In this document: piece by piece, positions 1 to 64,000 of the stretch
Position numbering within the stretch: position 1 is the stretch's first letter
Layout: every line of letters starts with the position of its first letter
Made by a program: the position numbers and the translations under genes
Source: an uncultured Verrucomicrobiae bacterium
GTDB lineage: Bacteria > Verrucomicrobiota > Verrucomicrobiia > Palsa-1439
Reading direction: 5' to 3'
Assembly: GCA_963817685.1 (NCBI GenBank)
Contig: CAWFPN010000010.1
Location: forward strand, 450,852 to 514,851
DNA length: 64,000 bases
Notes under the pieces: model-generated
Seen by the model: the letters and a program-made list of their open reading frames with translations, nothing else
Database searches by the model: none
What the model was told of the DNA's origin: nothing

Positions 1-1
1 T

Positions 2-1153
2 TTTGAACACAATCCCACGACCGGGGCGTCTTATCAAGACGACCGGCTGCGCTATCGCATCCGTTTCCGTCTGGGCGTTGAAGCCAAACTCGAGGATTGG
101 GCCGACGTCGGCGGCCGGATCGGCACCGGCGACAGCGGCGATCCTTACAACGGCGTGAGCCAAAACGCCACGCTGACCGACACCTTCCGCAAGAAAGCGA
201 TCGACCTCGATCTGGCCTACGCGAAGATCCATCCGCCGATGTGGGATTGGTTGACTGTCACCGGCGGCAAGTTCCTGGTGCCGTTCTGGCATCCGGTGAC
301 TCTGTCCCCGATGATCTATGACCCGGATGTGACCGTAGAAGGCTTGGCGGAGCAGGTGTCGTTCAAGCTGGGCGACAAGCAGCAGTACCGGTTCTTCGGC
401 ACCGCCGGCCAGTTCCCGCTCAAGGAAATCTCGAAGGACGAGAACGACGTCTACATGTTCGACATGCAGGGCGGCGTGGAAGCCAAGCCGATTGACAAGT
501 TGAAGCTGACGGCTGCCGGCGGTTACTACCTCACGCACAACCTGCAAAACGAGCAGGCTTCGCCCGCCCCGGGCTCCGGCCCCGGAGGCACCACCCCTGG
601 TAACACCAGCACCGCGGACTCGGCCAATACCGGCAACAGCGCCATCGTCAGTGGCGGCAAGACCAACTATCTCGGCAACTTCGCCGTGATCTACGGCGGC
701 GGGGAAGCCGCTTACACGGTCTGCGACCAGCCGTTCCTCAACACGCCGCCCGTCCTGACCCTCGGCGGCGAGTATCTCTGGAACATGCAGGGCGTCTACG
801 ACACCAAGTCCGCCGCCAACCCTGACGTGCAGTCCGAGGGCTGGGCCGTACAGGCCGTGTTCGGCAAGGCCGACAAGGCGGGGCAGTGGTACGTCGGCTA
901 CGAATACAAGCGCCTCGAAGCCAACGCCACGTTCGACGCCATCGTCAACGACGACTTCGGCTCGTTCGGCGGCACCGACCGCCAGGGCCACGTCTTCAAC
1001 GGGGCCTACAACGTCAGAGACTGGTGGCAACTCGGGTTCAAGGCGTTCTACACCTCCAAGATCGACGCCGCGCGCACCGGCCTCCATTCACAGCCCGGAT
1101 TCGCAGGACAAGACTCCCTGCGCGTCCAGATGGACACGCTGTTCAAGTTCTAA
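2..1153 (+). CDS. Outer-membrane beta-barrel (porin-like) protein, 5' end outside window
   Basis: The frame is open from base 2; the listed start at 155 is an internal GTG. It shows alternating beta-strand-like segments with Gly/Asn/Thr-rich loops. The C-terminus ...MDTLFKF ends in Phe, as in BAM-dependent OMPs. A hairpin plus T-run follows. Confidence 0.6.
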   Translation, partial: FEHNPTTGASYQDDRLRYRIRFRLGVEAKLEDWADVGGRIGTGDSGDPYNGVSQNATLTDTFRKKAIDLDLAYAKIHPPMWDWLTVTGGKFLVPFWHPVTLSPMIYDPDVTVEGLAEQVSFKLGDKQQYRFFGTAGQFPLKEISKDENDVYMFDMQGGVEAKPIDKLKLTAAGGYYLTHNLQNEQASPAPGSGPGGTTPGNTSTADSANTGNSAIVSGGKTNYLGNFAVIYGGGEAAYTVCDQPFLNTPPVLTLGGEYLWNMQGVYDTKSAANPDVQSEGWAVQAVFGKADKAGQWYVGYEYKRLEANATFDAIVNDDFGSFGGTDRQGHVFNGAYNVRDWWQLGFKAFYTSKIDAARTGLHSQPGFAGQDSLRVQMDTLFKF

Positions 1154-1170
1154 GCCGCTCCTGAATCGTC

Positions 1171-1214
1171 GCCGCAACGGTCCCGGAACGCCGGGCCGTT
1201 GCGGCGGCTTTTTT
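1171..1214 (+). terminator. Rho-independent terminator of the porin-like gene
   Basis: GC-rich stem gccgcaacgg(t)cccgg / ccgggccgttgcggc with loop aacg, followed by ggctttttta. Confidence 0.75.
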
Positions 1215-1364
1215 ATTCTCCGAGCCGCCCGCCAGCTCCGCAACTGTCTCGTCGTTGACCCCGGAAAGCAAGCCCGCGCAAGCCGTTGAACTCGGACGAG
1301 ATGACGTTGGAGACGGATGTAAAAATCGAAAAGGCCGGCCCGGGTGAGCGGTCACAGCGGACGA

Positions 1365-1399
1365 CAAAGGCGCGGGAGAGATTCTCTCCCGCGCCTTTG
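1365..1399. terminator. 17-bp perfect inverted repeat between convergent genes (probable terminator of the 2801-aa gene)
   Basis: caaaggcgcgggagaga / tctctcccgcgcctttg lies 35 nt beyond the stop at 1434. No clear T-run on either strand. Confidence 0.5.
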
Positions 1400-1433
1400 C
1401 GCGTTTGCTGCCTCGAACTTAGATCGTCATCGA

Positions 1434-4400
1434 CTAGTAGTTGACGATGATGTAGTTGGTGCCGGCACTGCTGCCGAGCGCGCCCTGGATGTGAACGCGG
1501 CCGGTGCTGGTGTCGTAATCGCCGCCGGACGGCGTGTAGCTCACCCCGTTGGTCACCACGCTGGAAGGCGTGGTGTTGGTCGGGATGCGCAGCCACAGGT
1601 CGTAATTCAGCGAGCCGCTGGTCTTCTTGTTGATATCAGCGCGCGTGCTGCTACCGACTTCGCTGATGGCGATGTCGTAGTACTGGCCCTGCGAGAACAT
1701 GTTGCTGAAGCCCATGGAACTCCAGCCATCAGGCAGCTTGGGTGCGAAGTAACACGTATTGTTGTTCGTGCCTTCCGGTTTGTAATCCAGGAACATCATC
1801 ATCTCGTCGACGAGTGTGGATTCCGATTCCCAGACGTTGGGCCACGCGGCCTGCAGCCAGAAGTTCGGATACTTCTGCTGGCCACTGCCCGAGATCTGTT
1901 CGGCGGCCAGGCCGCAGAACCCGAGACGCGAGACGAGGTTGCTCAGTGAGGTCAGGTTGACGTCGATCAGCCCCTTGCCGCCGACGAAATCCTGCCAGCG
2001 CGCATTGAACTCACCGTACCAGGACGTGCACAGGAACCACGGGCCGCCGTTCCAGTAGGTGTCGGTCCCGCCGGTGATCGTGTGCTTGTACCGTCGCCAG
2101 TAACCGCCGGTATTGCCGATCGCATCGCCGTCGCTGTCGGTGGACTCGACCTGGAGATCGTCGTTGTACCCGCCGGCCGCCGCGCCGTTGCCATGGAGCC
2201 ATTGCGCGACAGCCTGCATTTGACTGCTCGTAGGCGTGAAGACTTCAAACGGCACGCACATGCCGAGCTGACTGATGTCAGACGGTTCAACACGGGCGTT
2301 GACGCGGTTGGTGAGGCCGCCGACGATAGTGGCTGCCTGATTGGTCCAGATGGTGAACTCGGTATTGGAGCCCACGACCAAGGCCAGGTTGGCGGCATCG
2401 CGCAAACCGCGCACGATGGCGGCGTTGGAGTAGAGGAAGTCATCCCACTGGTCTTCCCAGATGTTGTTGCCGTGCATCAGGTTGTTGGCGAAGTCCCAGT
2501 AGGCACGGTTGTCGATGCAACTGCTCCAGTAGCTGGCGTAGGCCGCTGACTCCGCCAAGCCATAGTAGTTGCTCACGAACGACCCGTCGCCAGTGGTCAA
2601 GTAGTGGTAGTACAACGTCCACGGCACGCCGGCGGTTTCGTCCATCTGCGGGCCGGTCCATGCCTTGTTGCCGTCCGTCATATACTTCTGGTAGAAGAAC
2701 TCCTTGCCGCCAGGATTACAGTTGGTGCTCACCCGGTAGGCCACGTCGCGCAGGAAGTGGTAGAAATTCGCCGCTTCCTTCGTGTGACCGGTCTTGTCCA
2801 GCGTGATCGCCGCATACTCGCCGTCACGCGGCCAGCTGTACGGATAACCGCCGTTATGCATGCCGGCGATGATCGCGCCGGTCACCGCGTCACAGTGCAG
2901 CGCCGTCACCAGCAGGGCGCGTTTGAACACTGTGTTATACGCGTCCACCGGGAAGTGGGCTGTCACGCCGCCGCTGAGCCAGTTCGACCAGTAGGTCTCG
3001 GTGTTGCCCTGCGCCGTGGCCATGCTGTTGGTGTAGAACCAATCGAGCATTGGCCGGCCCCAGTAGTTATGCGTCCCGGTGGCCCCGGCGAAGTCGTCCC
3101 ACGAACCGACAACCATCACGTCCACTTCGACAGGTGTGTTGGTCGGCAGCGTGATGCTCTTGCCGATCCAGCCTTCCTGGTTGTCGGTGCTGGTCGACGT
3201 GCGCCAACTGTCGTCGGCGGCCGACCCGTAGCCGCTGGCGGAATTGGTCACCAGTTTCATCGCGGTGCCGAAGTACACGGACATGAACTTGTCGTAGGAG
3301 GAATTGGCCGTTGGCTGCAATTCGGTCGCCGCGGTGCCGCCGTAACCGTTCGGATCGCAGTTGTTGCCCGTAACACTGCGGTCGGTGTTGTCGTACACCA
3401 CCATCGCGTTCTCGTTGTTGTACGTGTCGTAATACATCGAGTTATAGGCGTTACAGCCCTTCACGTTGAAGTTCGCGTTGTAGTAGAAGTAGATCGTCTG
3501 CGGGGAACCGGACTGATTGTTCAGGATGTAGCGTTTGACGTACACGCCGAAGTTGGTCCTGGTGCCATCGGTCACGATCGGCAACGCGTTGGTCGCGGGG
3601 CAGAAGTCGTACTGCACGACCTGGATGTTCTGCCCGGCGGCGGTCAGTTTGTTGGAACTGATGACCACGTTGTTGTCCTTCTCATACGCCTGGCTGACGT
3701 TGACGTAATCGGTGCCGTTGGTGTTCTTCATCCAATACATCGCGTTGGTGCCGCCACCCGGGATGGCGATGCCGGCCATGGCGTTGATCACGTTCATCTG
3801 ACCATTGGCTTCCTGGTCGAGGCCGGGGCAGTACGGGTTCTCTTCCGGCCCGCGATAGCCTTCACAGGCGGTGTCGTTGCCGTTGCGGATGCCGACACTC
3901 GGGAAGTAGATGTCGTACAGCGAGCCGTTCATGTCCAGCATGGCCGAGATGAAGCCGTTGCCGATCACGGCCTCTTCCGCCCAGTGGTAAATCCGGCTGG
4001 CCGGATCGCTGGCGTAACCGGTGTTGTAGCCCGGCCATTGCAGCAGGGCGATGTTGGTCACCGTCAGGCTGCAGGTCGAAGCGCACCCGTTGCTGTCGGT
4101 CACTGACAGGCTCAACGTGAACGTGCCGGAGTTGTCCCAGTTGACGTACGTTGTCTGGTTGTTGCCGCCGTCGTCCAGCGTCCCATTGCCGCTGATGCCC
4201 CAGGAATACGTACTCAACCCGGACGGCCCGGAGTAGCTGTTACTGACCGAATTCGGATAGACCTGGTTCGGTCCCGTGATCAAACAGGACGGCAGCGCAT
4301 TGACCGTCACGGTCAGGTTGGACGTGCTGCTGCTGCAGCCGGTGATCCCGCTGACGGTCAACGACAGCGTGAACGAGCCTGCGCTCGTCGCGTTGGCCGT

Positions 4401-7400
4401 GACCGATTGCGTATTGGTCGGCGCGGTGAGCGTGCCGTTGCCGCTGATCGACCAGAGGTACGTCAGGCCGGCGCCGCTCGGGCCGGTATACGTGCCGCTG
4501 GATCCCGAGCACATTGAGCCCGACCCGCTAATGGCGGCCGGTAGGATCGTGTAGACGGTCACGGGGAAGGTGCAACTGCTGCCGCAGCCACTGTACGTCG
4601 TCGTATACGTCAGCGTGTAGCCGCCGGAGCTTGAGCCGGAAGCGACCGTCACCACGTTGGAGCTCCCGCCCGAGACAATCGCCGCCCCGCTGGAATTGCC
4701 CGAGAGCGTCCAGTTATAGGAATAACCCGCTCCGGTTGGGCCTGAGTAGCTGTTCGTTGTATTGATGCAGTTGATGCTCTGGCCCGTGATCGGCGAGCAC
4801 GTCGGCGCCGTCGTGACCGGGATATTCGTGGAACTGCTGCTGCTGCAACCCGGCGGGGTGCGCAGGCCGTATACCACGAGATTGCTCACGGTGGTGGCGA
4901 CATACACCCTGCCGTTGGCGATCGTGGGTGAGGTGAACTTGTTCATGTTGCCCAGGAAATCGCCGGGCAATTGGGAGCTGTCCCACAGTTCCTGCGAGAT
5001 ATTTTCGGCATTGTACGCGTAGAGCGTGCCGTTGGGGTAGTTGGTCAGGCCCCAGATGCCCCAGAGAATCCCGCTGCCCGGCTTGTTGCCGATAGCCGAA
5101 ATCGAGATTCCGCCTGTTTCAGCGTCAAACTGCGTTACGACGCCCGAGATCTCGTTGTTCGTCAGGATGCTGGAGCCATTGAACTGCCACTGCCTCAGAA
5201 CGTCATTGCCGCTCCACATGTAGATGAACTGGTTCGTCGGTCCGCACCAGTAGAGTGGCCCTGGTCCGACCGGGTCTGTTGCGGCGATCGCGTTGCTGAT
5301 GATCTCGACCGCAGCATAGTCGCCGCCCGCGTTATACCCGCCCAGATGGTTCTGGTTGAGCAGGTACATAAACCCGGTCTTGATGACGCTGACGATCATG
5401 TTGGTGGTCGGCAACACCAGCGGCCCGTCCGTGCCAACATCGAAGTCGTTATAGTTGTAATAGTTCTGGTTGAACGTGGTGAACCAGTCGGACAGGGCGA
5501 TCTGGCCATATGTCGTGTTGAATTTGAGCCAGGATTCACCCATGTCGGTGCCGCCGGTGGCCTTGGTGAAATCACCGTTGCCCGTGCAGGCGTAGATGTT
5601 TCCGGCGGCGTCGGCGGCCAATCCCTTGCCGGATTGCCAGATGGAGCCGTCATTGCCGTCGGGTGAGGTGCAGTAGACCGCCACTTGCGCCAGGTTGGTG
5701 GCATTGTAGCCAAACAACCAGCCGTGGAACGGATCCCAGTCGCAGTGCGAGCCATAGGCGATATAAACGACACCGTTCATCAACAGCAATCCGGGCCGGT
5801 TGCCCTCATGCAGCGCATTGAACGTAAACGTGCCGCCCGAGCTGTCAATGCCCGCTCCCGAGAGCGTGGCCGTGACCAGCACCGGTCCGCCGAATTTCTC
5901 CGCGCCGGTCTTGATGTCCAGCGCGTGCAACCGGTTATACCAAAGGCCGCTCTCCTTCGTCTTGGCGCTCACATACAGCGTGCCGCTTGCCGGATCGATC
6001 ACGGGCGTGCCCGTAATGCCGATCACCGGCTCGATCCCGCTCACGCAGACATCTCCTTGCTCATCCAGAATGTCGGTGACAGGCACCGCCGGACCCAGGT
6101 TGACCTGCCACAGCGGGGTGGGAATCGCCCCGGTGCCGTCAAAGGCGTAAACACTGTTATTTTCCGTGCAGACGTACACGGCGTCGTGGGTGCCGTTGGA
6201 GAAGCTCACCGCGTGCACGAAGAGCGGCTGCGCGTAAATCTGGCCGTCCACGGCGCGGGAGAAGAGCTTGCCGAACGTGTTGGTGTTGACGTTGGAGGTG
6301 TTCAGGAAGAACTCGTTCAGATTGGCGCCATGACGCATGGTGTTGTTGCCCTGGGTCAATACGCTCACACCCGCGTCCGACGGCTGGGTCACGGTCACGT
6401 TCAACGTCACCGTTCCGCTCGGTCCCGCCACGAAGGTGATCGTGGGCGTGTCCTGTCCGGCCGTGATGGTGCCGTCATTGATCGTCCACGTGTATTGCCC
6501 ACCCGTGATGGCCGGCACAGAGGCGGTGTTGGTGGTCGAATTGCCGCAAGCCGAAGTCGGCACGGTAATCGTGGGCGTGGCAGGACTCGCGTTGGCTGTG
6601 ACATTGGCCGAACCGCTGCTCGAACAGCCGCCGCTGCCGGTCACCGTCACGCTCAGCGTGACCGTGCCGCTGGCGCCGGCGGTGAATGTGATCAGATTGG
6701 TCGTGGTCGAGCTGGTGATCGTGCCGTTGGTGATGCTCCAGCTATAGGTCGCGGCCGGGCTGGCCAACGGCACCCAGGCAGTGTTGCCCGTGGAACCGCC
6801 GCACACAGACAATGGCGCGCCAATCACGGCCGACGGCGTGACATTGACCGTCAGGACCGCGTTGGTGGAGGTGACGCTGCGACCGCAATTGTCGCTGACC
6901 GTCACCTGATAGGTGCCTCCATCGTTCGGTTGCGCGTTGGAGACCGCCAGGGACCCGCTGGTCGCGCCGGCGATGGTCGAGAGATTGCCCGACGGGCCGT
7001 TGGTCAACGTCGCCAGGCCGCCGTCGGTCTGATAGTTCCAGCCGCCGTCATAGGCGTGGTCCGACGCGTTGTCGGTCTTGCCGCCGACGCTCATGTTGTT
7101 GAAGTACGTATCCTGCGTGGCATCACTGGATCCCGGATTGAAGTCAAACAGCCGCACCCGGTCGATCACCGTTCCGGTGGTGCTGGCCAGGTAGCCGGTG
7201 ACCGTCGAGCTGGTGAACGCGCCCGGAGTCACCGGGCTGATGGTCACCGAATACGTGTTGGTGCCGGTCAACGTGAAGGCGATCTGCATGCCTTGGAGGG
7301 TCCATCCAATTCCGGAGTCCGTGCCGCCCTGCCCATTGGTGTCCGTGATGCTGTAGTCCGTGTTGCCGGACTTGAAGAAGAATTCGAACCGGTTTTGTCC

Positions 7401-9839
7401 GCCCGGGTTCTGCAGGCCAAAGCCCACGGATTGGGCGGCGCCGTTGGGCAGATAACCGTTGTTCATCTGGATCGTGAACGTCTGGCCGATGGCCATGCTG
7501 CCGTTAAACAATCGCAGCGCTTCCGTGAAGTTGTGACTGGCGGCCCACATGCCCCAGGACCTTTCACAGCCTGCGCCGCAAGCCGTATCGATGCCGCCGC
7601 GCCCGTTGTTGGTGGAACTGCCCGTGAAGAAGCCGCCGATGGTCCCCTGGTTGTTCAGTTGCCAGCCGTTCAGGCCCCAGCCGAATTTCTTCCAGGTATA
7701 ATTCAGCCCGGCGATGTCCGACGCGGTGACAGAGAGCGTGCCGGTGTTGCCGGTGCAGACGGCGGTATTGGTCGGCTGCTGCGATATGCTCGGCGCCGAT
7801 GTGGCCACCGTCACGGCCTGCGAGCAGGAACTGCTGCAGCCGTTGCTGTCGGTAATTGACAGACTCACGGTGAAGCTATTCGAGGCCCCGCCGTTGACGT
7901 AAACGGTCTGCTGGGTGGTGCTGCCGGTGAGGGTGCCACCATTGCCGGTGAGCGTCCAGGAATAGGTGCTCAGCCCCGCCGGACCGCTATAGCTGTTGCT
8001 GCTGGATGAGGGGCAGGCATAGCTCAATCCCGAGATCGAGCAACTGGGCAACGGATTGACGGTGATCGTCTGGTTGCAAACGCTGTTGGAACAGCCGTTG
8101 ATCCCGCCCACCGTCAACGTCAGCGTGAACGTACCAGAACTGGTGGCGTTGACGTACACCGATTGCGCGTTTGTCGAGCCGGTGAAGGTGCCGTTTCCAG
8201 AAATCCCCCACGCGTAGGTCAGCCCGGCGCCGGATGGCGCGGTATAGCTGTTGCTGACCGAATTGGCGCACACCGCGCTTGCCCCGGTGATGGAGCACGG
8301 AGCCGCCGTGCTGACAGTGACCGTGTTGCTGCAGACCGTCGAACAGCCGTTGGTCGTCGTCGTGAGCGTGAGTGTATAAGTACCCGAACTGGCCCCCGCG
8401 CTGACCGACACCGATTGACTGCTCGACGAACCCAGGATCGACGCGCTGGCACCGCCGCCGCTGGCAAGCGACCAACTGTACGTCACGCCATTCGGGCCGG
8501 TGTAACTGTTGGTGCTGGTGACGCAAACCGGGTTGGCGCCCGAGACCGAGCAGGACGGATTGGCGTTGACCGTGAGCGTGACGGAGCATTGTGTTGTGCA
8601 GCCCTTGGAATCCTGCACCGTGCAAGTGTACGTGCCGGCCGTACCGACACTGATGGTGGCATTGGTGGAGGTAAAGGCGCCCGGGCCCGACCAGGAGTAG
8701 GTGTAAGGAGAGGTTCCGCCGCTGGGGTTGGCCGTAAAGTTCTGGGTTGAATTGGAGCAAATCGTCGCGCTGGACGGACTGATCGAACAGGTTGGCGACG
8801 AATTGACGGTGACAATGTTGCTGCAGGTGGTGGAACAACCGTTGTTAGTAATCAGCAGGTTCACGGTGTACGTGCCGGACGAACTGCCGTTGTTGACACT
8901 GACGGTCTGGTTGGTGGTCGGCGCCACGATGGTCGCCCCTGTGTTGGTGGCCGACAGCGACCAACTGTAGGAGGTCATGCCCGCCGGGCCAGAGTATGTA
9001 TTCTGCGTGCCGGTACAGTTGGAGCCGGCGGTCTGCGTGATGGCGCACGGTGGATTGTTATTGCACGACAGGCTCATGTAGTTGACGAAAAAGTCCGTCG
9101 AGCCGCCGCCGCCGGCAGGATTATAATGAAAACACCGCACCTGGCTGATCGCATTGTTCACCGTCCCGGTCAGCGTGCCGGAGATATTGGTGCTGACACC
9201 GTTGACCAGGCGTTTGATGGTCACTGAGTATGTGTTGCTACCCGTCAGGGTAAATGCGACAGACAGCCCGCCGTCAGTCCAGCCAAGGCCTGTGTCCTGG
9301 CCATATCCCCTGGCGTCGTGAATGTAGTAGTCCGAAGCGCCCGCCGTAAAATAAAGTTCAAACCGGTTGACGGAGCTGGAATCCTGCAGCCCAAACCCCT
9401 GCGACGCGTTGTTGCCGCCCGAACTGTTCAGATAACCGGTGTCAAAATCGATGTCGAACACCTCGCCGCTGATCATGCCTCCGGTGAACGGCCGGATCGC
9501 CTGCGCCGTCGCGCCGCTGTTGGCCCAAATCCCCCAAGCCTGAATGCCGCTGCTGCTGTTGGTGCAATTAATGCCCGGACCGCCGCCGCCGCCATTGTTG
9601 TCGGAGTTGCCCACGTAGAACCCCTGATTGGCGCCGCTGCTCAACTGCCACGCCCCAAAACTCGTCCCCCCATTGGCGCCGTTGGTCCAACTGCCGTTGT
9701 AGAGCGAACTGCACGCGTTGTCGCTGCCGGGATTGGAGGCCGACGCGTTGTTGATCGCCAGTAACGCCGCCATTGATATTGACGCCGCCAGGGTTTTGAC
9801 AGAGGTTGCGGCCACGGATGACAGAAATTGCTTGTTCAT
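1434..9839 (-). CDS. Giant secreted multidomain protein: Ig-like Cys-rich repeats, beta-propeller and GH15-like glycoside hydrolase
   Basis: 2801-aa uninterrupted ORF with a Sec signal peptide (MNKQ...AINNASA). It has about 16 copies of an ~80-aa four-Cys Ig-like module, one carrying the SprB-type GGTSPYTYSW signature. A PQQ/BamB-like propeller sits in the middle. The C-terminal GH15-like region contains GYPYSWPRDGEY and NIWEDQWD motifs. Confidence 0.9.
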   Translation of the reverse strand: MNKQFLSSVAATSVKTLAASISMAALLAINNASASNPGSDNACSSLYNGSWTNGANGGTSFGAWQLSSGANQGFYVGNSDNNGGGGGPGINCTNSSSGIQAWGIWANSGATAQAIRPFTGGMISGEVFDIDFDTGYLNSSGGNNASQGFGLQDSSSVNRFELYFTAGASDYYIHDARGYGQDTGLGWTDGGLSVAFTLTGSNTYSVTIKRLVNGVSTNISGTLTGTVNNAISQVRCFHYNPAGGGGSTDFFVNYMSLSCNNNPPCAITQTAGSNCTGTQNTYSGPAGMTSYSWSLSATNTGATIVAPTTNQTVSVNNGSSSGTYTVNLLITNNGCSTTCSNIVTVNSSPTCSISPSSATICSNSTQNFTANPSGGTSPYTYSWSGPGAFTSTNATISVGTAGTYTCTVQDSKGCTTQCSVTLTVNANPSCSVSGANPVCVTSTNSYTGPNGVTYSWSLASGGGASASILGSSSSQSVSVSAGASSGTYTLTLTTTTNGCSTVCSNTVTVSTAAPCSITGASAVCANSVSNSYTAPSGAGLTYAWGISGNGTFTGSTNAQSVYVNATSSGTFTLTLTVGGINGCSNSVCNQTITVNPLPSCSISGLSYACPSSSSNSYSGPAGLSTYSWTLTGNGGTLTGSTTQQTVYVNGGASNSFTVSLSITDSNGCSSSCSQAVTVATSAPSISQQPTNTAVCTGNTGTLSVTASDIAGLNYTWKKFGWGLNGWQLNNQGTIGGFFTGSSTNNGRGGIDTACGAGCERSWGMWAASHNFTEALRLFNGSMAIGQTFTIQMNNGYLPNGAAQSVGFGLQNPGGQNRFEFFFKSGNTDYSITDTNGQGGTDSGIGWTLQGMQIAFTLTGTNTYSVTISPVTPGAFTSSTVTGYLASTTGTVIDRVRLFDFNPGSSDATQDTYFNNMSVGGKTDNASDHAYDGGWNYQTDGGLATLTNGPSGNLSTIAGATSGSLAVSNAQPNDGGTYQVTVSDNCGRSVTSTNAVLTVNVTPSAVIGAPLSVCGGSTGNTAWVPLASPAATYSWSITNGTITSSTTTNLITFTAGASGTVTLSVTVTGSGGCSSSGSANVTANASPATPTITVPTSACGNSTTNTASVPAITGGQYTWTINDGTITAGQDTPTITFVAGPSGTVTLNVTVTQPSDAGVSVLTQGNNTMRHGANLNEFFLNTSNVNTNTFGKLFSRAVDGQIYAQPLFVHAVSFSNGTHDAVYVCTENNSVYAFDGTGAIPTPLWQVNLGPAVPVTDILDEQGDVCVSGIEPVIGITGTPVIDPASGTLYVSAKTKESGLWYNRLHALDIKTGAEKFGGPVLVTATLSGAGIDSSGGTFTFNALHEGNRPGLLLMNGVVYIAYGSHCDWDPFHGWLFGYNATNLAQVAVYCTSPDGNDGSIWQSGKGLAADAAGNIYACTGNGDFTKATGGTDMGESWLKFNTTYGQIALSDWFTTFNQNYYNYNDFDVGTDGPLVLPTTNMIVSVIKTGFMYLLNQNHLGGYNAGGDYAAVEIISNAIAATDPVGPGPLYWCGPTNQFIYMWSGNDVLRQWQFNGSSILTNNEISGVVTQFDAETGGISISAIGNKPGSGILWGIWGLTNYPNGTLYAYNAENISQELWDSSQLPGDFLGNMNKFTSPTIANGRVYVATTVSNLVVYGLRTPPGCSSSSSTNIPVTTAPTCSPITGQSINCINTTNSYSGPTGAGYSYNWTLSGNSSGAAIVSGGSSNVVTVASGSSSGGYTLTYTTTYSGCGSSCTFPVTVYTILPAAISGSGSMCSGSSGTYTGPSGAGLTYLWSISGNGTLTAPTNTQSVTANATSAGSFTLSLTVSGITGCSSSTSNLTVTVNALPSCLITGPNQVYPNSVSNSYSGPSGLSTYSWGISGNGTLDDGGNNQTTYVNWDNSGTFTLSLSVTDSNGCASTCSLTVTNIALLQWPGYNTGYASDPASRIYHWAEEAVIGNGFISAMLDMNGSLYDIYFPSVGIRNGNDTACEGYRGPEENPYCPGLDQEANGQMNVINAMAGIAIPGGGTNAMYWMKNTNGTDYVNVSQAYEKDNNVVISSNKLTAAGQNIQVVQYDFCPATNALPIVTDGTRTNFGVYVKRYILNNQSGSPQTIYFYYNANFNVKGCNAYNSMYYDTYNNENAMVVYDNTDRSVTGNNCDPNGYGGTAATELQPTANSSYDKFMSVYFGTAMKLVTNSASGYGSAADDSWRTSTSTDNQEGWIGKSITLPTNTPVEVDVMVVGSWDDFAGATGTHNYWGRPMLDWFYTNSMATAQGNTETYWSNWLSGGVTAHFPVDAYNTVFKRALLVTALHCDAVTGAIIAGMHNGGYPYSWPRDGEYAAITLDKTGHTKEAANFYHFLRDVAYRVSTNCNPGGKEFFYQKYMTDGNKAWTGPQMDETAGVPWTLYYHYLTTGDGSFVSNYYGLAESAAYASYWSSCIDNRAYWDFANNLMHGNNIWEDQWDDFLYSNAAIVRGLRDAANLALVVGSNTEFTIWTNQAATIVGGLTNRVNARVEPSDISQLGMCVPFEVFTPTSSQMQAVAQWLHGNGAAAGGYNDDLQVESTDSDGDAIGNTGGYWRRYKHTITGGTDTYWNGGPWFLCTSWYGEFNARWQDFVGGKGLIDVNLTSLSNLVSRLGFCGLAAEQISGSGQQKYPNFWLQAAWPNVWESESTLVDEMMMFLDYKPEGTNNNTCYFAPKLPDGWSSMGFSNMFSQGQYYDIAISEVGSSTRADINKKTSGSLNYDLWLRIPTNTTPSSVVTNGVSYTPSGGDYDTSTGRVHIQGALGSSAGTNYIIVNY
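1437..4037 (-). other. GH15 (glucoamylase/glucodextranase-like) N-domain plus (alpha/alpha)6 catalytic region of the giant protein
   Basis: aa ~1935-2801. Motifs: IGNGFISAMLD...(N-domain), SWPRD, [DN][IL]WE[ED], and GGPWFLCTSWYGE near the end. Family assignment is by motif recognition only. Confidence 0.6.
4860..6347 (-). other. PQQ-like / BamB-like beta-propeller region of the giant protein
   Basis: aa ~1165-1660. Motifs include ...DGQIYAQPLFV...VYVCTENNSVYAFD...LHALDIKTGAEKFGGPV...KFTSPTIANGRVYVAT.., with a repeated blade-like pattern. Confidence 0.5.
7086..7694 (-). other. Uncharacterised ~200-aa domain, copy 2 (inside giant protein)
   Basis: aa ~716-918. It aligns by eye with copies at 9066-9707 and 13514-14206. 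Shared blocks: W..NG..GG, WG.WA, F.G....G..F.I..(D/N)(T/N)GY, GFGLQ, NRFE(L/F)(Y/F)F..G..DY.I.D, G(L/I)GWT..G...AFTLTG.NTYSVTI, (Y/F)FN.MS. Confidence 0.6.
9066..9707 (-). other. Uncharacterised ~200-aa domain, copy 1 (N-terminus of giant protein)
   Basis: aa ~45-258, directly after the signal peptide. Same conserved blocks as copies 2 and 3. Confidence 0.6.
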
Positions 9840-9863
9840 GGTATTCCTCGCTGGATTTGGAAG

Positions 9864-10340
9864 CTATTTGACGTTGCCTGCCGGCGCGCCATAACTGGCC
9901 CCGGTCACAAGCGCCCCGCTCACCGCCGAATCGGCGCCAATCGTGATCACCCACTCGCTGTCACCCGACAGCACCGCCTGTTGCGCTCCGAGATAGGCTG
10001 AGATCCCCCCGTCCGCGCTGTCAATGTGTGCACTGTCCGACACCGGCCCCATCACGTACACCCACACTGTCTTCGTTTCCCCCGCATTCACCACCCCGTC
10101 CCAGTTCAACACCGGATCAACCGTTGCCGCCGCCGCCGAGGAGGCCACCGCCGTCCGGCAATTCCACACCGCCCAGTGCGACGCGTTGGTTGATTGATTG
10201 ACGAAACTGACGCGCGCCCACGTCCAGCCATTGGCGTCCTGCACCGCCCGCCAACTCTGCGCAAAACACCGCCCGCCCCACAGACCGGCTGTAAACGTCA
10301 AAAGAACAATTACAATGATGCGTTTGATTCCAGTGTTCAT
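9864..10340 (-). CDS. Small secreted protein of unknown function
   Basis: An internal ATG at 10340 is preceded by aaaggag. The signal peptide is MNTGIKRIIVIVLLTFTAGLWGGRCFAQ. The gene ends 24 nt upstream of the giant gene start, so the two are probably co-transcribed. Confidence 0.6.
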   Translation of the reverse strand: MNTGIKRIIVIVLLTFTAGLWGGRCFAQSWRAVQDANGWTWARVSFVNQSTNASHWAVWNCRTAVASSAAAATVDPVLNWDGVVNAGETKTVWVYVMGPVSDSAHIDSADGGISAYLGAQQAVLSGDSEWVITIGADSAVSGALVTGASYGAPAGNVK

Positions 10341-10684
10341 GAACACTCCTTTGGGTTGACTGTAGGAAGGACCGGGGAAAAGAAAACGTCTGCACGTATC
10401 ACGGACAACCTGGCCACTCGTCGTAAGGGTTCGCAAAATATTCTCCTGCTGACCGGTGAGATGAATAGCACAAGCGGTTTTTCTTGTCTGCCGCCTGAAG
10501 GGTGATAGTTGTGTAACCGAAAAGGCTACGACAAAATACAGTCTCACTAAAACAGGAAAGCCCCGCCGTGGTGTGGCAGACGTTGTGGAATCGCGGACAG
10601 ACGTCAGGAACGCTTCTCTGAGCAAGAGATGGCTACGGTACGACGGTCTTCACCATTGCTTGAGCGATAGACCGTGCAGAGCGA

Positions 10685-11437
10685 CTATTCCCCCGGCTTG
10701 TCAGCCGGAGAGAACCAATGGGCCTTCTTTTGCGCCTCTGGCAGACCGCCGCTCTCCCGCCATTGGACGGCGTGCTGCAGCACTTCCGTCGCACTACTGA
10801 GGTTGAGCTTCTCCTTGATCCGCGTCCGATAGGTCTTCACGGTGTTGACATCAAGGTGCAGCGTAGCGGCAATTTGCCGCACCCCTCGGCCGTGACCGAT
10901 GAGATGAAATACTTCCAGTTCCCGGTCGCTGAGCAAATCCATCGGGGCAACCAATGAAAGTTTTCCCCGGTGTGCGCATTGTTGCGCCAGCCGGGACTTG
11001 ATTGCCTCGCTCAGATAAAAACCCCCGTTCAGAACCAGTCGAACCGCTTTAACAAGACTGACGATCGCAGCCTGTTTATTGATGTAACCCTGGGCCCCGG
11101 CCTGCAGTGCGCGTTCGGCCATCAAAACGTCATCGTGAAGGGAAATCACCATGATCAGCAGTTCTGGATAACGACCTTTAAGTTCCTTAATGAGTTCCAG
11201 ACAGAGGACGCCCTTCAAATTCAAATCCAGCAAAATGAGCTTCGGTCGCAGACTCTCGACTGCCGCCAAGGCCTCGGAAACGTCCTCCGCCTCTCCGCAT
11301 ACTACAAGATCCCGCTGTTCATCGATCGTGGCTCTCAAGCCCTTTCTAAGAACCGGATGATCATCGACGATCAAAATTCTCGCCTTTTGATGAGCGGCCC
11401 GCTGTCCGGACCCTTCGATGGGAGATACCTGTCTCAT
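10685..11437 (-). CDS. NarL/FixJ-type response regulator (REC + LuxR HTH), orphan
   Basis: REC domain ..ILIVDDHPVLRKGL...LILLDLNLKG.. and C-terminal LuxR-type HTH ..LSDRELEVFHLIGHGRGVRQIAATLHLDVNTVKTYRTRIKEKL... An alternative start lies at 11461. No adjacent histidine kinase. Confidence 0.85.
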   Translation of the reverse strand: MRQVSPIEGSGQRAAHQKARILIVDDHPVLRKGLRATIDEQRDLVVCGEAEDVSEALAAVESLRPKLILLDLNLKGVLCLELIKELKGRYPELLIMVISLHDDVLMAERALQAGAQGYINKQAAIVSLVKAVRLVLNGGFYLSEAIKSRLAQQCAHRGKLSLVAPMDLLSDRELEVFHLIGHGRGVRQIAATLHLDVNTVKTYRTRIKEKLNLSSATEVLQHAVQWRESGGLPEAQKKAHWFSPADKPGE

Positions 11438-11735
11438 GGCGACACCCCACAGAACGGGCAATCATAGAGAATCGCTGAAAGCGATTCTTGAACCCTTGGA
11501 AGCATCAAGAGCCCGGGTAAGAATTTGAGGGCACATTTCACGGGTGTCACCTTCCCGCAGCTACCCTCCGGCGGTCTGGATTTTCACTATTACCAGAGCT
11601 GCCGGCCCCTTGTCAAGAGCCGACGGACCCTGGTAGGAATGAGCCAAAGACCTCGATCACAACTCAAAAACCGGGTATCAAACCCCCTCAAGCATCCGAC
11701 GGAGTGGTTGAACAAGCCCGATGCTAAATGAACGA

Positions 11736-11770
11736 TTGACAGCCGCACGAGAACATGTTATCGTTAACAT
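11736..11770 (+). promoter_or_regulatory. Candidate sigma70-like promoter overlapped by a LacI-family operator
   Basis: TTGACA at 11736-11741. A 16-bp near-palindrome atgttaTCGTtaacat (11755-11770, 14/16 symmetric, central CG) lies about 90 bp upstream of the LacI-family gene. Confidence 0.4.
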
Positions 11771-11857
11771 TATAGGCTTTCTTAGAGGAAGCGCGTTTTA
11801 TAAACATTTGTCGGCCACACAGCCCAATCACGACATTGAGGAAATTGCAGACGCAGC

Positions 11858-12919
11858 ATGCCTGAGATTAGAAAAAGGTACACCATCAGAGACATTGCCG
11901 AGCAAAGCGGCGTTTCGATCTCGACGGTTTCCATGGTCTTGAACGGCAACCCGCGCGTCCGCGCTACGACGCGCGACCGGGTGCACAAGACAATCCAACG
12001 GCTGGCGTATCAGCCGAACCGGATGGCCCGCGCCCTGGCGTGGCGCCGCAGCCGGACCCTGGCCATCCTCATCCCGCAAATCTCTCGCGCCTTTGCCGAC
12101 GTTTATTTTGGCGAGATTGTCAGCGGTATTTACGACCGCGCCAGCAAGCTCGGTTACAAGATCATGCTCGAAGTGGCCAGCTCGAAATTCATCGAGAGCA
12201 AGGAATACCTGGAACTGTTCGACCAGAAATTTGTCGACGGCATTTTGATGATCGGCGCAAACGCGAAACACGACTTTCTGTCGGAGATGGTGGACATCTC
12301 ACGCCCTTTGTTGATGGTCAACAGCTACTCCATGGAGTGGGACGCGAATTACGTGGTCTCGAATTACCGGTATGGCGCCTGGCAGGCGGCGCAGCATCTG
12401 GTGCAATTGGGGCACCGCCGGATCGGGTTTATCGCCGGCGGCATTGGGACGATCCAGACAAGCCAGGATGTCTGCGAATCGTTCAATGAAGTACTGCGGG
12501 AGTGGGGGATCGATCAGGACCCGCGATTGATGGCGGACGGCCTGTTGACGGAAGACGGCGGCATGAAGGCCGCGGAGCAACTGTTGCGGTACGATTCACA
12601 GATCACCGCCATGTTTGCGCTGAACGACAAGATGGCGCTGGGCGCGATCAAGAAATTGAATGAACACGGCCTGCAGGTGCCACGCGACATTGCGGTCGTC
12701 GGCTTTGATGATATTCCGCTGGCCAGTTACTCGATTCCCAGCCTGACGACAGTGCATCAACCGCTGTACGAGATCGGCAAATTGAGCTGCGAGCGCCTGA
12801 TCGAGTTGATCCACGGGAGGATCGACCGGGTCAACGAAGTGCTGCCGATCTATTTGGTCGTACGCGATTCCTGCGGCGCCAGGCTCAAGCAGAACCAGAG
12901 CGTCGTGGCGCGGGTCTGA
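11858..12919 (+). CDS. LacI-family transcriptional regulator
   Basis: N-terminal HTH ..YTIRDIAEQSGVSISTVSMVLNG...RVHKTIQRLAYQPNRMARAL.. followed by a periplasmic-binding-protein-like sugar-binding fold (..VDGILMIG.., ..AVVGFDDIPLA..). Confidence 0.9.
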   Translation: MPEIRKRYTIRDIAEQSGVSISTVSMVLNGNPRVRATTRDRVHKTIQRLAYQPNRMARALAWRRSRTLAILIPQISRAFADVYFGEIVSGIYDRASKLGYKIMLEVASSKFIESKEYLELFDQKFVDGILMIGANAKHDFLSEMVDISRPLLMVNSYSMEWDANYVVSNYRYGAWQAAQHLVQLGHRRIGFIAGGIGTIQTSQDVCESFNEVLREWGIDQDPRLMADGLLTEDGGMKAAEQLLRYDSQITAMFALNDKMALGAIKKLNEHGLQVPRDIAVVGFDDIPLASYSIPSLTTVHQPLYEIGKLSCERLIELIHGRIDRVNEVLPIYLVVRDSCGARLKQNQSVVARV

Positions 12920-13114
12920 ACAATCACGGCGTATGGGTATTTGCCGCCGCATAGAGGCCAACTTCAACCGCTTGGACATCGGGTGTCTGCTCCAAACTCG
13001 CAACACTTCCTGTCGTTTTGATCCACAGGAGGCGTATCCACGCGGTCCTTGGCGGTTGGACCTTGAAAAAACAGGCACTCCCCCCAGCCCTCTGATAAAT
13101 GCTACCAGAGAGGT

Positions 13115-13158
13115 TGGAGGCGGGTATCGGAATCGAACCGATGATAAGAGTTTTGCAG
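13115..13158 (-). tRNA. tRNA-Cys(GCA) 3' half only (truncated; candidate att-site remnant)
   Basis: The minus strand reads CTGCAAA-ACTCT-TATC-ATCGG-TTCGATT-CCGAT-ACCCGCC-T-CCA. That is an anticodon loop with GCA, 3' anticodon stem, 4-nt variable loop, perfect T arm, acceptor 3' strand, U73 discriminator and CCA. No complementary 5' acceptor strand, D arm or 5' anticodon stem lies upstream. Confidence 0.6.
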
Positions 13159-13288
13159 GCTGGCCGGATGGGGTCTTGAACGTTTCCCGCTTTAGCGGGG
13201 ATTATTCGGAAGGTCTTTGTTTTCAAGCGATTGGGAAATTCCTGCAAACACAAGCAAACTTAGAAACAACTCGAAATCTGAAGCACAA

Positions 13289-13312
13289 GTGGTATCCACG
13301 TGTGGTATCCAC
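13289..13312. repeat. Tandem direct repeat of the dyad-symmetric 11-mer GTGGTATCCAC
   Basis: Copies at 13289-13299 and 13302-13312, separated by gt. Each has GTGG/CCAC arms and the junction forms CACGTG. Confidence 0.6.
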
Positions 13313-13510
13313 TTCGCCACGCGTCACATTGTCATTTCTTGCGGCAGGCGGGGCCTGCCGAGGTAGCAAGTGTCAGCATGGAGCAGAGAGAGGAGCGCAG
13401 CCAAGGCTTAGGTCATCTGGCTGTGAACACGGGTTGTTTTGTTCACGGTTTCATTGCGCTCGGCTGCGCTCCGCATCATCGCCAAGGTTTCCTTGGCTGG
13501 GGCGCGGAGA

Positions 13511-16500
13511 CTACGGACCTCCACTTGGAATGATGCTCATCCTGTTGAAGTATAGGTTGTAGTTCGGCCCAAACCCATCCTGTTGATTGTATAACGAGAT
13601 ACTGTTGATTTCCGACCCCGCTTGACCGCCGAGAGTCCCGCTAATATTTGTGGAAGCTCCACTGACTAGAGCGGTGACGGTGCAGGAGAAGCTGTCTACT
13701 CCGGTGAGGGTAAAATTCACTATCACTCCTCCATCGGTATATCTGATTCCTGTGTCGATCAACGGTTGAACGGAGTTGGTGACGATGTTGTAATTGGTCT
13801 TACCGCCGATGAACAAAAATTCGAACCGCTCCCCAAAGTTCTTGTTTGTTGTGACATTGCCGCTGCGCAGTACGAACCCAACCACTCCAGGGGTGGTAGT
13901 CAAAACGTACCCATTGTCCATCCCAATGCTGAACGTATCGCCGACATTCAGGGGGCCGTCTGTGAAACTGCGGTAGGCTGCCGCCGTGACGGACAGGTTG
14001 TTATTCGTATTGCCGTACAACCCCCATGAGACTGGGGTGCTGGATGCATTGGTCGTGTTGATTCCCCCGCCACTGGGGATTGTGCCATTCTCGGTGGCGT
14101 TCCCGATGAAGAAGCCTGTGTTGCTCGAATTAGTGCTGGGGCTCATGGTCCAGGGACTAAACCCCGTCCCGCCGTTGCTGCCGTTTGTCCAGCCGCCGCT
14201 GTAGGCGGGATCCGCGGCGTTGTCGGAAGGGGGCGGGGCAACGAGCGCGATTCGGTAATAACGCGTTGGTCCGTTGGTCGCGCCTCCGATGTCGGTGTAA
14301 TTTGTACTGGTGACGCCAAGGGGGACGCCAATCATTGGGCTCAGGTCCAGGAAATTATTGGAGTAGCCGCCGCCCGCCGCGCTGGAGGCGACCTGCACCA
14401 CGTTGGTCGTGCCTCCGAAGGTTGTCCACGTGAGAAGGATATTGTTGCCTTGTTTCACGATGCTGCTGATCTGGAAGATGGGAGGCGCCGGGCCGCCCAG
14501 AATGGTGCCGTTGTTGATGAAGGCGGCGTGGAAATTCGTCTTGCCGGCGGTGATGTCGATTGTGCCGTTATTGACCACGGTGCCGTAGGCTTCCAGCGTG
14601 CTGTTCGCGATGGCCCGCATCGTGCCGTAGTTGGTGACGATGCCGCTGAAGGTCAGCGTCCCGCCGCAATCAGACAGGATCGTGCCGTTGTTTTGCACCG
14701 TCACGAAATTCTGCACCGTGCCACAGCCTTCGATCAGGCCTGTGCTGCCGTTAACGTAGAGGCTGGCCACACCGCTGCCGCCCGTGTCCTCGCCGCGCAG
14801 CGTACCGTCCTGCAGATAGACCGTGCCCGCATTGGTAGGGAACTTCGCTCCTGAATTGTACCAGGCGTTGTCGGTGCGGCGGATGACCAGCGTGCCGCCG
14901 GTGTCCACCATCATCGTGCCATTGCTTCCATTCTGCACGCCGCCGAAATTGAATGCATCCTGAGGCAACAGTGTCAACGTGTCGCCGCTGGCCGCGCTGA
15001 TCATCCCGAAGTTGACGATCGCATAATTGAACTGGTTCGTGCCATAGCCCGTCTGGAAGGTGCCGCTGCCCGTGATCAACCCGGTCGCCGTATTGGTGAA
15101 ATTGGTCAAACCGCCCGTGTTCGGCATCGAGATGATGCCGCCGTTGATGTCCAAGGTGCCGACCAGGGTGTAAAATGGCCCCCCGGCATTGGTGCTGGAC
15201 AACGTCAGCGCCGCGCCGGGGTCAACCAACACGGTTCCTTGGACGTTTGCAGAGGGGAGGTAGGCGTTGCTCAGACTGGCTGTCACATTGGTGGCAATCT
15301 CCAGCAGGCCGCCCGCGTGGACCGCCCAGAATCCGCCCTGCGTGGTAATCGGCCCGGTGACCTTCAACTCCCCGCCGGTGACTGCAAGGTAGCTTCCGTA
15401 CTGGCCGTTGCTCGGGGCGTAGACGGCCTGTCCGCTGGCAAAATTGCCGTAGATGTTCAGCACGCCATTGCTGGCGACGGTGAAGCCGCTGGCCGGTTGA
15501 ATCACCGAGGCGGCCAGCGTGCCTGAACCAAGGATCGTGCCATTGTTCTGGATGGCTCTCGCCACATTTTGCGTGTCCGTGTCCGTGTCAGCCACCGTAA
15601 GCATGCCCCCGTTCATCAGCAGGACGCCGGTGTTAAGCGGCGGAACATTAGTCGCCGATGCACTGGCTGTCCATGCATTGTCCATGCGCGAGATCGTTAC
15701 CGTGCCGGTGGTTGCCTCGATCAGCCCCGCGTTTGTCGCGAGACCGGCCACCAAGCCGGAATTGCTGACGAACACAACGCCGCCGGTGCCGACGGTCAGA
15801 CTGGTAAGGATCTGCAACGGCGTGGCCGTACCCGCATTATTCAGGAACAGCGTGTTGGTCGAGCCAGACGGGGCGGACACGGTCAGGTAGTTGATCGTCA
15901 GCGCGCTCGGGGTACCGGTGGTGACGGCGTCGATGGTCACGCTCTTGGTGTTGGCGTTGGTGAGAAAATCGCCGAGATCAGTGACGAGCGGCGCCGCACC
16001 GAACGACCAGTCGCCGGCGGTCTCCCATTTGCCGCCGCTCGCATTGGTCCAACTGTTGTAAAGGGGATTAAACAGCGGGATGACGGTCTTGCAGGCGTCC
16101 ATCAGCAGATTCACGACTCTATTCGTATTGGTGGAAATCGTCGATGAACCGGTATTGGTAATGGTCAGACTGCCAAAGGCCCAACTCGCATTGGGCACGG
16201 CCGTGAGCTGCACCGTATTACTCATGGTGTACTCCGGTTCGAGCGGGACGGCATTGACCACGCCGCCGCTGGCCGGGATGATATACAAGCGAGGCATGAG
16301 CGAACGCGAGTTGGTCGGGTCGGTCCCGTCGATGTACTCGCCATAATTCGACACGCCGTCACCGTCAGCGTCCGCATCAGGATTAACGCCCGTCGCGCCA
16401 AAATACCTCATTTCCCAGGCCACCGGCAACCCGCTGCCGTCCGGATCAAAGTACGAGACGTTGATCACCGCGCTGGTCACCGCGCCGGCGCTGTTGCTCG

Positions 16501-16837
16501 CGATGAGCTGGTAATTGCCCAAATTGCCCGCCGTGGCGTCGGTCAACAGAAATGAATCATTCGTGGCCCCGCCCACCACCCCGCCATCGAACAGCCACTG
16601 ATAGGTAAATCCCCCTACCCCCGTCACCGGCGCGGAAATCGCCAGCACCCCATTGGAATCCGCCCCCATATACTGCGGGTAAAACTGCTGAAAAGCCGGT
16701 CGCGCCACGGCCACGACATTGCTCTGCGCTGTCAAATTGCCCGGTAAATCATATTGAAAAGCTACCTGCGCCTCCACCGGCGCAACCATCGCCCACAAAA
16801 ACGCAATCGCAAAGAACCTGGAAAGAGGATGGCGCAT
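13511..16837 (-). CDS. Secreted adhesin-like protein with Ig domain, Ca-binding TSP3-like motif and autotransporter-associated beta-strand repeats
   Basis: 1108-aa ORF with signal peptide MRHPLSRFFAIAFLWAMVAPVEAQ. Ig-like segment ..YQWLFDGG...GNYQLIASNSAGAVTSAVINVS.. and DADADGDGVSNYGEYIDGTDPTN. W.NASGGKWETAGDWS is followed by many GT(L/V)T(I/F)..G-type beta-helix repeats. The C-terminus is copy 3 of the uncharacterised domain. Confidence 0.85.
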   Translation of the reverse strand: MRHPLSRFFAIAFLWAMVAPVEAQVAFQYDLPGNLTAQSNVVAVARPAFQQFYPQYMGADSNGVLAISAPVTGVGGFTYQWLFDGGVVGGATNDSFLLTDATAGNLGNYQLIASNSAGAVTSAVINVSYFDPDGSGLPVAWEMRYFGATGVNPDADADGDGVSNYGEYIDGTDPTNSRSLMPRLYIIPASGGVVNAVPLEPEYTMSNTVQLTAVPNASWAFGSLTITNTGSSTISTNTNRVVNLLMDACKTVIPLFNPLYNSWTNASGGKWETAGDWSFGAAPLVTDLGDFLTNANTKSVTIDAVTTGTPSALTINYLTVSAPSGSTNTLFLNNAGTATPLQILTSLTVGTGGVVFVSNSGLVAGLATNAGLIEATTGTVTISRMDNAWTASASATNVPPLNTGVLLMNGGMLTVADTDTDTQNVARAIQNNGTILGSGTLAASVIQPASGFTVASNGVLNIYGNFASGQAVYAPSNGQYGSYLAVTGGELKVTGPITTQGGFWAVHAGGLLEIATNVTASLSNAYLPSANVQGTVLVDPGAALTLSSTNAGGPFYTLVGTLDINGGIISMPNTGGLTNFTNTATGLITGSGTFQTGYGTNQFNYAIVNFGMISAASGDTLTLLPQDAFNFGGVQNGSNGTMMVDTGGTLVIRRTDNAWYNSGAKFPTNAGTVYLQDGTLRGEDTGGSGVASLYVNGSTGLIEGCGTVQNFVTVQNNGTILSDCGGTLTFSGIVTNYGTMRAIANSTLEAYGTVVNNGTIDITAGKTNFHAAFINNGTILGGPAPPIFQISSIVKQGNNILLTWTTFGGTTNVVQVASSAAGGGYSNNFLDLSPMIGVPLGVTSTNYTDIGGATNGPTRYYRIALVAPPPSDNAADPAYSGGWTNGSNGGTGFSPWTMSPSTNSSNTGFFIGNATENGTIPSGGGINTTNASSTPVSWGLYGNTNNNLSVTAAAYRSFTDGPLNVGDTFSIGMDNGYVLTTTPGVVGFVLRSGNVTTNKNFGERFEFLFIGGKTNYNIVTNSVQPLIDTGIRYTDGGVIVNFTLTGVDSFSCTVTALVSGASTNISGTLGGQAGSEINSISLYNQQDGFGPNYNLYFNRMSIIPSGGP
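13514..14206 (-). other. Uncharacterised ~230-aa domain, copy 3 (C-terminus of 1108-aa protein)
   Basis: AYSGGWTNGSNGGTGFSPW...WGLYG...FSIGMDNGY...GFVLRSG...ERFEFLFIGGKTNYNIV...GIRYTDGGVIVNFTLTGVDSFSCTV...ISGTLGG...LYFNRMSI. Same block order as copies 1 and 2. Confidence 0.6.
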
Positions 16838-16881
16838 ATTGCCTTCAGTTCATACGAGATCATCTAAGTTTACACGGCCAA

Positions 16882-19800
16882 TCATTTGCATGAGCAATTG
16901 CCTGATGGCGAAGGAAGAAGCGCGCCCCCAACAATATTTTCAGCCGTTGTGGGCGACCCTTCCACTGTGCTGCTAACAACCATTTTTCCAACACTCGTGC
17001 TGGTTACGTTCCCAATTTGCCCAAGCCGAGCCTTTGTGATGAGTTGGTTGTACACCTGTAGAAAGCTTCCGCTTCCCCCGTTGATCCCAGGGATTTTGAT
17101 AGCGCTGCTTAGGGGAGCGATAAATCCTGTCGCAACGCTCAAAGTTGTATTGGCGGCAAGGTTGTTAATATCCCAGCCGCACTGGTCTCCATAATGTATA
17201 TTTAAGTATTGGTTCACGACATTCCCGACGATCCCCCCAGCCACGTTGGCTACGAAGGGACTAGCATAAAGCGATAGTTCCCCGCTAACTGCCCCCCCAG
17301 CAGCGCCACCAACGACGTCCTGCCATGTGATCGGACGACCCGCAATATAATCCGAAATAGCCGCTCCGGCGCCCCCGATGACGGCCCCCCCGGCGGTGAA
17401 TGCGAGGTCATCCCAGAAGAAATACAGTCCGAGAGGGTCAGTTCTGTCCAGCGGATCCTGACCAACATACGAATACATATTTACACCAAACGCCTCTCCC
17501 ATCGGATCGCGACTGAGCCATCTGCCGGCGCCACTATCAAGGGGCCGATAAAGGGCCAGGTATAATCCTGAACGCGAGTGCAAGAAGAAGCCCGTATAGG
17601 CCAGAGTCGTGCTTAGATTTTGTTGAATGACCGCCTCTTGCCCGTAGGGATCGTAATCATAGCGCGTCGCAAGAACACCGCTGGCGTCTGACGCCTCGCG
17701 GATACTGCCGAGATGATCCATCGTATAGAAATAATTCGTGCTGTTGCCGAACCCGGCCAGTGATTCGCCCTGTGGATAGAGCCTTCTGATAACGTTCGTG
17801 CCGGTGGAATCGCGTATTTCGCAGATGTCGGTGCCGCACCAGAGGTAGTAGTTGTTGCTGGCGACAACGCCGTTTGTTTTCTCCACAATCTCGACCCGGC
17901 GGCCCAGGCCGTCGTAGCTGAATTCGCTGCGGTTGACTCCCTGGTTGATGGCTGTCAGGCGATTCTCGGCGTCCCACTCGTAGGTGGGTGCGTTTGTTGA
18001 TGCTGCGGAACCGCTCTGGAGCTGGTTCAGGGCATTGTAGGAATAGGTGGTCTGGACGCCGTTTGTGGCGGCGAGCAGGCGGTTTCCGGCAAGGTCGTAG
18101 GCGTAGGTGTAATTTGTAACGGTTGACGGGCCGCCGGCGCTGACCACGTTCGTCAACTGGTCCGCTGCGTCGTAGCTGGGAAGCCAGACGCGTGTTGAAA
18201 TTGTGTCCCATTGGTTGCTCCAGGTAGTGATCTGTCCCACCGCGTTGTAGCCGTATCCAAATCCCGACAGGAGCGCCCCGTTTGGTTTGAGATGTTGAAT
18301 CTGTTGGAGACGATCGTCTCCCAGATTGTTGTAGTACGTGTAAAGATTGGTCTGACCGTTGGGGTAGGCCTCGGAAGCGAGCCGGGCGGTGGCGCCGACG
18401 TATGAGTACTGGAACGCGCCAAGAGCGTTGGTCACCGCAATGGGACGGCCTAAAAGATCATACCTTGTGGCCAGCGGCACGCCATTGATGGCGCGATTGA
18501 TCATTCTCCCCAATTGATCGTACTGATAGGTCACGGCGCTGTTCGGCAGCGGACCTGAAACCGACGCCAGTTGCCCCGCGCCAAGCGATGGGGTCGCGGA
18601 TATGGGATTGTAGGAATACATCGTGGCGCCAATCCCGTCCTGCATCGTGAGGCAGCGATTGTAGTTGGGGTCATACGTGTAATTGACCGTCGGTGTCGCG
18701 ATGGTGGCGTTGGGGTAGCTGACGCTCTGGAGGTTGTTGTCGGGATAATACTGGTAAACCGTCTCCTGTCCCTTTTCGTCGAACTTGGAATGCAGCCGGC
18801 TGGTCGTATTCTCGTAATTGTACAGGACCCGGGAGCCGTCGGCATATTGTTTGGCGACCTTTCTGCCCTCGATGTCATATTCCCAACTCGTCCTGCGCCC
18901 CATCGGATCGATTAGTCCGGACATCGCGCCGCACCCGCAGTATTCGAACCTCGTGACTCGGTTGAGCGGGTCTTGGACGGCAATGCGTTGCCGCAAGGCG
19001 TCGTAGGTGGACACCGTCTGGCGCCCCAGGCGGTCTTGCACGACGGCGAGGTCCAAATTGCTGTAGGTCAAGGCCTCGAACGTGCCATCCGGGTAGGTGA
19101 TGTTGGTGACGCGGTCAAAATTGTCATAGCTGTAACTGAGCGTGTAGCCGTCAACTCCAGTCGCCGTGCGCACGCGGCCGACTGTATCGTAGGAAAAGCT
19201 GACCATGTCGTTTGTGCCGGGGAACGGGCCCACAACTGACAGAAGATAGCCGTTGGTATCATAATTGCAGGTGGTGGTTTCGCCCAACGGATCCGTGGAC
19301 GTGAGCAACTGTCCGCGCGCGTTATACGTGTTGGTGGTTACCTGACCGGCGGCGTCAACAATTGTGACCGGCAGATGCTCGGAATTATAGACGAATTTGC
19401 CCAACAAATCGTTGTTGGCGCCCGTCGTCTGATGCACTTCCAAGAGGTCCACGAGGTTGGTCGAGTAGATGTAGGTCATCGCGCGCCCGAGGGGATCCAC
19501 CGAGTTGGTCAGTTTGCCCAGGGCGTTGTATTGGAAAGTGCTGAGCTGGGTGGTGCCGTCATCCAGAACGCGCCCGATGGCGGACGGCTCGCTGGACGTC
19601 CCAATCTGCAGGGCGCTCGGCTGGCCGGCGTAGTTGTACCAGACGCGATTTTCCAGGGGCTGTTTTTCACTGTCAAGAACACCCATGGCCGTTGTGTAAT
19701 CCAACGAGTGCAGCCAATGGTAGATATGGGCGGTGCTGAAGTCGTTCGTCTTCGCCGTGAAGGCGACATAGGCCCGGCGATTCCAGAAGTACGTGTTGCG

Positions 19801-21879
19801 GTCTTCAAGATACTCGTCCAGCGTGGTCATGCCCGTGGGAACCGTGCCTGTAAGCCCGGCGTCGGGTATGTTGACGGTGGCGGACTGGGAGAACTCGACA
19901 CGCTCCTGTTCGCCGTCGGGGTAGGTGACGACAATCCATTTATTCGACCCTGACTCGCCCGACGCATACGAGTTAGTGCCGTAGGGAGTAGTCAACGCCT
20001 GGATGGAAGTGCCGGAGTCATAGGTGAATTTTGAAGTCAGCCCGATGCAGTCGGTGATCTGCGCGAGCCGGTTGCTTGCGTCGTAGTTAAATGTAGCAAA
20101 GCGGCCAAACGGATCGGTGACTTGCGTGATCTTCAAAGGGTCGCTGCCGAGTCCATAAGAAAGAGTCGTCACCTGCCCAATGGCATCCGTCAGCGCCACC
20201 ACGCGAAAGTTGCTGTCATAGCTGATTTGGACAGCGTTTCCCTGTGGATCAACCATGCTGGTCATGAACACATTCCGCGAGGTCCCGTTTGTCGCATTCG
20301 GCTGCGCAAACACATACTCGGAGCCATCCGGAAACAGCATGACATAACTGTTTGGCGACGTCCGAGTCAGAATGGCCTGGCTCTGGATCTGGGGAGCAAA
20401 CGATTGCGAATTGGTGCCGAACCCGGTAAACGGCAACGTGCCGCCGCCGTCCGTGTAATAATTGACGTTTGCTGACGGGGCGCTTGGGTTGTCCGAGATG
20501 TAAGCCAGCCAATTGAACGTCCATTGTTGGCCCAAATTGGAATAGGTGAAGGTGGCAGGCTGGTCGGACTCATCCTCGTTGTAGGTGACAACGAGCTTGA
20601 CCGGCGGACCCACTGGTGGGGTGTAGCCGACAGGATTGTCCCGCAAGTTCAAACTGACGAGCAACAGTTTGATGCTATGGACGGCCATGCCGCCGCATTG
20701 GGGAGAGCCAGTTCCCATGTCCGACGGGGTATTGGCGTGAGGGTTCTCTTGTGCGACTTGTCCTCTGCCCCAAACGGTCTTACCTTCGTCTTCGGAAACA
20801 GGTCGCCAGCCCGGCGGTAGGGCTCCGGAGCGCACCAGAAAGTAACCACTCGCTTCCGCGTCCAACGCGCGTCTTGTCACCCATGTGTCATTCTGAAACG
20901 TCGGGTCTTGAAGGAGGTAAAGCCCGTTCTCCTCCCGAATCAACGCCGCATAGTGACCCACCTTCCAATTCACGACCGCCGGCGTCAGCAGTTCGGCTCC
21001 CGGAGAGCGAAACGCCATCTGGTAGTTCATCCCCAACCCTCGGGACAAGGCGGCGACCTGACTTAAGGAAAAGCCGTTGGTCGTCGACCTCGAATTGCGG
21101 ACAAGCAAGTCGCCCGCCTTTTCCGGGGCTTGATACGCCAGAATCCGGTCCAGCGCCAGCGGCCCACAACGAAACGAAACACCAGGGCGGTTCTGCATTG
21201 ACCACAACCCCTGTTTCGCGACCGAGACTTTCCCTTTGGCAGAACCAACAATGACACGTCTCTGAATCGATGTCAGTAGAGAGGATAATTTGTCCATACG
21301 CCCAATCCGCGCGTACATCTCGGCGAGTTCGCTGACGGCCCTGTCGGCGAGCGCCTTGACCGCTGGATCCGTTGCGTCTTTCAGCAAAGACCACGCTTTC
21401 TGGTAGGCGTCCAAAGCCTTGGAATACCAGCCGGTGTTGTAATACTCCATGCCGAGATTGAATAGCAACGAAGGCGTCCAGGGAGAATCAGACTGATCCG
21501 TCACAAACGTTTCCAAGGCAGTGTAGTCGTCCGGGATCGTGTGTTGAGCATAAAGCTGAAGCGCTGCCGCCAATTGCCGATTTTGATCCTCCGTGGGCGC
21601 TTTGGCTGGTATCAGCGGCTCGGCAAATAAATGAAGACGCTCGATCTCCTCCACCGAGGGATTCTCAGAAATGCTTGCGCCAATGCTGGGGGGCGAGAAA
21701 GACGGGAGTGTGCGATTGACCGCGCCTTGAGTTTGGGTTGCCGCTGCTACAGGGTCCCCGAACGCCCGGATCGGCAGGATAGAGAGGATCATGAGGCCGC
21801 TTCCCAACAATACCATCCCGTGCTGGTACACCTTAGCAATCGAATCCTTAAGCGTAGACACGTGGAATCGCTCGATCAT
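16882..21879 (-). CDS. RHS/YD-repeat polymorphic toxin with N-terminal C39-like cysteine peptidase domain
   Basis: 1665 aa with a signal/TM segment. Papain/C39-like Cys and His contexts (..VSFRCGPLALDRIL.. and ..WKVGHYAALI..). Dozens of YD repeats (..YDALGR.., ..YDxxGRL..). RHS core ..YFYTMDHLGSIREASD...YDYDPYGQ...SRDPMG...YSYVGQDPLDRTDPLGL is followed by a ~220-aa Gly-zipper-rich C-terminal tip encoded by A/T-richer DNA. Confidence 0.9.
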   Translation of the reverse strand: MIERFHVSTLKDSIAKVYQHGMVLLGSGLMILSILPIRAFGDPVAAATQTQGAVNRTLPSFSPPSIGASISENPSVEEIERLHLFAEPLIPAKAPTEDQNRQLAAALQLYAQHTIPDDYTALETFVTDQSDSPWTPSLLFNLGMEYYNTGWYSKALDAYQKAWSLLKDATDPAVKALADRAVSELAEMYARIGRMDKLSSLLTSIQRRVIVGSAKGKVSVAKQGLWSMQNRPGVSFRCGPLALDRILAYQAPEKAGDLLVRNSRSTTNGFSLSQVAALSRGLGMNYQMAFRSPGAELLTPAVVNWKVGHYAALIREENGLYLLQDPTFQNDTWVTRRALDAEASGYFLVRSGALPPGWRPVSEDEGKTVWGRGQVAQENPHANTPSDMGTGSPQCGGMAVHSIKLLLVSLNLRDNPVGYTPPVGPPVKLVVTYNEDESDQPATFTYSNLGQQWTFNWLAYISDNPSAPSANVNYYTDGGGTLPFTGFGTNSQSFAPQIQSQAILTRTSPNSYVMLFPDGSEYVFAQPNATNGTSRNVFMTSMVDPQGNAVQISYDSNFRVVALTDAIGQVTTLSYGLGSDPLKITQVTDPFGRFATFNYDASNRLAQITDCIGLTSKFTYDSGTSIQALTTPYGTNSYASGESGSNKWIVVTYPDGEQERVEFSQSATVNIPDAGLTGTVPTGMTTLDEYLEDRNTYFWNRRAYVAFTAKTNDFSTAHIYHWLHSLDYTTAMGVLDSEKQPLENRVWYNYAGQPSALQIGTSSEPSAIGRVLDDGTTQLSTFQYNALGKLTNSVDPLGRAMTYIYSTNLVDLLEVHQTTGANNDLLGKFVYNSEHLPVTIVDAAGQVTTNTYNARGQLLTSTDPLGETTTCNYDTNGYLLSVVGPFPGTNDMVSFSYDTVGRVRTATGVDGYTLSYSYDNFDRVTNITYPDGTFEALTYSNLDLAVVQDRLGRQTVSTYDALRQRIAVQDPLNRVTRFEYCGCGAMSGLIDPMGRRTSWEYDIEGRKVAKQYADGSRVLYNYENTTSRLHSKFDEKGQETVYQYYPDNNLQSVSYPNATIATPTVNYTYDPNYNRCLTMQDGIGATMYSYNPISATPSLGAGQLASVSGPLPNSAVTYQYDQLGRMINRAINGVPLATRYDLLGRPIAVTNALGAFQYSYVGATARLASEAYPNGQTNLYTYYNNLGDDRLQQIQHLKPNGALLSGFGYGYNAVGQITTWSNQWDTISTRVWLPSYDAADQLTNVVSAGGPSTVTNYTYAYDLAGNRLLAATNGVQTTYSYNALNQLQSGSAASTNAPTYEWDAENRLTAINQGVNRSEFSYDGLGRRVEIVEKTNGVVASNNYYLWCGTDICEIRDSTGTNVIRRLYPQGESLAGFGNSTNYFYTMDHLGSIREASDASGVLATRYDYDPYGQEAVIQQNLSTTLAYTGFFLHSRSGLYLALYRPLDSGAGRWLSRDPMGEAFGVNMYSYVGQDPLDRTDPLGLYFFWDDLAFTAGGAVIGGAGAAISDYIAGRPITWQDVVGGAAGGAVSGELSLYASPFVANVAGGIVGNVVNQYLNIHYGDQCGWDINNLAANTTLSVATGFIAPLSSAIKIPGINGGSGSFLQVYNQLITKARLGQIGNVTSTSVGKMVVSSTVEGSPTTAENIVGGALLPSPSGNCSCK

Positions 21880-22095
21880 AACTTACCAGTCTGAAGCACG
21901 TTTATCTGCAACCGTAGTCTCTAGTGCGCGTCTTGTTATTCGGGAGGAAATACTTACGCCACGCCACCCTTTTAGCTTCTCCAAACAATATGAAAGCAAA
22001 CCTATCCCATAAACTCAAGCAAATACTTAGTACCCAGGCCGCCAGCATTGTTGGCGCAACACCCGAAATCCGAACCAAAGGCGGCATCCACTGCT

Positions 22096-23310
22096 TCACC
22101 CAACCCTTGCCCCTTTAAAACCATAAGCCTGCCCCTTTTCTCGAATTAGCAAGCGCACACGCTTGGCTTGTTTGAGCAGGTGCTCAGGTCGCACATCACC
22201 ATATGTCCGGGCGATGATCGCCGGGCCACTTTTATCCCCAATCAACGCGGCGATCTCAGTGTCAGGCAGCCCAGACTCTCGGCACTGCGTCACAAAGAAA
22301 CTGCGCAGCCCGTGGAGCGTCACGTATCGTGTTTGCGTGGAACGACAGAGTTTAGACAGCTTTCTTGCAAGCGTCGGATAAGGAAGCGGCTTGCAGGCGT
22401 CTAGCGCTGACGGGAATAACAGGTCACTGCGAATCCGTGTCTGCATCTGCTTTAGCAGTTGCTCCATTTCCGGCAGAATCGGCACGAAGGGATTGATGCC
22501 GCGTTTCTCACGTCGGACATGAATGATCCCCTCGCCCCAATTCACCGCCTCCCACTTCAACATCAACGCCTCGCGCACGCGCAGCCCGGAGAATGCCAGG
22601 AACATGACGCAGTCCGCCTCCACGATGTGGGAACGCTGCCGCAGGGCCGCGTCAATCATCTGCAACTGCTGCGCTGTCGGTGCTGTCTCGCGGCAGTGGC
22701 GTGTGTCTTCTTCGGCGTGGTAGCGTGCCCGACCCGCCAGCGGGTTGAGTTTCAACTTCCCCCGCCTCACGGACAATGCCAGAGCATTGCCGAGCGTCTG
22801 CAATTCGATGTCGACGATCCTGGTGCCCGCCCGGCTTTGTCGCGTCACCTCGCCGCGCTTCCATGTGTAACCGCCCTTGGCACGCCACTGACGGTAAGCA
22901 TCGCAATCCTTCAGGGTCAGGCTGATGGCCGCTTTTTCGGAAAAGAAAGCTGCCAGCCTCGGCAAGTTCTTGCGCTCCTGCTGGACTGTGGCGGCGGTTT
23001 TTGAGCGCATTTTACGGTCGGGGAACCCTGCTTCCTCATAATCTTTGAGAATCTGGCCTACTCTGAGCTTGTTCCGCTCCAAGATCATCGCGCGCGTCTC
23101 AATCCCGTGCTCTTGCAAAACCAGATCGTTTTCCCATCCCTTCAGGATTCTCCGTGCAGTTGCTGGGTCGTCCGTGCCTGTGCAACGAAACGTACGCTTT
23201 CCTTCCACCCAGACCCGGCAGTAAATGAGGCCACTGCGTCGGTAAAGATTGCAACCGACACGCTCAAACCGTCGATCATCCTTCCTTCCTGCGTCTTTCC
23301 ACTTTATCAT
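22096..23310 (-). CDS. int: Tyrosine-type site-specific integrase
   Basis: 404 aa with an N-terminal SAM-like/core-binding region. The catalytic region has ..GLRVREAL.., ..LHGLRSFFVT.. and ..IARTYGDV.. (R..H-x-x-R..Y pattern). Confidence 0.85.
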   Translation of the reverse strand: MIKWKDAGRKDDRRFERVGCNLYRRSGLIYCRVWVEGKRTFRCTGTDDPATARRILKGWENDLVLQEHGIETRAMILERNKLRVGQILKDYEEAGFPDRKMRSKTAATVQQERKNLPRLAAFFSEKAAISLTLKDCDAYRQWRAKGGYTWKRGEVTRQSRAGTRIVDIELQTLGNALALSVRRGKLKLNPLAGRARYHAEEDTRHCRETAPTAQQLQMIDAALRQRSHIVEADCVMFLAFSGLRVREALMLKWEAVNWGEGIIHVRREKRGINPFVPILPEMEQLLKQMQTRIRSDLLFPSALDACKPLPYPTLARKLSKLCRSTQTRYVTLHGLRSFFVTQCRESGLPDTEIAALIGDKSGPAIIARTYGDVRPEHLLKQAKRVRLLIREKGQAYGFKGARVG

Positions 23311-23633
23311 GGCGAGCTGCGTCCCTTCCGTTCGCTTATCTGGCTGCCGCCGTTGCCGCTCGTACAGTGCTGCTCAAGCCAAGCCACCAAGTCATGCTCG
23401 CGGACACGTCTGATCCCCCCCACGCGAATGACACGCAACCCATGCTCGTTCATGAAACGCCAGACAGTTGTTCGACTCACGTTCAGCCGGTTGCACACGT
23501 CTTTAATCGTGAGGAATCGCTCGGCAACCGTCTGCGTCCCTGGTAGATTCTCGCCTTCTGTTGCCGGGTCACTGCTCGTTCGACTCTCTCCGTTTGCCAT
23601 CGTGCTCATGTTCTGCTCCTCAGAGGCGACCAC
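23307..23633 (-). CDS. xis: Excisionase-family (HTH_17/AlpA-like) DNA-binding protein
   Basis: ..FLTIKDVCNRLNVSRTTVWRFMNEHGLRVIRVGGIRRVREHDLVAWLE... Its stop overlaps the integrase ATG (ATGA). The true start may be one of the internal Met codons. Confidence 0.7.
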   Translation of the reverse strand: MVASEEQNMSTMANGESRTSSDPATEGENLPGTQTVAERFLTIKDVCNRLNVSRTTVWRFMNEHGLRVIRVGGIRRVREHDLVAWLEQHCTSGNGGSQISERKGRSSP

Positions 23634-23634
23634 G

Positions 23635-26600
23635 CTAACGCATGCTCACCGTATGGGATTGGTGAGTTTGGCGACGCACCGCTCTCGCCGCCTTCTCCGC
23701 AACCGCTTCCTCGCCATCAGGAATAGCAGCAGCGTCGAGCTTGTTAGATGCCTGATTCCGGGTCAGGTCCAGTGCTTTCACGATCTCGTCCTGGCGCTGG
23801 GCTAGGCTTTTCAGTTTGGCTTCGTGCTCGAATGGCTCGCCTACCTTCGCTTCCAATTCCGCTATTCGCTTCCTGGACTCCGCAACGTCCTTCTCGGTCT
23901 GAACCAACTTCTGGTCGAGGGACTGCATGGTGTGCTCCAGCGAACGTGTCGTGCCGTGGGCATTGTCTGAGATGCTCGCCGAGTAGAGATTCGCACCCTT
24001 GAGGACAAGTTCGGTGTGTTCCAACGCGCTGGCTCGGAGGACCACGGCAAACCCGGCAAGCTCACCAACGGTGTACTCTTTCCCTGAACTCCGGAGTTGC
24101 TGGGCGCGGCGATTGATCAGCTCCCCGGCGATTCCTCGATCTGTGTAGTCGGTTCCCTCGATGCGGATCTTAAAGGCGTTGCCCTGCGTCGGCTGTCTGC
24201 AACCGATGTCCTTGTGGAGGTTCTCGATGCGTCTGGTGAGGATTTCAACCTCCTCCGTCGTTCGTCGGATTGTGTCCCGAATCCGGTACTGGGTCTCGTG
24301 GTGCTGGGCTCGCAATCGGCTGAGGCGGCCCAACTCGGCGTCGGTGTGGGCCTTCTCGATGACCAGTGGGTTCCCTGATGCGATGGCTTTGACCTCGGCG
24401 TAGGTGAGCGCGGTGCCGTCGACGTCCTCGATATGACGCAGGTCATTGCGGCCGGTCATTACCTGGTGAATGAATTTGGCCTTCGTTTCGAGCGTCTGCC
24501 ACATGTAGGCGTCGAAGCTGCCTTCTGTCACGTACCGGTAAATCTGCACCTCGGCGTTGCGATTGCCCTGCCGGAGAATTCGTCCCTCACGCTGCTCCAC
24601 GTCCGCCGGACGCCAGGGCGCATCGAGGTGGTGTAATGCAACCAGCCGCTCCTGCACATTTGTGCCGGACCCCATCTTCTGCGTGCTGCCCATCAAGATG
24701 CGGACTTTACCGGCGCGAACATCCTTGAAAAGCGCGAGCTTGGCTGCGTCGCTTTCAGAATCTTGAATAAAGGCGACTTCGGCAGCGGGAATGCCGGCGA
24801 TGACGAGCTTGGCTTTCACGTCGTCATACACCGAGAACCCAACGTCCTTCGGCGTGGACAAATCGCAGAAAACAAGCTGCGTCAGCCGATCAGCCTTCGT
24901 CTCCTGCCAGATGCGGAAGATTTCATGAACCGCGAGGTTTGCCTTGCTCTCGGGATGGTCGCGCGCGCTCGTGTCGACCAATCGAAGGTCCAGTGCGGCC
25001 TTCCGGCCTTCGGTGGTGATCTTGAGCATGTTGTCCACGCGTGGATCAACGCGCCCCTTGCGCAACTTTTCCGCTCTGTCGGCCAGACCGGAAACGAGCG
25101 CCTTCAGTTCTGGCGTTGCTGGCGCACGGATGATCGCGGCTTTCCCGCTCCGCAGCGCGGGCGTGGGCAGCTTCAACGTTTCCGCCGTGCGTATATCGGC
25201 AACCTGTCGGAACTGTTGCATCAGCTCAGGGACGTTCACGAACCGCGCGAACCGCGTGTTCAGCCGGTAGCCCGCTCCGTCCGGGGCCAGTTCCATCGCC
25301 GTTACCGGCTCGCCAAACGTTGCCGCCCATGAATCGAAGTGGTGCACCCGCAGCTTCGTCAGCGCGGTCATTTGCAGGTAACGCTGCATGGTGAACATCT
25401 CCGCCATGCTGTTGGAGATCGGCGTGCCGGTCGCGAATACCACCCCTCCCCCGCCGTTTACCTGCTGGATGTACCGGGTCTTGAGGAACAAATCGAATGC
25501 GCGCTCCGAGGCTGTCTGTGGCAGGCCCGCGATGCGGGTCATCTTGCTGACGTAAAAGAGATTCTTGAAGTACTGGGCTTCATCAATGAACAACCGATCC
25601 ACGCCCAGTTCCTCGAATGTCAGAGTGTTGTCCTTCTTCCCCTCGGCCAAAAGGAGCTTCAGCCGTGTCTCCAGTCGCTTTTTCGCGCGCTCCAGGTCTT
25701 TGACTATCCGCCGATCGTCCTTGCCAGCGCGCTGTTCGCGGATGGCCATTTCCAAGTCGTGGAGCTGCTCGCGGAAGAACGCCTTCTTGGTTTCATCCGA
25801 TAAGGGGATTCTCTCGAAGCCCGAATGCGTGACGATGACCGCGTCCCAGTTCCCCGTGGCGATGCGACTCATCAACTGCCGACGCTTGCTCGCTTCGAAG
25901 TCCTCCTTGCCGGCCACTAGAATGTTTGCGCCAGGATAAAGCATGAGCAGTTCGGACGAGAACTGGCCGAGCATGTGGTTTGGAACGACGAACAAGGGCT
26001 TCCGGGCCAACCCCAGCCGCTTCAGCTCCATCCCTGCCGCAACCATCGTGTACGTCTTGCCGGCGCCCACCACGTGGCCCAAGAGCGTGTTGGGAGTTTG
26101 CAGGATTCGCCAGACACCCGCTTTCTGGTGTGGGTGCAGGACCACGACCTGGCTCGCGCCCGGCAACGTCAGATGATCACCGCTGAACGTCCGCAATCGA
26201 ACATTGTTGAATTCCTCGTTGTATTTCCTCACCAGCCGCTCACGGCGCCCGTCGTCCTGCCAAATCCATTCCTTGAACCGGTCCTTGATCTTCTGCTGCT
26301 TCTCACGCGCGCCTTCGGTCGCTTCAGGATTCGCAACGAGTTTGTCCGACTTGAGGTCTTTGTCGTAAATGGTCGGCGTGCGGAGATTCAGCGCGTCCTG
26401 AATCAGGTCGAGCGCCCCGGCGCGGTCCGTCCCCCATTCGGTTGTGTTGGCAACAGTGCGTCTGGCGAAGTAGTCGCCACTGACAACCCAGGTGCCGATG
26501 GCGTGCGAATGGCTGACTTCGATGCCCGTCGCACTGATAAATTCCTGGCAGAACCGCTCGATGTCCTCTGCCGGGACCCACGACGCGCCCAAGCGCACGT

Positions 26601-28448
26601 CAATCTCGGCGGCCGACAAGTCCTCCGGCTGGACGGCCTTGAGCGCGTCGACGTTCTCCTTGAAGCGTGGGTCGGTGATGCTCGCGGCCTCAGCAATCTC
26701 CAGCTTCTCGCGGACGTTGCCGGACAGGTATCGGTCGTCGGTCTCCCACTCGTTCGATTGCGGATTGAGGAAAATCGCCCCTCTCAGTTCCGGCAGGAAT
26801 TCGTCTTCGGAGCGGCCGAGCAAGGCGCTCATGTAATCGAGGTCAACGCGGCCCTTTTCGTTCAGCGAAACGATCAAGGCTTCCTTTGGCAGTTCAACCG
26901 ACTCGATAGGTTTCTGATACTGAATCGTTCGCTCGCGAAAGATCGCCGTTTTCTTGGCTCGTTTGGTCTCCTCGTCGTAGACCTCCAGTGACAGGAGCAA
27001 CGGCAGGTCGGGATCACCATTGAATACGCGTGTGTTCGCACGGCTTGAAATCGGACCGAATCGTGAGATGAACGAGTCGTATGTCTGATTGAGTCTCTCT
27101 CTCGCCGCGACAATGGCGGCCTCGTCGCTGCCATCGAGTTGACTGCGGAGACATTCACGCACGGCGTCACGAACCCGAATCAGCCGTCGGATTCGCACCT
27201 TGGTTTCCGCCGGCAACCCCGGCAGCGTCTTCAACGAATCCCCCACCCGGACGGCAACATCGTCATGAACCATCACGAAGGCGTTGGGCTTGACGTGGTC
27301 GGGGGCAGGAAACGTCTGGTCGAGGGACGGCGGAGTCACAGCCCGCTTCTGCGCTCGGTAAATATTTTGCGGCAGGTTGCTGAGTGCTTCCGTCAACGCC
27401 TCAGCTAAATCCCGGCCATCGCTGACCAGGGTGGGTTCGTTGTCGCGGTACATGCTGCCCGACAACTCCATCTTGCCGAGCATCATGCGCGGGTGCTGCA
27501 CGAAGTATTCGTTGATGTAGATCGTTTCGCCCTTGGCGTTGCCATGCTCCGCCGTCTCCTTCCACGCCGGACCCGACGGGGTTTCGCCGGGATTCAGTTT
27601 GCGCAACATCACGATGTCGGTGGTGACCTCGGTGTTCGCGTTGCGCTTGAACGCGTTGTTGGGCAGTCGCATTGCGCCAACGAGGTTGGCCCGTTGCGCC
27701 AAGTATTCGCGCAATGCCGAGTCCTCTTTGTCGAGGGTCCCTTTCGAAGTGATGAACAGAATCAGCCCGCCCGGCCGCACCTTCTCCACGGTGGCAGCGA
27801 AGAAGTAATCGTGGATTGAAAACTTGAAGACGTTGAAACGCGGGTCGAACGGCTGGTAGTCCCCAAACGGGATGTTGGAGACCGCCGCGTCGTAGAACCC
27901 GTCGGCCAGCCGAGTCTCTTCGAACGGCTGGTGGCGAATGTCGGCATCTGGATAAAGCGCCTTCGCGATGCGGGCGGTCAGTTGGTCAATCTCAATGCCG
28001 GTGATAGTCGAGTGGGCGTGCATTTCCTCCGGCATCAGCCCGATGAAATGGCCCAGCCCGCAGGCAGGCTCCAAGATGCGCCCATGGTTGAAGCCGAAAC
28101 GCGCGAGGGCGTCGTACATCCCGCGAACGATGACAGGCGCTGTATAGTGGGCGTTGAGTGTCGAGGCGCGGGCAGACGTGTGTTCCTCGTCCGTCAGAAG
28201 TTTGGACAGTTCGACCTGCTCCCTGGACCACTCGCGCGAGTTGACATCGAAGACCTGTGGCAGCCCTCCCCAGCCGACGTACCGCACGAGAACCGCTTTT
28301 TCGTCGTCAGAGGCAGGACGTTTTTCGGCTTCGAGGCGTCGGAGAAGTGTGATCGCCTCGACGTTGGCGCGGAACTTCTGCTTGAGCGACCCCTCCCCCA
28401 GGCGGTCGCGGTCGGTAATGCGGTAGTTGGCTTGGTTACGCGGCGTAC
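23635..28448 (-). CDS. N6-adenine DNA methyltransferase fused to SNF2-family helicase (5' end unresolved)
   Basis: Methylase motifs LEPACGLGHFIG (SAM motif I) and VSNIPFGD (motif IV). Helicase motifs GHVVGAGKTYT (I), LFIDEAQYFKNL (II), GTPISNS (III) and HHLDAPWRPADVEQREGRILRQGN (VI). The listed ORF runs to 28773, but its first ~108 codons overlap a better-coding 88-aa frame. Confidence 0.85.
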
Positions 28449-28715
28449 CTAATTGTTCTCGGCCGGCAGCAAGATGTACCTCTCCCTCACCATTTCCCAA
28501 GCCTGATCCTGGGCCTGCTGCGGCGTGAACCCCTGCTCGGTCAGTTGCCGGCGAATCGCGTCCATTTCGTCCTTGGTCTTCTCCTCGGCCTCCAGAAGCA
28601 TCTGCTGCAGCGTGCTCGTCCGCTCCATTTCCGCCACCATCCGCGACCGATGCACGCGCCAGTGTTGTTCCGCCATCAAGCCGTATTGAGTCAGTGTGCT
28701 CATGTGAGTCTCCAT
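28449..28715 (-). CDS. Small helical protein (88 aa), possibly the displaced N-terminus of the methylase-helicase
   Basis: The translation is protein-like (..YGLMAEQHWRVHRSRMVAEMERTSTLQQMLLEAEEKTKDEMDAIRRQLTEQGFTPQQAQDQAWEMVRERYILLP..). The third-codon position is strongly G/C-biased in this frame. The overlapping frame gives Gly/Arg/Asp-rich low-complexity text. Confidence 0.6.
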   Translation of the reverse strand: METHMSTLTQYGLMAEQHWRVHRSRMVAEMERTSTLQQMLLEAEEKTKDEMDAIRRQLTEQGFTPQQAQDQAWEMVRERYILLPAENN

Positions 28716-28854
28716 TGCCCGAAAACAAATCGAGTTGATCTTGTTGCCGTCCCTTTGACCGTTTGAGAGTCATTGGTTAAATCGCGTGCCACATTTCCCC
28801 TCATCTGAGGGCATTTTGCTACGGGGGGATTTAGCCATGATTCGCTGGTGGAAC

Positions 28855-28872
28855 TGTTCCCAATTGGGAACA
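28855..28872. promoter_or_regulatory. ICE operator palindrome, site 1 (TGTTCCCAATTGGGAACA)
   Basis: Perfect 18-bp palindrome in the non-coding region upstream of the minus-strand 88-aa/methylase/xis/int block. Confidence 0.6.
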
Positions 28873-28957
28873 AAATCACTGATGCGTTCTTGGCGTGCAG
28901 TTGCTCCAGCGTGAAGTCTTAGAGACCAAAGCCGTTGGCGAAATGTTGAGAACGCAA

Positions 28958-29021
28958 AAATGTGGAGTTGGGCGGAAATTGGCACGATTTACGGCTTTTT
29001 CTGCCAACCAACTCCACATTT
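28958..29021. repeat. 14-bp perfect inverted repeat AAATGTGGAGTTGG ... CCAACTCCACATTT with 36-nt spacer
   Basis: Arms at 28958-28971 and 29008-29021. It shares the ATGTGGAG core with the palindrome at 29331. Confidence 0.6.
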
Positions 29022-29330
29022 ACGAAGAGGATCTGTGGGCTGTACTTTCGACCACTGGAGGCAACAGAGGCGTCGCCGAGAATGCGACGCTCCCTGATCA
29101 ACGGGCACTTGAATCCAACGGAAGGCCCTTCCCACAACGGCAAAACAGTTCGCAGCAACGGCGAGCCAAGCATTCCCTGAGAACCAGGGCCAACGCGATG
29201 GGTTGCGTGGAATCCCGCCGGAAGGCTTGCTAGGCGTTGCATAAATGTTGAGTCCGCTCGCGTGTTTGCCGCGTGACTACAGGGTCTTTCGCATCAGCTT
29301 CACATTTTTGAAAACTTAACATTTCGCCAA

Positions 29331-29350
29331 TTATGTGGAGCTCCACATAA
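29331..29350. repeat. 20-bp perfect palindrome TTATGTGGAGCTCCACATAA
   Basis: Read directly from the sequence; lies in a 1.1-kb non-coding stretch. Confidence 0.6.
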
Positions 29351-29505
29351 TAGGCGGAGCGAGCACGGTCAAGAAGCGCAAGCGGTGGACCGCAGCCCCG
29401 CGAGGAATATCTTGACGGCGCACAGCGAGCCGTAGAATCGAGGGGCGATTCACGCAAGCCGACTGAAAACACAGCGCGAATGCGCAACGGAACTGAGATT
29501 GCGAA

Positions 29506-29650
29506 AAGCGATGTGGCCGCGAGAAACGACGGCTCGCAGCGGTGACATCGGAGCGCAATCAGATCGCCAACGGCACAGCGAAAGTCTTTGGGGTTTTGCA
29601 GCGGAGCAGCGCGAAGCGGGCAGAGCGAAAAACCACAATATCTTTAGCGG
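29506..29650 (+). repeat. Structured ~145-bp repeat, copy A
   Basis: aagCGATGTGGCCG-[inner hairpin gcgag/ctcgc]-CGGTGACATCG...GAAAGTCTTTGGGGTTTTGCAGCGG...gcgaagcgg.... Aligns with copies B and C. Confidence 0.65.
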
Positions 29651-29730
29651 CCCGCACGGGTAGTGTCGATTGACGTGCTAGACGGTCCGAGATGTCGAGC
29701 GGGATGGCGCCGAGCCTGTAGCGTGTCGGG

Positions 29731-29875
29731 AAGCGATGTGGCCGTGCGTGATGTGCACGCGACGACATCGCCAGCGAATCAGATAGCCTCTGCCAGAGCA
29801 AAGTCTTGGCGCTTTGCAGGCGGCGGCGAGGGGAGCAGGGACGCCGAAGCGGCAAAGGCCAAGTCTTTGAACGGC
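29731..29875 (+). repeat. Structured ~145-bp repeat, copy B
   Basis: aagCGATGTGGCCG-[inner hairpin cgtgc/gcacg]-CGACGACATCG...CAAAGTCTTGGCGCTTTGCAGGCGG...gccgaagcgg...CCAAGTCTTTGA. Confidence 0.65.
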
Positions 29876-29916
29876 TCTCCGATTAAGAAAATAGTAGTGA
29901 GCGGCTATTTTTCCTG

Positions 29917-30252
29917 TCATGCGATCCGATTGATAAGGTTGTCGTAGAGCGAGCCATGCGGGTCAATAATGATGAGGGCACCGTATTTGTTTTCGTGCCA
30001 TTTTTTGATGTCCTGACAGATGAGGGTCTCCAGTATTTTCGATTTCCCGGTGCTGGCGGCACCGCAGATGTAGAGATGCGTCAAACGCATTTTGCCCTTG
30101 CGGATCACCTGCATGCCTTTCTGGCCGGCGGTGATGCCGTTGCGGTAGCTTTCCAAGACTTTCTCGGAAACCCAGCGCTCGATGGACGCGGTGTCCGCAC
30201 CGCTGTCGAGCTTCTCTGCGAACTCGACTTCGAACTGTTCAATGTATGACAT
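29917..30252 (-). pseudogene. Truncated P-loop NTPase (HerA/DUF87-like N-terminal fragment)
   Basis: 111 aa with Walker A ..CGAASTGKSK.. and ..ALIIIDPHGSLYDNL... The ORF stops just before the repeat array, far short of a full ATPase domain. Confidence 0.5.
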
Positions 30253-30488
30253 GTTCGTTTGTAGTTGGCTGATAAGGCGACCTTGTGCGTGCGGTTGTGA
30301 GCCGTCCGCACTCTTGACGCACCGTCCGCAGTCAAGGTGAATGCCTTGACCGGGACGGTATAATGAAAAGAGAGCGCGGCGAACGCCTTGCGAGGGGAGC
30401 GGATACTCCCGATTTTAAGTGTAACTAAGGTTGAATCGACCAACCCGGTTTTAACCTTGCAGAGATTGAACTATTCTGCTTTCTTCAC

Positions 30489-30839
30489 TTGATGGCAGAT
30501 CGCACAGTGCGAGATGTAATTGACCAAGCGATTCAAGAGAATCGCTTCGGGGAGCGGCTGCTATACGTTTTCGCATGTGGCATGTTCGGCGTTGGTATCG
30601 CGCTTATCATCCACGGGATGATTGTTGGTTCGACTACTCAAACAGTTGTTGGTGCTATAGGCACTTCAACCTTCATCCCAGCTGTGCATGTGGCGCAAAA
30701 GCTTAGACAGCAAAACATGTCCGTTCGACTACTTGAGGCTGCGTTGATGAGAGCAGACACTGCAAAAGACGCTGCTCAAGCCATTCGCGCTGCATTTACT
30801 GAACTTTTTACAAAAAACGGCGGCGCAGGCAAGAAATGA
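30489..30839 (+). CDS. Small membrane protein (2 predicted TM helices), unknown function
   Basis: 116 aa with hydrophobic segments LLYVFACGMFGVGIALIIHGMIV and TVVGAIGTSTFIPAV. Its stop overlaps the permease ATG (ATGA). Confidence 0.5.
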   Translation: MMADRTVRDVIDQAIQENRFGERLLYVFACGMFGVGIALIIHGMIVGSTTQTVVGAIGTSTFIPAVHVAQKLRQQNMSVRLLEAALMRADTAKDAAQAIRAAFTELFTKNGGAGKK

Positions 30840-32932
30840 TTTTCCGAAGACGCACGTTTAAGTCTGTTGCCAAGGACCTAGTTTCTGGTCTTGAAAACGG
30901 CACTATATCCCTGACCCGATCAACAACTGCTCCAGTCAAGCAGCCTGACGCGATGTCAGCAACCTTAGCGCCCAGACAGCCACCCACGGCAACGTTGGGG
31001 GCGACGGGGCTGGCATCAAATGCGATGGCGCTGATCGCGCCGGGCACGTTCTTGTGGTTGACCTTTCAAATCCAATCGCTGTATGGCACACCCATGGCAG
31101 GCTGTGCGATGTGGTTCGGCTTGTTGTGCGCGCTATTGCTGTGCTTCGCGACGGCGATCAGTTACTCCGAGCTATCCAAGCTGTTCCCGGTAGCCGGGTC
31201 TTCGTACCTCTACGCCGAGCAGGCGTTCCTGTCCAAGACGCACGCGTATAAGTTCGCCCGGCTCGTCAAGTTCACCACAGGGTGGGCTACCCCTCTGTAC
31301 TACTGGGTCTACCCCGGCTTGATGGTGGGCGTGACGGCGATTTTAGCTGGTTATCTGGCCAGCCAGTTCTGGCCGAACACATTCAGCGGGACATACAATA
31401 GTCCGCTGTTTATGTATCTTTTCTGCGCCGTGTTCGCATTGCTGTTAGGCTACATCGCCTACCGAGGCGTCTATGGTAGCACCGCCATTAATCTAGCGAT
31501 CAACACCATCCAGATCACGGCGTTGATCGTGTTCGCGGTGATGGCCATTGGATATCGCCTACATCACCCGCAAGGCTCGGTCGGCTATCACTTGTCGGGC
31601 GGAACGCCGGTCGATTATCAGGTTGATCAAGTCAATCAGACTGACGACAAGGGTAAACCGGTGCAAGCCACCTGGGCTGACAATTCACCGAAGACCGACG
31701 ACAACGGCCAGCCGGTCTACAAGAGGAAAGATCGTACCGTTACCAAAGACGACCTGGCCAACAAAGACATTCCGCTTCCCGCCGGGCTGAGAGAGGGCGA
31801 CCCATATCCACTGTTGCAGAAGGACGACAATGGCAAGTTGGTTTTGGACAAGGATGGCAAGGGGATTCCAGTGCCGTTCACATTGAGTTGCAAGCCCGAG
31901 GACGCAGTCACCGGGAATCCGGGCGACGCCCGGGACCCTGAAACCTTCAACTTCCATAGCAGCACCGACTCGGTGGTCGCCCCGCACGGATTCAACTTCG
32001 TCTTCATTCAGGCGTGCGTCGCCATTCTGCTGCTGGTCGGGTTCGAGTCGGTCACCGCGATGGGTGAGGAGGCCAAGAACCCCAAGGAGGACATCGGACG
32101 GGCCGTCTTGTTGTCCTTGGCGATCCAGGGCGCGTGCTGTTACCTGTTCGAGTATTTCGCGGCGAACTACTTCCTGAATAGCGGCTTTACCATGTCCAAT
32201 GCGGGCGCTTCCGGTGCGCCCATCGGCAACATGTTGGTCATCGTCGGCACGTGGCTGTTTGGCAGCTATTCGGCAGGTCGGGCATTCATGCTCGTACAGG
32301 CGTTCACGGTGTTCCTAGGGCTGATTGGCATGACGTTGTCCTGCCTCAGCACTAGTGCGCGCGTGACGTACACGATGGGCCGGGATGAAGAAGTGCCGTC
32401 GCACTTCGGCCTGTTGCACGGCAAGACGTTGTCGCCCTACCGCACCATCTGGACGCTGTCGATCCTTTCAATCTTCATCGGGATCGTGACGGTGAGCGTT
32501 TATTTGGGCGGGCAACGTTCGGATATGCCGCCCTTGGAAGTGCACAACTTCTGGTACGGCTTCGGCATTTTTTCGCCGCATGCTTACACTTGGTTGCCGA
32601 ATACGCTCGTCATTGTAACGCTGATCACCAGCTTCGGGATATTTATGCGCTACATGATGACCTGCTGGATCGCCATGGTGGCGTTCAAGGAACATCATAT
32701 CTTCAGCGGGGTGAAGCACGTGCTGGTCCCGTTGTTCGGCCTGCTGGCGAACCTCTGCTGCATGCTGTTCTACCTGATCGGGCCGTTCACGGTCGATGGC
32801 ATGAGTTGGCATGAACCTTACATTGTGCTGGCTGTGGCCCTGGCTGTGGCCGCCCTTTTGGGAGTTTCTTACTATCGTCGTCAAAACGCTCAAGAAAGCC
32901 AAGTGTTACTCGCGAGACAACGGGCTAGCTGA
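30836..32932 (+). CDS. APC-superfamily amino-acid/polyamine permease with large hydrophilic insertion
   Basis: Has ..ISYSELSKLFPVAGSSYLYAEQAF.. and about 12 hydrophobic helices. A ~140-aa hydrophilic loop (aa ~243-385) interrupts the helices. The true start may be an internal Met (MSATLAP.. or MALIAPG..). Confidence 0.8.
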   Translation: MIFRRRTFKSVAKDLVSGLENGTISLTRSTTAPVKQPDAMSATLAPRQPPTATLGATGLASNAMALIAPGTFLWLTFQIQSLYGTPMAGCAMWFGLLCALLLCFATAISYSELSKLFPVAGSSYLYAEQAFLSKTHAYKFARLVKFTTGWATPLYYWVYPGLMVGVTAILAGYLASQFWPNTFSGTYNSPLFMYLFCAVFALLLGYIAYRGVYGSTAINLAINTIQITALIVFAVMAIGYRLHHPQGSVGYHLSGGTPVDYQVDQVNQTDDKGKPVQATWADNSPKTDDNGQPVYKRKDRTVTKDDLANKDIPLPAGLREGDPYPLLQKDDNGKLVLDKDGKGIPVPFTLSCKPEDAVTGNPGDARDPETFNFHSSTDSVVAPHGFNFVFIQACVAILLLVGFESVTAMGEEAKNPKEDIGRAVLLSLAIQGACCYLFEYFAANYFLNSGFTMSNAGASGAPIGNMLVIVGTWLFGSYSAGRAFMLVQAFTVFLGLIGMTLSCLSTSARVTYTMGRDEEVPSHFGLLHGKTLSPYRTIWTLSILSIFIGIVTVSVYLGGQRSDMPPLEVHNFWYGFGIFSPHAYTWLPNTLVIVTLITSFGIFMRYMMTCWIAMVAFKEHHIFSGVKHVLVPLFGLLANLCCMLFYLIGPFTVDGMSWHEPYIVLAVALAVAALLGVSYYRRQNAQESQVLLARQRAS

Positions 32933-33044
32933 GGATCGGGAGGCGTGTTCCTGCATGGGACAGTTGTTCGGGTGTCAAATTGAATCCGTTGGCCTTGACG
33001 AATATCTTGAGGGACATATACTACTGCCAGCTTAACGAGCCATT

Positions 33045-33251
33045 ATGAGCAAACATTATCCAAAAGGTCTTGATGGCCGCGAGCGCGACAGAGATGGCCA
33101 GATTCGCGAAAAGCGGGGCGACACTCGTGTCGCCACATTGCGCAAGGAATACGGCGACAATTTCGCGAAGGGCTATCGTTCAGACACCAAACTCGAAACC
33201 GTGCGAGATGAGACGGGAAAGAGTTTGAGCGAGCTCGTCAAAAAGAAATAG
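33045..33251 (+). CDS. Small basic/acidic hypothetical protein (68 aa)
   Basis: ORF with coding-like codon usage (MSKHYPKGLDGRERDRDGQIREKRGDTRVATLRKEYGDNFAKGY...). No recognisable family and a weak RBS. Confidence 0.35.
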   Translation: MSKHYPKGLDGRERDRDGQIREKRGDTRVATLRKEYGDNFAKGYRSDTKLETVRDETGKSLSELVKKK

Positions 33252-33462
33252 GGCTGGCGTCTTCGCTTGGGAAGCCTCCCCCCCTGCACAAAGCGATCCA
33301 TGAAGAGTTTTGCGTTGGGGAGTTTGGGACCCTTTCCTTGCCACCAGAATCGCGGCTTGGGGCGAAATCGGTTGCGAGATTGTCCGTGCGGCCTCGAACG
33401 GCCGTCCGGTAGAGCGGACGCCGAAGAAATATTGTTTCTGAGTCGCTGTTGACCAACATGGA

Positions 33463-33610
33463 GAGTGATGTGGCCGAGAGAAGCCATGGCTCGGAGCGGC
33501 GACATCGTTGCGTGGTACGGTCGCCAAAGGCAAAGCCAAAGTCTCTGGGTTTTGACGCGAGGCACCGCACGGAGCGGTTCGAAGCAAAAAACCTCAGAGT
33601 CTTTGGCTGC
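33463..33610 (+). repeat. Structured ~145-bp repeat, copy C
   Basis: gagTGATGTGGCCG-[inner hairpin ccgag/ctcgg]-CGGCGACATCG...CCAAAGTCTCTGGGTTTTGACGCG...ggagcgg...CAGAGTCTTTGG. Same orientation as copies A and B. Confidence 0.65.
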
Positions 33611-33634
33611 CCAACCGACTGGTTTTGGTGGCGG

Positions 33635-34045
33635 TCAGACCCGTGCGCCTGCGACTGACTGCGTTTGGCGCGGCGTGATGCTGCGCATCGTCCGGCTGGC
33701 GATGGAGACCATTACCTTTTCGCGTTGATCTTCCGGCAGGTGCTTCACTAGGGTTTCGTACGCCTGCTTGAGTTCGGGGTTCTGCTCCAGCTTGCGCAGA
33801 ATGCCGTCCTTCATCTTTTGTTGCCGGTCGAGCTTGTTCACCTCGCTCAGAACGAGCGCGCGCTCCAGTCGCTCGCGTGGCATGGACTGGATGTAGCCCC
33901 AGTGCTTGGGGTTGTTCTTGATGTACTCGTCGATTCGGGCGTTGACCTTCGGGTTGTCCCGGTATTGGCCGGGCTGTTCAGTGGACTCATCTTGAGTCTT
34001 GGCTTTGCCTTTGAGCATTTGCTCTCTCCTCTGGGGATTATTCAT
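33635..34045 (-). CDS. Hypothetical ICE protein (136 aa), last gene of the T4SS block
   Basis: Charged helical protein (..NPKVNARIDEYIKNNPKHWGYIQSMPRERLERALVLSEVNKLDRQQKMKDGILRKLEQNPELKQAYE..). No family recognised. Confidence 0.5.
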   Translation of the reverse strand: MNNPQRREQMLKGKAKTQDESTEQPGQYRDNPKVNARIDEYIKNNPKHWGYIQSMPRERLERALVLSEVNKLDRQQKMKDGILRKLEQNPELKQAYETLVKHLPEDQREKVMVSIASRTMRSITPRQTQSVAGARV

Positions 34046-34057
34046 GTGGGTGAATGT

Positions 34058-34652
34058 TCACCAGTTTGGGTTTGAGGTTTCAGGTGTCCCGCTGGATGCG
34101 GGACTTTCCTTTTGCTGGTTGCGGATTTCCGTTTCCAACAAATCGAGACGCTGTTTGGTCAGGTCCAACTCCGTTTTGAGTTGGCGATTCTGCTCGGCAA
34201 CCTGCTTGCTCGCGTCCAAAGCAGTCGAAATCTGCGTAAGCGTATCGTTCAGCCGCCTCCCCTGCTCGATGACGGTCTGCGTGGCTGCCTTTTGCCGGTT
34301 GACCTCCGCGATGACTTCCGGCGTGGTCGGTCCGTCTTTGTAGGCCGGATCGATGATCTGCACTGCCGGCCCCAACGCGACGGTGGCCGGCGCGTTGGGG
34401 CGCAAGTTCCACTTGGCTGTGGTTTCCACACGGTAAACGACGTGGCGTTCGTGCATGACGAACGGCATTGTTCGGGTCAACGTACCGGCCGACGTTGTAC
34501 GCCTTGATGTTTTCGGAGTACCGCACCGACTCGATGTCGTCGCTGGGCAGAGTCGTTCCGGGAACTGGGCGCGACATGTTGAGCAGGCTCAGGTTGCGGT
34601 TCGATGCGCAAGCGGAGAGGAATAGCAGAGGGATCAGGTAGATGGTTTTCAT
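34058..34652 (-). pseudogene. T4SS-associated lipoprotein with coiled-coil C-terminus, apparently frameshifted
   Basis: Lipobox MKTIYLIPLLFLSAC...GRYVDPNN is in one frame (34080..34652 ORF). The sequence continues as MPFVMHERHVVYRVETTAKWNL... in the other (34058..34480 ORF). The junction is near 34465-34485. Confidence 0.55.
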
Positions 34653-35689
34653 GGCTCGTTGCGATGTGAAAGGCGGGGTACGATGGTTGGTGTTGACTGG
34701 TCGGTTTCGGTCGCCAGGAGTCGTGTGCCGCCGACGACTGCGTCGGACTTGTCGATGGTCTGTGTGACGTATAGGTAGAATTCTTTCCCGGCCGGCACGC
34801 GCACGTAGAATCCGTCGCGTTGGATGCTATCGAGGATTTGTTGCGCATAGGTGCCTAGGACATCCTGTGCCCCTTGCAACGGCGCATTTTGGAGTGTAGG
34901 CAACAGTTCTGTACCAACGACCGTCTGCCTCGTTTGAGTCATTGCGGAAGCAGCCCCGCTCAGGAGGGTGGCCGCGAAAAGTTTGATCTCGGCCAAGTTG
35001 TCGGTCTTTAATAGCTGCCCCCGCAAGCCGGCGCTGCCATCAGTGATGCCCCACCCTTCGCCGTCAGGGTCTTTCTCGCGGTCGAGAGCGATGCCCTGCA
35101 AATGGAGTTCCTCGCCAGTTTGCCACACCAAAGTCCAGCCGCCGTTACTGGCGATGCGTTCGCGTTTCCGATCGGCCTGGGCTGTCCCATGGACTTCAGT
35201 CCCGGCAGGGATAATGAGCCGGCCATCGTGGTAAACGTCGTCGGTGACCAACGCGATAATCGGCGTTTGGATCGAAGATGAGTCAACGGTCACGATGAGT
35301 TCGCATGAAATCAGCCGTCCGTAGGGCGCGTAGAATTTGCTCAGCGGCTTGTGCTCGGGCTCGGACGAGGGTGGTTCGGTGTAGAGACTGATGGGCGTGA
35401 AGCCCTCGTTGATTTGCTGCGCCTGCGCGCCGGTTGTTTGCGCAATCATGCCGGCGGCAGTGGTGCGAGGGGGCTTGAAGGGGACGATCTCCCGCTGGAT
35501 CGTCTGAAGAATCTGGGATGTTCTGTTGGTGTTATCAGCTAGCGTTGGCAAGGCAACCGTCTTTGGCTTGCCCTTGTTGGGGTCGTAGAACCCTTTGACG
35601 AATACAAGCGCGAAGATCAGCAGAACCACGAATGAGAGGACCACGCCGGTCGGGCTGCGCAAGAATGTGATGGCGTTGCGCGGGTTCAT
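34649..35689 (-). CDS. VirB10/TrbI-like T4SS protein
   Basis: N-terminal TM helix (VVLSFVVLLIFALVFV) and a Pro-rich linker. The C-terminal beta-barrel region reads ..LIIPAGTEVHGTAQ...GGWTLVWQ...GWGITDGSAGLRGQL... Confidence 0.6.
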   Translation of the reverse strand: MNPRNAITFLRSPTGVVLSFVVLLIFALVFVKGFYDPNKGKPKTVALPTLADNTNRTSQILQTIQREIVPFKPPRTTAAGMIAQTTGAQAQQINEGFTPISLYTEPPSSEPEHKPLSKFYAPYGRLISCELIVTVDSSSIQTPIIALVTDDVYHDGRLIIPAGTEVHGTAQADRKRERIASNGGWTLVWQTGEELHLQGIALDREKDPDGEGWGITDGSAGLRGQLLKTDNLAEIKLFAATLLSGAASAMTQTRQTVVGTELLPTLQNAPLQGAQDVLGTYAQQILDSIQRDGFYVRVPAGKEFYLYVTQTIDKSDAVVGGTRLLATETDQSTPTIVPRLSHRNEP

Positions 35690-36591
35690 TCTGACGATTT
35701 CCGTTCTGGCTGCACCAGTTGTAGCGGTGGTGCGTTCGTCTCGATGCGGTCGAGAAGCACAATGAAGTCGTTCTTCAGAGACAGGTCGTTGCGTCCGCCG
35801 TTAGGTGTTCCGGTTATGGCAAAGTAGGCGGGCGCTTCGCCGTTTGGCGGGATCGTGCCGCTAGCGTCGCTGATGGACTGCGGATAGGTGCGTTCACCGA
35901 CGCGGAGCGAAAAGCCGTCTGGCCCGTACTGAATGGGCTGGTTGGTCTTGTTGCGTAGCAGAATCCGAAAGATGAGCGTATCCTCGGGGTCGAACCGGAA
36001 AACCTCGTCGAGTTGAATCTCGTAATCCCTGAAGTCCAGGACTCGCGGGGTCTTGCTGAAGTTGATGTAGTCGACCTGGGCAACCGCGTCCGCGTGGTAC
36101 TCCTTGAGAAGCGGGTAGGCTTTCGCCTTGTCCAAGAGCGCTAGCAGCCGGTCCGGCGTGATGCGGTTTGAGCTGGGGTGGAAGTCGGCCTCGGTATCGG
36201 CGTCGGTGTCGTACTCAAAGATCACGGAGTAGAGCGGTGAGGGACTCTCAACCAATTCGATCGCGTAGGTTTTCTCGTTCCACCGAATGTTCATGTTGGT
36301 CGTGGCCCTTTCGACCAGCGCCCTCACGGACAGGAAGTATGAGCCTTTCGCGTGGGCGATTTGAAACAGTCCGGGGACTTTGGGGTCGCTGGTGACGTTA
36401 GCCGCATCAATTGCCGAGATTGGACCGGGGAAGCTGATGGTTGTCACGCGGCTGCGGGATACCGGGATTGCGTACACTGTGTGTTCGTCCAAGCGATATT
36501 CCGCAATGGGGCTGGCGTCCTTTGCGAAGCTTGACTGAAGGCAAACCAGAAGCATCGACGCGATGTGGATATGTTTAAGGAGACGTTTCAT
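35686..36591 (-). CDS. VirB9/TrbG(CagX)-like T4SS protein
   Basis: Signal peptide, then ..HTVYAIPVSRSRVTTISFPGPISAIDAANV...YFLSVRALVERATTNMNIRWNEKTYAIELVES... Position is between the VirB8-like and VirB10-like genes, with 4-nt overlaps. Confidence 0.55.
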   Translation of the reverse strand: MKRLLKHIHIASMLLVCLQSSFAKDASPIAEYRLDEHTVYAIPVSRSRVTTISFPGPISAIDAANVTSDPKVPGLFQIAHAKGSYFLSVRALVERATTNMNIRWNEKTYAIELVESPSPLYSVIFEYDTDADTEADFHPSSNRITPDRLLALLDKAKAYPLLKEYHADAVAQVDYINFSKTPRVLDFRDYEIQLDEVFRFDPEDTLIFRILLRNKTNQPIQYGPDGFSLRVGERTYPQSISDASGTIPPNGEAPAYFAITGTPNGGRNDLSLKNDFIVLLDRIETNAPPLQLVQPERKSSE

Positions 36592-37315
36592 ATTTGAAAT
36601 CGAACACAGCGGTCGGGAATCGTCCGTTCTGGACCATGTTGGGGTTGCGCTGGAACTTGAAGGCGAGCGTGAACGGGACAGCTTCGGCGAAGGCTCTGTC
36701 CTCGAAAATCCCGGTGCGAACGAGTTGCCCGGTCACCTGGGTCAGGACGAAGTTCTCGCGGGTCTGGAGGATCGTGATCTTGGCAATCTCGGCTTTCTGA
36801 TGCAATTGCTTCGCGGCAAACTCCGCTTCTTCCGAAGCGCGTTCAGCCTTGGCTTTGACCAGAGCATTCTTCAAGAACATCTGCTTCAGCAGGTCATCAT
36901 GGTCAAAGCCTTTGGGGTTGCGCTCCAGGAAGGCGACGGTGGCCAGTGTGCTTTGCTCCGCGTGGAGGTCTTTGGCTTCCTCGAATTTCAGGAGCGGCGC
37001 GACATGGTATGTGCCGGATGGATCAAGGATGACCACGCGCTCGCGTTGTTTGAACGTCTGCACCAGAATGAAACGGTCAACTGCCGCTGCTACAAGAATC
37101 AGTCCGGCAACGATGAACCAGAACCACGCGAGCCGGTCGCGATCGACGAAGATGCGGGTCGGATCGAACTTCTTGCGGGAGAGATTGGGGCGCTCGGTTT
37201 TCGGCACTGGAGTTTCTCGGAGTGTTGTCTCGGTTGCGTTCATGTTCGATGGGTTGTGGGGGTTCTTGGTCTTGCGCAGCAAGGCTTGCACGGCGTTGTC
37301 GCCGCTCACGTCCAT
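36575..37315 (-). CDS. VirB8-like T4SS protein (bitopic, NTF2-like C-domain)
   Basis: Single TM helix LAWFWFIVAGLILVAAAV followed by a ~170-aa periplasmic domain. The start is uncertain: ATG 37315, ATG 37243 or GTG 37366. The call rests on gene order and topology. Confidence 0.45.
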   Translation of the reverse strand: MDVSGDNAVQALLRKTKNPHNPSNMNATETTLRETPVPKTERPNLSRKKFDPTRIFVDRDRLAWFWFIVAGLILVAAAVDRFILVQTFKQRERVVILDPSGTYHVAPLLKFEEAKDLHAEQSTLATVAFLERNPKGFDHDDLLKQMFLKNALVKAKAERASEEAEFAAKQLHQKAEIAKITILQTRENFVLTQVTGQLVRTGIFEDRAFAEAVPFTLAFKFQRNPNMVQNGRFPTAVFDFKYETSP

Positions 37316-37359
37316 CGTGGATGGCGTTGGGTGCAGTCGCGCCGTCACTTTCTCGCTTC

Positions 37360-38382
37360 CTAGCACTCGTGTCCGCGTTGTGCATCTGTCCCAAGGCGGT
37401 GATCATCGAGCCCGTCGGCGAGTACGTGCTGCCGCTGAATGACGAACCAACCAGCGTGGCCCCGGCTGCCGTGAGACCGCCGGCGGTGGCCATCGCCGCA
37501 CCGGCCAGACCGCCACCCGTTCCGAACGTGCCGGCCGCAATGAATCCGCCGGCGATGGCGGTGGTCGCGGCGGTTGTCACGCCGCTGATAAGAGCTGCGC
37601 CGGCCTGAATGCCGTGAGTGATGACGCGTTGAATGACGACGGGCGCGGCGATGGTGCTGAAGATCAACCACACGCCGAGCGCCGCGACCCCGATGAAATT
37701 CTGGAAAGCATACCCGGCCGCCCCGCCGAGGGACTGATTCCAAAGAAAACTCTGGTCGGTCATGAAAGTGATCAACCCTCCGGTGACCAGCGATGCCGCG
37801 CCCCACCCCAGCGGCCAGAGCATGACGCCCAACGAGCGAGAGCAGATAGTTCGTGCCGATTTGGTTCAGGGCGCGGATCGCGAGAAACCCAATGAAGATC
37901 GGCGAGAGCGCGTAGCCCAGGTAGAGGATGAACTTCTGGATCAAGTACGCATAAAAAACGATCACACTGGCCAGCAAGCCGAAGATCCAGAGCAGACCCG
38001 AAATAAGCGCCTCGAAGATGGACGTGCCGGCGTTGAACAGTTTCTGCCACCAACTATTTTGAGATGTGGTGGATTTCTGAACCTGCAACGCCTGGTTGTA
38101 TTGCTGGTACACGTTGCTGGGATCGGCCTGAAGAACATTCGTCACTGTGTCGTTTGTGATCTGGGCAATTTGATTGCCCCAATTGACCAACTGCGTAAGC
38201 ACGATGATGTAAACGATGGTGCGGCCCAGTGCTCGCAGGACGGCCTCGGCGCTGTGGGGACCGGCTATCGTGGACGACACCATGCCGGTGACGAGAAACA
38301 GATACGCCACCGGCATCAGCGCCGACTGCAAGGCAGTGCAGCTCGCAGCAAAATTCGGAAAGAGGGTGTCGAAGTTGTTCAT
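37360..38382 (-). pseudogene. VirB6/TrbL-like polytopic membrane protein, apparently frameshifted
   Basis: Frame A gives MNNFDTLFP...IGTNYLLSLVG, then junk. Frame B (ORF 37077..37832) continues VMLWPLGWGAASLVTGGLITF... with more TM helices and a Gly/Ala/Thr-rich tail. The junction is at a GGG run near 37826-37832. The 3' end is also unresolved. Confidence 0.6.
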
Positions 38383-38385
38383 GGG

Positions 38386-38556
38386 CTATCGCTGAGAGAA
38401 CTGCGGCGACAGTGTGTCGAGATTCAGCGTCTTGTTGGGTTGCGTGGCCGGCGATGTGGATCGCCGTTGATTTGCCTGCCGCGCGGTGAGCACGGCGACA
38501 ACCACCGTGAGAATCACGAAAGCGGCAACGCAGACGATGATCAGTTTCTTAATCAT
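38386..38556 (-). CDS. Small single-TM protein (56 aa)
   Basis: An internal ATG at 38556 overlaps the stop of the upstream gene. TM helix: MIKKLIIVCVAAFVILTVVVAVL. Confidence 0.4.
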   Translation of the reverse strand: MIKKLIIVCVAAFVILTVVVAVLTARQANQRRSTSPATQPNKTLNLDTLSPQFSQR

Positions 38557-39361
38557 TGGAGTTGTCCGGGAACGCCGCCGGCTGCGTACTGAGTGTGAGC
38601 GTGTCATTGTACTTCTGGATTCCTTCCGAAAACTCGGCCTGTTGCTCCTCAACCTGCGCCTGCTGCTGCTTGGCCTGATCGTTCTGGTTCTCCGCGTCCT
38701 GGACGATGCTTAGGCTGGCTGCATGGTCGAGTTCCTTGTCGGTGGCAGAGAGTTCAGCGTTCAGTCCAATCAAGATGCCCGTGAGCTTTTGCACCTCCGA
38801 TGCGGTGGTGGCTGCCCGGAGTTGTTCGGTGGTGTTGGCAATGTCTTGCCGAAGCGAGTCGCGGCGGGAGACCACGTCGGCATATACGCTGGTGAAGTTC
38901 TTGGTCGCTTCGTTGATGGCGGCGAATTGACGGTAGAGGGTGGGGTCCCGCGACACCGAATTGCCGTCGGGCGTGGTAAACGTCACCCCCACATCGTGAT
39001 AGAGGCCATTCGCGTCGTATTGCATGGCATCAATCCCCTGGGACAGGTTTTCCAACTGTCCCATCGCCTGACCGACACCGGTATCTTGGAGGTCGGAAAT
39101 CAGGCTCGTGAAGCCAGCCAGGTTGAGGATTTGGGACGGATTACCAAAGACCTGGTTGTACTGTTGAAGCTGCTGCAACTGCGAGGTCATCGTGCTGATC
39201 TGCTGAACCTGGTTGTCGATCATCTGCACGTACTTGGCAATGTTCTCGGCTTCATCAAGAATGCCTTGCGTGTGCAAGGCGGGGTCGTAGACGATGTACT
39301 GGGCGCGGCCTGATGCGGCGCAGAGCAAGCTGACGGCGATAACGGTGAACATTCGTTTCAT
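38549..39361 (-). CDS. VirB5-like secreted helical protein
   Basis: Signal peptide MKRMFTVIAVSLLCAASGRAQ followed by a long helical, Gln-rich protein. Position is between the VirB4-side lipoprotein and the VirB6-like gene. Confidence 0.4.
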   Translation of the reverse strand: MKRMFTVIAVSLLCAASGRAQYIVYDPALHTQGILDEAENIAKYVQMIDNQVQQISTMTSQLQQLQQYNQVFGNPSQILNLAGFTSLISDLQDTGVGQAMGQLENLSQGIDAMQYDANGLYHDVGVTFTTPDGNSVSRDPTLYRQFAAINEATKNFTSVYADVVSRRDSLRQDIANTTEQLRAATTASEVQKLTGILIGLNAELSATDKELDHAASLSIVQDAENQNDQAKQQQAQVEEQQAEFSEGIQKYNDTLTLSTQPAAFPDNSND

Positions 39362-39364
39362 GGC

Positions 39365-39778
39365 TTATTCCTCGATTCGTAGGAGTTTGGTTGTTGGGTT
39401 TAGGATTACCCCGTCGATTGTCTGTTCGGGGACCGGGATCTCGTAATAGCGGACATTGTCTTGGTTCTGTCCGGCTTTCTCCTTTTGTTGGTTGACCTGT
39501 ATCCAGTACTGCTGTTTGGCTGCGTCACTGCGCCCTTTCTCGTAGCCGTTGTTGTAGGCGTTGTCGGCCTGCTTTTGGCTGGCGTAGTGCAGCCCTTCGC
39601 TGACAAGGACACCCCCTGCGGCGCCGGCGGCTGTGAGGGCGGGATTGCCGTGCGAGAATTCGCTGGCGAGTGCCGCACCGCCGGCGCCCATGGCGAGGTC
39701 GCTAATCGGTCGCGTCGCGGCGCACCCGGTCAGCAGGGGTGGGATGATTACGATAGCGATGAGATGGAAGAATTTCAT
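39365..39778 (-). CDS. VirB7-like small lipoprotein with glycine-zipper segment
   Basis: The ATG at 39778 overlaps the VirB4 stop (ATGA). Lipobox MKFFHLIAIVIIPPLLTGC, then ..AMGAGGAALA...AAGAAGGVLV... The rest of the listed 369-aa ORF overlaps virB4 and is rejected. Confidence 0.55.
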   Translation of the reverse strand: MKFFHLIAIVIIPPLLTGCAATRPISDLAMGAGGAALASEFSHGNPALTAAGAAGGVLVSEGLHYASQKQADNAYNNGYEKGRSDAAKQQYWIQVNQQKEKAGQNQDNVRYYEIPVPEQTIDGVILNPTTKLLRIEE

Positions 39779-42504
39779 ACGGGTTCGGCTACCGGGGTTG
39801 GGTTGGCGTGACGGATGATGCCCTCGATGATGTTGCTGCTGCCACGCAGTTCCTTGGCACGCTTTTCGAAGTGTTCGCCGCTGGAACTGCTGCAATACAG
39901 CATTTCGGGTGAGGCGATGTTGTGGACCGTCCCGCAAATCGGCCGGAGCGAATCGATTTGCAGGTAGGTGAACGCGGAATACTTCTGCCCGACTTGGTGA
40001 TCGGGGAGCGGATAGTTCATCAGGGTGTGTTTCGTGATCTCTGGGATGGCGATGTCCTGCGCCATGTCGTCGATGTCCGCGCGGTCGTTCTGGCGCATCA
40101 GGAAGAATTGCCGACTGTTGCCGAACACCGCCGACCTGATGCGGCTCTGTTTGAAGCGCGCGTACTGCTGCACGATCGAGATGTTCCAGCAATTGAACTT
40201 GCGAAGCTGCGCGTAGCTCTCTTTGACGATCTCCTCCCCACCAGGGACGTCGAGGAACCGCGCGACCTCCTCGTACACGTTCCTTTTCCGCAACGCGCGG
40301 GGCAACGTGATGATGTATTTGCGCGCATCGTTGGTGATGAGGAAGCCGGCGGCAGCGCGCAATTCCTTCGCCGAGTCCGGGATGTAGCCCAGTTCGAAAT
40401 GGGCAATCTTGCCGGTCAGGGACAAGTTGGTGACACCGTCGAACAACGCGCCGTAGTTCCCATCGCGGCACCACGGTAGAAGCAGCGTGGCGATTTCGTG
40501 AATCTGGTCGCGCTCGGCACCGGACGCGTCCAGGAACATCAATTCCTGCAACATCCGGTGCGTCGGAAATTCCTCGGGCTTGACATAGGCGAACGCGAGG
40601 TTGCGCACCTCTTTACTCGTGTTGGGGTCTTTTAGGAATTTGAGGACTTCGCCTTCGTCGAACTGTTCGAGGTACGCGCGGGCTTCGTCTTCGTGCTTAG
40701 CCCTCCAGTCGCGCAGGTCGGCGAACGCTTCCAGCGTCGTTGCGCCTGGCGGCATCTTGTCGCGCCGGTAGTGGCTCAAGGTGTAGGCTTGCCGGGCGAT
40801 GGCGAGCAGTTGCTCGGAATGCCTGCGGGACCACTCTTGGAACACGTCTTCGTACAACAGGTTGATGTACTTGGCGATTTGCGCCTGCCGGAGCATCTGC
40901 TTGTCTTCGTGCTGGCTAACGCCAACCATCCGGGCGACCAAAGCGGTCGCAGAGGCAAGATGATCGGGTGTCAGCGGAAGACCTTTCGTGTCAAGGTAGT
41001 TTATGGTGATGTTGCCGTCCGGCTGGATGATGATGGGCTTGGCATCGGGATCAACCGTCTGGACGTAGATGCCGTAGGACAGCCCCTCCTCGATGATGAC
41101 TGTGTAGGCGAAGTAGCCTTCGGTCTGCGTAAGAAGATCGCAAACGGTGACGGATTTCCCGGCACCGCTCATACCGAGCAAGACGGCGTGCTGCGGCGAG
41201 ACGTTCGACGCCTGCCCTGCGAACGTTTTAATGCCGACCAGGTTGCTCGCCGATCCTTCGTAGATCGCCTCGGCGGTGTCCAGGTGACCGGTGAAGGTGG
41301 CGCAGAATGGGAGCATGTCCGCGATGTACCGGCTTTCGCCGTAAAGTTTGCGGTGCTCATAGCGTCCCCATGTCCACCCCGGCCATGTCTCGTAGAACAA
41401 CTGGCGCGACGTGCTCGGCAGCGCGCACTCGAAATACTGAGCGCTGTTCATGCTGTTGATCGCATTCTTGATCGCGCTGGTCTTGACGGACAGGCCCTCT
41501 TTCGTCTTGTCCCAGGTGCGCACGATGAATTGCGCGTGGAACGGGAGTGTATCGCCTCGTGCGAGCGCGGCGATTTTGCGCTGCTTCTTTTCCAGCACGG
41601 TCAGCAGTGACACTTTCTTTTCGCTGGCGTAGTCGCCGGCGATCCGGTCGTGTTCCTTTTCTTCCTTGAGGATCTCCTGGCGAACGGGCAGCGGGTCGAT
41701 GTTGACGGTGATCGTGTAATCGAGGAGCCTGAGATTGGTCAGCCGGCGGACCAGACCGGGATGGGTCATTTTCGGCCAGCGAGTGAGGGCGATGATGGAG
41801 TGGTAGTAGCCGTCCATCCAGAAACCGTAGTCGCGTTGCCCGTTGGCTTCGCCGTGCCAGCAATTCTCCTGGATGGACAATTCCGGGTCGAAGGCGTCGA
41901 AAATGTCGTAATCGAATCGCTCGGCCAGAGACGGATTCAGGAACATCTTGTAGTGCCGGTAATGGTCCGCATCGGTCATCGGGATGACGCGGGCGCCCTG
42001 CCCCGCGAAAATGCTGGCCAGCATCTCGTGGACTTGGGTGAACTCAGCCTGCATCTGCTCAAGCGTCATCTCGTAGAACGCCGCCAGCGCCTTGGCGGTG
42101 CTGGTGGCCTTCGGCGAGGTGTCTATCTTGCGCGAGATGTAGAGGAGGAGACGCTGGCGGCGGAGATTACGGTCCGCCATCGCCTGCCAGTAGCGCATGA
42201 ACCGCTCGTTCCGGCAGCGTTTCGTCCAGACGTTCTGCATCTTCTCGGTTTCCTGCTGGTAACGAAGCAACGGGGCGCGGTAATCCGAGTCGCAGTAAAA
42301 TTGCACCTGCAGCCGGCGCGCGTCGCCGAGCGATGCCAGGAGCAGCGTGATTTGGTCTTGGAACTCGTTCAGGTCGGAGACCTGGGCGTTGTCGAGGTCG
42401 GGTGGTTCAAAAACGAACCCCTTGGAAACGAAGCAGCCTTGCCGCAGGCCGTTGAAGACGAGCAGGTCGCGAACGAAGTAACCGTGTGGGGCGTTATCGA
42501 ACAT
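39775..42504 (-). CDS. virB4: VirB4/TrbE-family T4SS ATPase
   Basis: 909 aa with Walker A ..LLGMSGAGKSVTV... Size and position, immediately after the VirB3-like gene, are typical of the family. Confidence 0.85.
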   Translation of the reverse strand: MFDNAPHGYFVRDLLVFNGLRQGCFVSKGFVFEPPDLDNAQVSDLNEFQDQITLLLASLGDARRLQVQFYCDSDYRAPLLRYQQETEKMQNVWTKRCRNERFMRYWQAMADRNLRRQRLLLYISRKIDTSPKATSTAKALAAFYEMTLEQMQAEFTQVHEMLASIFAGQGARVIPMTDADHYRHYKMFLNPSLAERFDYDIFDAFDPELSIQENCWHGEANGQRDYGFWMDGYYHSIIALTRWPKMTHPGLVRRLTNLRLLDYTITVNIDPLPVRQEILKEEKEHDRIAGDYASEKKVSLLTVLEKKQRKIAALARGDTLPFHAQFIVRTWDKTKEGLSVKTSAIKNAINSMNSAQYFECALPSTSRQLFYETWPGWTWGRYEHRKLYGESRYIADMLPFCATFTGHLDTAEAIYEGSASNLVGIKTFAGQASNVSPQHAVLLGMSGAGKSVTVCDLLTQTEGYFAYTVIIEEGLSYGIYVQTVDPDAKPIIIQPDGNITINYLDTKGLPLTPDHLASATALVARMVGVSQHEDKQMLRQAQIAKYINLLYEDVFQEWSRRHSEQLLAIARQAYTLSHYRRDKMPPGATTLEAFADLRDWRAKHEDEARAYLEQFDEGEVLKFLKDPNTSKEVRNLAFAYVKPEEFPTHRMLQELMFLDASGAERDQIHEIATLLLPWCRDGNYGALFDGVTNLSLTGKIAHFELGYIPDSAKELRAAAGFLITNDARKYIITLPRALRKRNVYEEVARFLDVPGGEEIVKESYAQLRKFNCWNISIVQQYARFKQSRIRSAVFGNSRQFFLMRQNDRADIDDMAQDIAIPEITKHTLMNYPLPDHQVGQKYSAFTYLQIDSLRPICGTVHNIASPEMLYCSSSSGEHFEKRAKELRGSSNIIEGIIRHANPTPVAEPV

Positions 42505-42842
42505 GGTGTCCCTTGAGCGGGTGCGTGGATTGGCGGCATACGTCAGGGCCGAAGCCAGCCCCCTTGATCCATAAATCCAGACAATCCGTGTCGTAGCCGG
42601 GCGGTTTGCCCTGCCGGAAGCCGTAGACGTACACGAGTGTGAGCAGCAGCGGAACCGCCGCGATCATCAACGAGACCATGAAATGACACCTTCGCGACGC
42701 TGAAGGTGATCAACAGCGTCATGACCGATGTGAAGCAGCCGCCGGTCATGTACCAGAACAAATTCCCCTCAAGACCCCATGTCCGGCCTTTGGAGTCGTC
42801 GGCGCTGTTGGTCTCGGTGAGTCGCAGTGTTTGATTGCTCAT
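42494..42842 (-). CDS. VirB3/TrbD-like small membrane protein, split over two frames
   Basis: ORF 42543..42842 gives TM1 (..CFTSVMTLLITFSVAKV..) and ORF 42494..42679 gives TM2 (MVSLMIAAVPLLLTLVYVYGF..). This is either a frameshift near 42677-42690 or two tiny genes; an AAGGTG lies 7 nt before the second ATG. Confidence 0.45.
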
Positions 42843-43141
42843 TGGAATGTGCCCACGTCCACTGTCGAAGTGCCGATGCCGAACGCTGTGAACAGCGCCT
42901 TCACGATCACGGGCGCACCAGCAATGATGAGGCCGCCGATGATGGAGAGTTTCCCGGAATCCGTATCACCACGGCGAATCGCAAACCCGCCGCCGACGAC
43001 ACAGATTGTTCCGAAGATGAACCCGATGAGCATGACGATGCCCAGTGCGCTGCTGACTCCGCTTGTAAGAGTTGTTCCGCCGGCTGCCTGCGCGAGGATC
43101 GGGGTGAACCTGATTGTTGCTATTAAGAATCTTGTTTTCAT
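42839..43141 (-). CDS. VirB2/TrbC-like pilin
   Basis: Starting at the internal ATG 43141, the protein has a signal peptide (MKTRFLIATIRFTPILAQA) and two hydrophobic helices (..ALGIVMLIGFIFGTICVVGG.., ..IIGGLIIAGAPVIVKALF..). It is about 100 aa and is the first gene of the T4SS block. Confidence 0.6.
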   Translation of the reverse strand: MKTRFLIATIRFTPILAQAAGGTTLTSGVSSALGIVMLIGFIFGTICVVGGGFAIRRGDTDSGKLSIIGGLIIAGAPVIVKALFTAFGIGTSTVDVGTFQ

Positions 43142-43173
43142 GAGCCAGAGTTGTACTGCGATTAGCTGCGGTT

Positions 43174-43195
43174 GTTGTTCCCAGTTGGGAACAAC
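43174..43195. promoter_or_regulatory. ICE operator palindrome, site 2 (GTTGTTCCC-AGTT-GGGAACAAC)
   Basis: 9-bp perfect arms, 33-54 bp upstream of the pilin ATG. It sits between the divergent T4SS and Clp-like genes. Confidence 0.6.
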
Positions 43196-43320
43196 TTTCA
43201 GCGTGCAATCGGCAAGATGAGAACCCATGACAACAACGGGTTCACCAGCAAGGATCGAATGGAAAACTGCACGAACTGGAATCGCACCTCCGGCAGCGCA
43301 TTCGCGGACAGGATCACGTC

Positions 43321-44151
43321 TTGCCGCGCATTGTTTCCATTCTTCGGCGTGGCGAACTCGGGTTGACTAAGCCCGGCCGTCCACGCGGGAGTTTTCTGTT
43401 TCTCGGCCCGACTGGCGTGGGCAAAACGGAAGTCACACTGGCGTTCACCAGTTTCCTGATGAGCAAAGATCACGCGTTCCGCTTCGACATGTCGGAATAT
43501 CAAACGCAAGAGAGCTTGGGACTGCTGCTTGGCGGCAAGCTTGGTGAACGCGGGACGCTGGGGATGGTTTACGACCGCTCGAGAATAGGGACGCTGCTTT
43601 TCGATGAAATTGAGAAGGCGCATCCCCGCGTACTCGATGTCTTCCTGCAAATCCTGGACGCAGCGCGGGTGACACTGGCCAGCGGCGAGACGCTGGAGTT
43701 AAGTGGCTTCTACGTGGTGTTCACATCGAATATCGGCAGCGCCGACCTGATGAATCTGCAATACTCGACGCCAGCCACGATGGAGCGTCATGTCCTCACG
43801 CGCGCACAGCAATCAATGCGTCCCGAGTTGTACGCCCGTATTACGGAGAAGCTCGTCTTCAACCGTCTGAACTATGATCACCAATTGGAAATAGCGCAAT
43901 TGCTGTTGAATCAGGAATTGGCGTTCCTGAAGGCCAAGGGTCATGAATTGACGCCAGACGCCACGGTTCTCCCCTTTCTTGTTCGTCGCGGATTTCATCC
44001 GAAACTGGGCGCGCGTCCCATGCGCGATGCCGTTGAGAAGCTAATCGGTGACGCTGTGGCCGTGAACCTGCTTACCAGCGGTTCGGGATGTGGCTGGCTG
44101 GTCGTGGACGAGGCAGCGAATTGCTTGTTGATCAGTGGAGGCGGCCATTGA
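43321..44151 (+). CDS. Stand-alone ClpA/ClpB D2-like AAA+ ATPase (start unresolved)
   Basis: Walker A ..GSFLFLGPTGVGKTE.., Walker B ..TLLFDEIEKAHP.. and sensor region ..VVFTSNIGS... The family-typical ..LHELESHLRQRIRGQDHVLPRIV.. is in frame upstream (from 43231) but has no ATG/GTG. An ATG at 43227 is in another frame. Confidence 0.7.
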   Translation: MPRIVSILRRGELGLTKPGRPRGSFLFLGPTGVGKTEVTLAFTSFLMSKDHAFRFDMSEYQTQESLGLLLGGKLGERGTLGMVYDRSRIGTLLFDEIEKAHPRVLDVFLQILDAARVTLASGETLELSGFYVVFTSNIGSADLMNLQYSTPATMERHVLTRAQQSMRPELYARITEKLVFNRLNYDHQLEIAQLLLNQELAFLKAKGHELTPDATVLPFLVRRGFHPKLGARPMRDAVEKLIGDAVAVNLLTSGSGCGWLVVDEAANCLLISGGGH

Positions 44152-44310
44152 CCTTGCCTGCGGGTTGCGGCCGCGAAGACTTGCCGGGAATATGAGGTGT
44201 CGCTGTATGCGCATTCATGGTTTATTCTGGGTTTGGGAGTAGGCGTCAATGTAAGCCATAATGAAAGCGACCTCTGTAATCTGGGCTCAATCTGTTAATT
44301 TTTCGGCTTC

Positions 44311-44353
44311 ATCGGACGATTCGAGGAAAAAATCGGACGATTATCGGACGATT
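44311..44353. repeat. Three direct copies of ATCGGACGATT
   Basis: Copies at 44311-44321, 44332-44342 and 44343-44353. They lie between two convergent genes, and the last copy touches the stop codon of the minus-strand gene. Confidence 0.6.
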
Positions 44354-45888
44354 CAAAGGCCGACCTCTTTGAGCCGGTAAGCTGCGCTACGTCCGCGTCC
44401 TGTCCTGACCAGAATTTGCTGGCCAACAAGCTCCACCAAATCGCGATGGGCGGTATCCTTGACCACATGTAAATTCTGCACACACCAACCGCTCGTGACA
44501 TGCCCTGTCTCAAGGACATGAGCGATTATTTTTTTCTGTCTTTCATTGAGCCGAGCCTCAAGGGCCGGCGTCACTATAAGCCGCGTTTCAGGCACCCGGA
44601 TGCGTTCGAGGTCATCGCCTGGCCCGGGGAAGGTGACTTGGAAATAGCCGGTGTCGCTGCCAAGCAACGGCTGGTCCAATCCGTGATTGAGCATCTGCTC
44701 GCGCATTCGACGAAACCCACTACCTCGCTCTTCGATGCGATGAAAGTAGGACAGGCACTGGGCTAAAACGGGGTTGCGGGAACAGGGTCTATATTTGCCT
44801 TTCCGCAGGCGTTCAAAAGTGATCGGGCTGGGCGGCATGCCGGGACTGGAGACGACGACCCGGTCGGCGAATACTTCGAGCATGATCTTGCGCCCCGCGT
44901 CTTCGTATTGTCGATGTGCTGCGGCATTGACCAAGGCTTCCCGCAATGCCTCGACAGGATATTCGTCCAACCGAACGCGGTTGAGGCCGACCACCTTCAT
45001 CGGGTGTCGCGTGTTGCGGTCGATGAAGGCGATGGTGCGGTCAATAGCCAACGGCATGGGGCCACGAATGTCTTCGTGGTCGCGCGGTTGGCCGTCAGGC
45101 TCCGTAGCCCGGTAAGCGTCGGCGAGGATGCGGCATTGTGGAAAAACGGCTGACGGGTCTTTCGCCAGCAGCACAATGCCAGCTGCGGTGGCGTAGTGCT
45201 CGTTTGACTCCGGGTCGTGCCAGAGGAGGCCGCGCAGCGACGCCCCAGCTAAAAGGTCAGCCGTGGAAATGTCCTCGGGGCTTCTCGCCTCAGCCGTGGC
45301 GATCAACCGGCGAATAACAGTTTGGTCGAGATTCTCCCAAGAGAGGCGTTTCATCGGCTGCGATTCGAACGTGGAGGTAGCCTCGATGGTCTGCTGTGCG
45401 ATTTCGTTCTCGTCTGAGGAAGGGGCGACGCCAAACTGTTCTTTGAGCAGCTTTACCAGGGCTGCTCGGACTTCCTTCTGCAACTCGATGACATTGCCAA
45501 AGCGCTTATACTTGTAGCCATCCGAATCCAATTCCTTCAGCAGGAGGTCCGTGCCCTCCTCACGCTTCATGTGACGCTCACCCTTGATGAAGGCCAGTAC
45601 GGGCAGTTCCCGTTCCTTGGCGCGACGGTATTCAGCATGAGTGATCGAGAGTTCGCCAAGGCGTGCACCGTATTGTACCGCGACAATGAGCAAGTAAACC
45701 TCGCAGGTATCGAGGGCTTTGAGGCATCCCTCCAGTGCCTTGTCAGGCGAGGCGGGTTCAAACTCGTACAGCACAGGAGCACAGTGAACCGCAAGGAAAG
45801 GGTCGGTGTTCAGAAGATTCTGAACGATGACCCGTTCGTCTTCCAATTCCTTTTGGACGGAACTGACGAACACTCTCAGCATGCTCAT
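44353..45888 (-). CDS. DUF4062-like N-domain fused to RecG-C-terminal-like HATPase_c_4 and winged-HTH
   Basis: N-terminus MSMLRVFVSSVQKELEDERVIV... matches the VF(I/V)SS..(D/E)L..ER pattern of DUF4062. The middle reads ..LREALVNAAAHRQYEDAGRKIMLEVFADRVVVSSPGMPP...SRNPVLAQCLSYFHRIEERGSGFRRM.. (COG2865-type). The C-terminal wHTH is ..LNERQKKIIAHVLETGHVTS... The listed ORF start at 45936 is an alternative. Confidence 0.6.
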   Translation of the reverse strand: MSMLRVFVSSVQKELEDERVIVQNLLNTDPFLAVHCAPVLYEFEPASPDKALEGCLKALDTCEVYLLIVAVQYGARLGELSITHAEYRRAKERELPVLAFIKGERHMKREEGTDLLLKELDSDGYKYKRFGNVIELQKEVRAALVKLLKEQFGVAPSSDENEIAQQTIEATSTFESQPMKRLSWENLDQTVIRRLIATAEARSPEDISTADLLAGASLRGLLWHDPESNEHYATAAGIVLLAKDPSAVFPQCRILADAYRATEPDGQPRDHEDIRGPMPLAIDRTIAFIDRNTRHPMKVVGLNRVRLDEYPVEALREALVNAAAHRQYEDAGRKIMLEVFADRVVVSSPGMPPSPITFERLRKGKYRPCSRNPVLAQCLSYFHRIEERGSGFRRMREQMLNHGLDQPLLGSDTGYFQVTFPGPGDDLERIRVPETRLIVTPALEARLNERQKKIIAHVLETGHVTSGWCVQNLHVVKDTAHRDLVELVGQQILVRTGRGRSAAYRLKEVGL

Positions 45889-45972
45889 GCTGTCCTTTGC
45901 TTCATGCCGTTTGGCTCGCATCGGGTTGAGTATCACGAAACCTGACGGGCGAATCCAGTCGATTCCAAGCTC

Positions 45973-47463
45973 TCAAAACCATCGCCTCCTAAACCAGGGC
46001 GAGACTCGGCCATCCGGTTCGATGGGCGGCAGCGTTGTTCTCTTGAAACCTCGTTCGCAGTGGACCAGAACGGCGGTATGCTTCGGCAGTGCGCGGAGAA
46101 TGTGGGGCTTGATCTTGTGTTCCTCGTGCTCGGCGTAGCTGCGATTGGCTTGGCCGCCCGAGACGCCCCACGTCTTCTTGACGACGCGCTTCTTGCCAAG
46201 GAAGTCGGCGCTCTCCTGCGCATCTTCCTCATCGGCGGCTTTGAAGATGATGCGATTACGAAGATTGAGCACAAGCACCTTCGCCTTGTCCTTGCCCAGT
46301 GCCGGCAGGAGCGACGTGGAGGATTGGGCGGCGGCAACAACGGTGGCGTTGGCTTCGCGGATCACGTCAATCGAGCTGTAGTCGCTCATGCCATCTTCGC
46401 TTGAGGTCATGAATCGTTGTGCTTCATCAGCCCAGAGGATCAGCAGATTATTCCGCTGGCGCACTGCTTTGGGCCGGTCAAACCGCCGTAAGACATGGGT
46501 GTAGAAGAGCATTTTCAGAAACGTGTTCACGTACCGGCGCTCGGTCTGGAATTTCTGAGGCATCGCCACACAAATGATCTTGCCCCGGTCAATGTCGCTG
46601 AACTCGAAGGTGTTCTTGTCGGGGCAAAAAACCTGCGCAATATCAGGCGTTAGGAAATTATGAAGGTAGTTGGCGATGGTCTCCTTCACGCCGCCCATCT
46701 GTTCGGGTGGTTGGGTGAGGTAGCGAAACCGGAGATGCTCCACGAGCGCGCGGCGGCGTTCGGTCGGATAGCCGTCTGCCAGCTCCCCTAGTGCGTCGTC
46801 GAGTTCTTCTTCGTTCAACAGGAGTTCGTGGGCGTTCTCCAACGTCACGTCGGCCTGAATTTCGTACAGCGCCTCCAAGGCGTGCGCGATATGCGTCTGC
46901 GCCTGGCTCTTGAAGAATCCCTTGTCGCCCTGCTGGCCAAGACTGGCGGCGGTATCCACGACGAATTTGGCGAACGTGCTGAATGGGACGCTGCTGTCGG
47001 AAGTCAGGTTGTAGGTATGCGTGGGTTTCCAACTGAGGGGCGCATTGTCGGGTCGGACTTGGAGCAGGATCAAATCGTTCTGGCGGTTGAAATACCGGGC
47101 CATCTCCGAGAGCGTTTCCCAATAGATGCCTTTGTCATCAATGCAGAGCCCGCCCCAGTTCGGTTCGTTCTGGAAGACCTGGTACAGGAGTGGTGTGATG
47201 CCGGACCGTGTTTTCCCGGAGCCGGTGTCGCCTGTAATCAGCCAGCCACGACAGAAATCTTCCCGCGTCCACGTCAGCCCCTTCAATCGCACGATCGGAC
47301 GATGGCTCGTGCGAAGAGAAGTGGCAGTCGCGAAGGCGGCAAGAATCCCAAAGGCCCCGGCGAACACCCACGAGAACGGTGGGGCTTGGCTCAGGAGAAA
47401 GTACGCACACGCGGCAAGCGACAAGCCGGCGATTGTGAATCCGAGACACCGTGCTTTGCTCAC
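45973..47463 (-). CDS. virD4: VirD4/TraG-family type IV coupling protein
   Basis: Two N-terminal TM helices and Walker A ..LITGDTGSGKTRSG... Further motifs: ..LILWADEAQRF.. and ..VVAAAQSSTSL... Confidence 0.8.
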   Translation of the reverse strand: MSKARCLGFTIAGLSLAACAYFLLSQAPPFSWVFAGAFGILAAFATATSLRTSHRPIVRLKGLTWTREDFCRGWLITGDTGSGKTRSGITPLLYQVFQNEPNWGGLCIDDKGIYWETLSEMARYFNRQNDLILLQVRPDNAPLSWKPTHTYNLTSDSSVPFSTFAKFVVDTAASLGQQGDKGFFKSQAQTHIAHALEALYEIQADVTLENAHELLLNEEELDDALGELADGYPTERRRALVEHLRFRYLTQPPEQMGGVKETIANYLHNFLTPDIAQVFCPDKNTFEFSDIDRGKIICVAMPQKFQTERRYVNTFLKMLFYTHVLRRFDRPKAVRQRNNLLILWADEAQRFMTSSEDGMSDYSSIDVIREANATVVAAAQSSTSLLPALGKDKAKVLVLNLRNRIIFKAADEEDAQESADFLGKKRVVKKTWGVSGGQANRSYAEHEEHKIKPHILRALPKHTAVLVHCERGFKRTTLPPIEPDGRVSPWFRRRWF

Positions 47464-47822
47464 CGTACTAGCCTCCCGATGAGGACGCCCGCCAGCAGCG
47501 CCAACGCCGCAGTGAATACCAGGGCAAAAACAGGAAAACGGTTCAGGTCGCTCCTGATCTTCGGCACGGCCCGTAACTCCTCAATGATCTCGCCGGCTCG
47601 TCCCGTGAAGTCGCCGCAGAGCCTCTCCAACTGCTCCATCGTGCTACGGAAGTCTTCAAACGACGGGGGTCGTTCCTTCGGTTCGTTCAGTTTGGCGTGG
47701 GTGAAGTAGATTTCCCACAATTCCACAGCGGCCAGCATCGGATCGCCGTCCTGAACACTGTACTTCTTCCGCCATTCCAGAATGGCGTCTTTCAGCGCCT
47801 GTTTTGGGTCGGCTTCGCTCAT
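47460..47822 (-). CDS. Hypothetical protein with C-terminal TM anchor (120 aa)
   Basis: Soluble helical N-domain and C-terminal FPVFALVFTAALALLAGVLIG. It has 4-nt overlaps with both neighbours. Confidence 0.5.
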   Translation of the reverse strand: MSEADPKQALKDAILEWRKKYSVQDGDPMLAAVELWEIYFTHAKLNEPKERPPSFEDFRSTMEQLERLCGDFTGRAGEIIEELRAVPKIRSDLNRFPVFALVFTAALALLAGVLIGRLVR

Positions 47823-48518
47823 GGCTCACTCGGCAAAATGATCTGACGGACGGAGTCGATTTGTTCGTGGAACTGCCGCTGCCAGTTCTTGAGCCGCTGG
47901 CGGTCCATGAGGGAGAATTTCTGGTACTGAATCCCCTGCCCGACCGGCAGATTCGCCTGCTGTAGCAGCGCGACCAACCAGTCATGGAGTTTGGGCATAA
48001 TCATTTCTTTGGCAGCCAGTTCGTTCAGCAATCGTTTCCGCGTCTTGCTGGTGTCGTAAATCGTGAAGTGCTCCGTCAAGGCTTGGTTCTTCACCACCAG
48101 ATAGCGGCAGCGGTTGTTGAATGCCTTCGCGATGAAGCTGATTTGTTCCACGCTGTCGAGATCGTGATTCACCGGCGACACCACCGTCAGGGCGGCGCCC
48201 ATTCTGTTGAGAACATCGAAGACACGTCAACTCGGCAAAGTAGTTCAGGAACACGTCCGTTGAGGCGGCTCGGCAATCCACGACCACGAGGTGGGCGCTT
48301 TCGACGGCCGCAACCAGTTTGTCGAGTTCCCGCAGATTAGCCAGATTCACGAACCGGGCATCCGGGTGAAAACGTTTCAGGGTCGAATTCTCGTTGTCCG
48401 TGTCGATGGCGACATGGGGCATTTGCTGGTCTTTGAGGTACTGAACGAAATTCGCGGTAAAGAAGCTTTTCCCAACTCCACCCTTGCCGTTGAGAACGAG
48501 ATTGATCTGCTTTTGCAT
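47819..48518 (-). pseudogene. parA: ParA/MinD-family ATPase, apparently frameshifted
   Basis: Deviant Walker A ..LNGKGGVGKS.. in ORF 47982..48518 reads well to ..STDVFLNYFAEL. The sequence continues in ORF 47819..48202 as (VFDVLNR)MGAALTVVSPVNHDLDSVEQISF.... The junction is near 48221-48230. Confidence 0.65.
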
Positions 48519-48520
48519 GG

Positions 48521-48907
48521 CTAGATGGTATTGGGGTCAGCAATGCGCGGCCCACGGCGTTCCTTGCTGGCTGGCACCGCGCGGTTGCCTGTGTTGCGGA
48601 TCTGAGGCCGGCTGTGCGCCTCGTGAGACATCGGCTTACCAGCGGCTTTACGGGGTTGCCCACGCCGTCGTTTTGACTTCGAGACACGAAGGCAAAACTG
48701 TCTGACGGTCACGTGTGAGACCGGTACATCGATATTACGCAAGATTTCCGCGATGGTCCTGTACGAAGCGCGCTTACGCCGAAGTTCCAGAATGCCTTCC
48801 TTAAGGGAGAGAAGTTTCTTCCATTTGGCTGACACTCGTGGAACGTAGTTCTTAACTGCCTCGGCCAATCGGCGTTCCACCAAATCGGACGGTGAAGCGT
48901 CATTCAT
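48521..48907 (-). CDS. Putative DNA-binding protein (relaxosome accessory or regulator)
   Basis: 128 aa with an HTH-like ..ASYRTIAEILRNIDVPVSHVTVRQF.. and a basic tail. It is divergent from the relaxase. The function is inferred from position only. Confidence 0.35.
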   Translation of the reverse strand: MNDASPSDLVERRLAEAVKNYVPRVSAKWKKLLSLKEGILELRRKRASYRTIAEILRNIDVPVSHVTVRQFCLRVSKSKRRRGQPRKAAGKPMSHEAHSRPQIRNTGNRAVPASKERRGPRIADPNTI

Positions 48908-49015
48908 GGTAACAGTTTCCTACCATACGGAGGTCCGAAAACTTCTAGCGTGAGCTAGGGGTCGGGCGTGCCATCTTTCCATGCGCTGGAGTAAAGCGCA
49001 TTCCCCGCAACAATC

Positions 49016-49033
49016 TGTTCCCGTTTGGGAACA
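49016..49033. promoter_or_regulatory. ICE operator palindrome, site 3 (TGTTCCC-GTTT-GGGAACA)
   Basis: Lies in the 140-bp gap between the divergent relaxase and accessory/ParA/T4CP genes, 33-50 bp upstream of the likely relaxase ATG (49066). Confidence 0.6.
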
Positions 49034-49065
49034 CAATTTCCCGCGAAGTGAGGTATCCGTCGTCC

Positions 49066-51696
49066 ATGCTGTCGCCCAAAACACAGTACCGTCTGGCTAA
49101 TGCCAAGGAGTACTTCGAAGAGCACCTGTGTGCGGGTGATTATTACAACGAAGGACAATCCATTGCCGGACAGTGGTTCGGCAAAGGCACGGAGTCTCTC
49201 CAGATCACGGGAGTGGTTCAGCGTGAGGAGTTCCTCCGTCTTTGTGACAACCTCGATCCCCGCAGCGGCAACCGGCTGACGCAACGACTTAAGACGACCC
49301 GAACCTTGGCTGGAGACGCCGGGGAAGTACACGAGGTGGCGAATCGCCGCGTGTTCTACGATTTCACCTTTTCACCTCCCAAATCGGTTTCGATTGCCGC
49401 GCTAGTCGGACGCGACTCCCGCATTGTGGAAGCCCACAACCGCGCTGTCGTGGAGGCACTTGAGGAATTGGAGCGGTTCGCTGCCACGCGGGTCCGCGTC
49501 CAGGGGAGTTTCTCGGATCGAACCACCGGAAATATCGTCTGCGCCGTCTTTCGACATGACACCTCGCGCGCCTTGGACCCGCACCTGCATAGCCACTGCA
49601 TCCTGTTCAACGCGACGTTCGATCCAGCAGAGAGCCGTTGGAAGGCGTTACAGAACTTCGAGATGCTGCGAGCCCGGAAATACGTCGAGAACGTCTATTA
49701 TCATACGCTGGCACGGGAACTCGCCGAATTCGGATACGAAGTGAAGAACCATCCCCGTGGCGACTTTGAAATCAAGGGTGTGTCTCCGGAACTCTGCCGG
49801 CGGTTCTCGAAGCGCCATCAGGAGATTGATGAGAAGATGCAGGCGTTGCTGGCGGAGAAACCACACCTGCGCGATGGCAATGTGAAGGACATTCGCGAGG
49901 GCATTGCCCAAAGCGAACGGATGCGCAAAATCAAAGGGATTCGTCTGGAGGAATTGAGGCGTCACTGGGACAGCCAAATCTCCGCCACGGAGAAGCAGGC
50001 CCTTGTCAGTCTGAAGAACGGCTCGCCCAAGCGGGACCAGCAAATCGGGAGTGGTGCGCTGGCCGCAGTGGCTTGGGCAGAGGAACACTTGTTCGACCGT
50101 CGCTCGGTTGTTCTGGAGTATGAACTGTGGCGGCATGCCCTGGAGCACGCCCGTGGCCAGAACATCACGATTGAAGAGTTGCAGCAGGCCACTCGGGATC
50201 GCGGCTACATCCGCGACGAACGCAAACCGCACAATATCACAACCAAAGGCACTCTGGAGCGGGAATGGGAAATCGTTTGCCTGGCGAAAGACGGCATTGG
50301 GCACTTTCGCCCCCTGGCCTCCGGCTATGCCCTTCGCGATTCGAGACTGGACTCAGGCCAACGTGCGGCGGTTGATCAAATCCTGAATTCTCGCGATTTC
50401 ATCACGCTGTTTCGCGGCGGAGCCGGCACGGGCAAAAGTTACGCCCTGCGAGAGGTACGCCGTGGACTGGAGACCGCCGGTCATCCGATTCAGGTCATCG
50501 CGCCGCAACGCCAGCAAGTCATCGGCTTGGAGCATGATGGATTCCAGCGCGTTCAGACCGTCAGCGAGTTTCTGACGAAACAGCGCATGCCGCCAGGTGC
50601 GGTCGTCATCGTTGACGAAGCCGGCCAGATCGGTGCCAGGCAAATGCAGCAATTGCTCCGGTATGTCCGTGCCAATTCTGGCCGGGTCATCCTCAGCGGG
50701 GACACGCGCCAGCATGGAGCCGTGGAAGCATCGGATGCTTTGCGCGCGATTGAGAAGTACTCGGGCCTGAAGGCGGTGGAGTTGAATGAGATTCGCCGGC
50801 AAGATCCGGCGCGGGGGCACACGCGCGCCGAACGGCACCGGATTGAACAATATCGGCAAGCCGTCAAGGAGGCATCCGAGGGGAATTTTGTTGGCTCTTT
50901 TGACCGCTTGGACAAACTAGAAGCCATCGTAGCGTGTTCGCTGGCCGACCAACAAGATCGGCTGGCCGAATATTACATCAATCTGGCTGCGGACAGGCAG
51001 TCAGTGGTGGTGGTCTCGCAAACCTGGTCGGAAATCCACAAGGTAAACGACCGGGTGCGAGCAACCCTGAAATCCCGTAAACTGCTTGGTGCGGAAGACC
51101 GGACAGTCACCGCGCTCGAACCGGTCGATTTGACCGATGCCCAGAAACGCGATCAACGCTCGTATACGACTGAGCGTGTACTGGTGTTTCAGCGCCCAGC
51201 CGCAGGGTTTGAAAGGGGTGAAGTGGGACGTTTGCTGGCCATTACGCAAAGAGGTCTGGTGGTCGAAAGCGCGGACAAGGTTCGGACTGTACGCTTCAAG
51301 CAAGCGGGTCACTTCACTGTGTGCCAAATGCGTCAGCTTCCTCTGACGGGTGGGGACCGGCTCCAACTGAAGGCCAATGGCCGAACCCGGCAACGGCAAC
51401 GGTTGGTGAACGGGGAGTTGGTGACCGTGCAGAAAATCCAGGCCGATGGGCGGATTAAATTGCAGGACGGCCGGGTTCTCGAAGCGGATTATCGCCAGTT
51501 CGTGAGAGGGTTCGCGATCACGTCGTATGCGTCACAGGGCAAGACAGTCGAGTATGTCCTGTTCTCCGATTCGGCGGTCAAGGCCGCCACCAACCAGCAG
51601 CAGTGGTACGTGACAATTTCGCGGGGGCGCAAGGGGATACAGGATTTTTACCAGCGACAAAGAGCAACTGCGGGAGAACATCCGCCGGTCCGGTGA
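49066..51696 (+). CDS. MOBF (TrwC/TraI-type) relaxase fused to RecD-like helicase; C-terminus appears frameshifted
   Basis: N-terminal ..YFEEHLCAGDYY.. and 3-His motif ..HDTSRALDPHLHSHCILFN... Walker A ..FRGGAGTGKSY.. and ..VVIVDEAGQIG... From ~51640 the family-typical ending YVTISRGRKGI-RIFTSDKEQLRENIRRSGDRELALD continues in the +1 frame. An alternative start is at 49048. Confidence 0.85.
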   Translation: MLSPKTQYRLANAKEYFEEHLCAGDYYNEGQSIAGQWFGKGTESLQITGVVQREEFLRLCDNLDPRSGNRLTQRLKTTRTLAGDAGEVHEVANRRVFYDFTFSPPKSVSIAALVGRDSRIVEAHNRAVVEALEELERFAATRVRVQGSFSDRTTGNIVCAVFRHDTSRALDPHLHSHCILFNATFDPAESRWKALQNFEMLRARKYVENVYYHTLARELAEFGYEVKNHPRGDFEIKGVSPELCRRFSKRHQEIDEKMQALLAEKPHLRDGNVKDIREGIAQSERMRKIKGIRLEELRRHWDSQISATEKQALVSLKNGSPKRDQQIGSGALAAVAWAEEHLFDRRSVVLEYELWRHALEHARGQNITIEELQQATRDRGYIRDERKPHNITTKGTLEREWEIVCLAKDGIGHFRPLASGYALRDSRLDSGQRAAVDQILNSRDFITLFRGGAGTGKSYALREVRRGLETAGHPIQVIAPQRQQVIGLEHDGFQRVQTVSEFLTKQRMPPGAVVIVDEAGQIGARQMQQLLRYVRANSGRVILSGDTRQHGAVEASDALRAIEKYSGLKAVELNEIRRQDPARGHTRAERHRIEQYRQAVKEASEGNFVGSFDRLDKLEAIVACSLADQQDRLAEYYINLAADRQSVVVVSQTWSEIHKVNDRVRATLKSRKLLGAEDRTVTALEPVDLTDAQKRDQRSYTTERVLVFQRPAAGFERGEVGRLLAITQRGLVVESADKVRTVRFKQAGHFTVCQMRQLPLTGGDRLQLKANGRTRQRQRLVNGELVTVQKIQADGRIKLQDGRVLEADYRQFVRGFAITSYASQGKTVEYVLFSDSAVKAATNQQQWYVTISRGRKGIQDFYQRQRATAGEHPPVR

Positions 51697-51823
51697 CCGC
51701 GAATTGGCCTTGGACATGGCTGGTGGTGCCTTCGGCGAACGGCGACGGCACGTCCCGATTAGCGTGAAGGCTATCGACAAAACACAAGCGCATCGGACAA
51801 TCAACTTCAGTTTGAGGAAACCT

Positions 51824-52202
51824 ATGAAACGAAACCAAAGTAAGGACGCACCTTCGGGTGACCTGCCGAAAAGGAATTTTCTCTCATGGAACAGAGCCGT
51901 TCAGCCAAGGTGTTTGCGGGTCGAATTGGCTGACGGAACCTTCTTTGTGCTCCCGTATCAACACTCTGGTCTGCGTGAGATTTGAGCCGGGAACCGACGA
52001 CACGATCAACGTCACCATCGCTCTGCACGAGGTGAAGATCGCGGGCAAGAACTTGCGCGAACTCGCCTTGGCGTTTCAAAAGTTCACGGTCGATTGGGTG
52101 AAGGAATTACCACCGCGCTACGCGGCGGCTGCAAATGGCGAGGGCGTCCATATCGCCAGCATCGCGGTCACCAAAATTCAAGCGCACACGACCGTACTAT
52201 GA
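51824..52202 (+). pseudogene. Small ICE protein, frameshifted
   Basis: GAGGAAA precedes the ATG at 51824. Frame 1 reads MKRNQSK...LRVELADGTFFVLPYQH, then stops. Frame 2 (ORF 51858..52202) continues LVCVRFEPGTDDTINVTIALHEVKIAGKNLRELALAFQKFTVDWVKELPPRY... A one-base offset lies at about 51961-51970. Confidence 0.55.
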
Positions 52203-52286
52203 CCGTAACTCATCGCTTTTCGACTTGTACTAAGGCCATAAAGCCCTTATGGTATAGCACGGGCGGGGAGAAAAGGGATTTGGCGT

Positions 52287-52994
52287 ATGCAACGCGAGGA
52301 GTCAGCGAAGTCTGAAGTGCCGCGCAAGCGGCAAGCGTTGGTCGTGGACGATCATCCCTCCGTGCGGATGGCGTTGCGAATGGTGATCAATGGCCAGGCT
52401 GACATGGTCGTCTGCGGTGAGGTTGAGGATGCGGGACCGGCGTTGGCAGCCGTCGAGCAGTTGTGCCCGGACATCATGATCGTCGATATCGCGCTGAAAA
52501 GATCACACGGGTTGGATTTGATCCGCGATGTGCATATCCGGTATCCGCGGCTGCCGGTGTTCGTCCATTCCGCACACAACGAGGAGTTATACGCACCGTT
52601 GTGTTTCCATGCTGGGGCGCGCGGGTACATGAACAAGGGCGAGGATGTGCAGACGATCGTACACGCCATCCGAACCGTGTTGGATGGTGAGGTCTACCTG
52701 AGCGCCCGGATGTTTAAATGGTTTACCAGTTGCGCGTTGACCCATGAAACCGTTGACTTGCGACACCCCTTAGGCATTCTCAGCCCACGCGAACTGCAGG
52801 TCTTCGAAATGTTGGGCCGCGGCCTGGACATTAAGCAGATCGCCACGCAACTCTCGCTGGATCACAAGACTGTCGAGTTGTACCGACAACGCATTAAGGC
52901 CAAGCTCGGAGTTGACTCGGCTCCCGCCGTTCTTCGGGCCGCCGTTCTGTGGTGTAATTCACCCGCGGCAGAGACCGAATTGACCCCCGTCTGA
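52287..52994 (+). CDS. NarL/FixJ-type response regulator (REC + LuxR HTH), orphan
   Basis: ..ALVVDDHPSVRMAL...IMIVDIALKRSHG.. plus ..LSPRELQVFEMLGRGLDIKQIATQLSLDHKTVELYRQRIKAKL... It is a paralogue-like match to the regulator at 10685-11437. Confidence 0.85.
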   Translation: MQREESAKSEVPRKRQALVVDDHPSVRMALRMVINGQADMVVCGEVEDAGPALAAVEQLCPDIMIVDIALKRSHGLDLIRDVHIRYPRLPVFVHSAHNEELYAPLCFHAGARGYMNKGEDVQTIVHAIRTVLDGEVYLSARMFKWFTSCALTHETVDLRHPLGILSPRELQVFEMLGRGLDIKQIATQLSLDHKTVELYRQRIKAKLGVDSAPAVLRAAVLWCNSPAAETELTPV

Positions 52995-53265
52995 TGGCTT
53001 GAAGCGCGTGTGCCGATCCCTCTCCGGTGACAGGCTGCCTAAATGAAGGCGGTACCGGCGTCCGCAACGATCAGTACCGACCTACTCCTTTGACCTACAC
53101 GAGAATCTTCTTTAGCCCGTCATGACGGATTTCGTGCGCCGATGTAGAACAGGTGCACGAGATGATCGCTGAGACCATACCACTGAGAATCCTACCTGCG
53201 CAGCACAGTGCGCTCGTCATCCCCACAGCTGGAGCACCCGTTGTGTGGAAAGCGTCGGGAGACAG

Positions 53266-53580
53266 ATGAAGTACCTGAATATGGTGGGGCCTCAGGTGCG
53301 GAGGCTGAGGTATGCGAGGGGGTGGTCGCAGGAGTTGCTCGCGACGAAGCTGCAGATCCTGGGATGGGACATCGACCGTGTGTGCGTCGCCAAGATCGAG
53401 TCACGGCTGGTCTATGTGGACGATTATGAGTTACCCTACTTCACCAAGGTGTTCAACGTCAGTCTAGTTGACCTCTTCCCCAGAATCGATCCGCAACGCC
53501 GGATTCACGAGGTTGTGACAGAGCTGATGCAGCGCAGACCGTCCTCTGGAGTAAAGCAAGTCAGGACACAAAGCGGTTGA
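53266..53580 (+). CDS. XRE-family HTH transcriptional regulator
   Basis: ..VGPQVRRLRYARGWSQELLATKLQILGWDIDRVCVAKIESRLVYVDDYELPYFTKVFNVSLVDLF... GGGAGA lies 5 nt before the ATG at 53266. The listed GTG at 53245 is an alternative start. Confidence 0.75.
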   Translation: MKYLNMVGPQVRRLRYARGWSQELLATKLQILGWDIDRVCVAKIESRLVYVDDYELPYFTKVFNVSLVDLFPRIDPQRRIHEVVTELMQRRPSSGVKQVRTQSG

Positions 53581-53896
53581 CAGCACCCCGACTACGGTCC
53601 CATAACAACGACCGACAGAGCCGGAAGCAGTCGCGCTTCTAACCCGTTCGCAGGGAGCCGGGCGGTGACAGCGCCGGATTTCCCGAGGTTGATCGGGGGA
53701 CAGCACTGGATGTGGGTGGCCCGTGTGTTGAAGCGTTCGGATGGCTTGTCCGCCGTAGCTTCAGCGAAGGAGGATAAGCGAAACCAGCCTGCCCTCGTGC
53801 AGGCTGTGATTAGCGAGAAGCTGGGTCCGGAACTTGTGCAGTGGAAATAGCCGGCATCTTGCCTGCTATTGGTTGGCACATTTGACACCTACGGTC

Positions 53897-54871
53897 TCAT
53901 AAGTAAACGCCAAAGCCAAATAAGCCCATCACAATAAACGTTTGCTGCCCGGCATCAGCATTCCCGTAAAGGAGGATCCTCGCCTCCCACATTCCATTAC
54001 CTGCAGGCCTGAACAAAGGCAGCCCGGGCCTTACATTCATTTTATCAGCGGTTTCTGATGTAGAGCTAAAGAGGCGAAGCACCCCCGTTCTCTGCTCGAA
54101 ATCCAAAAAAAATGCCAAGGCCGTTGTCCCGGACATCACGTCCTCCGTTCCAGCTGCGATCTTGTCGACTGTGTTGTCGGCGCTATCAATATATCGCCTG
54201 TAACCCCACATATCGTGTGCACTGATCTCTTCCCAGTCGCGCGTGCTAATCACATTGCCAGAAGCATTATTGTTTGTTGCCAGGATTGTGGTCATCTCTT
54301 TAACGGCGTCTACAGTATTGCCGACTACTACAAACGAGCGACCGACCTGGGCGGCGTAAAACGGCATAGGTTCCGGGTGCCCCTCAGTGCCTCTTACCGA
54401 CCACTTCCATATGGATGACTCGACTTGCGTTGCAAGAGGGGACTTGCCGATTATTTCGCCAATTGCAAATGCGGTTCGTTCTGGAAGTACCAGCACATAG
54501 CAGAACTGCGATTGAACGTCGCCGAGGCCTGTAGGTCCTGAAGGGGGCCGAAAGTCCTTCGCGCCAATTAAAACAGCGTCTGCATTATTGAGTGTCTCTG
54601 TAGGAACCTGCGCGCCAAGTGCACCAAGTCCTCCTAGAAGATCAGCGAAGGGCATGCCCGCGATTCGTCTCTCTTCTTCGGATAGCTGATGAGGCACGCT
54701 GGAGACCCCCAAGAGGTTTGCCTTGCTATAGAAAACAGTCTCATAATTTGCGTAAAGGGCTGACGCAGCCTCCGATTGATTCGTTCTGTTTTCATGTTGC
54801 ATGCATCCGCAAAACAGAATGGCTACAAAGGCTGATATTGTGCATAATATACGGGTAGAATTCACAGTCAT
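53897..54871 (-). CDS. Lipoprotein, candidate immunity protein for the upstream RHS toxin
   Basis: An internal ATG at 54871 gives the lipobox MTVNSTRILCTISAFVAILFCGC. The gene starts 19 nt after the RHS stop and its DNA is A/T-richer. No family recognised; the immunity role is inferred from position. Confidence 0.5.
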   Translation of the reverse strand: MTVNSTRILCTISAFVAILFCGCMQHENRTNQSEAASALYANYETVFYSKANLLGVSSVPHQLSEEERRIAGMPFADLLGGLGALGAQVPTETLNNADAVLIGAKDFRPPSGPTGLGDVQSQFCYVLVLPERTAFAIGEIIGKSPLATQVESSIWKWSVRGTEGHPEPMPFYAAQVGRSFVVVGNTVDAVKEMTTILATNNNASGNVISTRDWEEISAHDMWGYRRYIDSADNTVDKIAAGTEDVMSGTTALAFFLDFEQRTGVLRLFSSTSETADKMNVRPGLPLFRPAGNGMWEARILLYGNADAGQQTFIVMGLFGFGVYL

Positions 54872-54890
54872 TCCTCTGGCGATCCTCCCG

Positions 54891-57800
54891 TCACCGGGAG
54901 GCGCCCCACCAAGCGTCCCACCCATAACTTCCGTGAGGGGCAGGAACACTAAAGCCTGCCGATCTAGCGAGGTAGTGCGCCGCCGTGTTGCTGTTTGCGC
55001 CCTGCATAGCATTGTATTCCACCTGATCTTGCGGCCAAGTCTTTGCTGCCTGAATTAGTTTATCTGCGGCAGCGCCGTTTTCCAATGAAATTCCGCTGTC
55101 CCACGACGTTCCAGCTGTTATGTTGTCAATGCCACCGTAAATGTCATTGCTGATAGAAATGTCCAAACAACCACCGCGAGGCCAACCAGAAATTATATAT
55201 TGCTGGCCATCGCTACCCTGTACATACCAAAAACTGTGCGTGCCCCCTACAGCTTGGGCTCGCCAATCGTCGACAGATCTCGTTTTCAATTGGCCGAAGC
55301 CGTCGGAGCCTCCATTATCCTGATTCGGATTATCAGACCCGGCCCCAGGTCCTGCCATGTCATTTGAATGGTTAATGCCCGTCTGGTCCCCCCCGCCATC
55401 GAGTGACTGTGGTTGGCCTGCCGAGCCCTGATCAGATGGGGAACCCTGTGCTGCAGCGGCTGAGGCGATGCCGTAGACCAGTGAGGCGACACTGACTCCC
55501 AGCGCTGCCCAGCCCAGGTTGGCGCTTAGGTTTTGATCGCCGGCCAAGCCGGCGCTAATCGAGGCCAGCGACAATGCTCCGGCGGCGATGAGCCCGATGC
55601 CTGCCGGGGCGGTGGCCGGCGTGCAGCACAAGATCGCCCCCACAACGATATCCGCCACGCCCTCAACAACGGCCACCGCCGTATTGAACTCCTGAACGCG
55701 GGCTGCGGCGAATTCGACAATGAGCACCGCGGCGATTGCGTAAGCCCACCCGTATGGCGACGCATACGCGACGACGATGCCGGCCAATTCCCAGCCTGAG
55801 GCGTGGTGAAACTGGTCCGCAATGGAATGCCAGGCGCCGGTCAACCAGTTGCCGTGGCCGCTGGGGTCGGTCTGGTTCAGGGGATTGTTGTGGACGTAGC
55901 TGTAGCGGTTGTAATCCTGCGGATTGGCCGGGTCGGTCACCATCGAATCGGGTTGGGTGAACCGGCCGATAACCGGATCGTAGTAGCGGGCGTTGTAGTA
56001 GTAGAGGCCGGTGTCGCTATCGAAGATCTGGCCGGTGTAACGGTTGGAGACCTGGAAGGCGGACGAGTTGTCGGGGGCCTGTTGCTGGCCGAAGGCTTTA
56101 TAGCCGATCCGATCGACCTGATTGCCGCTGCGGTCGGTCAGGACGCTGGAACTGCCGAGTTGATCGGGGTGGTAGTAGTAGAATACCGGCGAATACTGCT
56201 GGGCGTCCACCTGCGTGGGTGTGACGGCCAGCCAGGTGGCGACGATGAGGAGGATGGAGATGAATTGGAGCCAGAGGGGGTAGGCGCGGAGGTGCAGACG
56301 GGCGTAGCGACGTGACAGGGCAACGCCAAAGTCGGACGGAAGAGATCCCTCGACAGGCTCGGGATGACGACCGAAGATCGCGCTCGGAAGAGCGCTCCTA
56401 CGGAAGGCTGGCCGGCGACAGCTCCGGACGCCGGGTGGGGTCACCCGGCCTACAACTGCACGGCGGCGGCTGAAGATGGAGGCGCAGAGGATGCCGACCA
56501 GGGGGATCAAGGCGGCGGTTAATGGGGTGCGGTTTTCCTGCAGGGGCCAGGTGGTGGCGACGTTGAAGGCGGTGCTGCAGGCGGCCAGCCAGGGGGTGCG
56601 CTGGATGAGCTGGCAGACGGGCGAGGTCACCTCAAAGGTGGCGACTCGACGGGAGCCGGCCAGGACATGACACAATTTCTTGCCCGCCTTGATCTCGTAG
56701 ATGCCGCCGATCCAGACGTGCAACCCGCTGGTGCTGCTGATTTCCCACAACCGCGCCCCGCCGTCGGCGTAGCCGAATGTTACGTACGAGCCGTCCTTGT
56801 TGGTGACGGCGACCAACTGGTTTTCCTCGTCGTAGACCAGCACCTGGCCATTGCGGTTGGTCATGTTGCCGTTGGCGTCGTAGGAGAACGAGGTGCCGTT
56901 GCCGACGCTGGTCACCGCATGCGGCCGGGCGAGGTCGTAGGTATACGACCCCGTCCCGAATTCGGTGCCGGACTTGATGTTGCCCAGACCTTTGGGGTCA
57001 TAGGTATTGTTGTAGGTGGCGCCGGCGAGGGTGTACCCGGTCAGTTGATAGAGCCCGTCATAGGTGGCGCTTAAGAGCGCTTGCGAGCCTGCCCCCGTAT
57101 CCGCGCCTTCTTGAATCCCGAGAATGTCGGACATGGCATCATAGGTGTACCCCAGGCTTTGAAGGGTCACGCTGGTTTTGGTGGTGATGATGTTGTTGAG
57201 GCGTTTGGAGTTGGTGTAGTAGTTCAGCGTGGTCTGGACACCGTTGCCGAAAACCATATTGGTCAACTGTCCCACCTCATTGAAGCCGTTTGCCGTATAG
57301 AAGGTCTCATTGGAGCCGGTGCCACAGGTGCTTTGGACCTGCTGCAGATGGCCCGCCGTGTCGTAGCTGTACTGGATGGCGGCAGTGTTTTCCGGGTAGC
57401 TGACGGAGGTGACGCGGTCGAGTTCGTCGTACTGGCTTTGGACGGTGTAATCGGTGTCGTTGGTGTTGAGATGCCGGGTGGCTTTCAGCGCGCGCCCGCG
57501 GATATCATAACTTGCCTTGACCGTTCCCTGCCGGTCTGTGAGTTTGTACAACTGGCCTTTGAAGACGGTGTAATTGGACGGGTCATCGCTCACATCCCAG
57601 GTGTTGCTGACGGTGGCGACCAGTGTTCCGCCGGCATTGTAAATGAATTTACGCATCAAGCGGCCCAGCGGGTCGCCGGAGTAATCGAAAGTGATCACCT
57701 GCTGTTTGTTGTCTTTTTGCAGGGTCATGCGGCCCGCGGAATCGAAATTGTAGGACCATGTTCCCATGTCCGGATCGGTCATCTGGCGTTTCCGCCCCAG

Positions 57801-60800
57801 ACTGTCGTACTGCATGGTGGTGATGCTGCCGGCGTTATCGGTGACCTGGATCAGCCGCCCGAGCAAATCATAGGCGTAAGAGGTGGTAAATCGGCCGCCA
57901 TCCGCGGTGGCCTGGACGATGTTGATCACGTGATTGTTGGAGTCCATATGGGAAATCCGCTGGTTGCTCATCGGATCGGTTGCGACGGTCGCCCACGGGT
58001 CCCCGGTCGCGGGGTCCACGTAGCTCACCGTGCTCGCGCCTGTAGGCGAGTTCGCGTCGCCTTTAGGCGGTGTCACGGAAGATACTCGGCCGACCGGATC
58101 GTATTGCGTTAACGTCCCGAGCGAATTCGTACAACTCGCCGAATAGGCCTGCCCGGAACAGAACAGGGGCAATGATTGGAATTGGACTTGTCCGCGCGCG
58201 TTGTATTCGGTGGTGGCCACGCGGTATAAACCGGGCACTTCGGATTTGACGCGGGTCTGGATGGCGCGGCCCAAGCCGTCGTAATAGGTGGTTGTTTGCA
58301 GGTTGGTGACGGTTAGCGAGTTGCCGTCATTGATGCTGACGGTGAGGCTGTTCGAGGATGTGCCATCCGAACCCATCCCGCCGGTCTGATAATCGTAATG
58401 TTGTTTCCAGACAAAATCGGTGGCGTTTGTATACAGGCGGGTCTCCTGAGGCCGGTAAAACACATCGTAGACCGTTTCCGATTTGAGGCCCTTGGGATCG
58501 GTGGCCGTCAGGGCCTGCCCGGTCCGCGGGTCGATGCTGACTGTATTGGTGAATATTGCGCCGACGACCTGCTGGGTCGGATACAACTCGTAGACGGAAT
58601 CGTAACTGGTGACCCGGGTGATGCCCGCCGGATCAGTCGCGCTGGTTGGGTTCCCGAAAAGGTCATAACCGTTAATGGAAGTGGTGGCGAATGTGCCGTC
58701 CCAATCGATGCCGCGTGATATATTGGTTAGTAGTGCGGAAGAATTATAATAAAAATAGGTGATTTGCAGCACGTGTGTACCCGGCGGCGGGTCCGAACTG
58801 GTCCAGATCTGCGAAGGGCGGCTGAGGACATTCGAGTACGCGCCGGAGAAACTGGCGTAACGGGTGTGCGTATAGATTTGATTGGAGGAGACGTAGCCGG
58901 TGATCGCCCCGGTGGGATTGGCGGTGACTTCGCCCAGATTGTAGGTGTCCAGCAAATTGCCCGTTTCCGTGTCGTAATTGTACTGGACCGCTGTTGTCCG
59001 GGCGGCGCCTGCAGTTGCCCCCACCGGATAGGTAAACTTCGTGGTTTGCTGGACAAACGGGAACGTGCACGTGGCCGTCGCGTTGGTGTGCGTGGGGAAC
59101 ACCTCCACGAGGTCGATCGTCTTGCTGTACAGGTTGCCGTCACTGCCATACACCTCGATCAGATACGGCGTGCCCTGTTTGCCGTCGTCATCGCTGAAGA
59201 GGCCGTCAGGCGTCATGGTGCCGGTGATCGTCGCTTGCCGGCCTTGATGGAAATACGTCACGGTTTTGGTCCCCAATGGATCAGTGACCTCTACTTGATT
59301 GAACCCGCGAAACTCCTGCTTATCCCAATCGTAATAGCCGCCCTTATAGTAGTAGCCGGTGGTATTGGTATTGCCCCGGCCGTCGCATGTGGTCATCGAC
59401 GAGACGGTATACGTCGGCATGGGCAGCAATGAGACGTCATTGGGCCCCGTGTTGGTGTACTGCGTGGAAGGCACATAGTTGATCTTGGTCCAACCGCCCA
59501 TGCCGTTATCGACCCGGTTCATCAGATCGGGAAACGGCCCGGCGTTGAGCTGCACGACAAGATTTGTGTAAGGACCGTTGCCGCGTTGGCTCATCACGCG
59601 ATCCGGCAAACCGTCGCCGTTGATATCGACGAGATCCGCCCAGATGTTTCCGACGCTTGTGCCTGCAACTCGTAGGCACGACCACCTGGAATCCAGGCTC
59701 CCCTGCGCATTGACATTGGACCAGGCAATCGGAGGGCCGAACCCCGTCCCCGTGTTCAATTGGACAGTGAAATAGTTTTCGCCATTGCGCGGAGCAAGCA
59801 CACGGTCGGGCAAACCATCGCCGTTGATGTCGATGAGTTCCACTAAAGTGCTGCCGTCGCTTGCATCTGTGGTGCTGATCACAGGGCCGTAGTCCTGGTT
59901 ACCCTGGACCCCTGTCAGAGTCCCGCCCCCCCAGTACCGTTCGGTTGGTTCGAACCCAATGCCGTTGTTTAGCTGCACGGCAATTCCGGCATAGGCGGAG
60001 TTGTCGGTCTTCACCATGAGCCGATCGGGCAGGCCGTCGCCGTTGATGTCCTGGAGGCGCATGGCGGTGCGGAGGAAAAACGGAGGCGATGATCCGGCCT
60101 GGGACGTTACTTGCACTCTATCATACTGCCTGGCCCAAGCATTGGTGTTGTTCAGTGGGCCCCATTGGACGAGGCTGTTGCTGAATCCAGTTCCCGTATT
60201 GAGTTGGACCAGATAGGTGGTAGCGTTGTTTGTGCCGAACCACATCACGCGGTCGGGGTACCCATCTCCATTGATGTCCAGCATCGTGAGCTTCAACCTC
60301 TGTTGGCCTTGGGAAAGCGCGCTCCATTCTTTAATCATGCTTCCCGTCCCATTCGTCGTCGAATACCACGGCTGCTCGGAATAGAATCCAGTGCCATTAT
60401 TCAACTGCACCATCAGGTTGGTATAAGCGGGAGGACCCGAGGACCAATTGGTGTGTCCAGCACCGTCAATTGTAAACTTGCAAATCTGGACATCGGCAGG
60501 TCGCATGACTCGGTCTGGCAATCCATCCCCATTCATATCCATCAATCCCAAATAGTTGTGGAACGGGCCGTTGTCGCTGCCTGATCCGCTCACGTATCCC
60601 CAATAGTCCGTCATGGCACCCAAATTTCCGTAGGAGAAGTGACACACATTGGTGCCATCTGATTGCGAGTGGCTGGCCGAGTCCCTTACCCCCGATGCCT
60701 GGAGAGGCCTCCACAGGATGTTGGTGGGGGCAAACCCTTGCCCGGTATTAAGCTGCACATAATACAGGTCCGACGGGGCAGCTGACTTTCGCATCACACG

Positions 60801-61970
60801 GTCGGGCAGGCCATCGCCGTTGATGTCGATTAATTGCGATTCGATCTGATTAATTCCACTCCCCAGGGAAGTCCACCTAACGTTGTTGTCGGATTGTCCC
60901 GGAGGGGGCACAAGCGGTCCCCATCCTTGAGGATCTTTGAACGCAAAGGCCATCTGCTGATATTGGAACTTCACCGGCGGAAGGATCGAGGTGGAGTTGG
61001 AACCCGATACATCGATCTCCGCCAGCAATGACCGGTAGGTCGAGGTCGAGTTGGTGTAAACCAGCGTGTACTGGCGCACAAAATTGGTGATGCCCGCCTG
61101 GGGCGTGAGGAACACGGTAATCTGATGGAGCCGTTGGGCTTGCGTGATGCAGACGCCGATCTTGCAGTTGATATTCGTGTCAGGCCGGGTTTCCAACGCA
61201 AAGCTCACATGGTGCGTTGCCGGGAAACCCTGGCCCGGATTTGCGTTGTAATCAATGGCAATGGGGTACAATTGCCCCATGTCGTTGGTGTAGCTGTAAA
61301 AGGCCGTGTTACCGTTAATGTCGACGATCTTGTCCACCGCCCAGCGATAGGTGCCAAACTGGTTGGAAATCTGCGAAGCAGGAGTGGACCCGAAATAGTA
61401 CGTCGTACCCGCCTTATCGACCGCGGTCCAGCCGCCACCGGAGGGGTCGTGGATATATTTGATAAAATTGCGTTCCACTTCAGAAGCGTAAGCACTGCCG
61501 CCGATGTTAAACAACCGCGTCTGAACTCCGCCGAAACTCGTCTCAAATGGGCAGGTAGGGCTATAGCTGGAATTCGGCATGCCATCCGAACCATGCCCGA
61601 TGGGCGTGCCGTCACGCAGATTGCGCTGGATGGAGGCGGTATCCAGCGTCCAGCCCACTCCACACCAGCCGTTAGCAGCCCCCGAGTTGTAGCCCAGGGC
61701 CAGGCTCGGCGTTACAGCGCCGCGACCTGGCGCCACTCGAATCGGCACGCTCATAGTGAAACGCCCCGTAAACAGATCAGTCTGAAAATCCCACTGGTCA
61801 CTCGGCGCTTGCGCCCCGCTGGCCGGCGTCGGCAGATTCACGCCGCTATCGTCATCGTCTCCTTGAGCCCAACTCGGGCGTGCAACCAGCAACCCCAGCA
61901 TCAGCACCGCGAAGAGCACCAGCCCGTGATGTACGGCGATCTTTGCGGCTCTGTTTAAATTTCGTCTCAT
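54891..61970 (-). CDS. TcB/TcC-like fusion toxin: SpvB N-domain + FG-GAP/VCBS repeats + RHS shell + C-terminal variable toxin
   Basis: 2359 aa with a signal peptide. SpvB-like ..[26 protein letters not shown].. is followed by at least 7 repeats of (I/M)D(I/M)NGDG(L/Y)PDRV. Many YD repeats follow. The RHS core ..[16 protein letters not shown]...[32 protein letters not shown]...[19 protein letters not shown] precedes a ~370-aa tip with hydrophobic helices. Confidence 0.9.
   Translation of the reverse strand: [2359 protein letters not shown]
56335..56405. repeat. REP/MITE-like palindromic element embedded in frame in the RHS gene
   Basis: ..tccctcgacaggctcgggatgacgaccgaagatcgcgctcggaagagcgctcc.. 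translates as ..[21 protein letters not shown]... This is the signature I associate with a widespread dispersed repeat, recognised from memory and not searched. Confidence 0.4.
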
Positions 61971-61988
61971 CTGATCTTCTCCTACAGT

Positions 61989-64000
61989 CTAAAAAACGCA
62001 GTGGATATGAGGAGTGAAAGGCGCACTGGCATTCGGTGGTATGTACAAAGTGCCGCTTGTCAGATTAGTGTCCACGAGGAATTGGGTTTCGCTGTCCTGG
62101 ACTACATTTGTGCTTTGCGCTATCCATGGAGCACTTGAGAAACTTGATGCGGCGGCGGCCTGGGATTCGCCGGTGACGTTGGGCGCTTGGAGTGTCATCT
62201 CGGTTTGCATGATCTGCTGTTGCGACGCCTGCTGGACCTGTTGGGTTTGGATGATTTGTTGGACCTGTTGCTGCATATAAAACAGATTGGAGACGGTGGT
62301 GGCAGAGAGGGATACGCGGTATAAGCGCACGTCATCCAGAACGCCGGAGAAGATCTGTTGCAGGCCGTTGGTGGCCAGGGCGCCGATGTAGCAGTCCCCG
62401 CCGTTGAGGGCCGGGCCGGGTTGTGGCAGGCCGTTGGTGGCGGCTGTTTGGGCGCCGTCCACGTAGAGTGTCATGTTCGAGCCGCTGGCGCTGTAGACGC
62501 CCAGCACGTGGTGCCATTCATTGGTGGGAATCGCGTTGGTGGACGTCAAGATCAGGGGCGCGGTCGGAGCGGACGACAGGAAAACCGTCAGCGTCGGGTA
62601 GCCATTGGTCAGGGCCAGGATTCCTCCCACTTGCGGTTGTCCGAGGTTTGTGGAGCCGAGGGAGAAGATGGTTTCGGTCCCTGCCAGGCCATTGCTGGCC
62701 AGATTGACCCAGGCGGCGATGGTGAATTCGTTGGCAACCATCGACAAGGGTGAGGTGGCCGGATTCGGCACGTCCACGGCGGTGCCGGTGCCGTCAAACA
62801 GCAGGCCGTTGGCGATGTATCCGGGAACGCGATTGGACTGGGTCATGCCAACCAGGGTGCCGTCGTCGCCCTGGCCGCTGGAGTCAAACGCGGTTGGCCC
62901 ATTGGTTTCGTCAAACGTCCACCAGCCGACCATTGGGCTTGACTGGGCCAGTTGGGCGGCCGTCTGGCCCGACAAAGCCGTGTTGTAGAGTCGTACTTCA
63001 TCTAGAACGCCCGAGAACACCGCCATCAAGCCATTGCTGGCATTGGTGGCCACGGCGCCGATGTAACTATCGCCGCCATCCAAAAGCGAGCCGGCCTGGC
63101 CCAGGCTGTCGTTGATCGCAGCCTGGGCGCCATCCACATAGAGCACCATGGTTTGCCGGCTGGCGCTGTACACACCAATGACATGATGCCACTCGTTCGT
63201 CGGCAGGGGGTTGGCAGCGGACAGGACAAAAGGAGTAGCCGAACCGGCCGCTAGGAATACCGATAAGACCGGGTATCCATTGGTCAGCGCCAGCACCAAG
63301 CCGGCTTCGGGTTCCACCCCATTGGAAACCGAACCCAGGGAGAAGATGGTGCCCGTGCTGTTCAAGCCGTTCGCGTTGAGATTGACCCACGCGGCGACGC
63401 TGATTTCGTTGGACGCCGATGACAAGGTGGGGAATTGGGACAGGGGAATTTCCACGGCCGTGTTGGTGCCGTTGAACAACAGTCCTTTCCGCACGTAACC
63501 GAGCACGCGATTGGACGGGCCCATGTTGAGCATGGTTCCGTTGGCGCCGAATGCGCTGGAATTGGTCGCCGTTAACCCATTGGTCTCGTCAAATCCCCAC
63601 CAGCCGATCAACTGAGGCAAGTACGGGGCATAGGGATTGGCCAGAAGGTTGTTGGCCTCGGCCACATCGGACACGCCGTAGCCATTGTTTTGCGCGTTAT
63701 AGATGCCCATGACCTCGCCGGGGGCCAGTGGTCGGTTGTAAATTTGCAGATCATCAATGGCCCCGTTGAACGGCAGTGAATTCGTATTCGCGCCAATGCC
63801 GACCATGATCGGAGCATTGACATAATCGATCGTCCCTGTCGCTGCCTGACTGGCCAACAGGCTGCCATCGACGTAGAGACTCAAGGCGGCGCCGTTAAAC
63901 GTTCCCGTGATCAAATGCCATAGGCTGTCATTCGTGATGGCGCCAGTCACCAAAACGTTCTGGTTGCTCACGAACGCCTTAAACTCCACCTCTCCCTGGC
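61989..64000 (-). CDS. LamG/Laminin_G_3 (concanavalin-A-like lectin) repeat protein, 5' end outside window
   Basis: The frame is still open at base 64000. At least three ~200-aa repeats carry ..NEWHHV(I/L)GVYSAS...(M/L)(V/T)LYVDGAQ..A...FSGVLD(E/D)VRLY... The tail is Gln-rich. The gene ends 19 nt before the RHS gene start. Confidence 0.8.
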   Translation of the reverse strand, partial: QGEVEFKAFVSNQNVLVTGAITNDSLWHLITGTFNGAALSLYVDGSLLASQAATGTIDYVNAPIMVGIGANTNSLPFNGAIDDLQIYNRPLAPGEVMGIYNAQNNGYGVSDVAEANNLLANPYAPYLPQLIGWWGFDETNGLTATNSSAFGANGTMLNMGPSNRVLGYVRKGLLFNGTNTAVEIPLSQFPTLSSASNEISVAAWVNLNANGLNSTGTIFSLGSVSNGVEPEAGLVLALTNGYPVLSVFLAAGSATPFVLSAANPLPTNEWHHVIGVYSASRQTMVLYVDGAQAAINDSLGQAGSLLDGGDSYIGAVATNASNGLMAVFSGVLDEVRLYNTALSGQTAAQLAQSSPMVGWWTFDETNGPTAFDSSGQGDDGTLVGMTQSNRVPGYIANGLLFDGTGTAVDVPNPATSPLSMVANEFTIAAWVNLASNGLAGTETIFSLGSTNLGQPQVGGILALTNGYPTLTVFLSSAPTAPLILTSTNAIPTNEWHHVLGVYSASGSNMTLYVDGAQTAATNGLPQPGPALNGGDCYIGALATNGLQQIFSGVLDDVRLYRVSLSATTVSNLFYMQQQVQQIIQTQQVQQASQQQIMQTEMTLQAPNVTGESQAAAASSFSSAPWIAQSTNVVQDSETQFLVDTNLTSGTLYIPPNASAPFTPHIHCVF

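Follow-up and report, generated by a model that had tools for sequence, protein, structure and literature searches.

The closest analogue of the repeats described here is the STAXI motif (Rfam RF01728; Weinberg et al. 2010, PMC2864571). Like our units, it is structured, occurs in tandem, usually three times, and adjoins mobile-element genes for anti-restriction, integrase or ssDNA-handling functions; for both, RNA and folded ssDNA are each candidates for the active form. The two do not match in sequence or structure (Rfam cmscan): STAXI elements are short pseudoknots of Enterobacteriales, whereas the units here measure 175–230 nt, contain two to three hairpins, belong to ICEs of Verrucomicrobiia and, unlike STAXI, come in three ordered paralogous types. 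Frpo/ssi ssDNA promoters (Masai & Arai 1997; Samuel et al. 2024, PMC11541004) are also several homologous hairpins in the same orientation near anti-defence or establishment genes of a conjugative element, but the stems here are free of -35, -10 and UP elements, and only the first unit is preceded by a promoter, which is of the ordinary duplex type. Integron attC/cassette arrays share with our array folded, same-orientation repeats in which structure is conserved more than sequence, variable cargo including defence genes between the repeats, and a promoter at the head. However, the units here are two to three times longer than attC sites and lack R/L core sites, the array has neither a fixed crossover point nor IntI, cargo-less units stand in a fixed order, and the cargo is multi-gene and in both orientations. 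REP/BIME elements are likewise intergenic, GC-rich hairpins that separate convergent or co-oriented operons and may have a role in mRNA stability, but our units are much longer, ordered as paralogues, restricted to ICEs and not dispersed. In SXT/R391-type ICEs, variable-DNA hotspots are defined intergenic positions of the backbone that gather cargo, notably anti-phage defence systems. The locus here also takes up diverse cargo at an intergenic position of a conserved ICE backbone, with the difference that structured repeats are arrayed at this very position and extra copies of them often accompany the cargo.

The window, i.e., the whole stretch of 64 kb that was analyzed, carries an ICE, as the earlier note had recognized, with genes for an integrase, a methyltransferase/helicase, VirB4/6/9/10-like proteins, a T4CP and a TrwC relaxase. 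The array lies between the 5′ end of the methyltransferase/helicase gene (methyltransferase plus SNF2 helicase, 1712 aa; 23635–28773, minus strand), which is divergent from it, and orf136 (33635–34045, minus strand), the last gene of the T4SS operon; both flanking operons are on the minus strand. Both neighbors are conserved. In 21 loci the methyltransferase/helicase gene lies upstream of the array, encoded on the other strand and a median of 388 nt away, and orf136, to which protein-family searches assigned no family, has 87–96% amino-acid identity in relatives and always adjoins unit C, at a median of 14 nt (12 loci).

Three copies of the unit occupy the positions reported before, all on the plus strand and with ~75% column identity among them (78% between A and C over 90 ungapped nt), but they extend somewhat further than was given then. 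By covariance-model alignment, unit A (type A) spans 29506–29677 (110.9 bits), unit B (type B) 29731–29886 (144.9 bits) and unit C (type C) 33463–33638 (113.1 bits). Each follows the same layout: HP1, which is a conserved hairpin, is joined by a linker to the long hairpin HP2, which the two AGTCT boxes close, and a small HP3 and a GGCGGTCAG tail follow. HP1 lies at 29509–29550 in unit A, 29734–29770 in unit B and 33466–33507 in unit C, and HP2 at approximately 29581–29646, 29800–29869 and 33535–33609, respectively. In unit A the 3′ box of HP2 is degenerate (AATATCTTTAG), and the unit, taken by itself, folds weakly (z = 0.5). Unit B has lost its 3′ end: the cargo junction at ~29886, positioned against uninterrupted B units, cuts HP3 in its loop. 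In unit C (z = −4.2), HP2 is followed by HP3 and a GGCGGTCAG tail that reaches into the orf136 stop codon.

The outer stem CGATGTGGCCG...CGGYGACATCG is present as described earlier, and the inner stems differ in sequence yet pair in each copy (CGAG/CTCG, GTGC/GCAC, CCGAG/CTCGG). The boxes AAAGTCT and AGTCTTTG form opposite sides of the base of HP2, in which a T-T mismatch is conserved, as is a G-G mismatch in the basal stem of HP1. The compensatory variation that had been read from three copies persisted when 100–150 copies were added. In the covariation test, 90.7% of cells were paired and both sides had changed in 287 cells compared with 110±8 in shuffled alignments; the covariation score was 0.178 versus 0.087 in shuffles and 0.018–0.058 in slid controls, and none of 500 shuffles reached the observed value on any of five measures. 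Structure is therefore conserved over sequence, as the earlier note had put it. Full-length ORFs crossed only a minority of units, in all three frames, i.e., without a conserved reading frame. The element is neither coding nor a piece of a known IS. Rfam cmscan gave no match that reached the gathering threshold, and even at E ≤ 10 it had no match in the region. The units are copies of a previously undescribed folded element.

Altogether, we found 249 copies across 121 loci, and the named source genomes with a true copy are all Verrucomicrobiia MAGs. A gapped pattern of 24 bases, searched in 596 Gb with a chance expectation of ~0.4 matches by our own estimate, matched 23 loci, 22 of them from Verrucomicrobiia MAGs, which is more than chance; the same kind of pattern recovered 101 further stretches from metagenomes. 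The order of the paralogous types is fixed as (A or D)-B-C, copies at any one locus never lie on both strands, and the spacing of units peaks at 215–235 nt and 175–190 nt. The carriers are ICEs of soil and peat Verrucomicrobia, in which the array is a conserved module of the backbone.

In the window, 3.6 kb of cargo (29887–33462) separate unit B from unit C. The cargo encodes a TraD/T4CP-like fragment (29917–30252, minus strand), which is the truncated P-loop gene noticed earlier beside A and B, followed on the plus strand by orf116 (30489–30839), an amino-acid-permease-like protein of 698 aa (30836–32932) and orf68 (33045–33251), as annotated by Pfam, NCBIfam and PADLOC searches; it also contains a terminator-like hairpin. 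The B–C region is indeed A/T-richer, though modestly so (GC 0.549 vs 0.586–0.597 in the flanking ICE genes), and its proteins had no tblastn match in loci L001–L023. The repeats had been described as bracketing this cargo, with delivery of the cargo among the roles suggested. Four relatives (L084, L123, L057, L028) contain the uninterrupted triplet; hence, the cargo is an insertion into a pre-existing array, and the idea that the repeats arrived with it or delivered it is not supported. What did hold is that cargo recurs between units. Elsewhere, 30 independent inserts of 0.4–11 kb contain 93 ORFs in 79 protein clusters, with many defence systems among them (pAgo, Septu, Druantia-like, AbiE, MADS, R-M), which makes the array, and its B–C spacer here, a recurrent hotspot for cargo and defence genes in this ICE family. 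Cargo is multi-gene and inserted in either orientation, and extra units accompany it, e.g., D[*]D[*]D-B-C and A-B[*]A-B.

Upstream of unit A we identified a sigma-70-like promoter on the plus strand (29412–29438; TTGACG at 29412–29417, a 15-nt spacer, TAGAAT at 29433–29438), followed by a conserved leader (29445–29505) with the box TTCACGCAAGCCGACT (29449–29464) and a mini-hairpin GCGCGAATGCGC (29474–29485). The promoter block is near-invariant in 7 ICEs, and across 33 distinct leaders the -10 hexamer follows the pattern TAnAAT, with the same spacing in 28. Promoter motif and leader box occur together at 38 first units, a combination limited to first units; the box never precedes B or C units and precedes only 2 of 35 after-cargo units. 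K-mers of the array were detected in ~35 metatranscriptome runs, which came from soil, wetland, peat and permafrost. The RNA contigs, all of them unstranded, cover the units and span B-C-orf136, and in runs X28 and X7 the array is covered more deeply than either neighbor. The plus strand is the better-folding one in 43 of 47 copies, as it is in all type-wise consensus folds, and in well-aligned helices G-U pairs outnumber A-C combinations 121 to 65.

With a probability of roughly 0.5, we consider the array to be an ordered ICE backbone module that gives rise to a multi-hairpin non-coding RNA, interrupted here by a cargo insertion at the B–C hotspot; of the candidates listed in the earlier note, an ncRNA family remains the leading one. 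Transcription would proceed rightwards from the promoter and leader at 29412–29505, and the whole array would yield a single RNA with the three paralogous units as separate modules. These keep protein-recognition-like features, namely a G-G mismatch in the basal stem of HP1 and a U-U mismatch in the HP2 base AAAG-U-CU/AG-U-CUUU, whereas their apical parts differ between unit types. The 3.6-kb cargo has entered this array between B and C. The plus strand is probably the functional one and RNA rather than ssDNA the probable active form; the array may have a regulatory or anti-defence role.

Several observations count against an RNA. The promoter spacer of 15 nt is short, and a consensus promoter scan did not call the site at 29412–29438. 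RNA contigs also cover -35/-10 and the sequence upstream and do not begin at the predicted TSS. The contigs are unstranded, with three adapter remnants of mixed orientations, the G-U bias is only ~1.9-fold, and consensus folding energies are near-equal between the strands (−88.9 vs −86.0). Units B and C stay intact although cargo of up to 11 kb, in many cases oppositely oriented, lies between them and the sole promoter, which is more easily explained by action as DNA or by transcription from elsewhere. Finally, the element was found in conjugative elements only, where folded ssDNA sites are expected.

The units may also be read as acting in the form of folded ssDNA during conjugative transfer or rolling-circle replication, as ssi/sso-like signals or as hairpin sites for the relaxase or another ICE protein, with several copies spread along the element; we regard this as possible but, on balance, somewhat unlikely. 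Their single orientation within conjugative elements fits, as does the adjoining MTase of the anti-restriction type, since such genes are typical of plasmid leading regions (PMC11541004), and the same ambiguity between RNA and ssDNA was raised for the STAXI motif (PMC2864571). Units of a second element family are found near a TrwC-like relaxase gene, within a median of ~2.6 kb, but a covariance-model search found no unit-like sequence near the relaxase gene of this window. That units stay intact far from the promoter after cargo insertion, that extra units travel with cargo, that the mismatches in the conserved stems are themselves conserved and that the strand bias in pairing is weak also agrees with ssDNA. 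The sequence GCGAAGC, which as DNA makes a very stable mini-hairpin, is present in some type-A apical loops. Against it, a conserved promoter of the double-stranded type and a leader point into the array, which is transcribed in situ, and the arms of the hairpins, read against the definition of Frpo (criteria in PMC11541004), hold no -35/-10-like elements within their stems.

It is unlikely that the functional RNA comes from the minus strand, where the units would be intercistronic or 3′-UTR hairpins that stabilize or terminate T4SS read-through towards the MTase and integrase genes, in a REP/BIME-like role. Such read-through would suit the minus-strand operons on both sides, the contigs continuous from orf136 into units C and B, and the RNA coverage of the putative promoter region; two of the three adapter remnants would fit as well if the libraries were dUTP-stranded. 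For the window copies, fold z-scores of the minus strand equal or exceed those of the plus strand. Read on the minus strand, the leader hairpin GCGCATTCGCGC has a T-rich run behind it and is weakly terminator-like, but its stem has only 4–5 bp and the T-run is imperfect, and poor in L007 and L009. Moreover, G-U/A-C counts and folding energies favor the plus strand, the -10-like conservation there would be left without explanation, and an ordered set of three paralogous types in which non-stem sequence is conserved too exceeds what a simple stabilizer hairpin needs.

Recombination sites, attC-like or oriT-like for the relaxase, that capture cassettes as an integron-like platform within the ICE are a very unlikely interpretation. 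Every insert lies between two units and none interrupts HP1-HP2 of the unit downstream, each of the 32 after-cargo units is whole starting at HP1, no spacer is recognizable at about 15 of 26 right junctions, and co-oriented folded structures with conserved mismatched bases and a promoter at the array head would suit such sites. However, the crossover is not fixed: right junctions fall 0–45 nt upstream of HP1, left junctions vary and some cut HP3 or the next unit, and no fixed crossover nucleotide was found among the cargo junctions compared. In the uninterrupted array the three units carry no cargo and are fixed in type and order, the cargo is multi-gene and in both orientations, and neither attC core sites (RYYYAAC/GTTRRRY) nor integron features were found. 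The ICE integrase, ~5 kb from the array, scored below all NCBIfam family cut-offs (best match the XerA/'integron integrase' model, 46.5 bits vs 220).

Dispersed genomic repeats (REP/BIME, MITE or PATE) that reside in the ICE incidentally, a REP/MITE type having been among the earlier suggestions, are highly improbable: the units are hairpin-containing, repeated and intergenic, but the 64-kb window holds 3 copies in one intergenic block, and across 121 loci units of 175–230 nt and three paralogous types, without terminal inverted repeats, are clustered at one place of the backbone in one orientation and order, always with ICE genes as neighbors.

With filters off, the covariance model gave just three full-length matches in the 64 kb, all on the plus strand; its other matches were weak, either partial ones on the minus strand to hairpins of the units themselves or, elsewhere, at chance level (≤7.9 bits, E ≥ 0.35). 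One further exact GATGTGGCCG occurs at 63659, within a coding region and in otherwise dissimilar sequence.

The three structured repeats of the window, units A, B and C, are part of an ICE that spans approximately 22.1 to at least 51.7 kb. This element encodes a tyrosine integrase (22096-23310, minus strand), a 1712-aa methyltransferase and SNF2 helicase (23635-28773, minus strand; MTase/helicase), a T4SS operon with VirB10-, VirB9-, VirB6- and VirB4-like genes (34080-42504, minus strand), a coupling protein (45973-47463, minus strand), a ParA-like gene and a TrwC relaxase (49048-51696, plus strand). On one side, the repeats are bounded by the 5′ end of the MTase/helicase gene; on the other lies the 3′ end of orf136 (33635-34045, minus strand), which closes the T4SS operon. 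A covariance model found all three same-strand copies described in an earlier note and placed them on the plus strand: unit A at 29506-29677, unit B at 29731-29886, cut within its third hairpin, and unit C at 33463-33638. With filters off, the model detected no further copy in the 64 kb that was full-length or significant; its remaining matches were partial minus-strand pieces of the units' own hairpins and chance-level scores. A putative fourth copy at 63659, marked by an exact GATGTGGCCG, is a chance match inside a gene.

The first hairpin (HP1) of each window copy has an outer stem, CGATGT(G)GCCG/CGGY(G)ACATCG, interrupted by a G-G mismatch, and its inner stem is variable. About 30 nt of linker separate HP1 from HP2, which is long and irregular and has a conserved T-T mismatch at its base. 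The two sequence boxes reported in the earlier note turned out to be the two sides of this base, AAAG-T-CT... (5′) and ...AG-T-CTTT (3′). In unit A, whose HP2 spans about 29581-29646, the 3′ box differs by two G>A changes, reading AATATCTTTAG vs the family's AATGTCTTTGG. By comparison with relatives, the unit also includes a third, small hairpin (HP3) and a tail, GGCGGTCAG. Within the linker, GTCT...ATAGCC resembles the nic sequence of R388; a relaxase nic-like reading was discarded, as types A, C and D do not conserve the motif and a helix is predicted at its position.

The compensatory pairing seen among the three copies held on alignments of 100 and 150 copies, beyond the level of shuffles. 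In a MAFFT alignment of 100 copies (at most 91% identical), 89.9% of the cells were paired in the HP1/HP2/HP3 structure, double-change cells numbered 199 vs 69 ± 6 in shuffles, and the covariation score was 0.181 vs 0.087. The covariance model-based alignment of 150 copies yielded 90.7% paired cells, 287 vs 110 ± 8 double-change cells and a score of 0.178 vs 0.087; here, the observed values exceeded all 500 shuffles on all five measures, and slid-partner controls scored 0.018-0.058. Examples are pairs 95-157 (GC 56 / CG 38 / UA 33), 98-154 (GC 38 / AU 26 / CG 25) and 11-40 (GC 107 / AU 15), and whole inner stems are swapped for alternatives such as CCCCGAC...GTCGGGG. The fold of unit A was no better than shuffles (z = 0.5), and this unit may therefore be decaying. 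Frequent ORFs of 150-200 aa running through units had prompted a coding hypothesis, which we rejected for lack of a conserved reading frame: unit-spanning ORFs occur in a minority of units only and are spread over all three frames, and indels of 1, 2, 4 and 5 nt, which are not multiples of three, are found within and between types.

Searching a species-representative genome collection with a 24-base gapped pattern returned 23 loci, 22 of them from 14 Verrucomicrobiia MAGs originating from soil, palsa, bog and spruce peat; the other, a Micromonospora locus (L005), had no HMM match and is a chance pattern match. The metagenome collection added 101 further stretches, and the plasmid collection contained no match for the whole region (megablast) or for unit C (blastn). 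A profile search of all fetched DNA recovered 249 copies in 121 loci. These are clustered and co-oriented, with copies on both strands in no locus, and the units, 175-230 nt in length, have start-to-start spacings that peak at 215-235 nt and 175-190 nt. By sequence, four types were distinguished (A, D, B and C), whose order along the array is (A or D)-B-C. Conservation of unit C seemingly reaching 33712 is the 3′ end of orf136.

The genomic setting of the array is conserved as well. The MTase/helicase gene is the upstream divergent neighbour (21 loci, median distance 388 nt), and orf136 (median 14 nt), followed by VirB10- and VirB9-like genes, lies convergently downstream. In a second element family, units are located near a TrwC-like relaxase gene; in the window, hairpins upstream of the TrwC relaxase gene are the only oriT/nic candidates. 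Four related loci (L084, L123, L057 and L028) possess an array without interruption, running promoter-leader-D-B-C between the MTase gene and orf136, both of which are encoded on the opposite strand. Accordingly, the A-B-[3.6 kb]-C arrangement of the window represents an insertion into a pre-existing triplet, and the repeats were not brought in by the cargo. Very probably, these repeats constitute a new family of structured elements, an array of which belongs to the backbone of Verrucomicrobiia ICEs and was split by cargo in the window.

This cargo encodes a TraD-like fragment, orf116, a 698-aa permease-like protein and orf68, and is not a recognised defence system. The stretch between B and C is A/T-richer, as had been noticed, if only slightly (GC 0.549 vs 0.586-0.597 in the flanking ICE genes). 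Across the family, 30 inter-unit inserts of 0.4-11 kb were found, with highly diverse content (93 ORFs in 79 clusters). They carry AbiEi/AbiEii (3 members), Septu PtuA (2.9e-166), a class II pAgo (2.6e-278) with a Cas4-like nuclease, DruE-like helicases (3.5e-178), MADS components, type I MTases, AbiL and OLD/Gabija/PARIS-like ATPases. The units directly 3′ of inserts are complete from HP1 in 32 of 32 cases. The left junctions are variable, with some falling inside HP3 and three leaving the next unit truncated just past HP1. By eye, the right junction appeared fixed at the HP1 base; an anchored-extension test with shuffled controls overturned this impression, as about 15 of 26 right junctions lack a recognisable spacer and 9-11 of 26 keep 19-42 nt. 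Since junction positions vary, there is no fixed crossover point. Most simply, the spacer region would be permissive and flanked by homology, and selection would keep the units intact.

In two loci (L009:1868-2305 and L019:5303-5743), a stand-alone response-regulator receiver gene separates the first unit from unit B; this small "cassette" thus recurs in two different element families. On contig PLZV01000030.1 (loci L008 and L004, 8 kb apart), the ICE units are scattered over at least 14 kb, and a partial B unit (3′ arm of HP2 plus HP3) lies directly upstream of unit C, indicating that cargo gain can duplicate parts of units.

The block preceding the first unit is near-invariant in seven ICEs and consists of cTTGACg, 15 nt, TACAAT, ~10 variable nt, TTCACGCAAGCCGACT and a GCGCGAATGCGC mini-hairpin; the promoter spacer is thus short (15 nt). 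Among 33 distinct leaders, the -10 hexamer shows sigma-70-like variation only (TAnAAT, third base free), and the stretch just 3′ of it is variable. Promoter and leader are confined to first units (38 with both); B and C units lack them throughout, and of the 35 after-cargo units only 2 are preceded by them. Array k-mers were detected in ~35 metatranscriptome runs from many studies, and metatranscriptome contigs cover the units. Depth over the array exceeded that of either neighbour in two of the runs (X28 and X7), and the whole ICE was transcribed in another (X26). These RNA data are unstranded Logan contigs that extend over the promoter itself and upstream sequence, which makes a TSS unreadable from them; three adapter remnants, used as uncalibrated orientation hints, disagree with one another. 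A sharp RNA depth spike at L023:1600-1920 is explained by a fragment of an IS transposase (motif YGYIHGIRSSRRLE), located in this related locus between the MTase gene and a 5′-truncated first unit.

We assign a probability of about one half to the reading that the array would be transcribed from this promoter on the plus strand into a multi-unit ncRNA. It is placed first because promoter and leader alone discriminate RNA from DNA and because the region is transcribed; the ncRNA family named among the options in the earlier note is the leading one. The main rival, for which we see perhaps half that chance, is a folded ssDNA with a role in transfer or replication, which accounts for units that persist far from the promoter and for the restriction of the family to conjugative elements. 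Both kinds of molecule have been considered for the STAXI motif, a structured unit that usually forms tandem triplets in the neighbourhood of anti-restriction, integrase and Ssb genes (PMC2864571). By its arrangement, STAXI is the closest analogue of our array, whose triplet likewise adjoins an MTase/helicase and an integrase gene; the likeness concerns arrangement only, without Rfam homology. A search of the whole window against Rfam 15, including STAXI (RF01728), Acido-Lenti-1, HEARO and known ribozymes, gave 0 matches at the gathering threshold, and at permissive filters (E ≤ 10) the single match within 28700-34200 was a chance miRNA outside the units. The setting is also shared with Frpo/ssi elements, in which a hairpin stem forms the -35 and -10 (and UP) elements with promoter spacing (PMC11541004). 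In contrast to these, the array has no stem-embedded promoter: in none of the four types do the HP1/HP2 arms contain a conserved TTGACA/TATAAT-like pair, and the HP2 arms (~30 nt) are too short for both -35 and -10.

A role within a minus-strand UTR is unlikely. Pairing statistics favour the plus strand only weakly: the MFE was better on this strand in 43 of 47 copies, and G-U vs A-C counts of 121:65 lean only 1.9:1 towards it, whereas neither the consensus folding energies (-88.9 vs -86.0) nor single-copy z-scores separate the strands.

Still less credible are active cargo-capture sites. The units would then act as a capture platform of a new kind, folding as ssDNA when exposed in conjugative transfer, a version to which we give the same slim chance; the ICE relaxase or tyrosine recombinase would insert or exchange multi-gene defence cassettes at the units, each cassette comprising one unit and the DNA 3′ of it. 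If true, this would be an integron-like system inside a conjugative element, unrelated to IntI/attC. The array resembles an integron in holding cargo between folded repeats, yet lacks every defining feature. Against capture, and against the previously suggested recombination sites, stand the missing fixed crossover point and the lack of attC core sites R''(RYYYAAC)/R'(GTTRRRY), which had no match around HP1 in the three window units. No IntI-type integrase lies next to the array; the only tyrosine recombinase, that at 22096-23310, is separated from it by the 5.1-kb MTase gene and is far below all NCBIfam cut-offs, with its best match to the XerA/"site-specific tyrosine recombinase/integron integrase" model (46.5 bits vs a cut-off of 220). 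A REP/MITE type, also suggested previously, is effectively excluded: REP/BIME sequences are 20-40-nt palindromes dispersed over the genome, whereas the 175-230-nt units form one block in the window and co-oriented clusters in the 121 loci, and are direct repeats without the TIRs of MITEs. Among the larger window ORFs and some neighbouring ORFs scanned, none was a Y1 (HUH) transposase of the kind associated with REP/BIME or IS200/IS605 PATE sequences. From the comparison with STAXI, Frpo/ssi and integrons, we therefore class the array with the tandem structured motifs that conjugative elements carry in their establishment region, with the additional property of marking a defence-cargo hotspot.

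With 249 copies, strong covariation and expression in situ, the family is a well-supported structured element without an Rfam counterpart, located in the establishment/anti-defence region of a conjugative element and hosted by a phylum that is abundant in soil and peat and poorly studied. Considered alongside STAXI of enterobacterial plasmids, it points to tandem structured repeats next to anti-restriction genes as a recurrent trait of conjugative elements, and it provides a concrete case for the question of RNA vs folded transferred-strand DNA. Since the array marks a Verrucomicrobiia ICE hotspot for argonaute, Septu, Druantia-like, AbiE, MADS and R-M systems, its conserved units can serve as anchors to mine metagenomes for new cargo, including candidate defence systems.

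Additionally, several features elsewhere in the window were recorded. To the left of the integrase, positions 1-22000 are chromosomal in appearance and code for a 2801-aa PKD/GH15 protein, a LuxR-type response regulator, a LacI regulator and a 1665-aa RHS-repeat protein with a C39 peptidase domain. No tRNA gene was found in the whole 64-kb window; hence, the attachment site of the ICE is not a tRNA within this stretch. A MITE-like insertion of 422 bp with 36-nt terminal inverted repeats (TTGGCGAAATGTTGAG...) occupies 28935-29356, with the MTase promoter region on one side and the array promoter on the other; it is missing from six related ICEs, and related ends occur in two metagenome loci (L056 and L119). 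The palindrome GTTCCCnnnnGGGAAC is present three times, upstream of the MTase/helicase gene (28856-28871), in the intergenic region at 43.2 kb (43177-43192) and upstream of the TrwC relaxase gene (49017-49032); the MTase-proximal copy is conserved in relatives, and an ICE repressor probably uses the palindrome as a common operator. At 34058-34652, two minus-strand ORFs of 190 and 140 aa overlap. Relatives match residues 1-68 of the former, which resemble a lipoprotein signal, and all of the latter, suggesting two short genes or a frameshift rather than one 190-aa protein. Finally, the interval between the VirB4-like and coupling protein genes (43321-45936) encodes a ClpB C-terminal-like AAA fragment (PADLOC PDC-M37B/DolB-like matches) and a DUF4062 + HATPase_c_4 + HTH protein with weak pAgo-associated matches, and could be another site for cargo or defence genes in the ICE.
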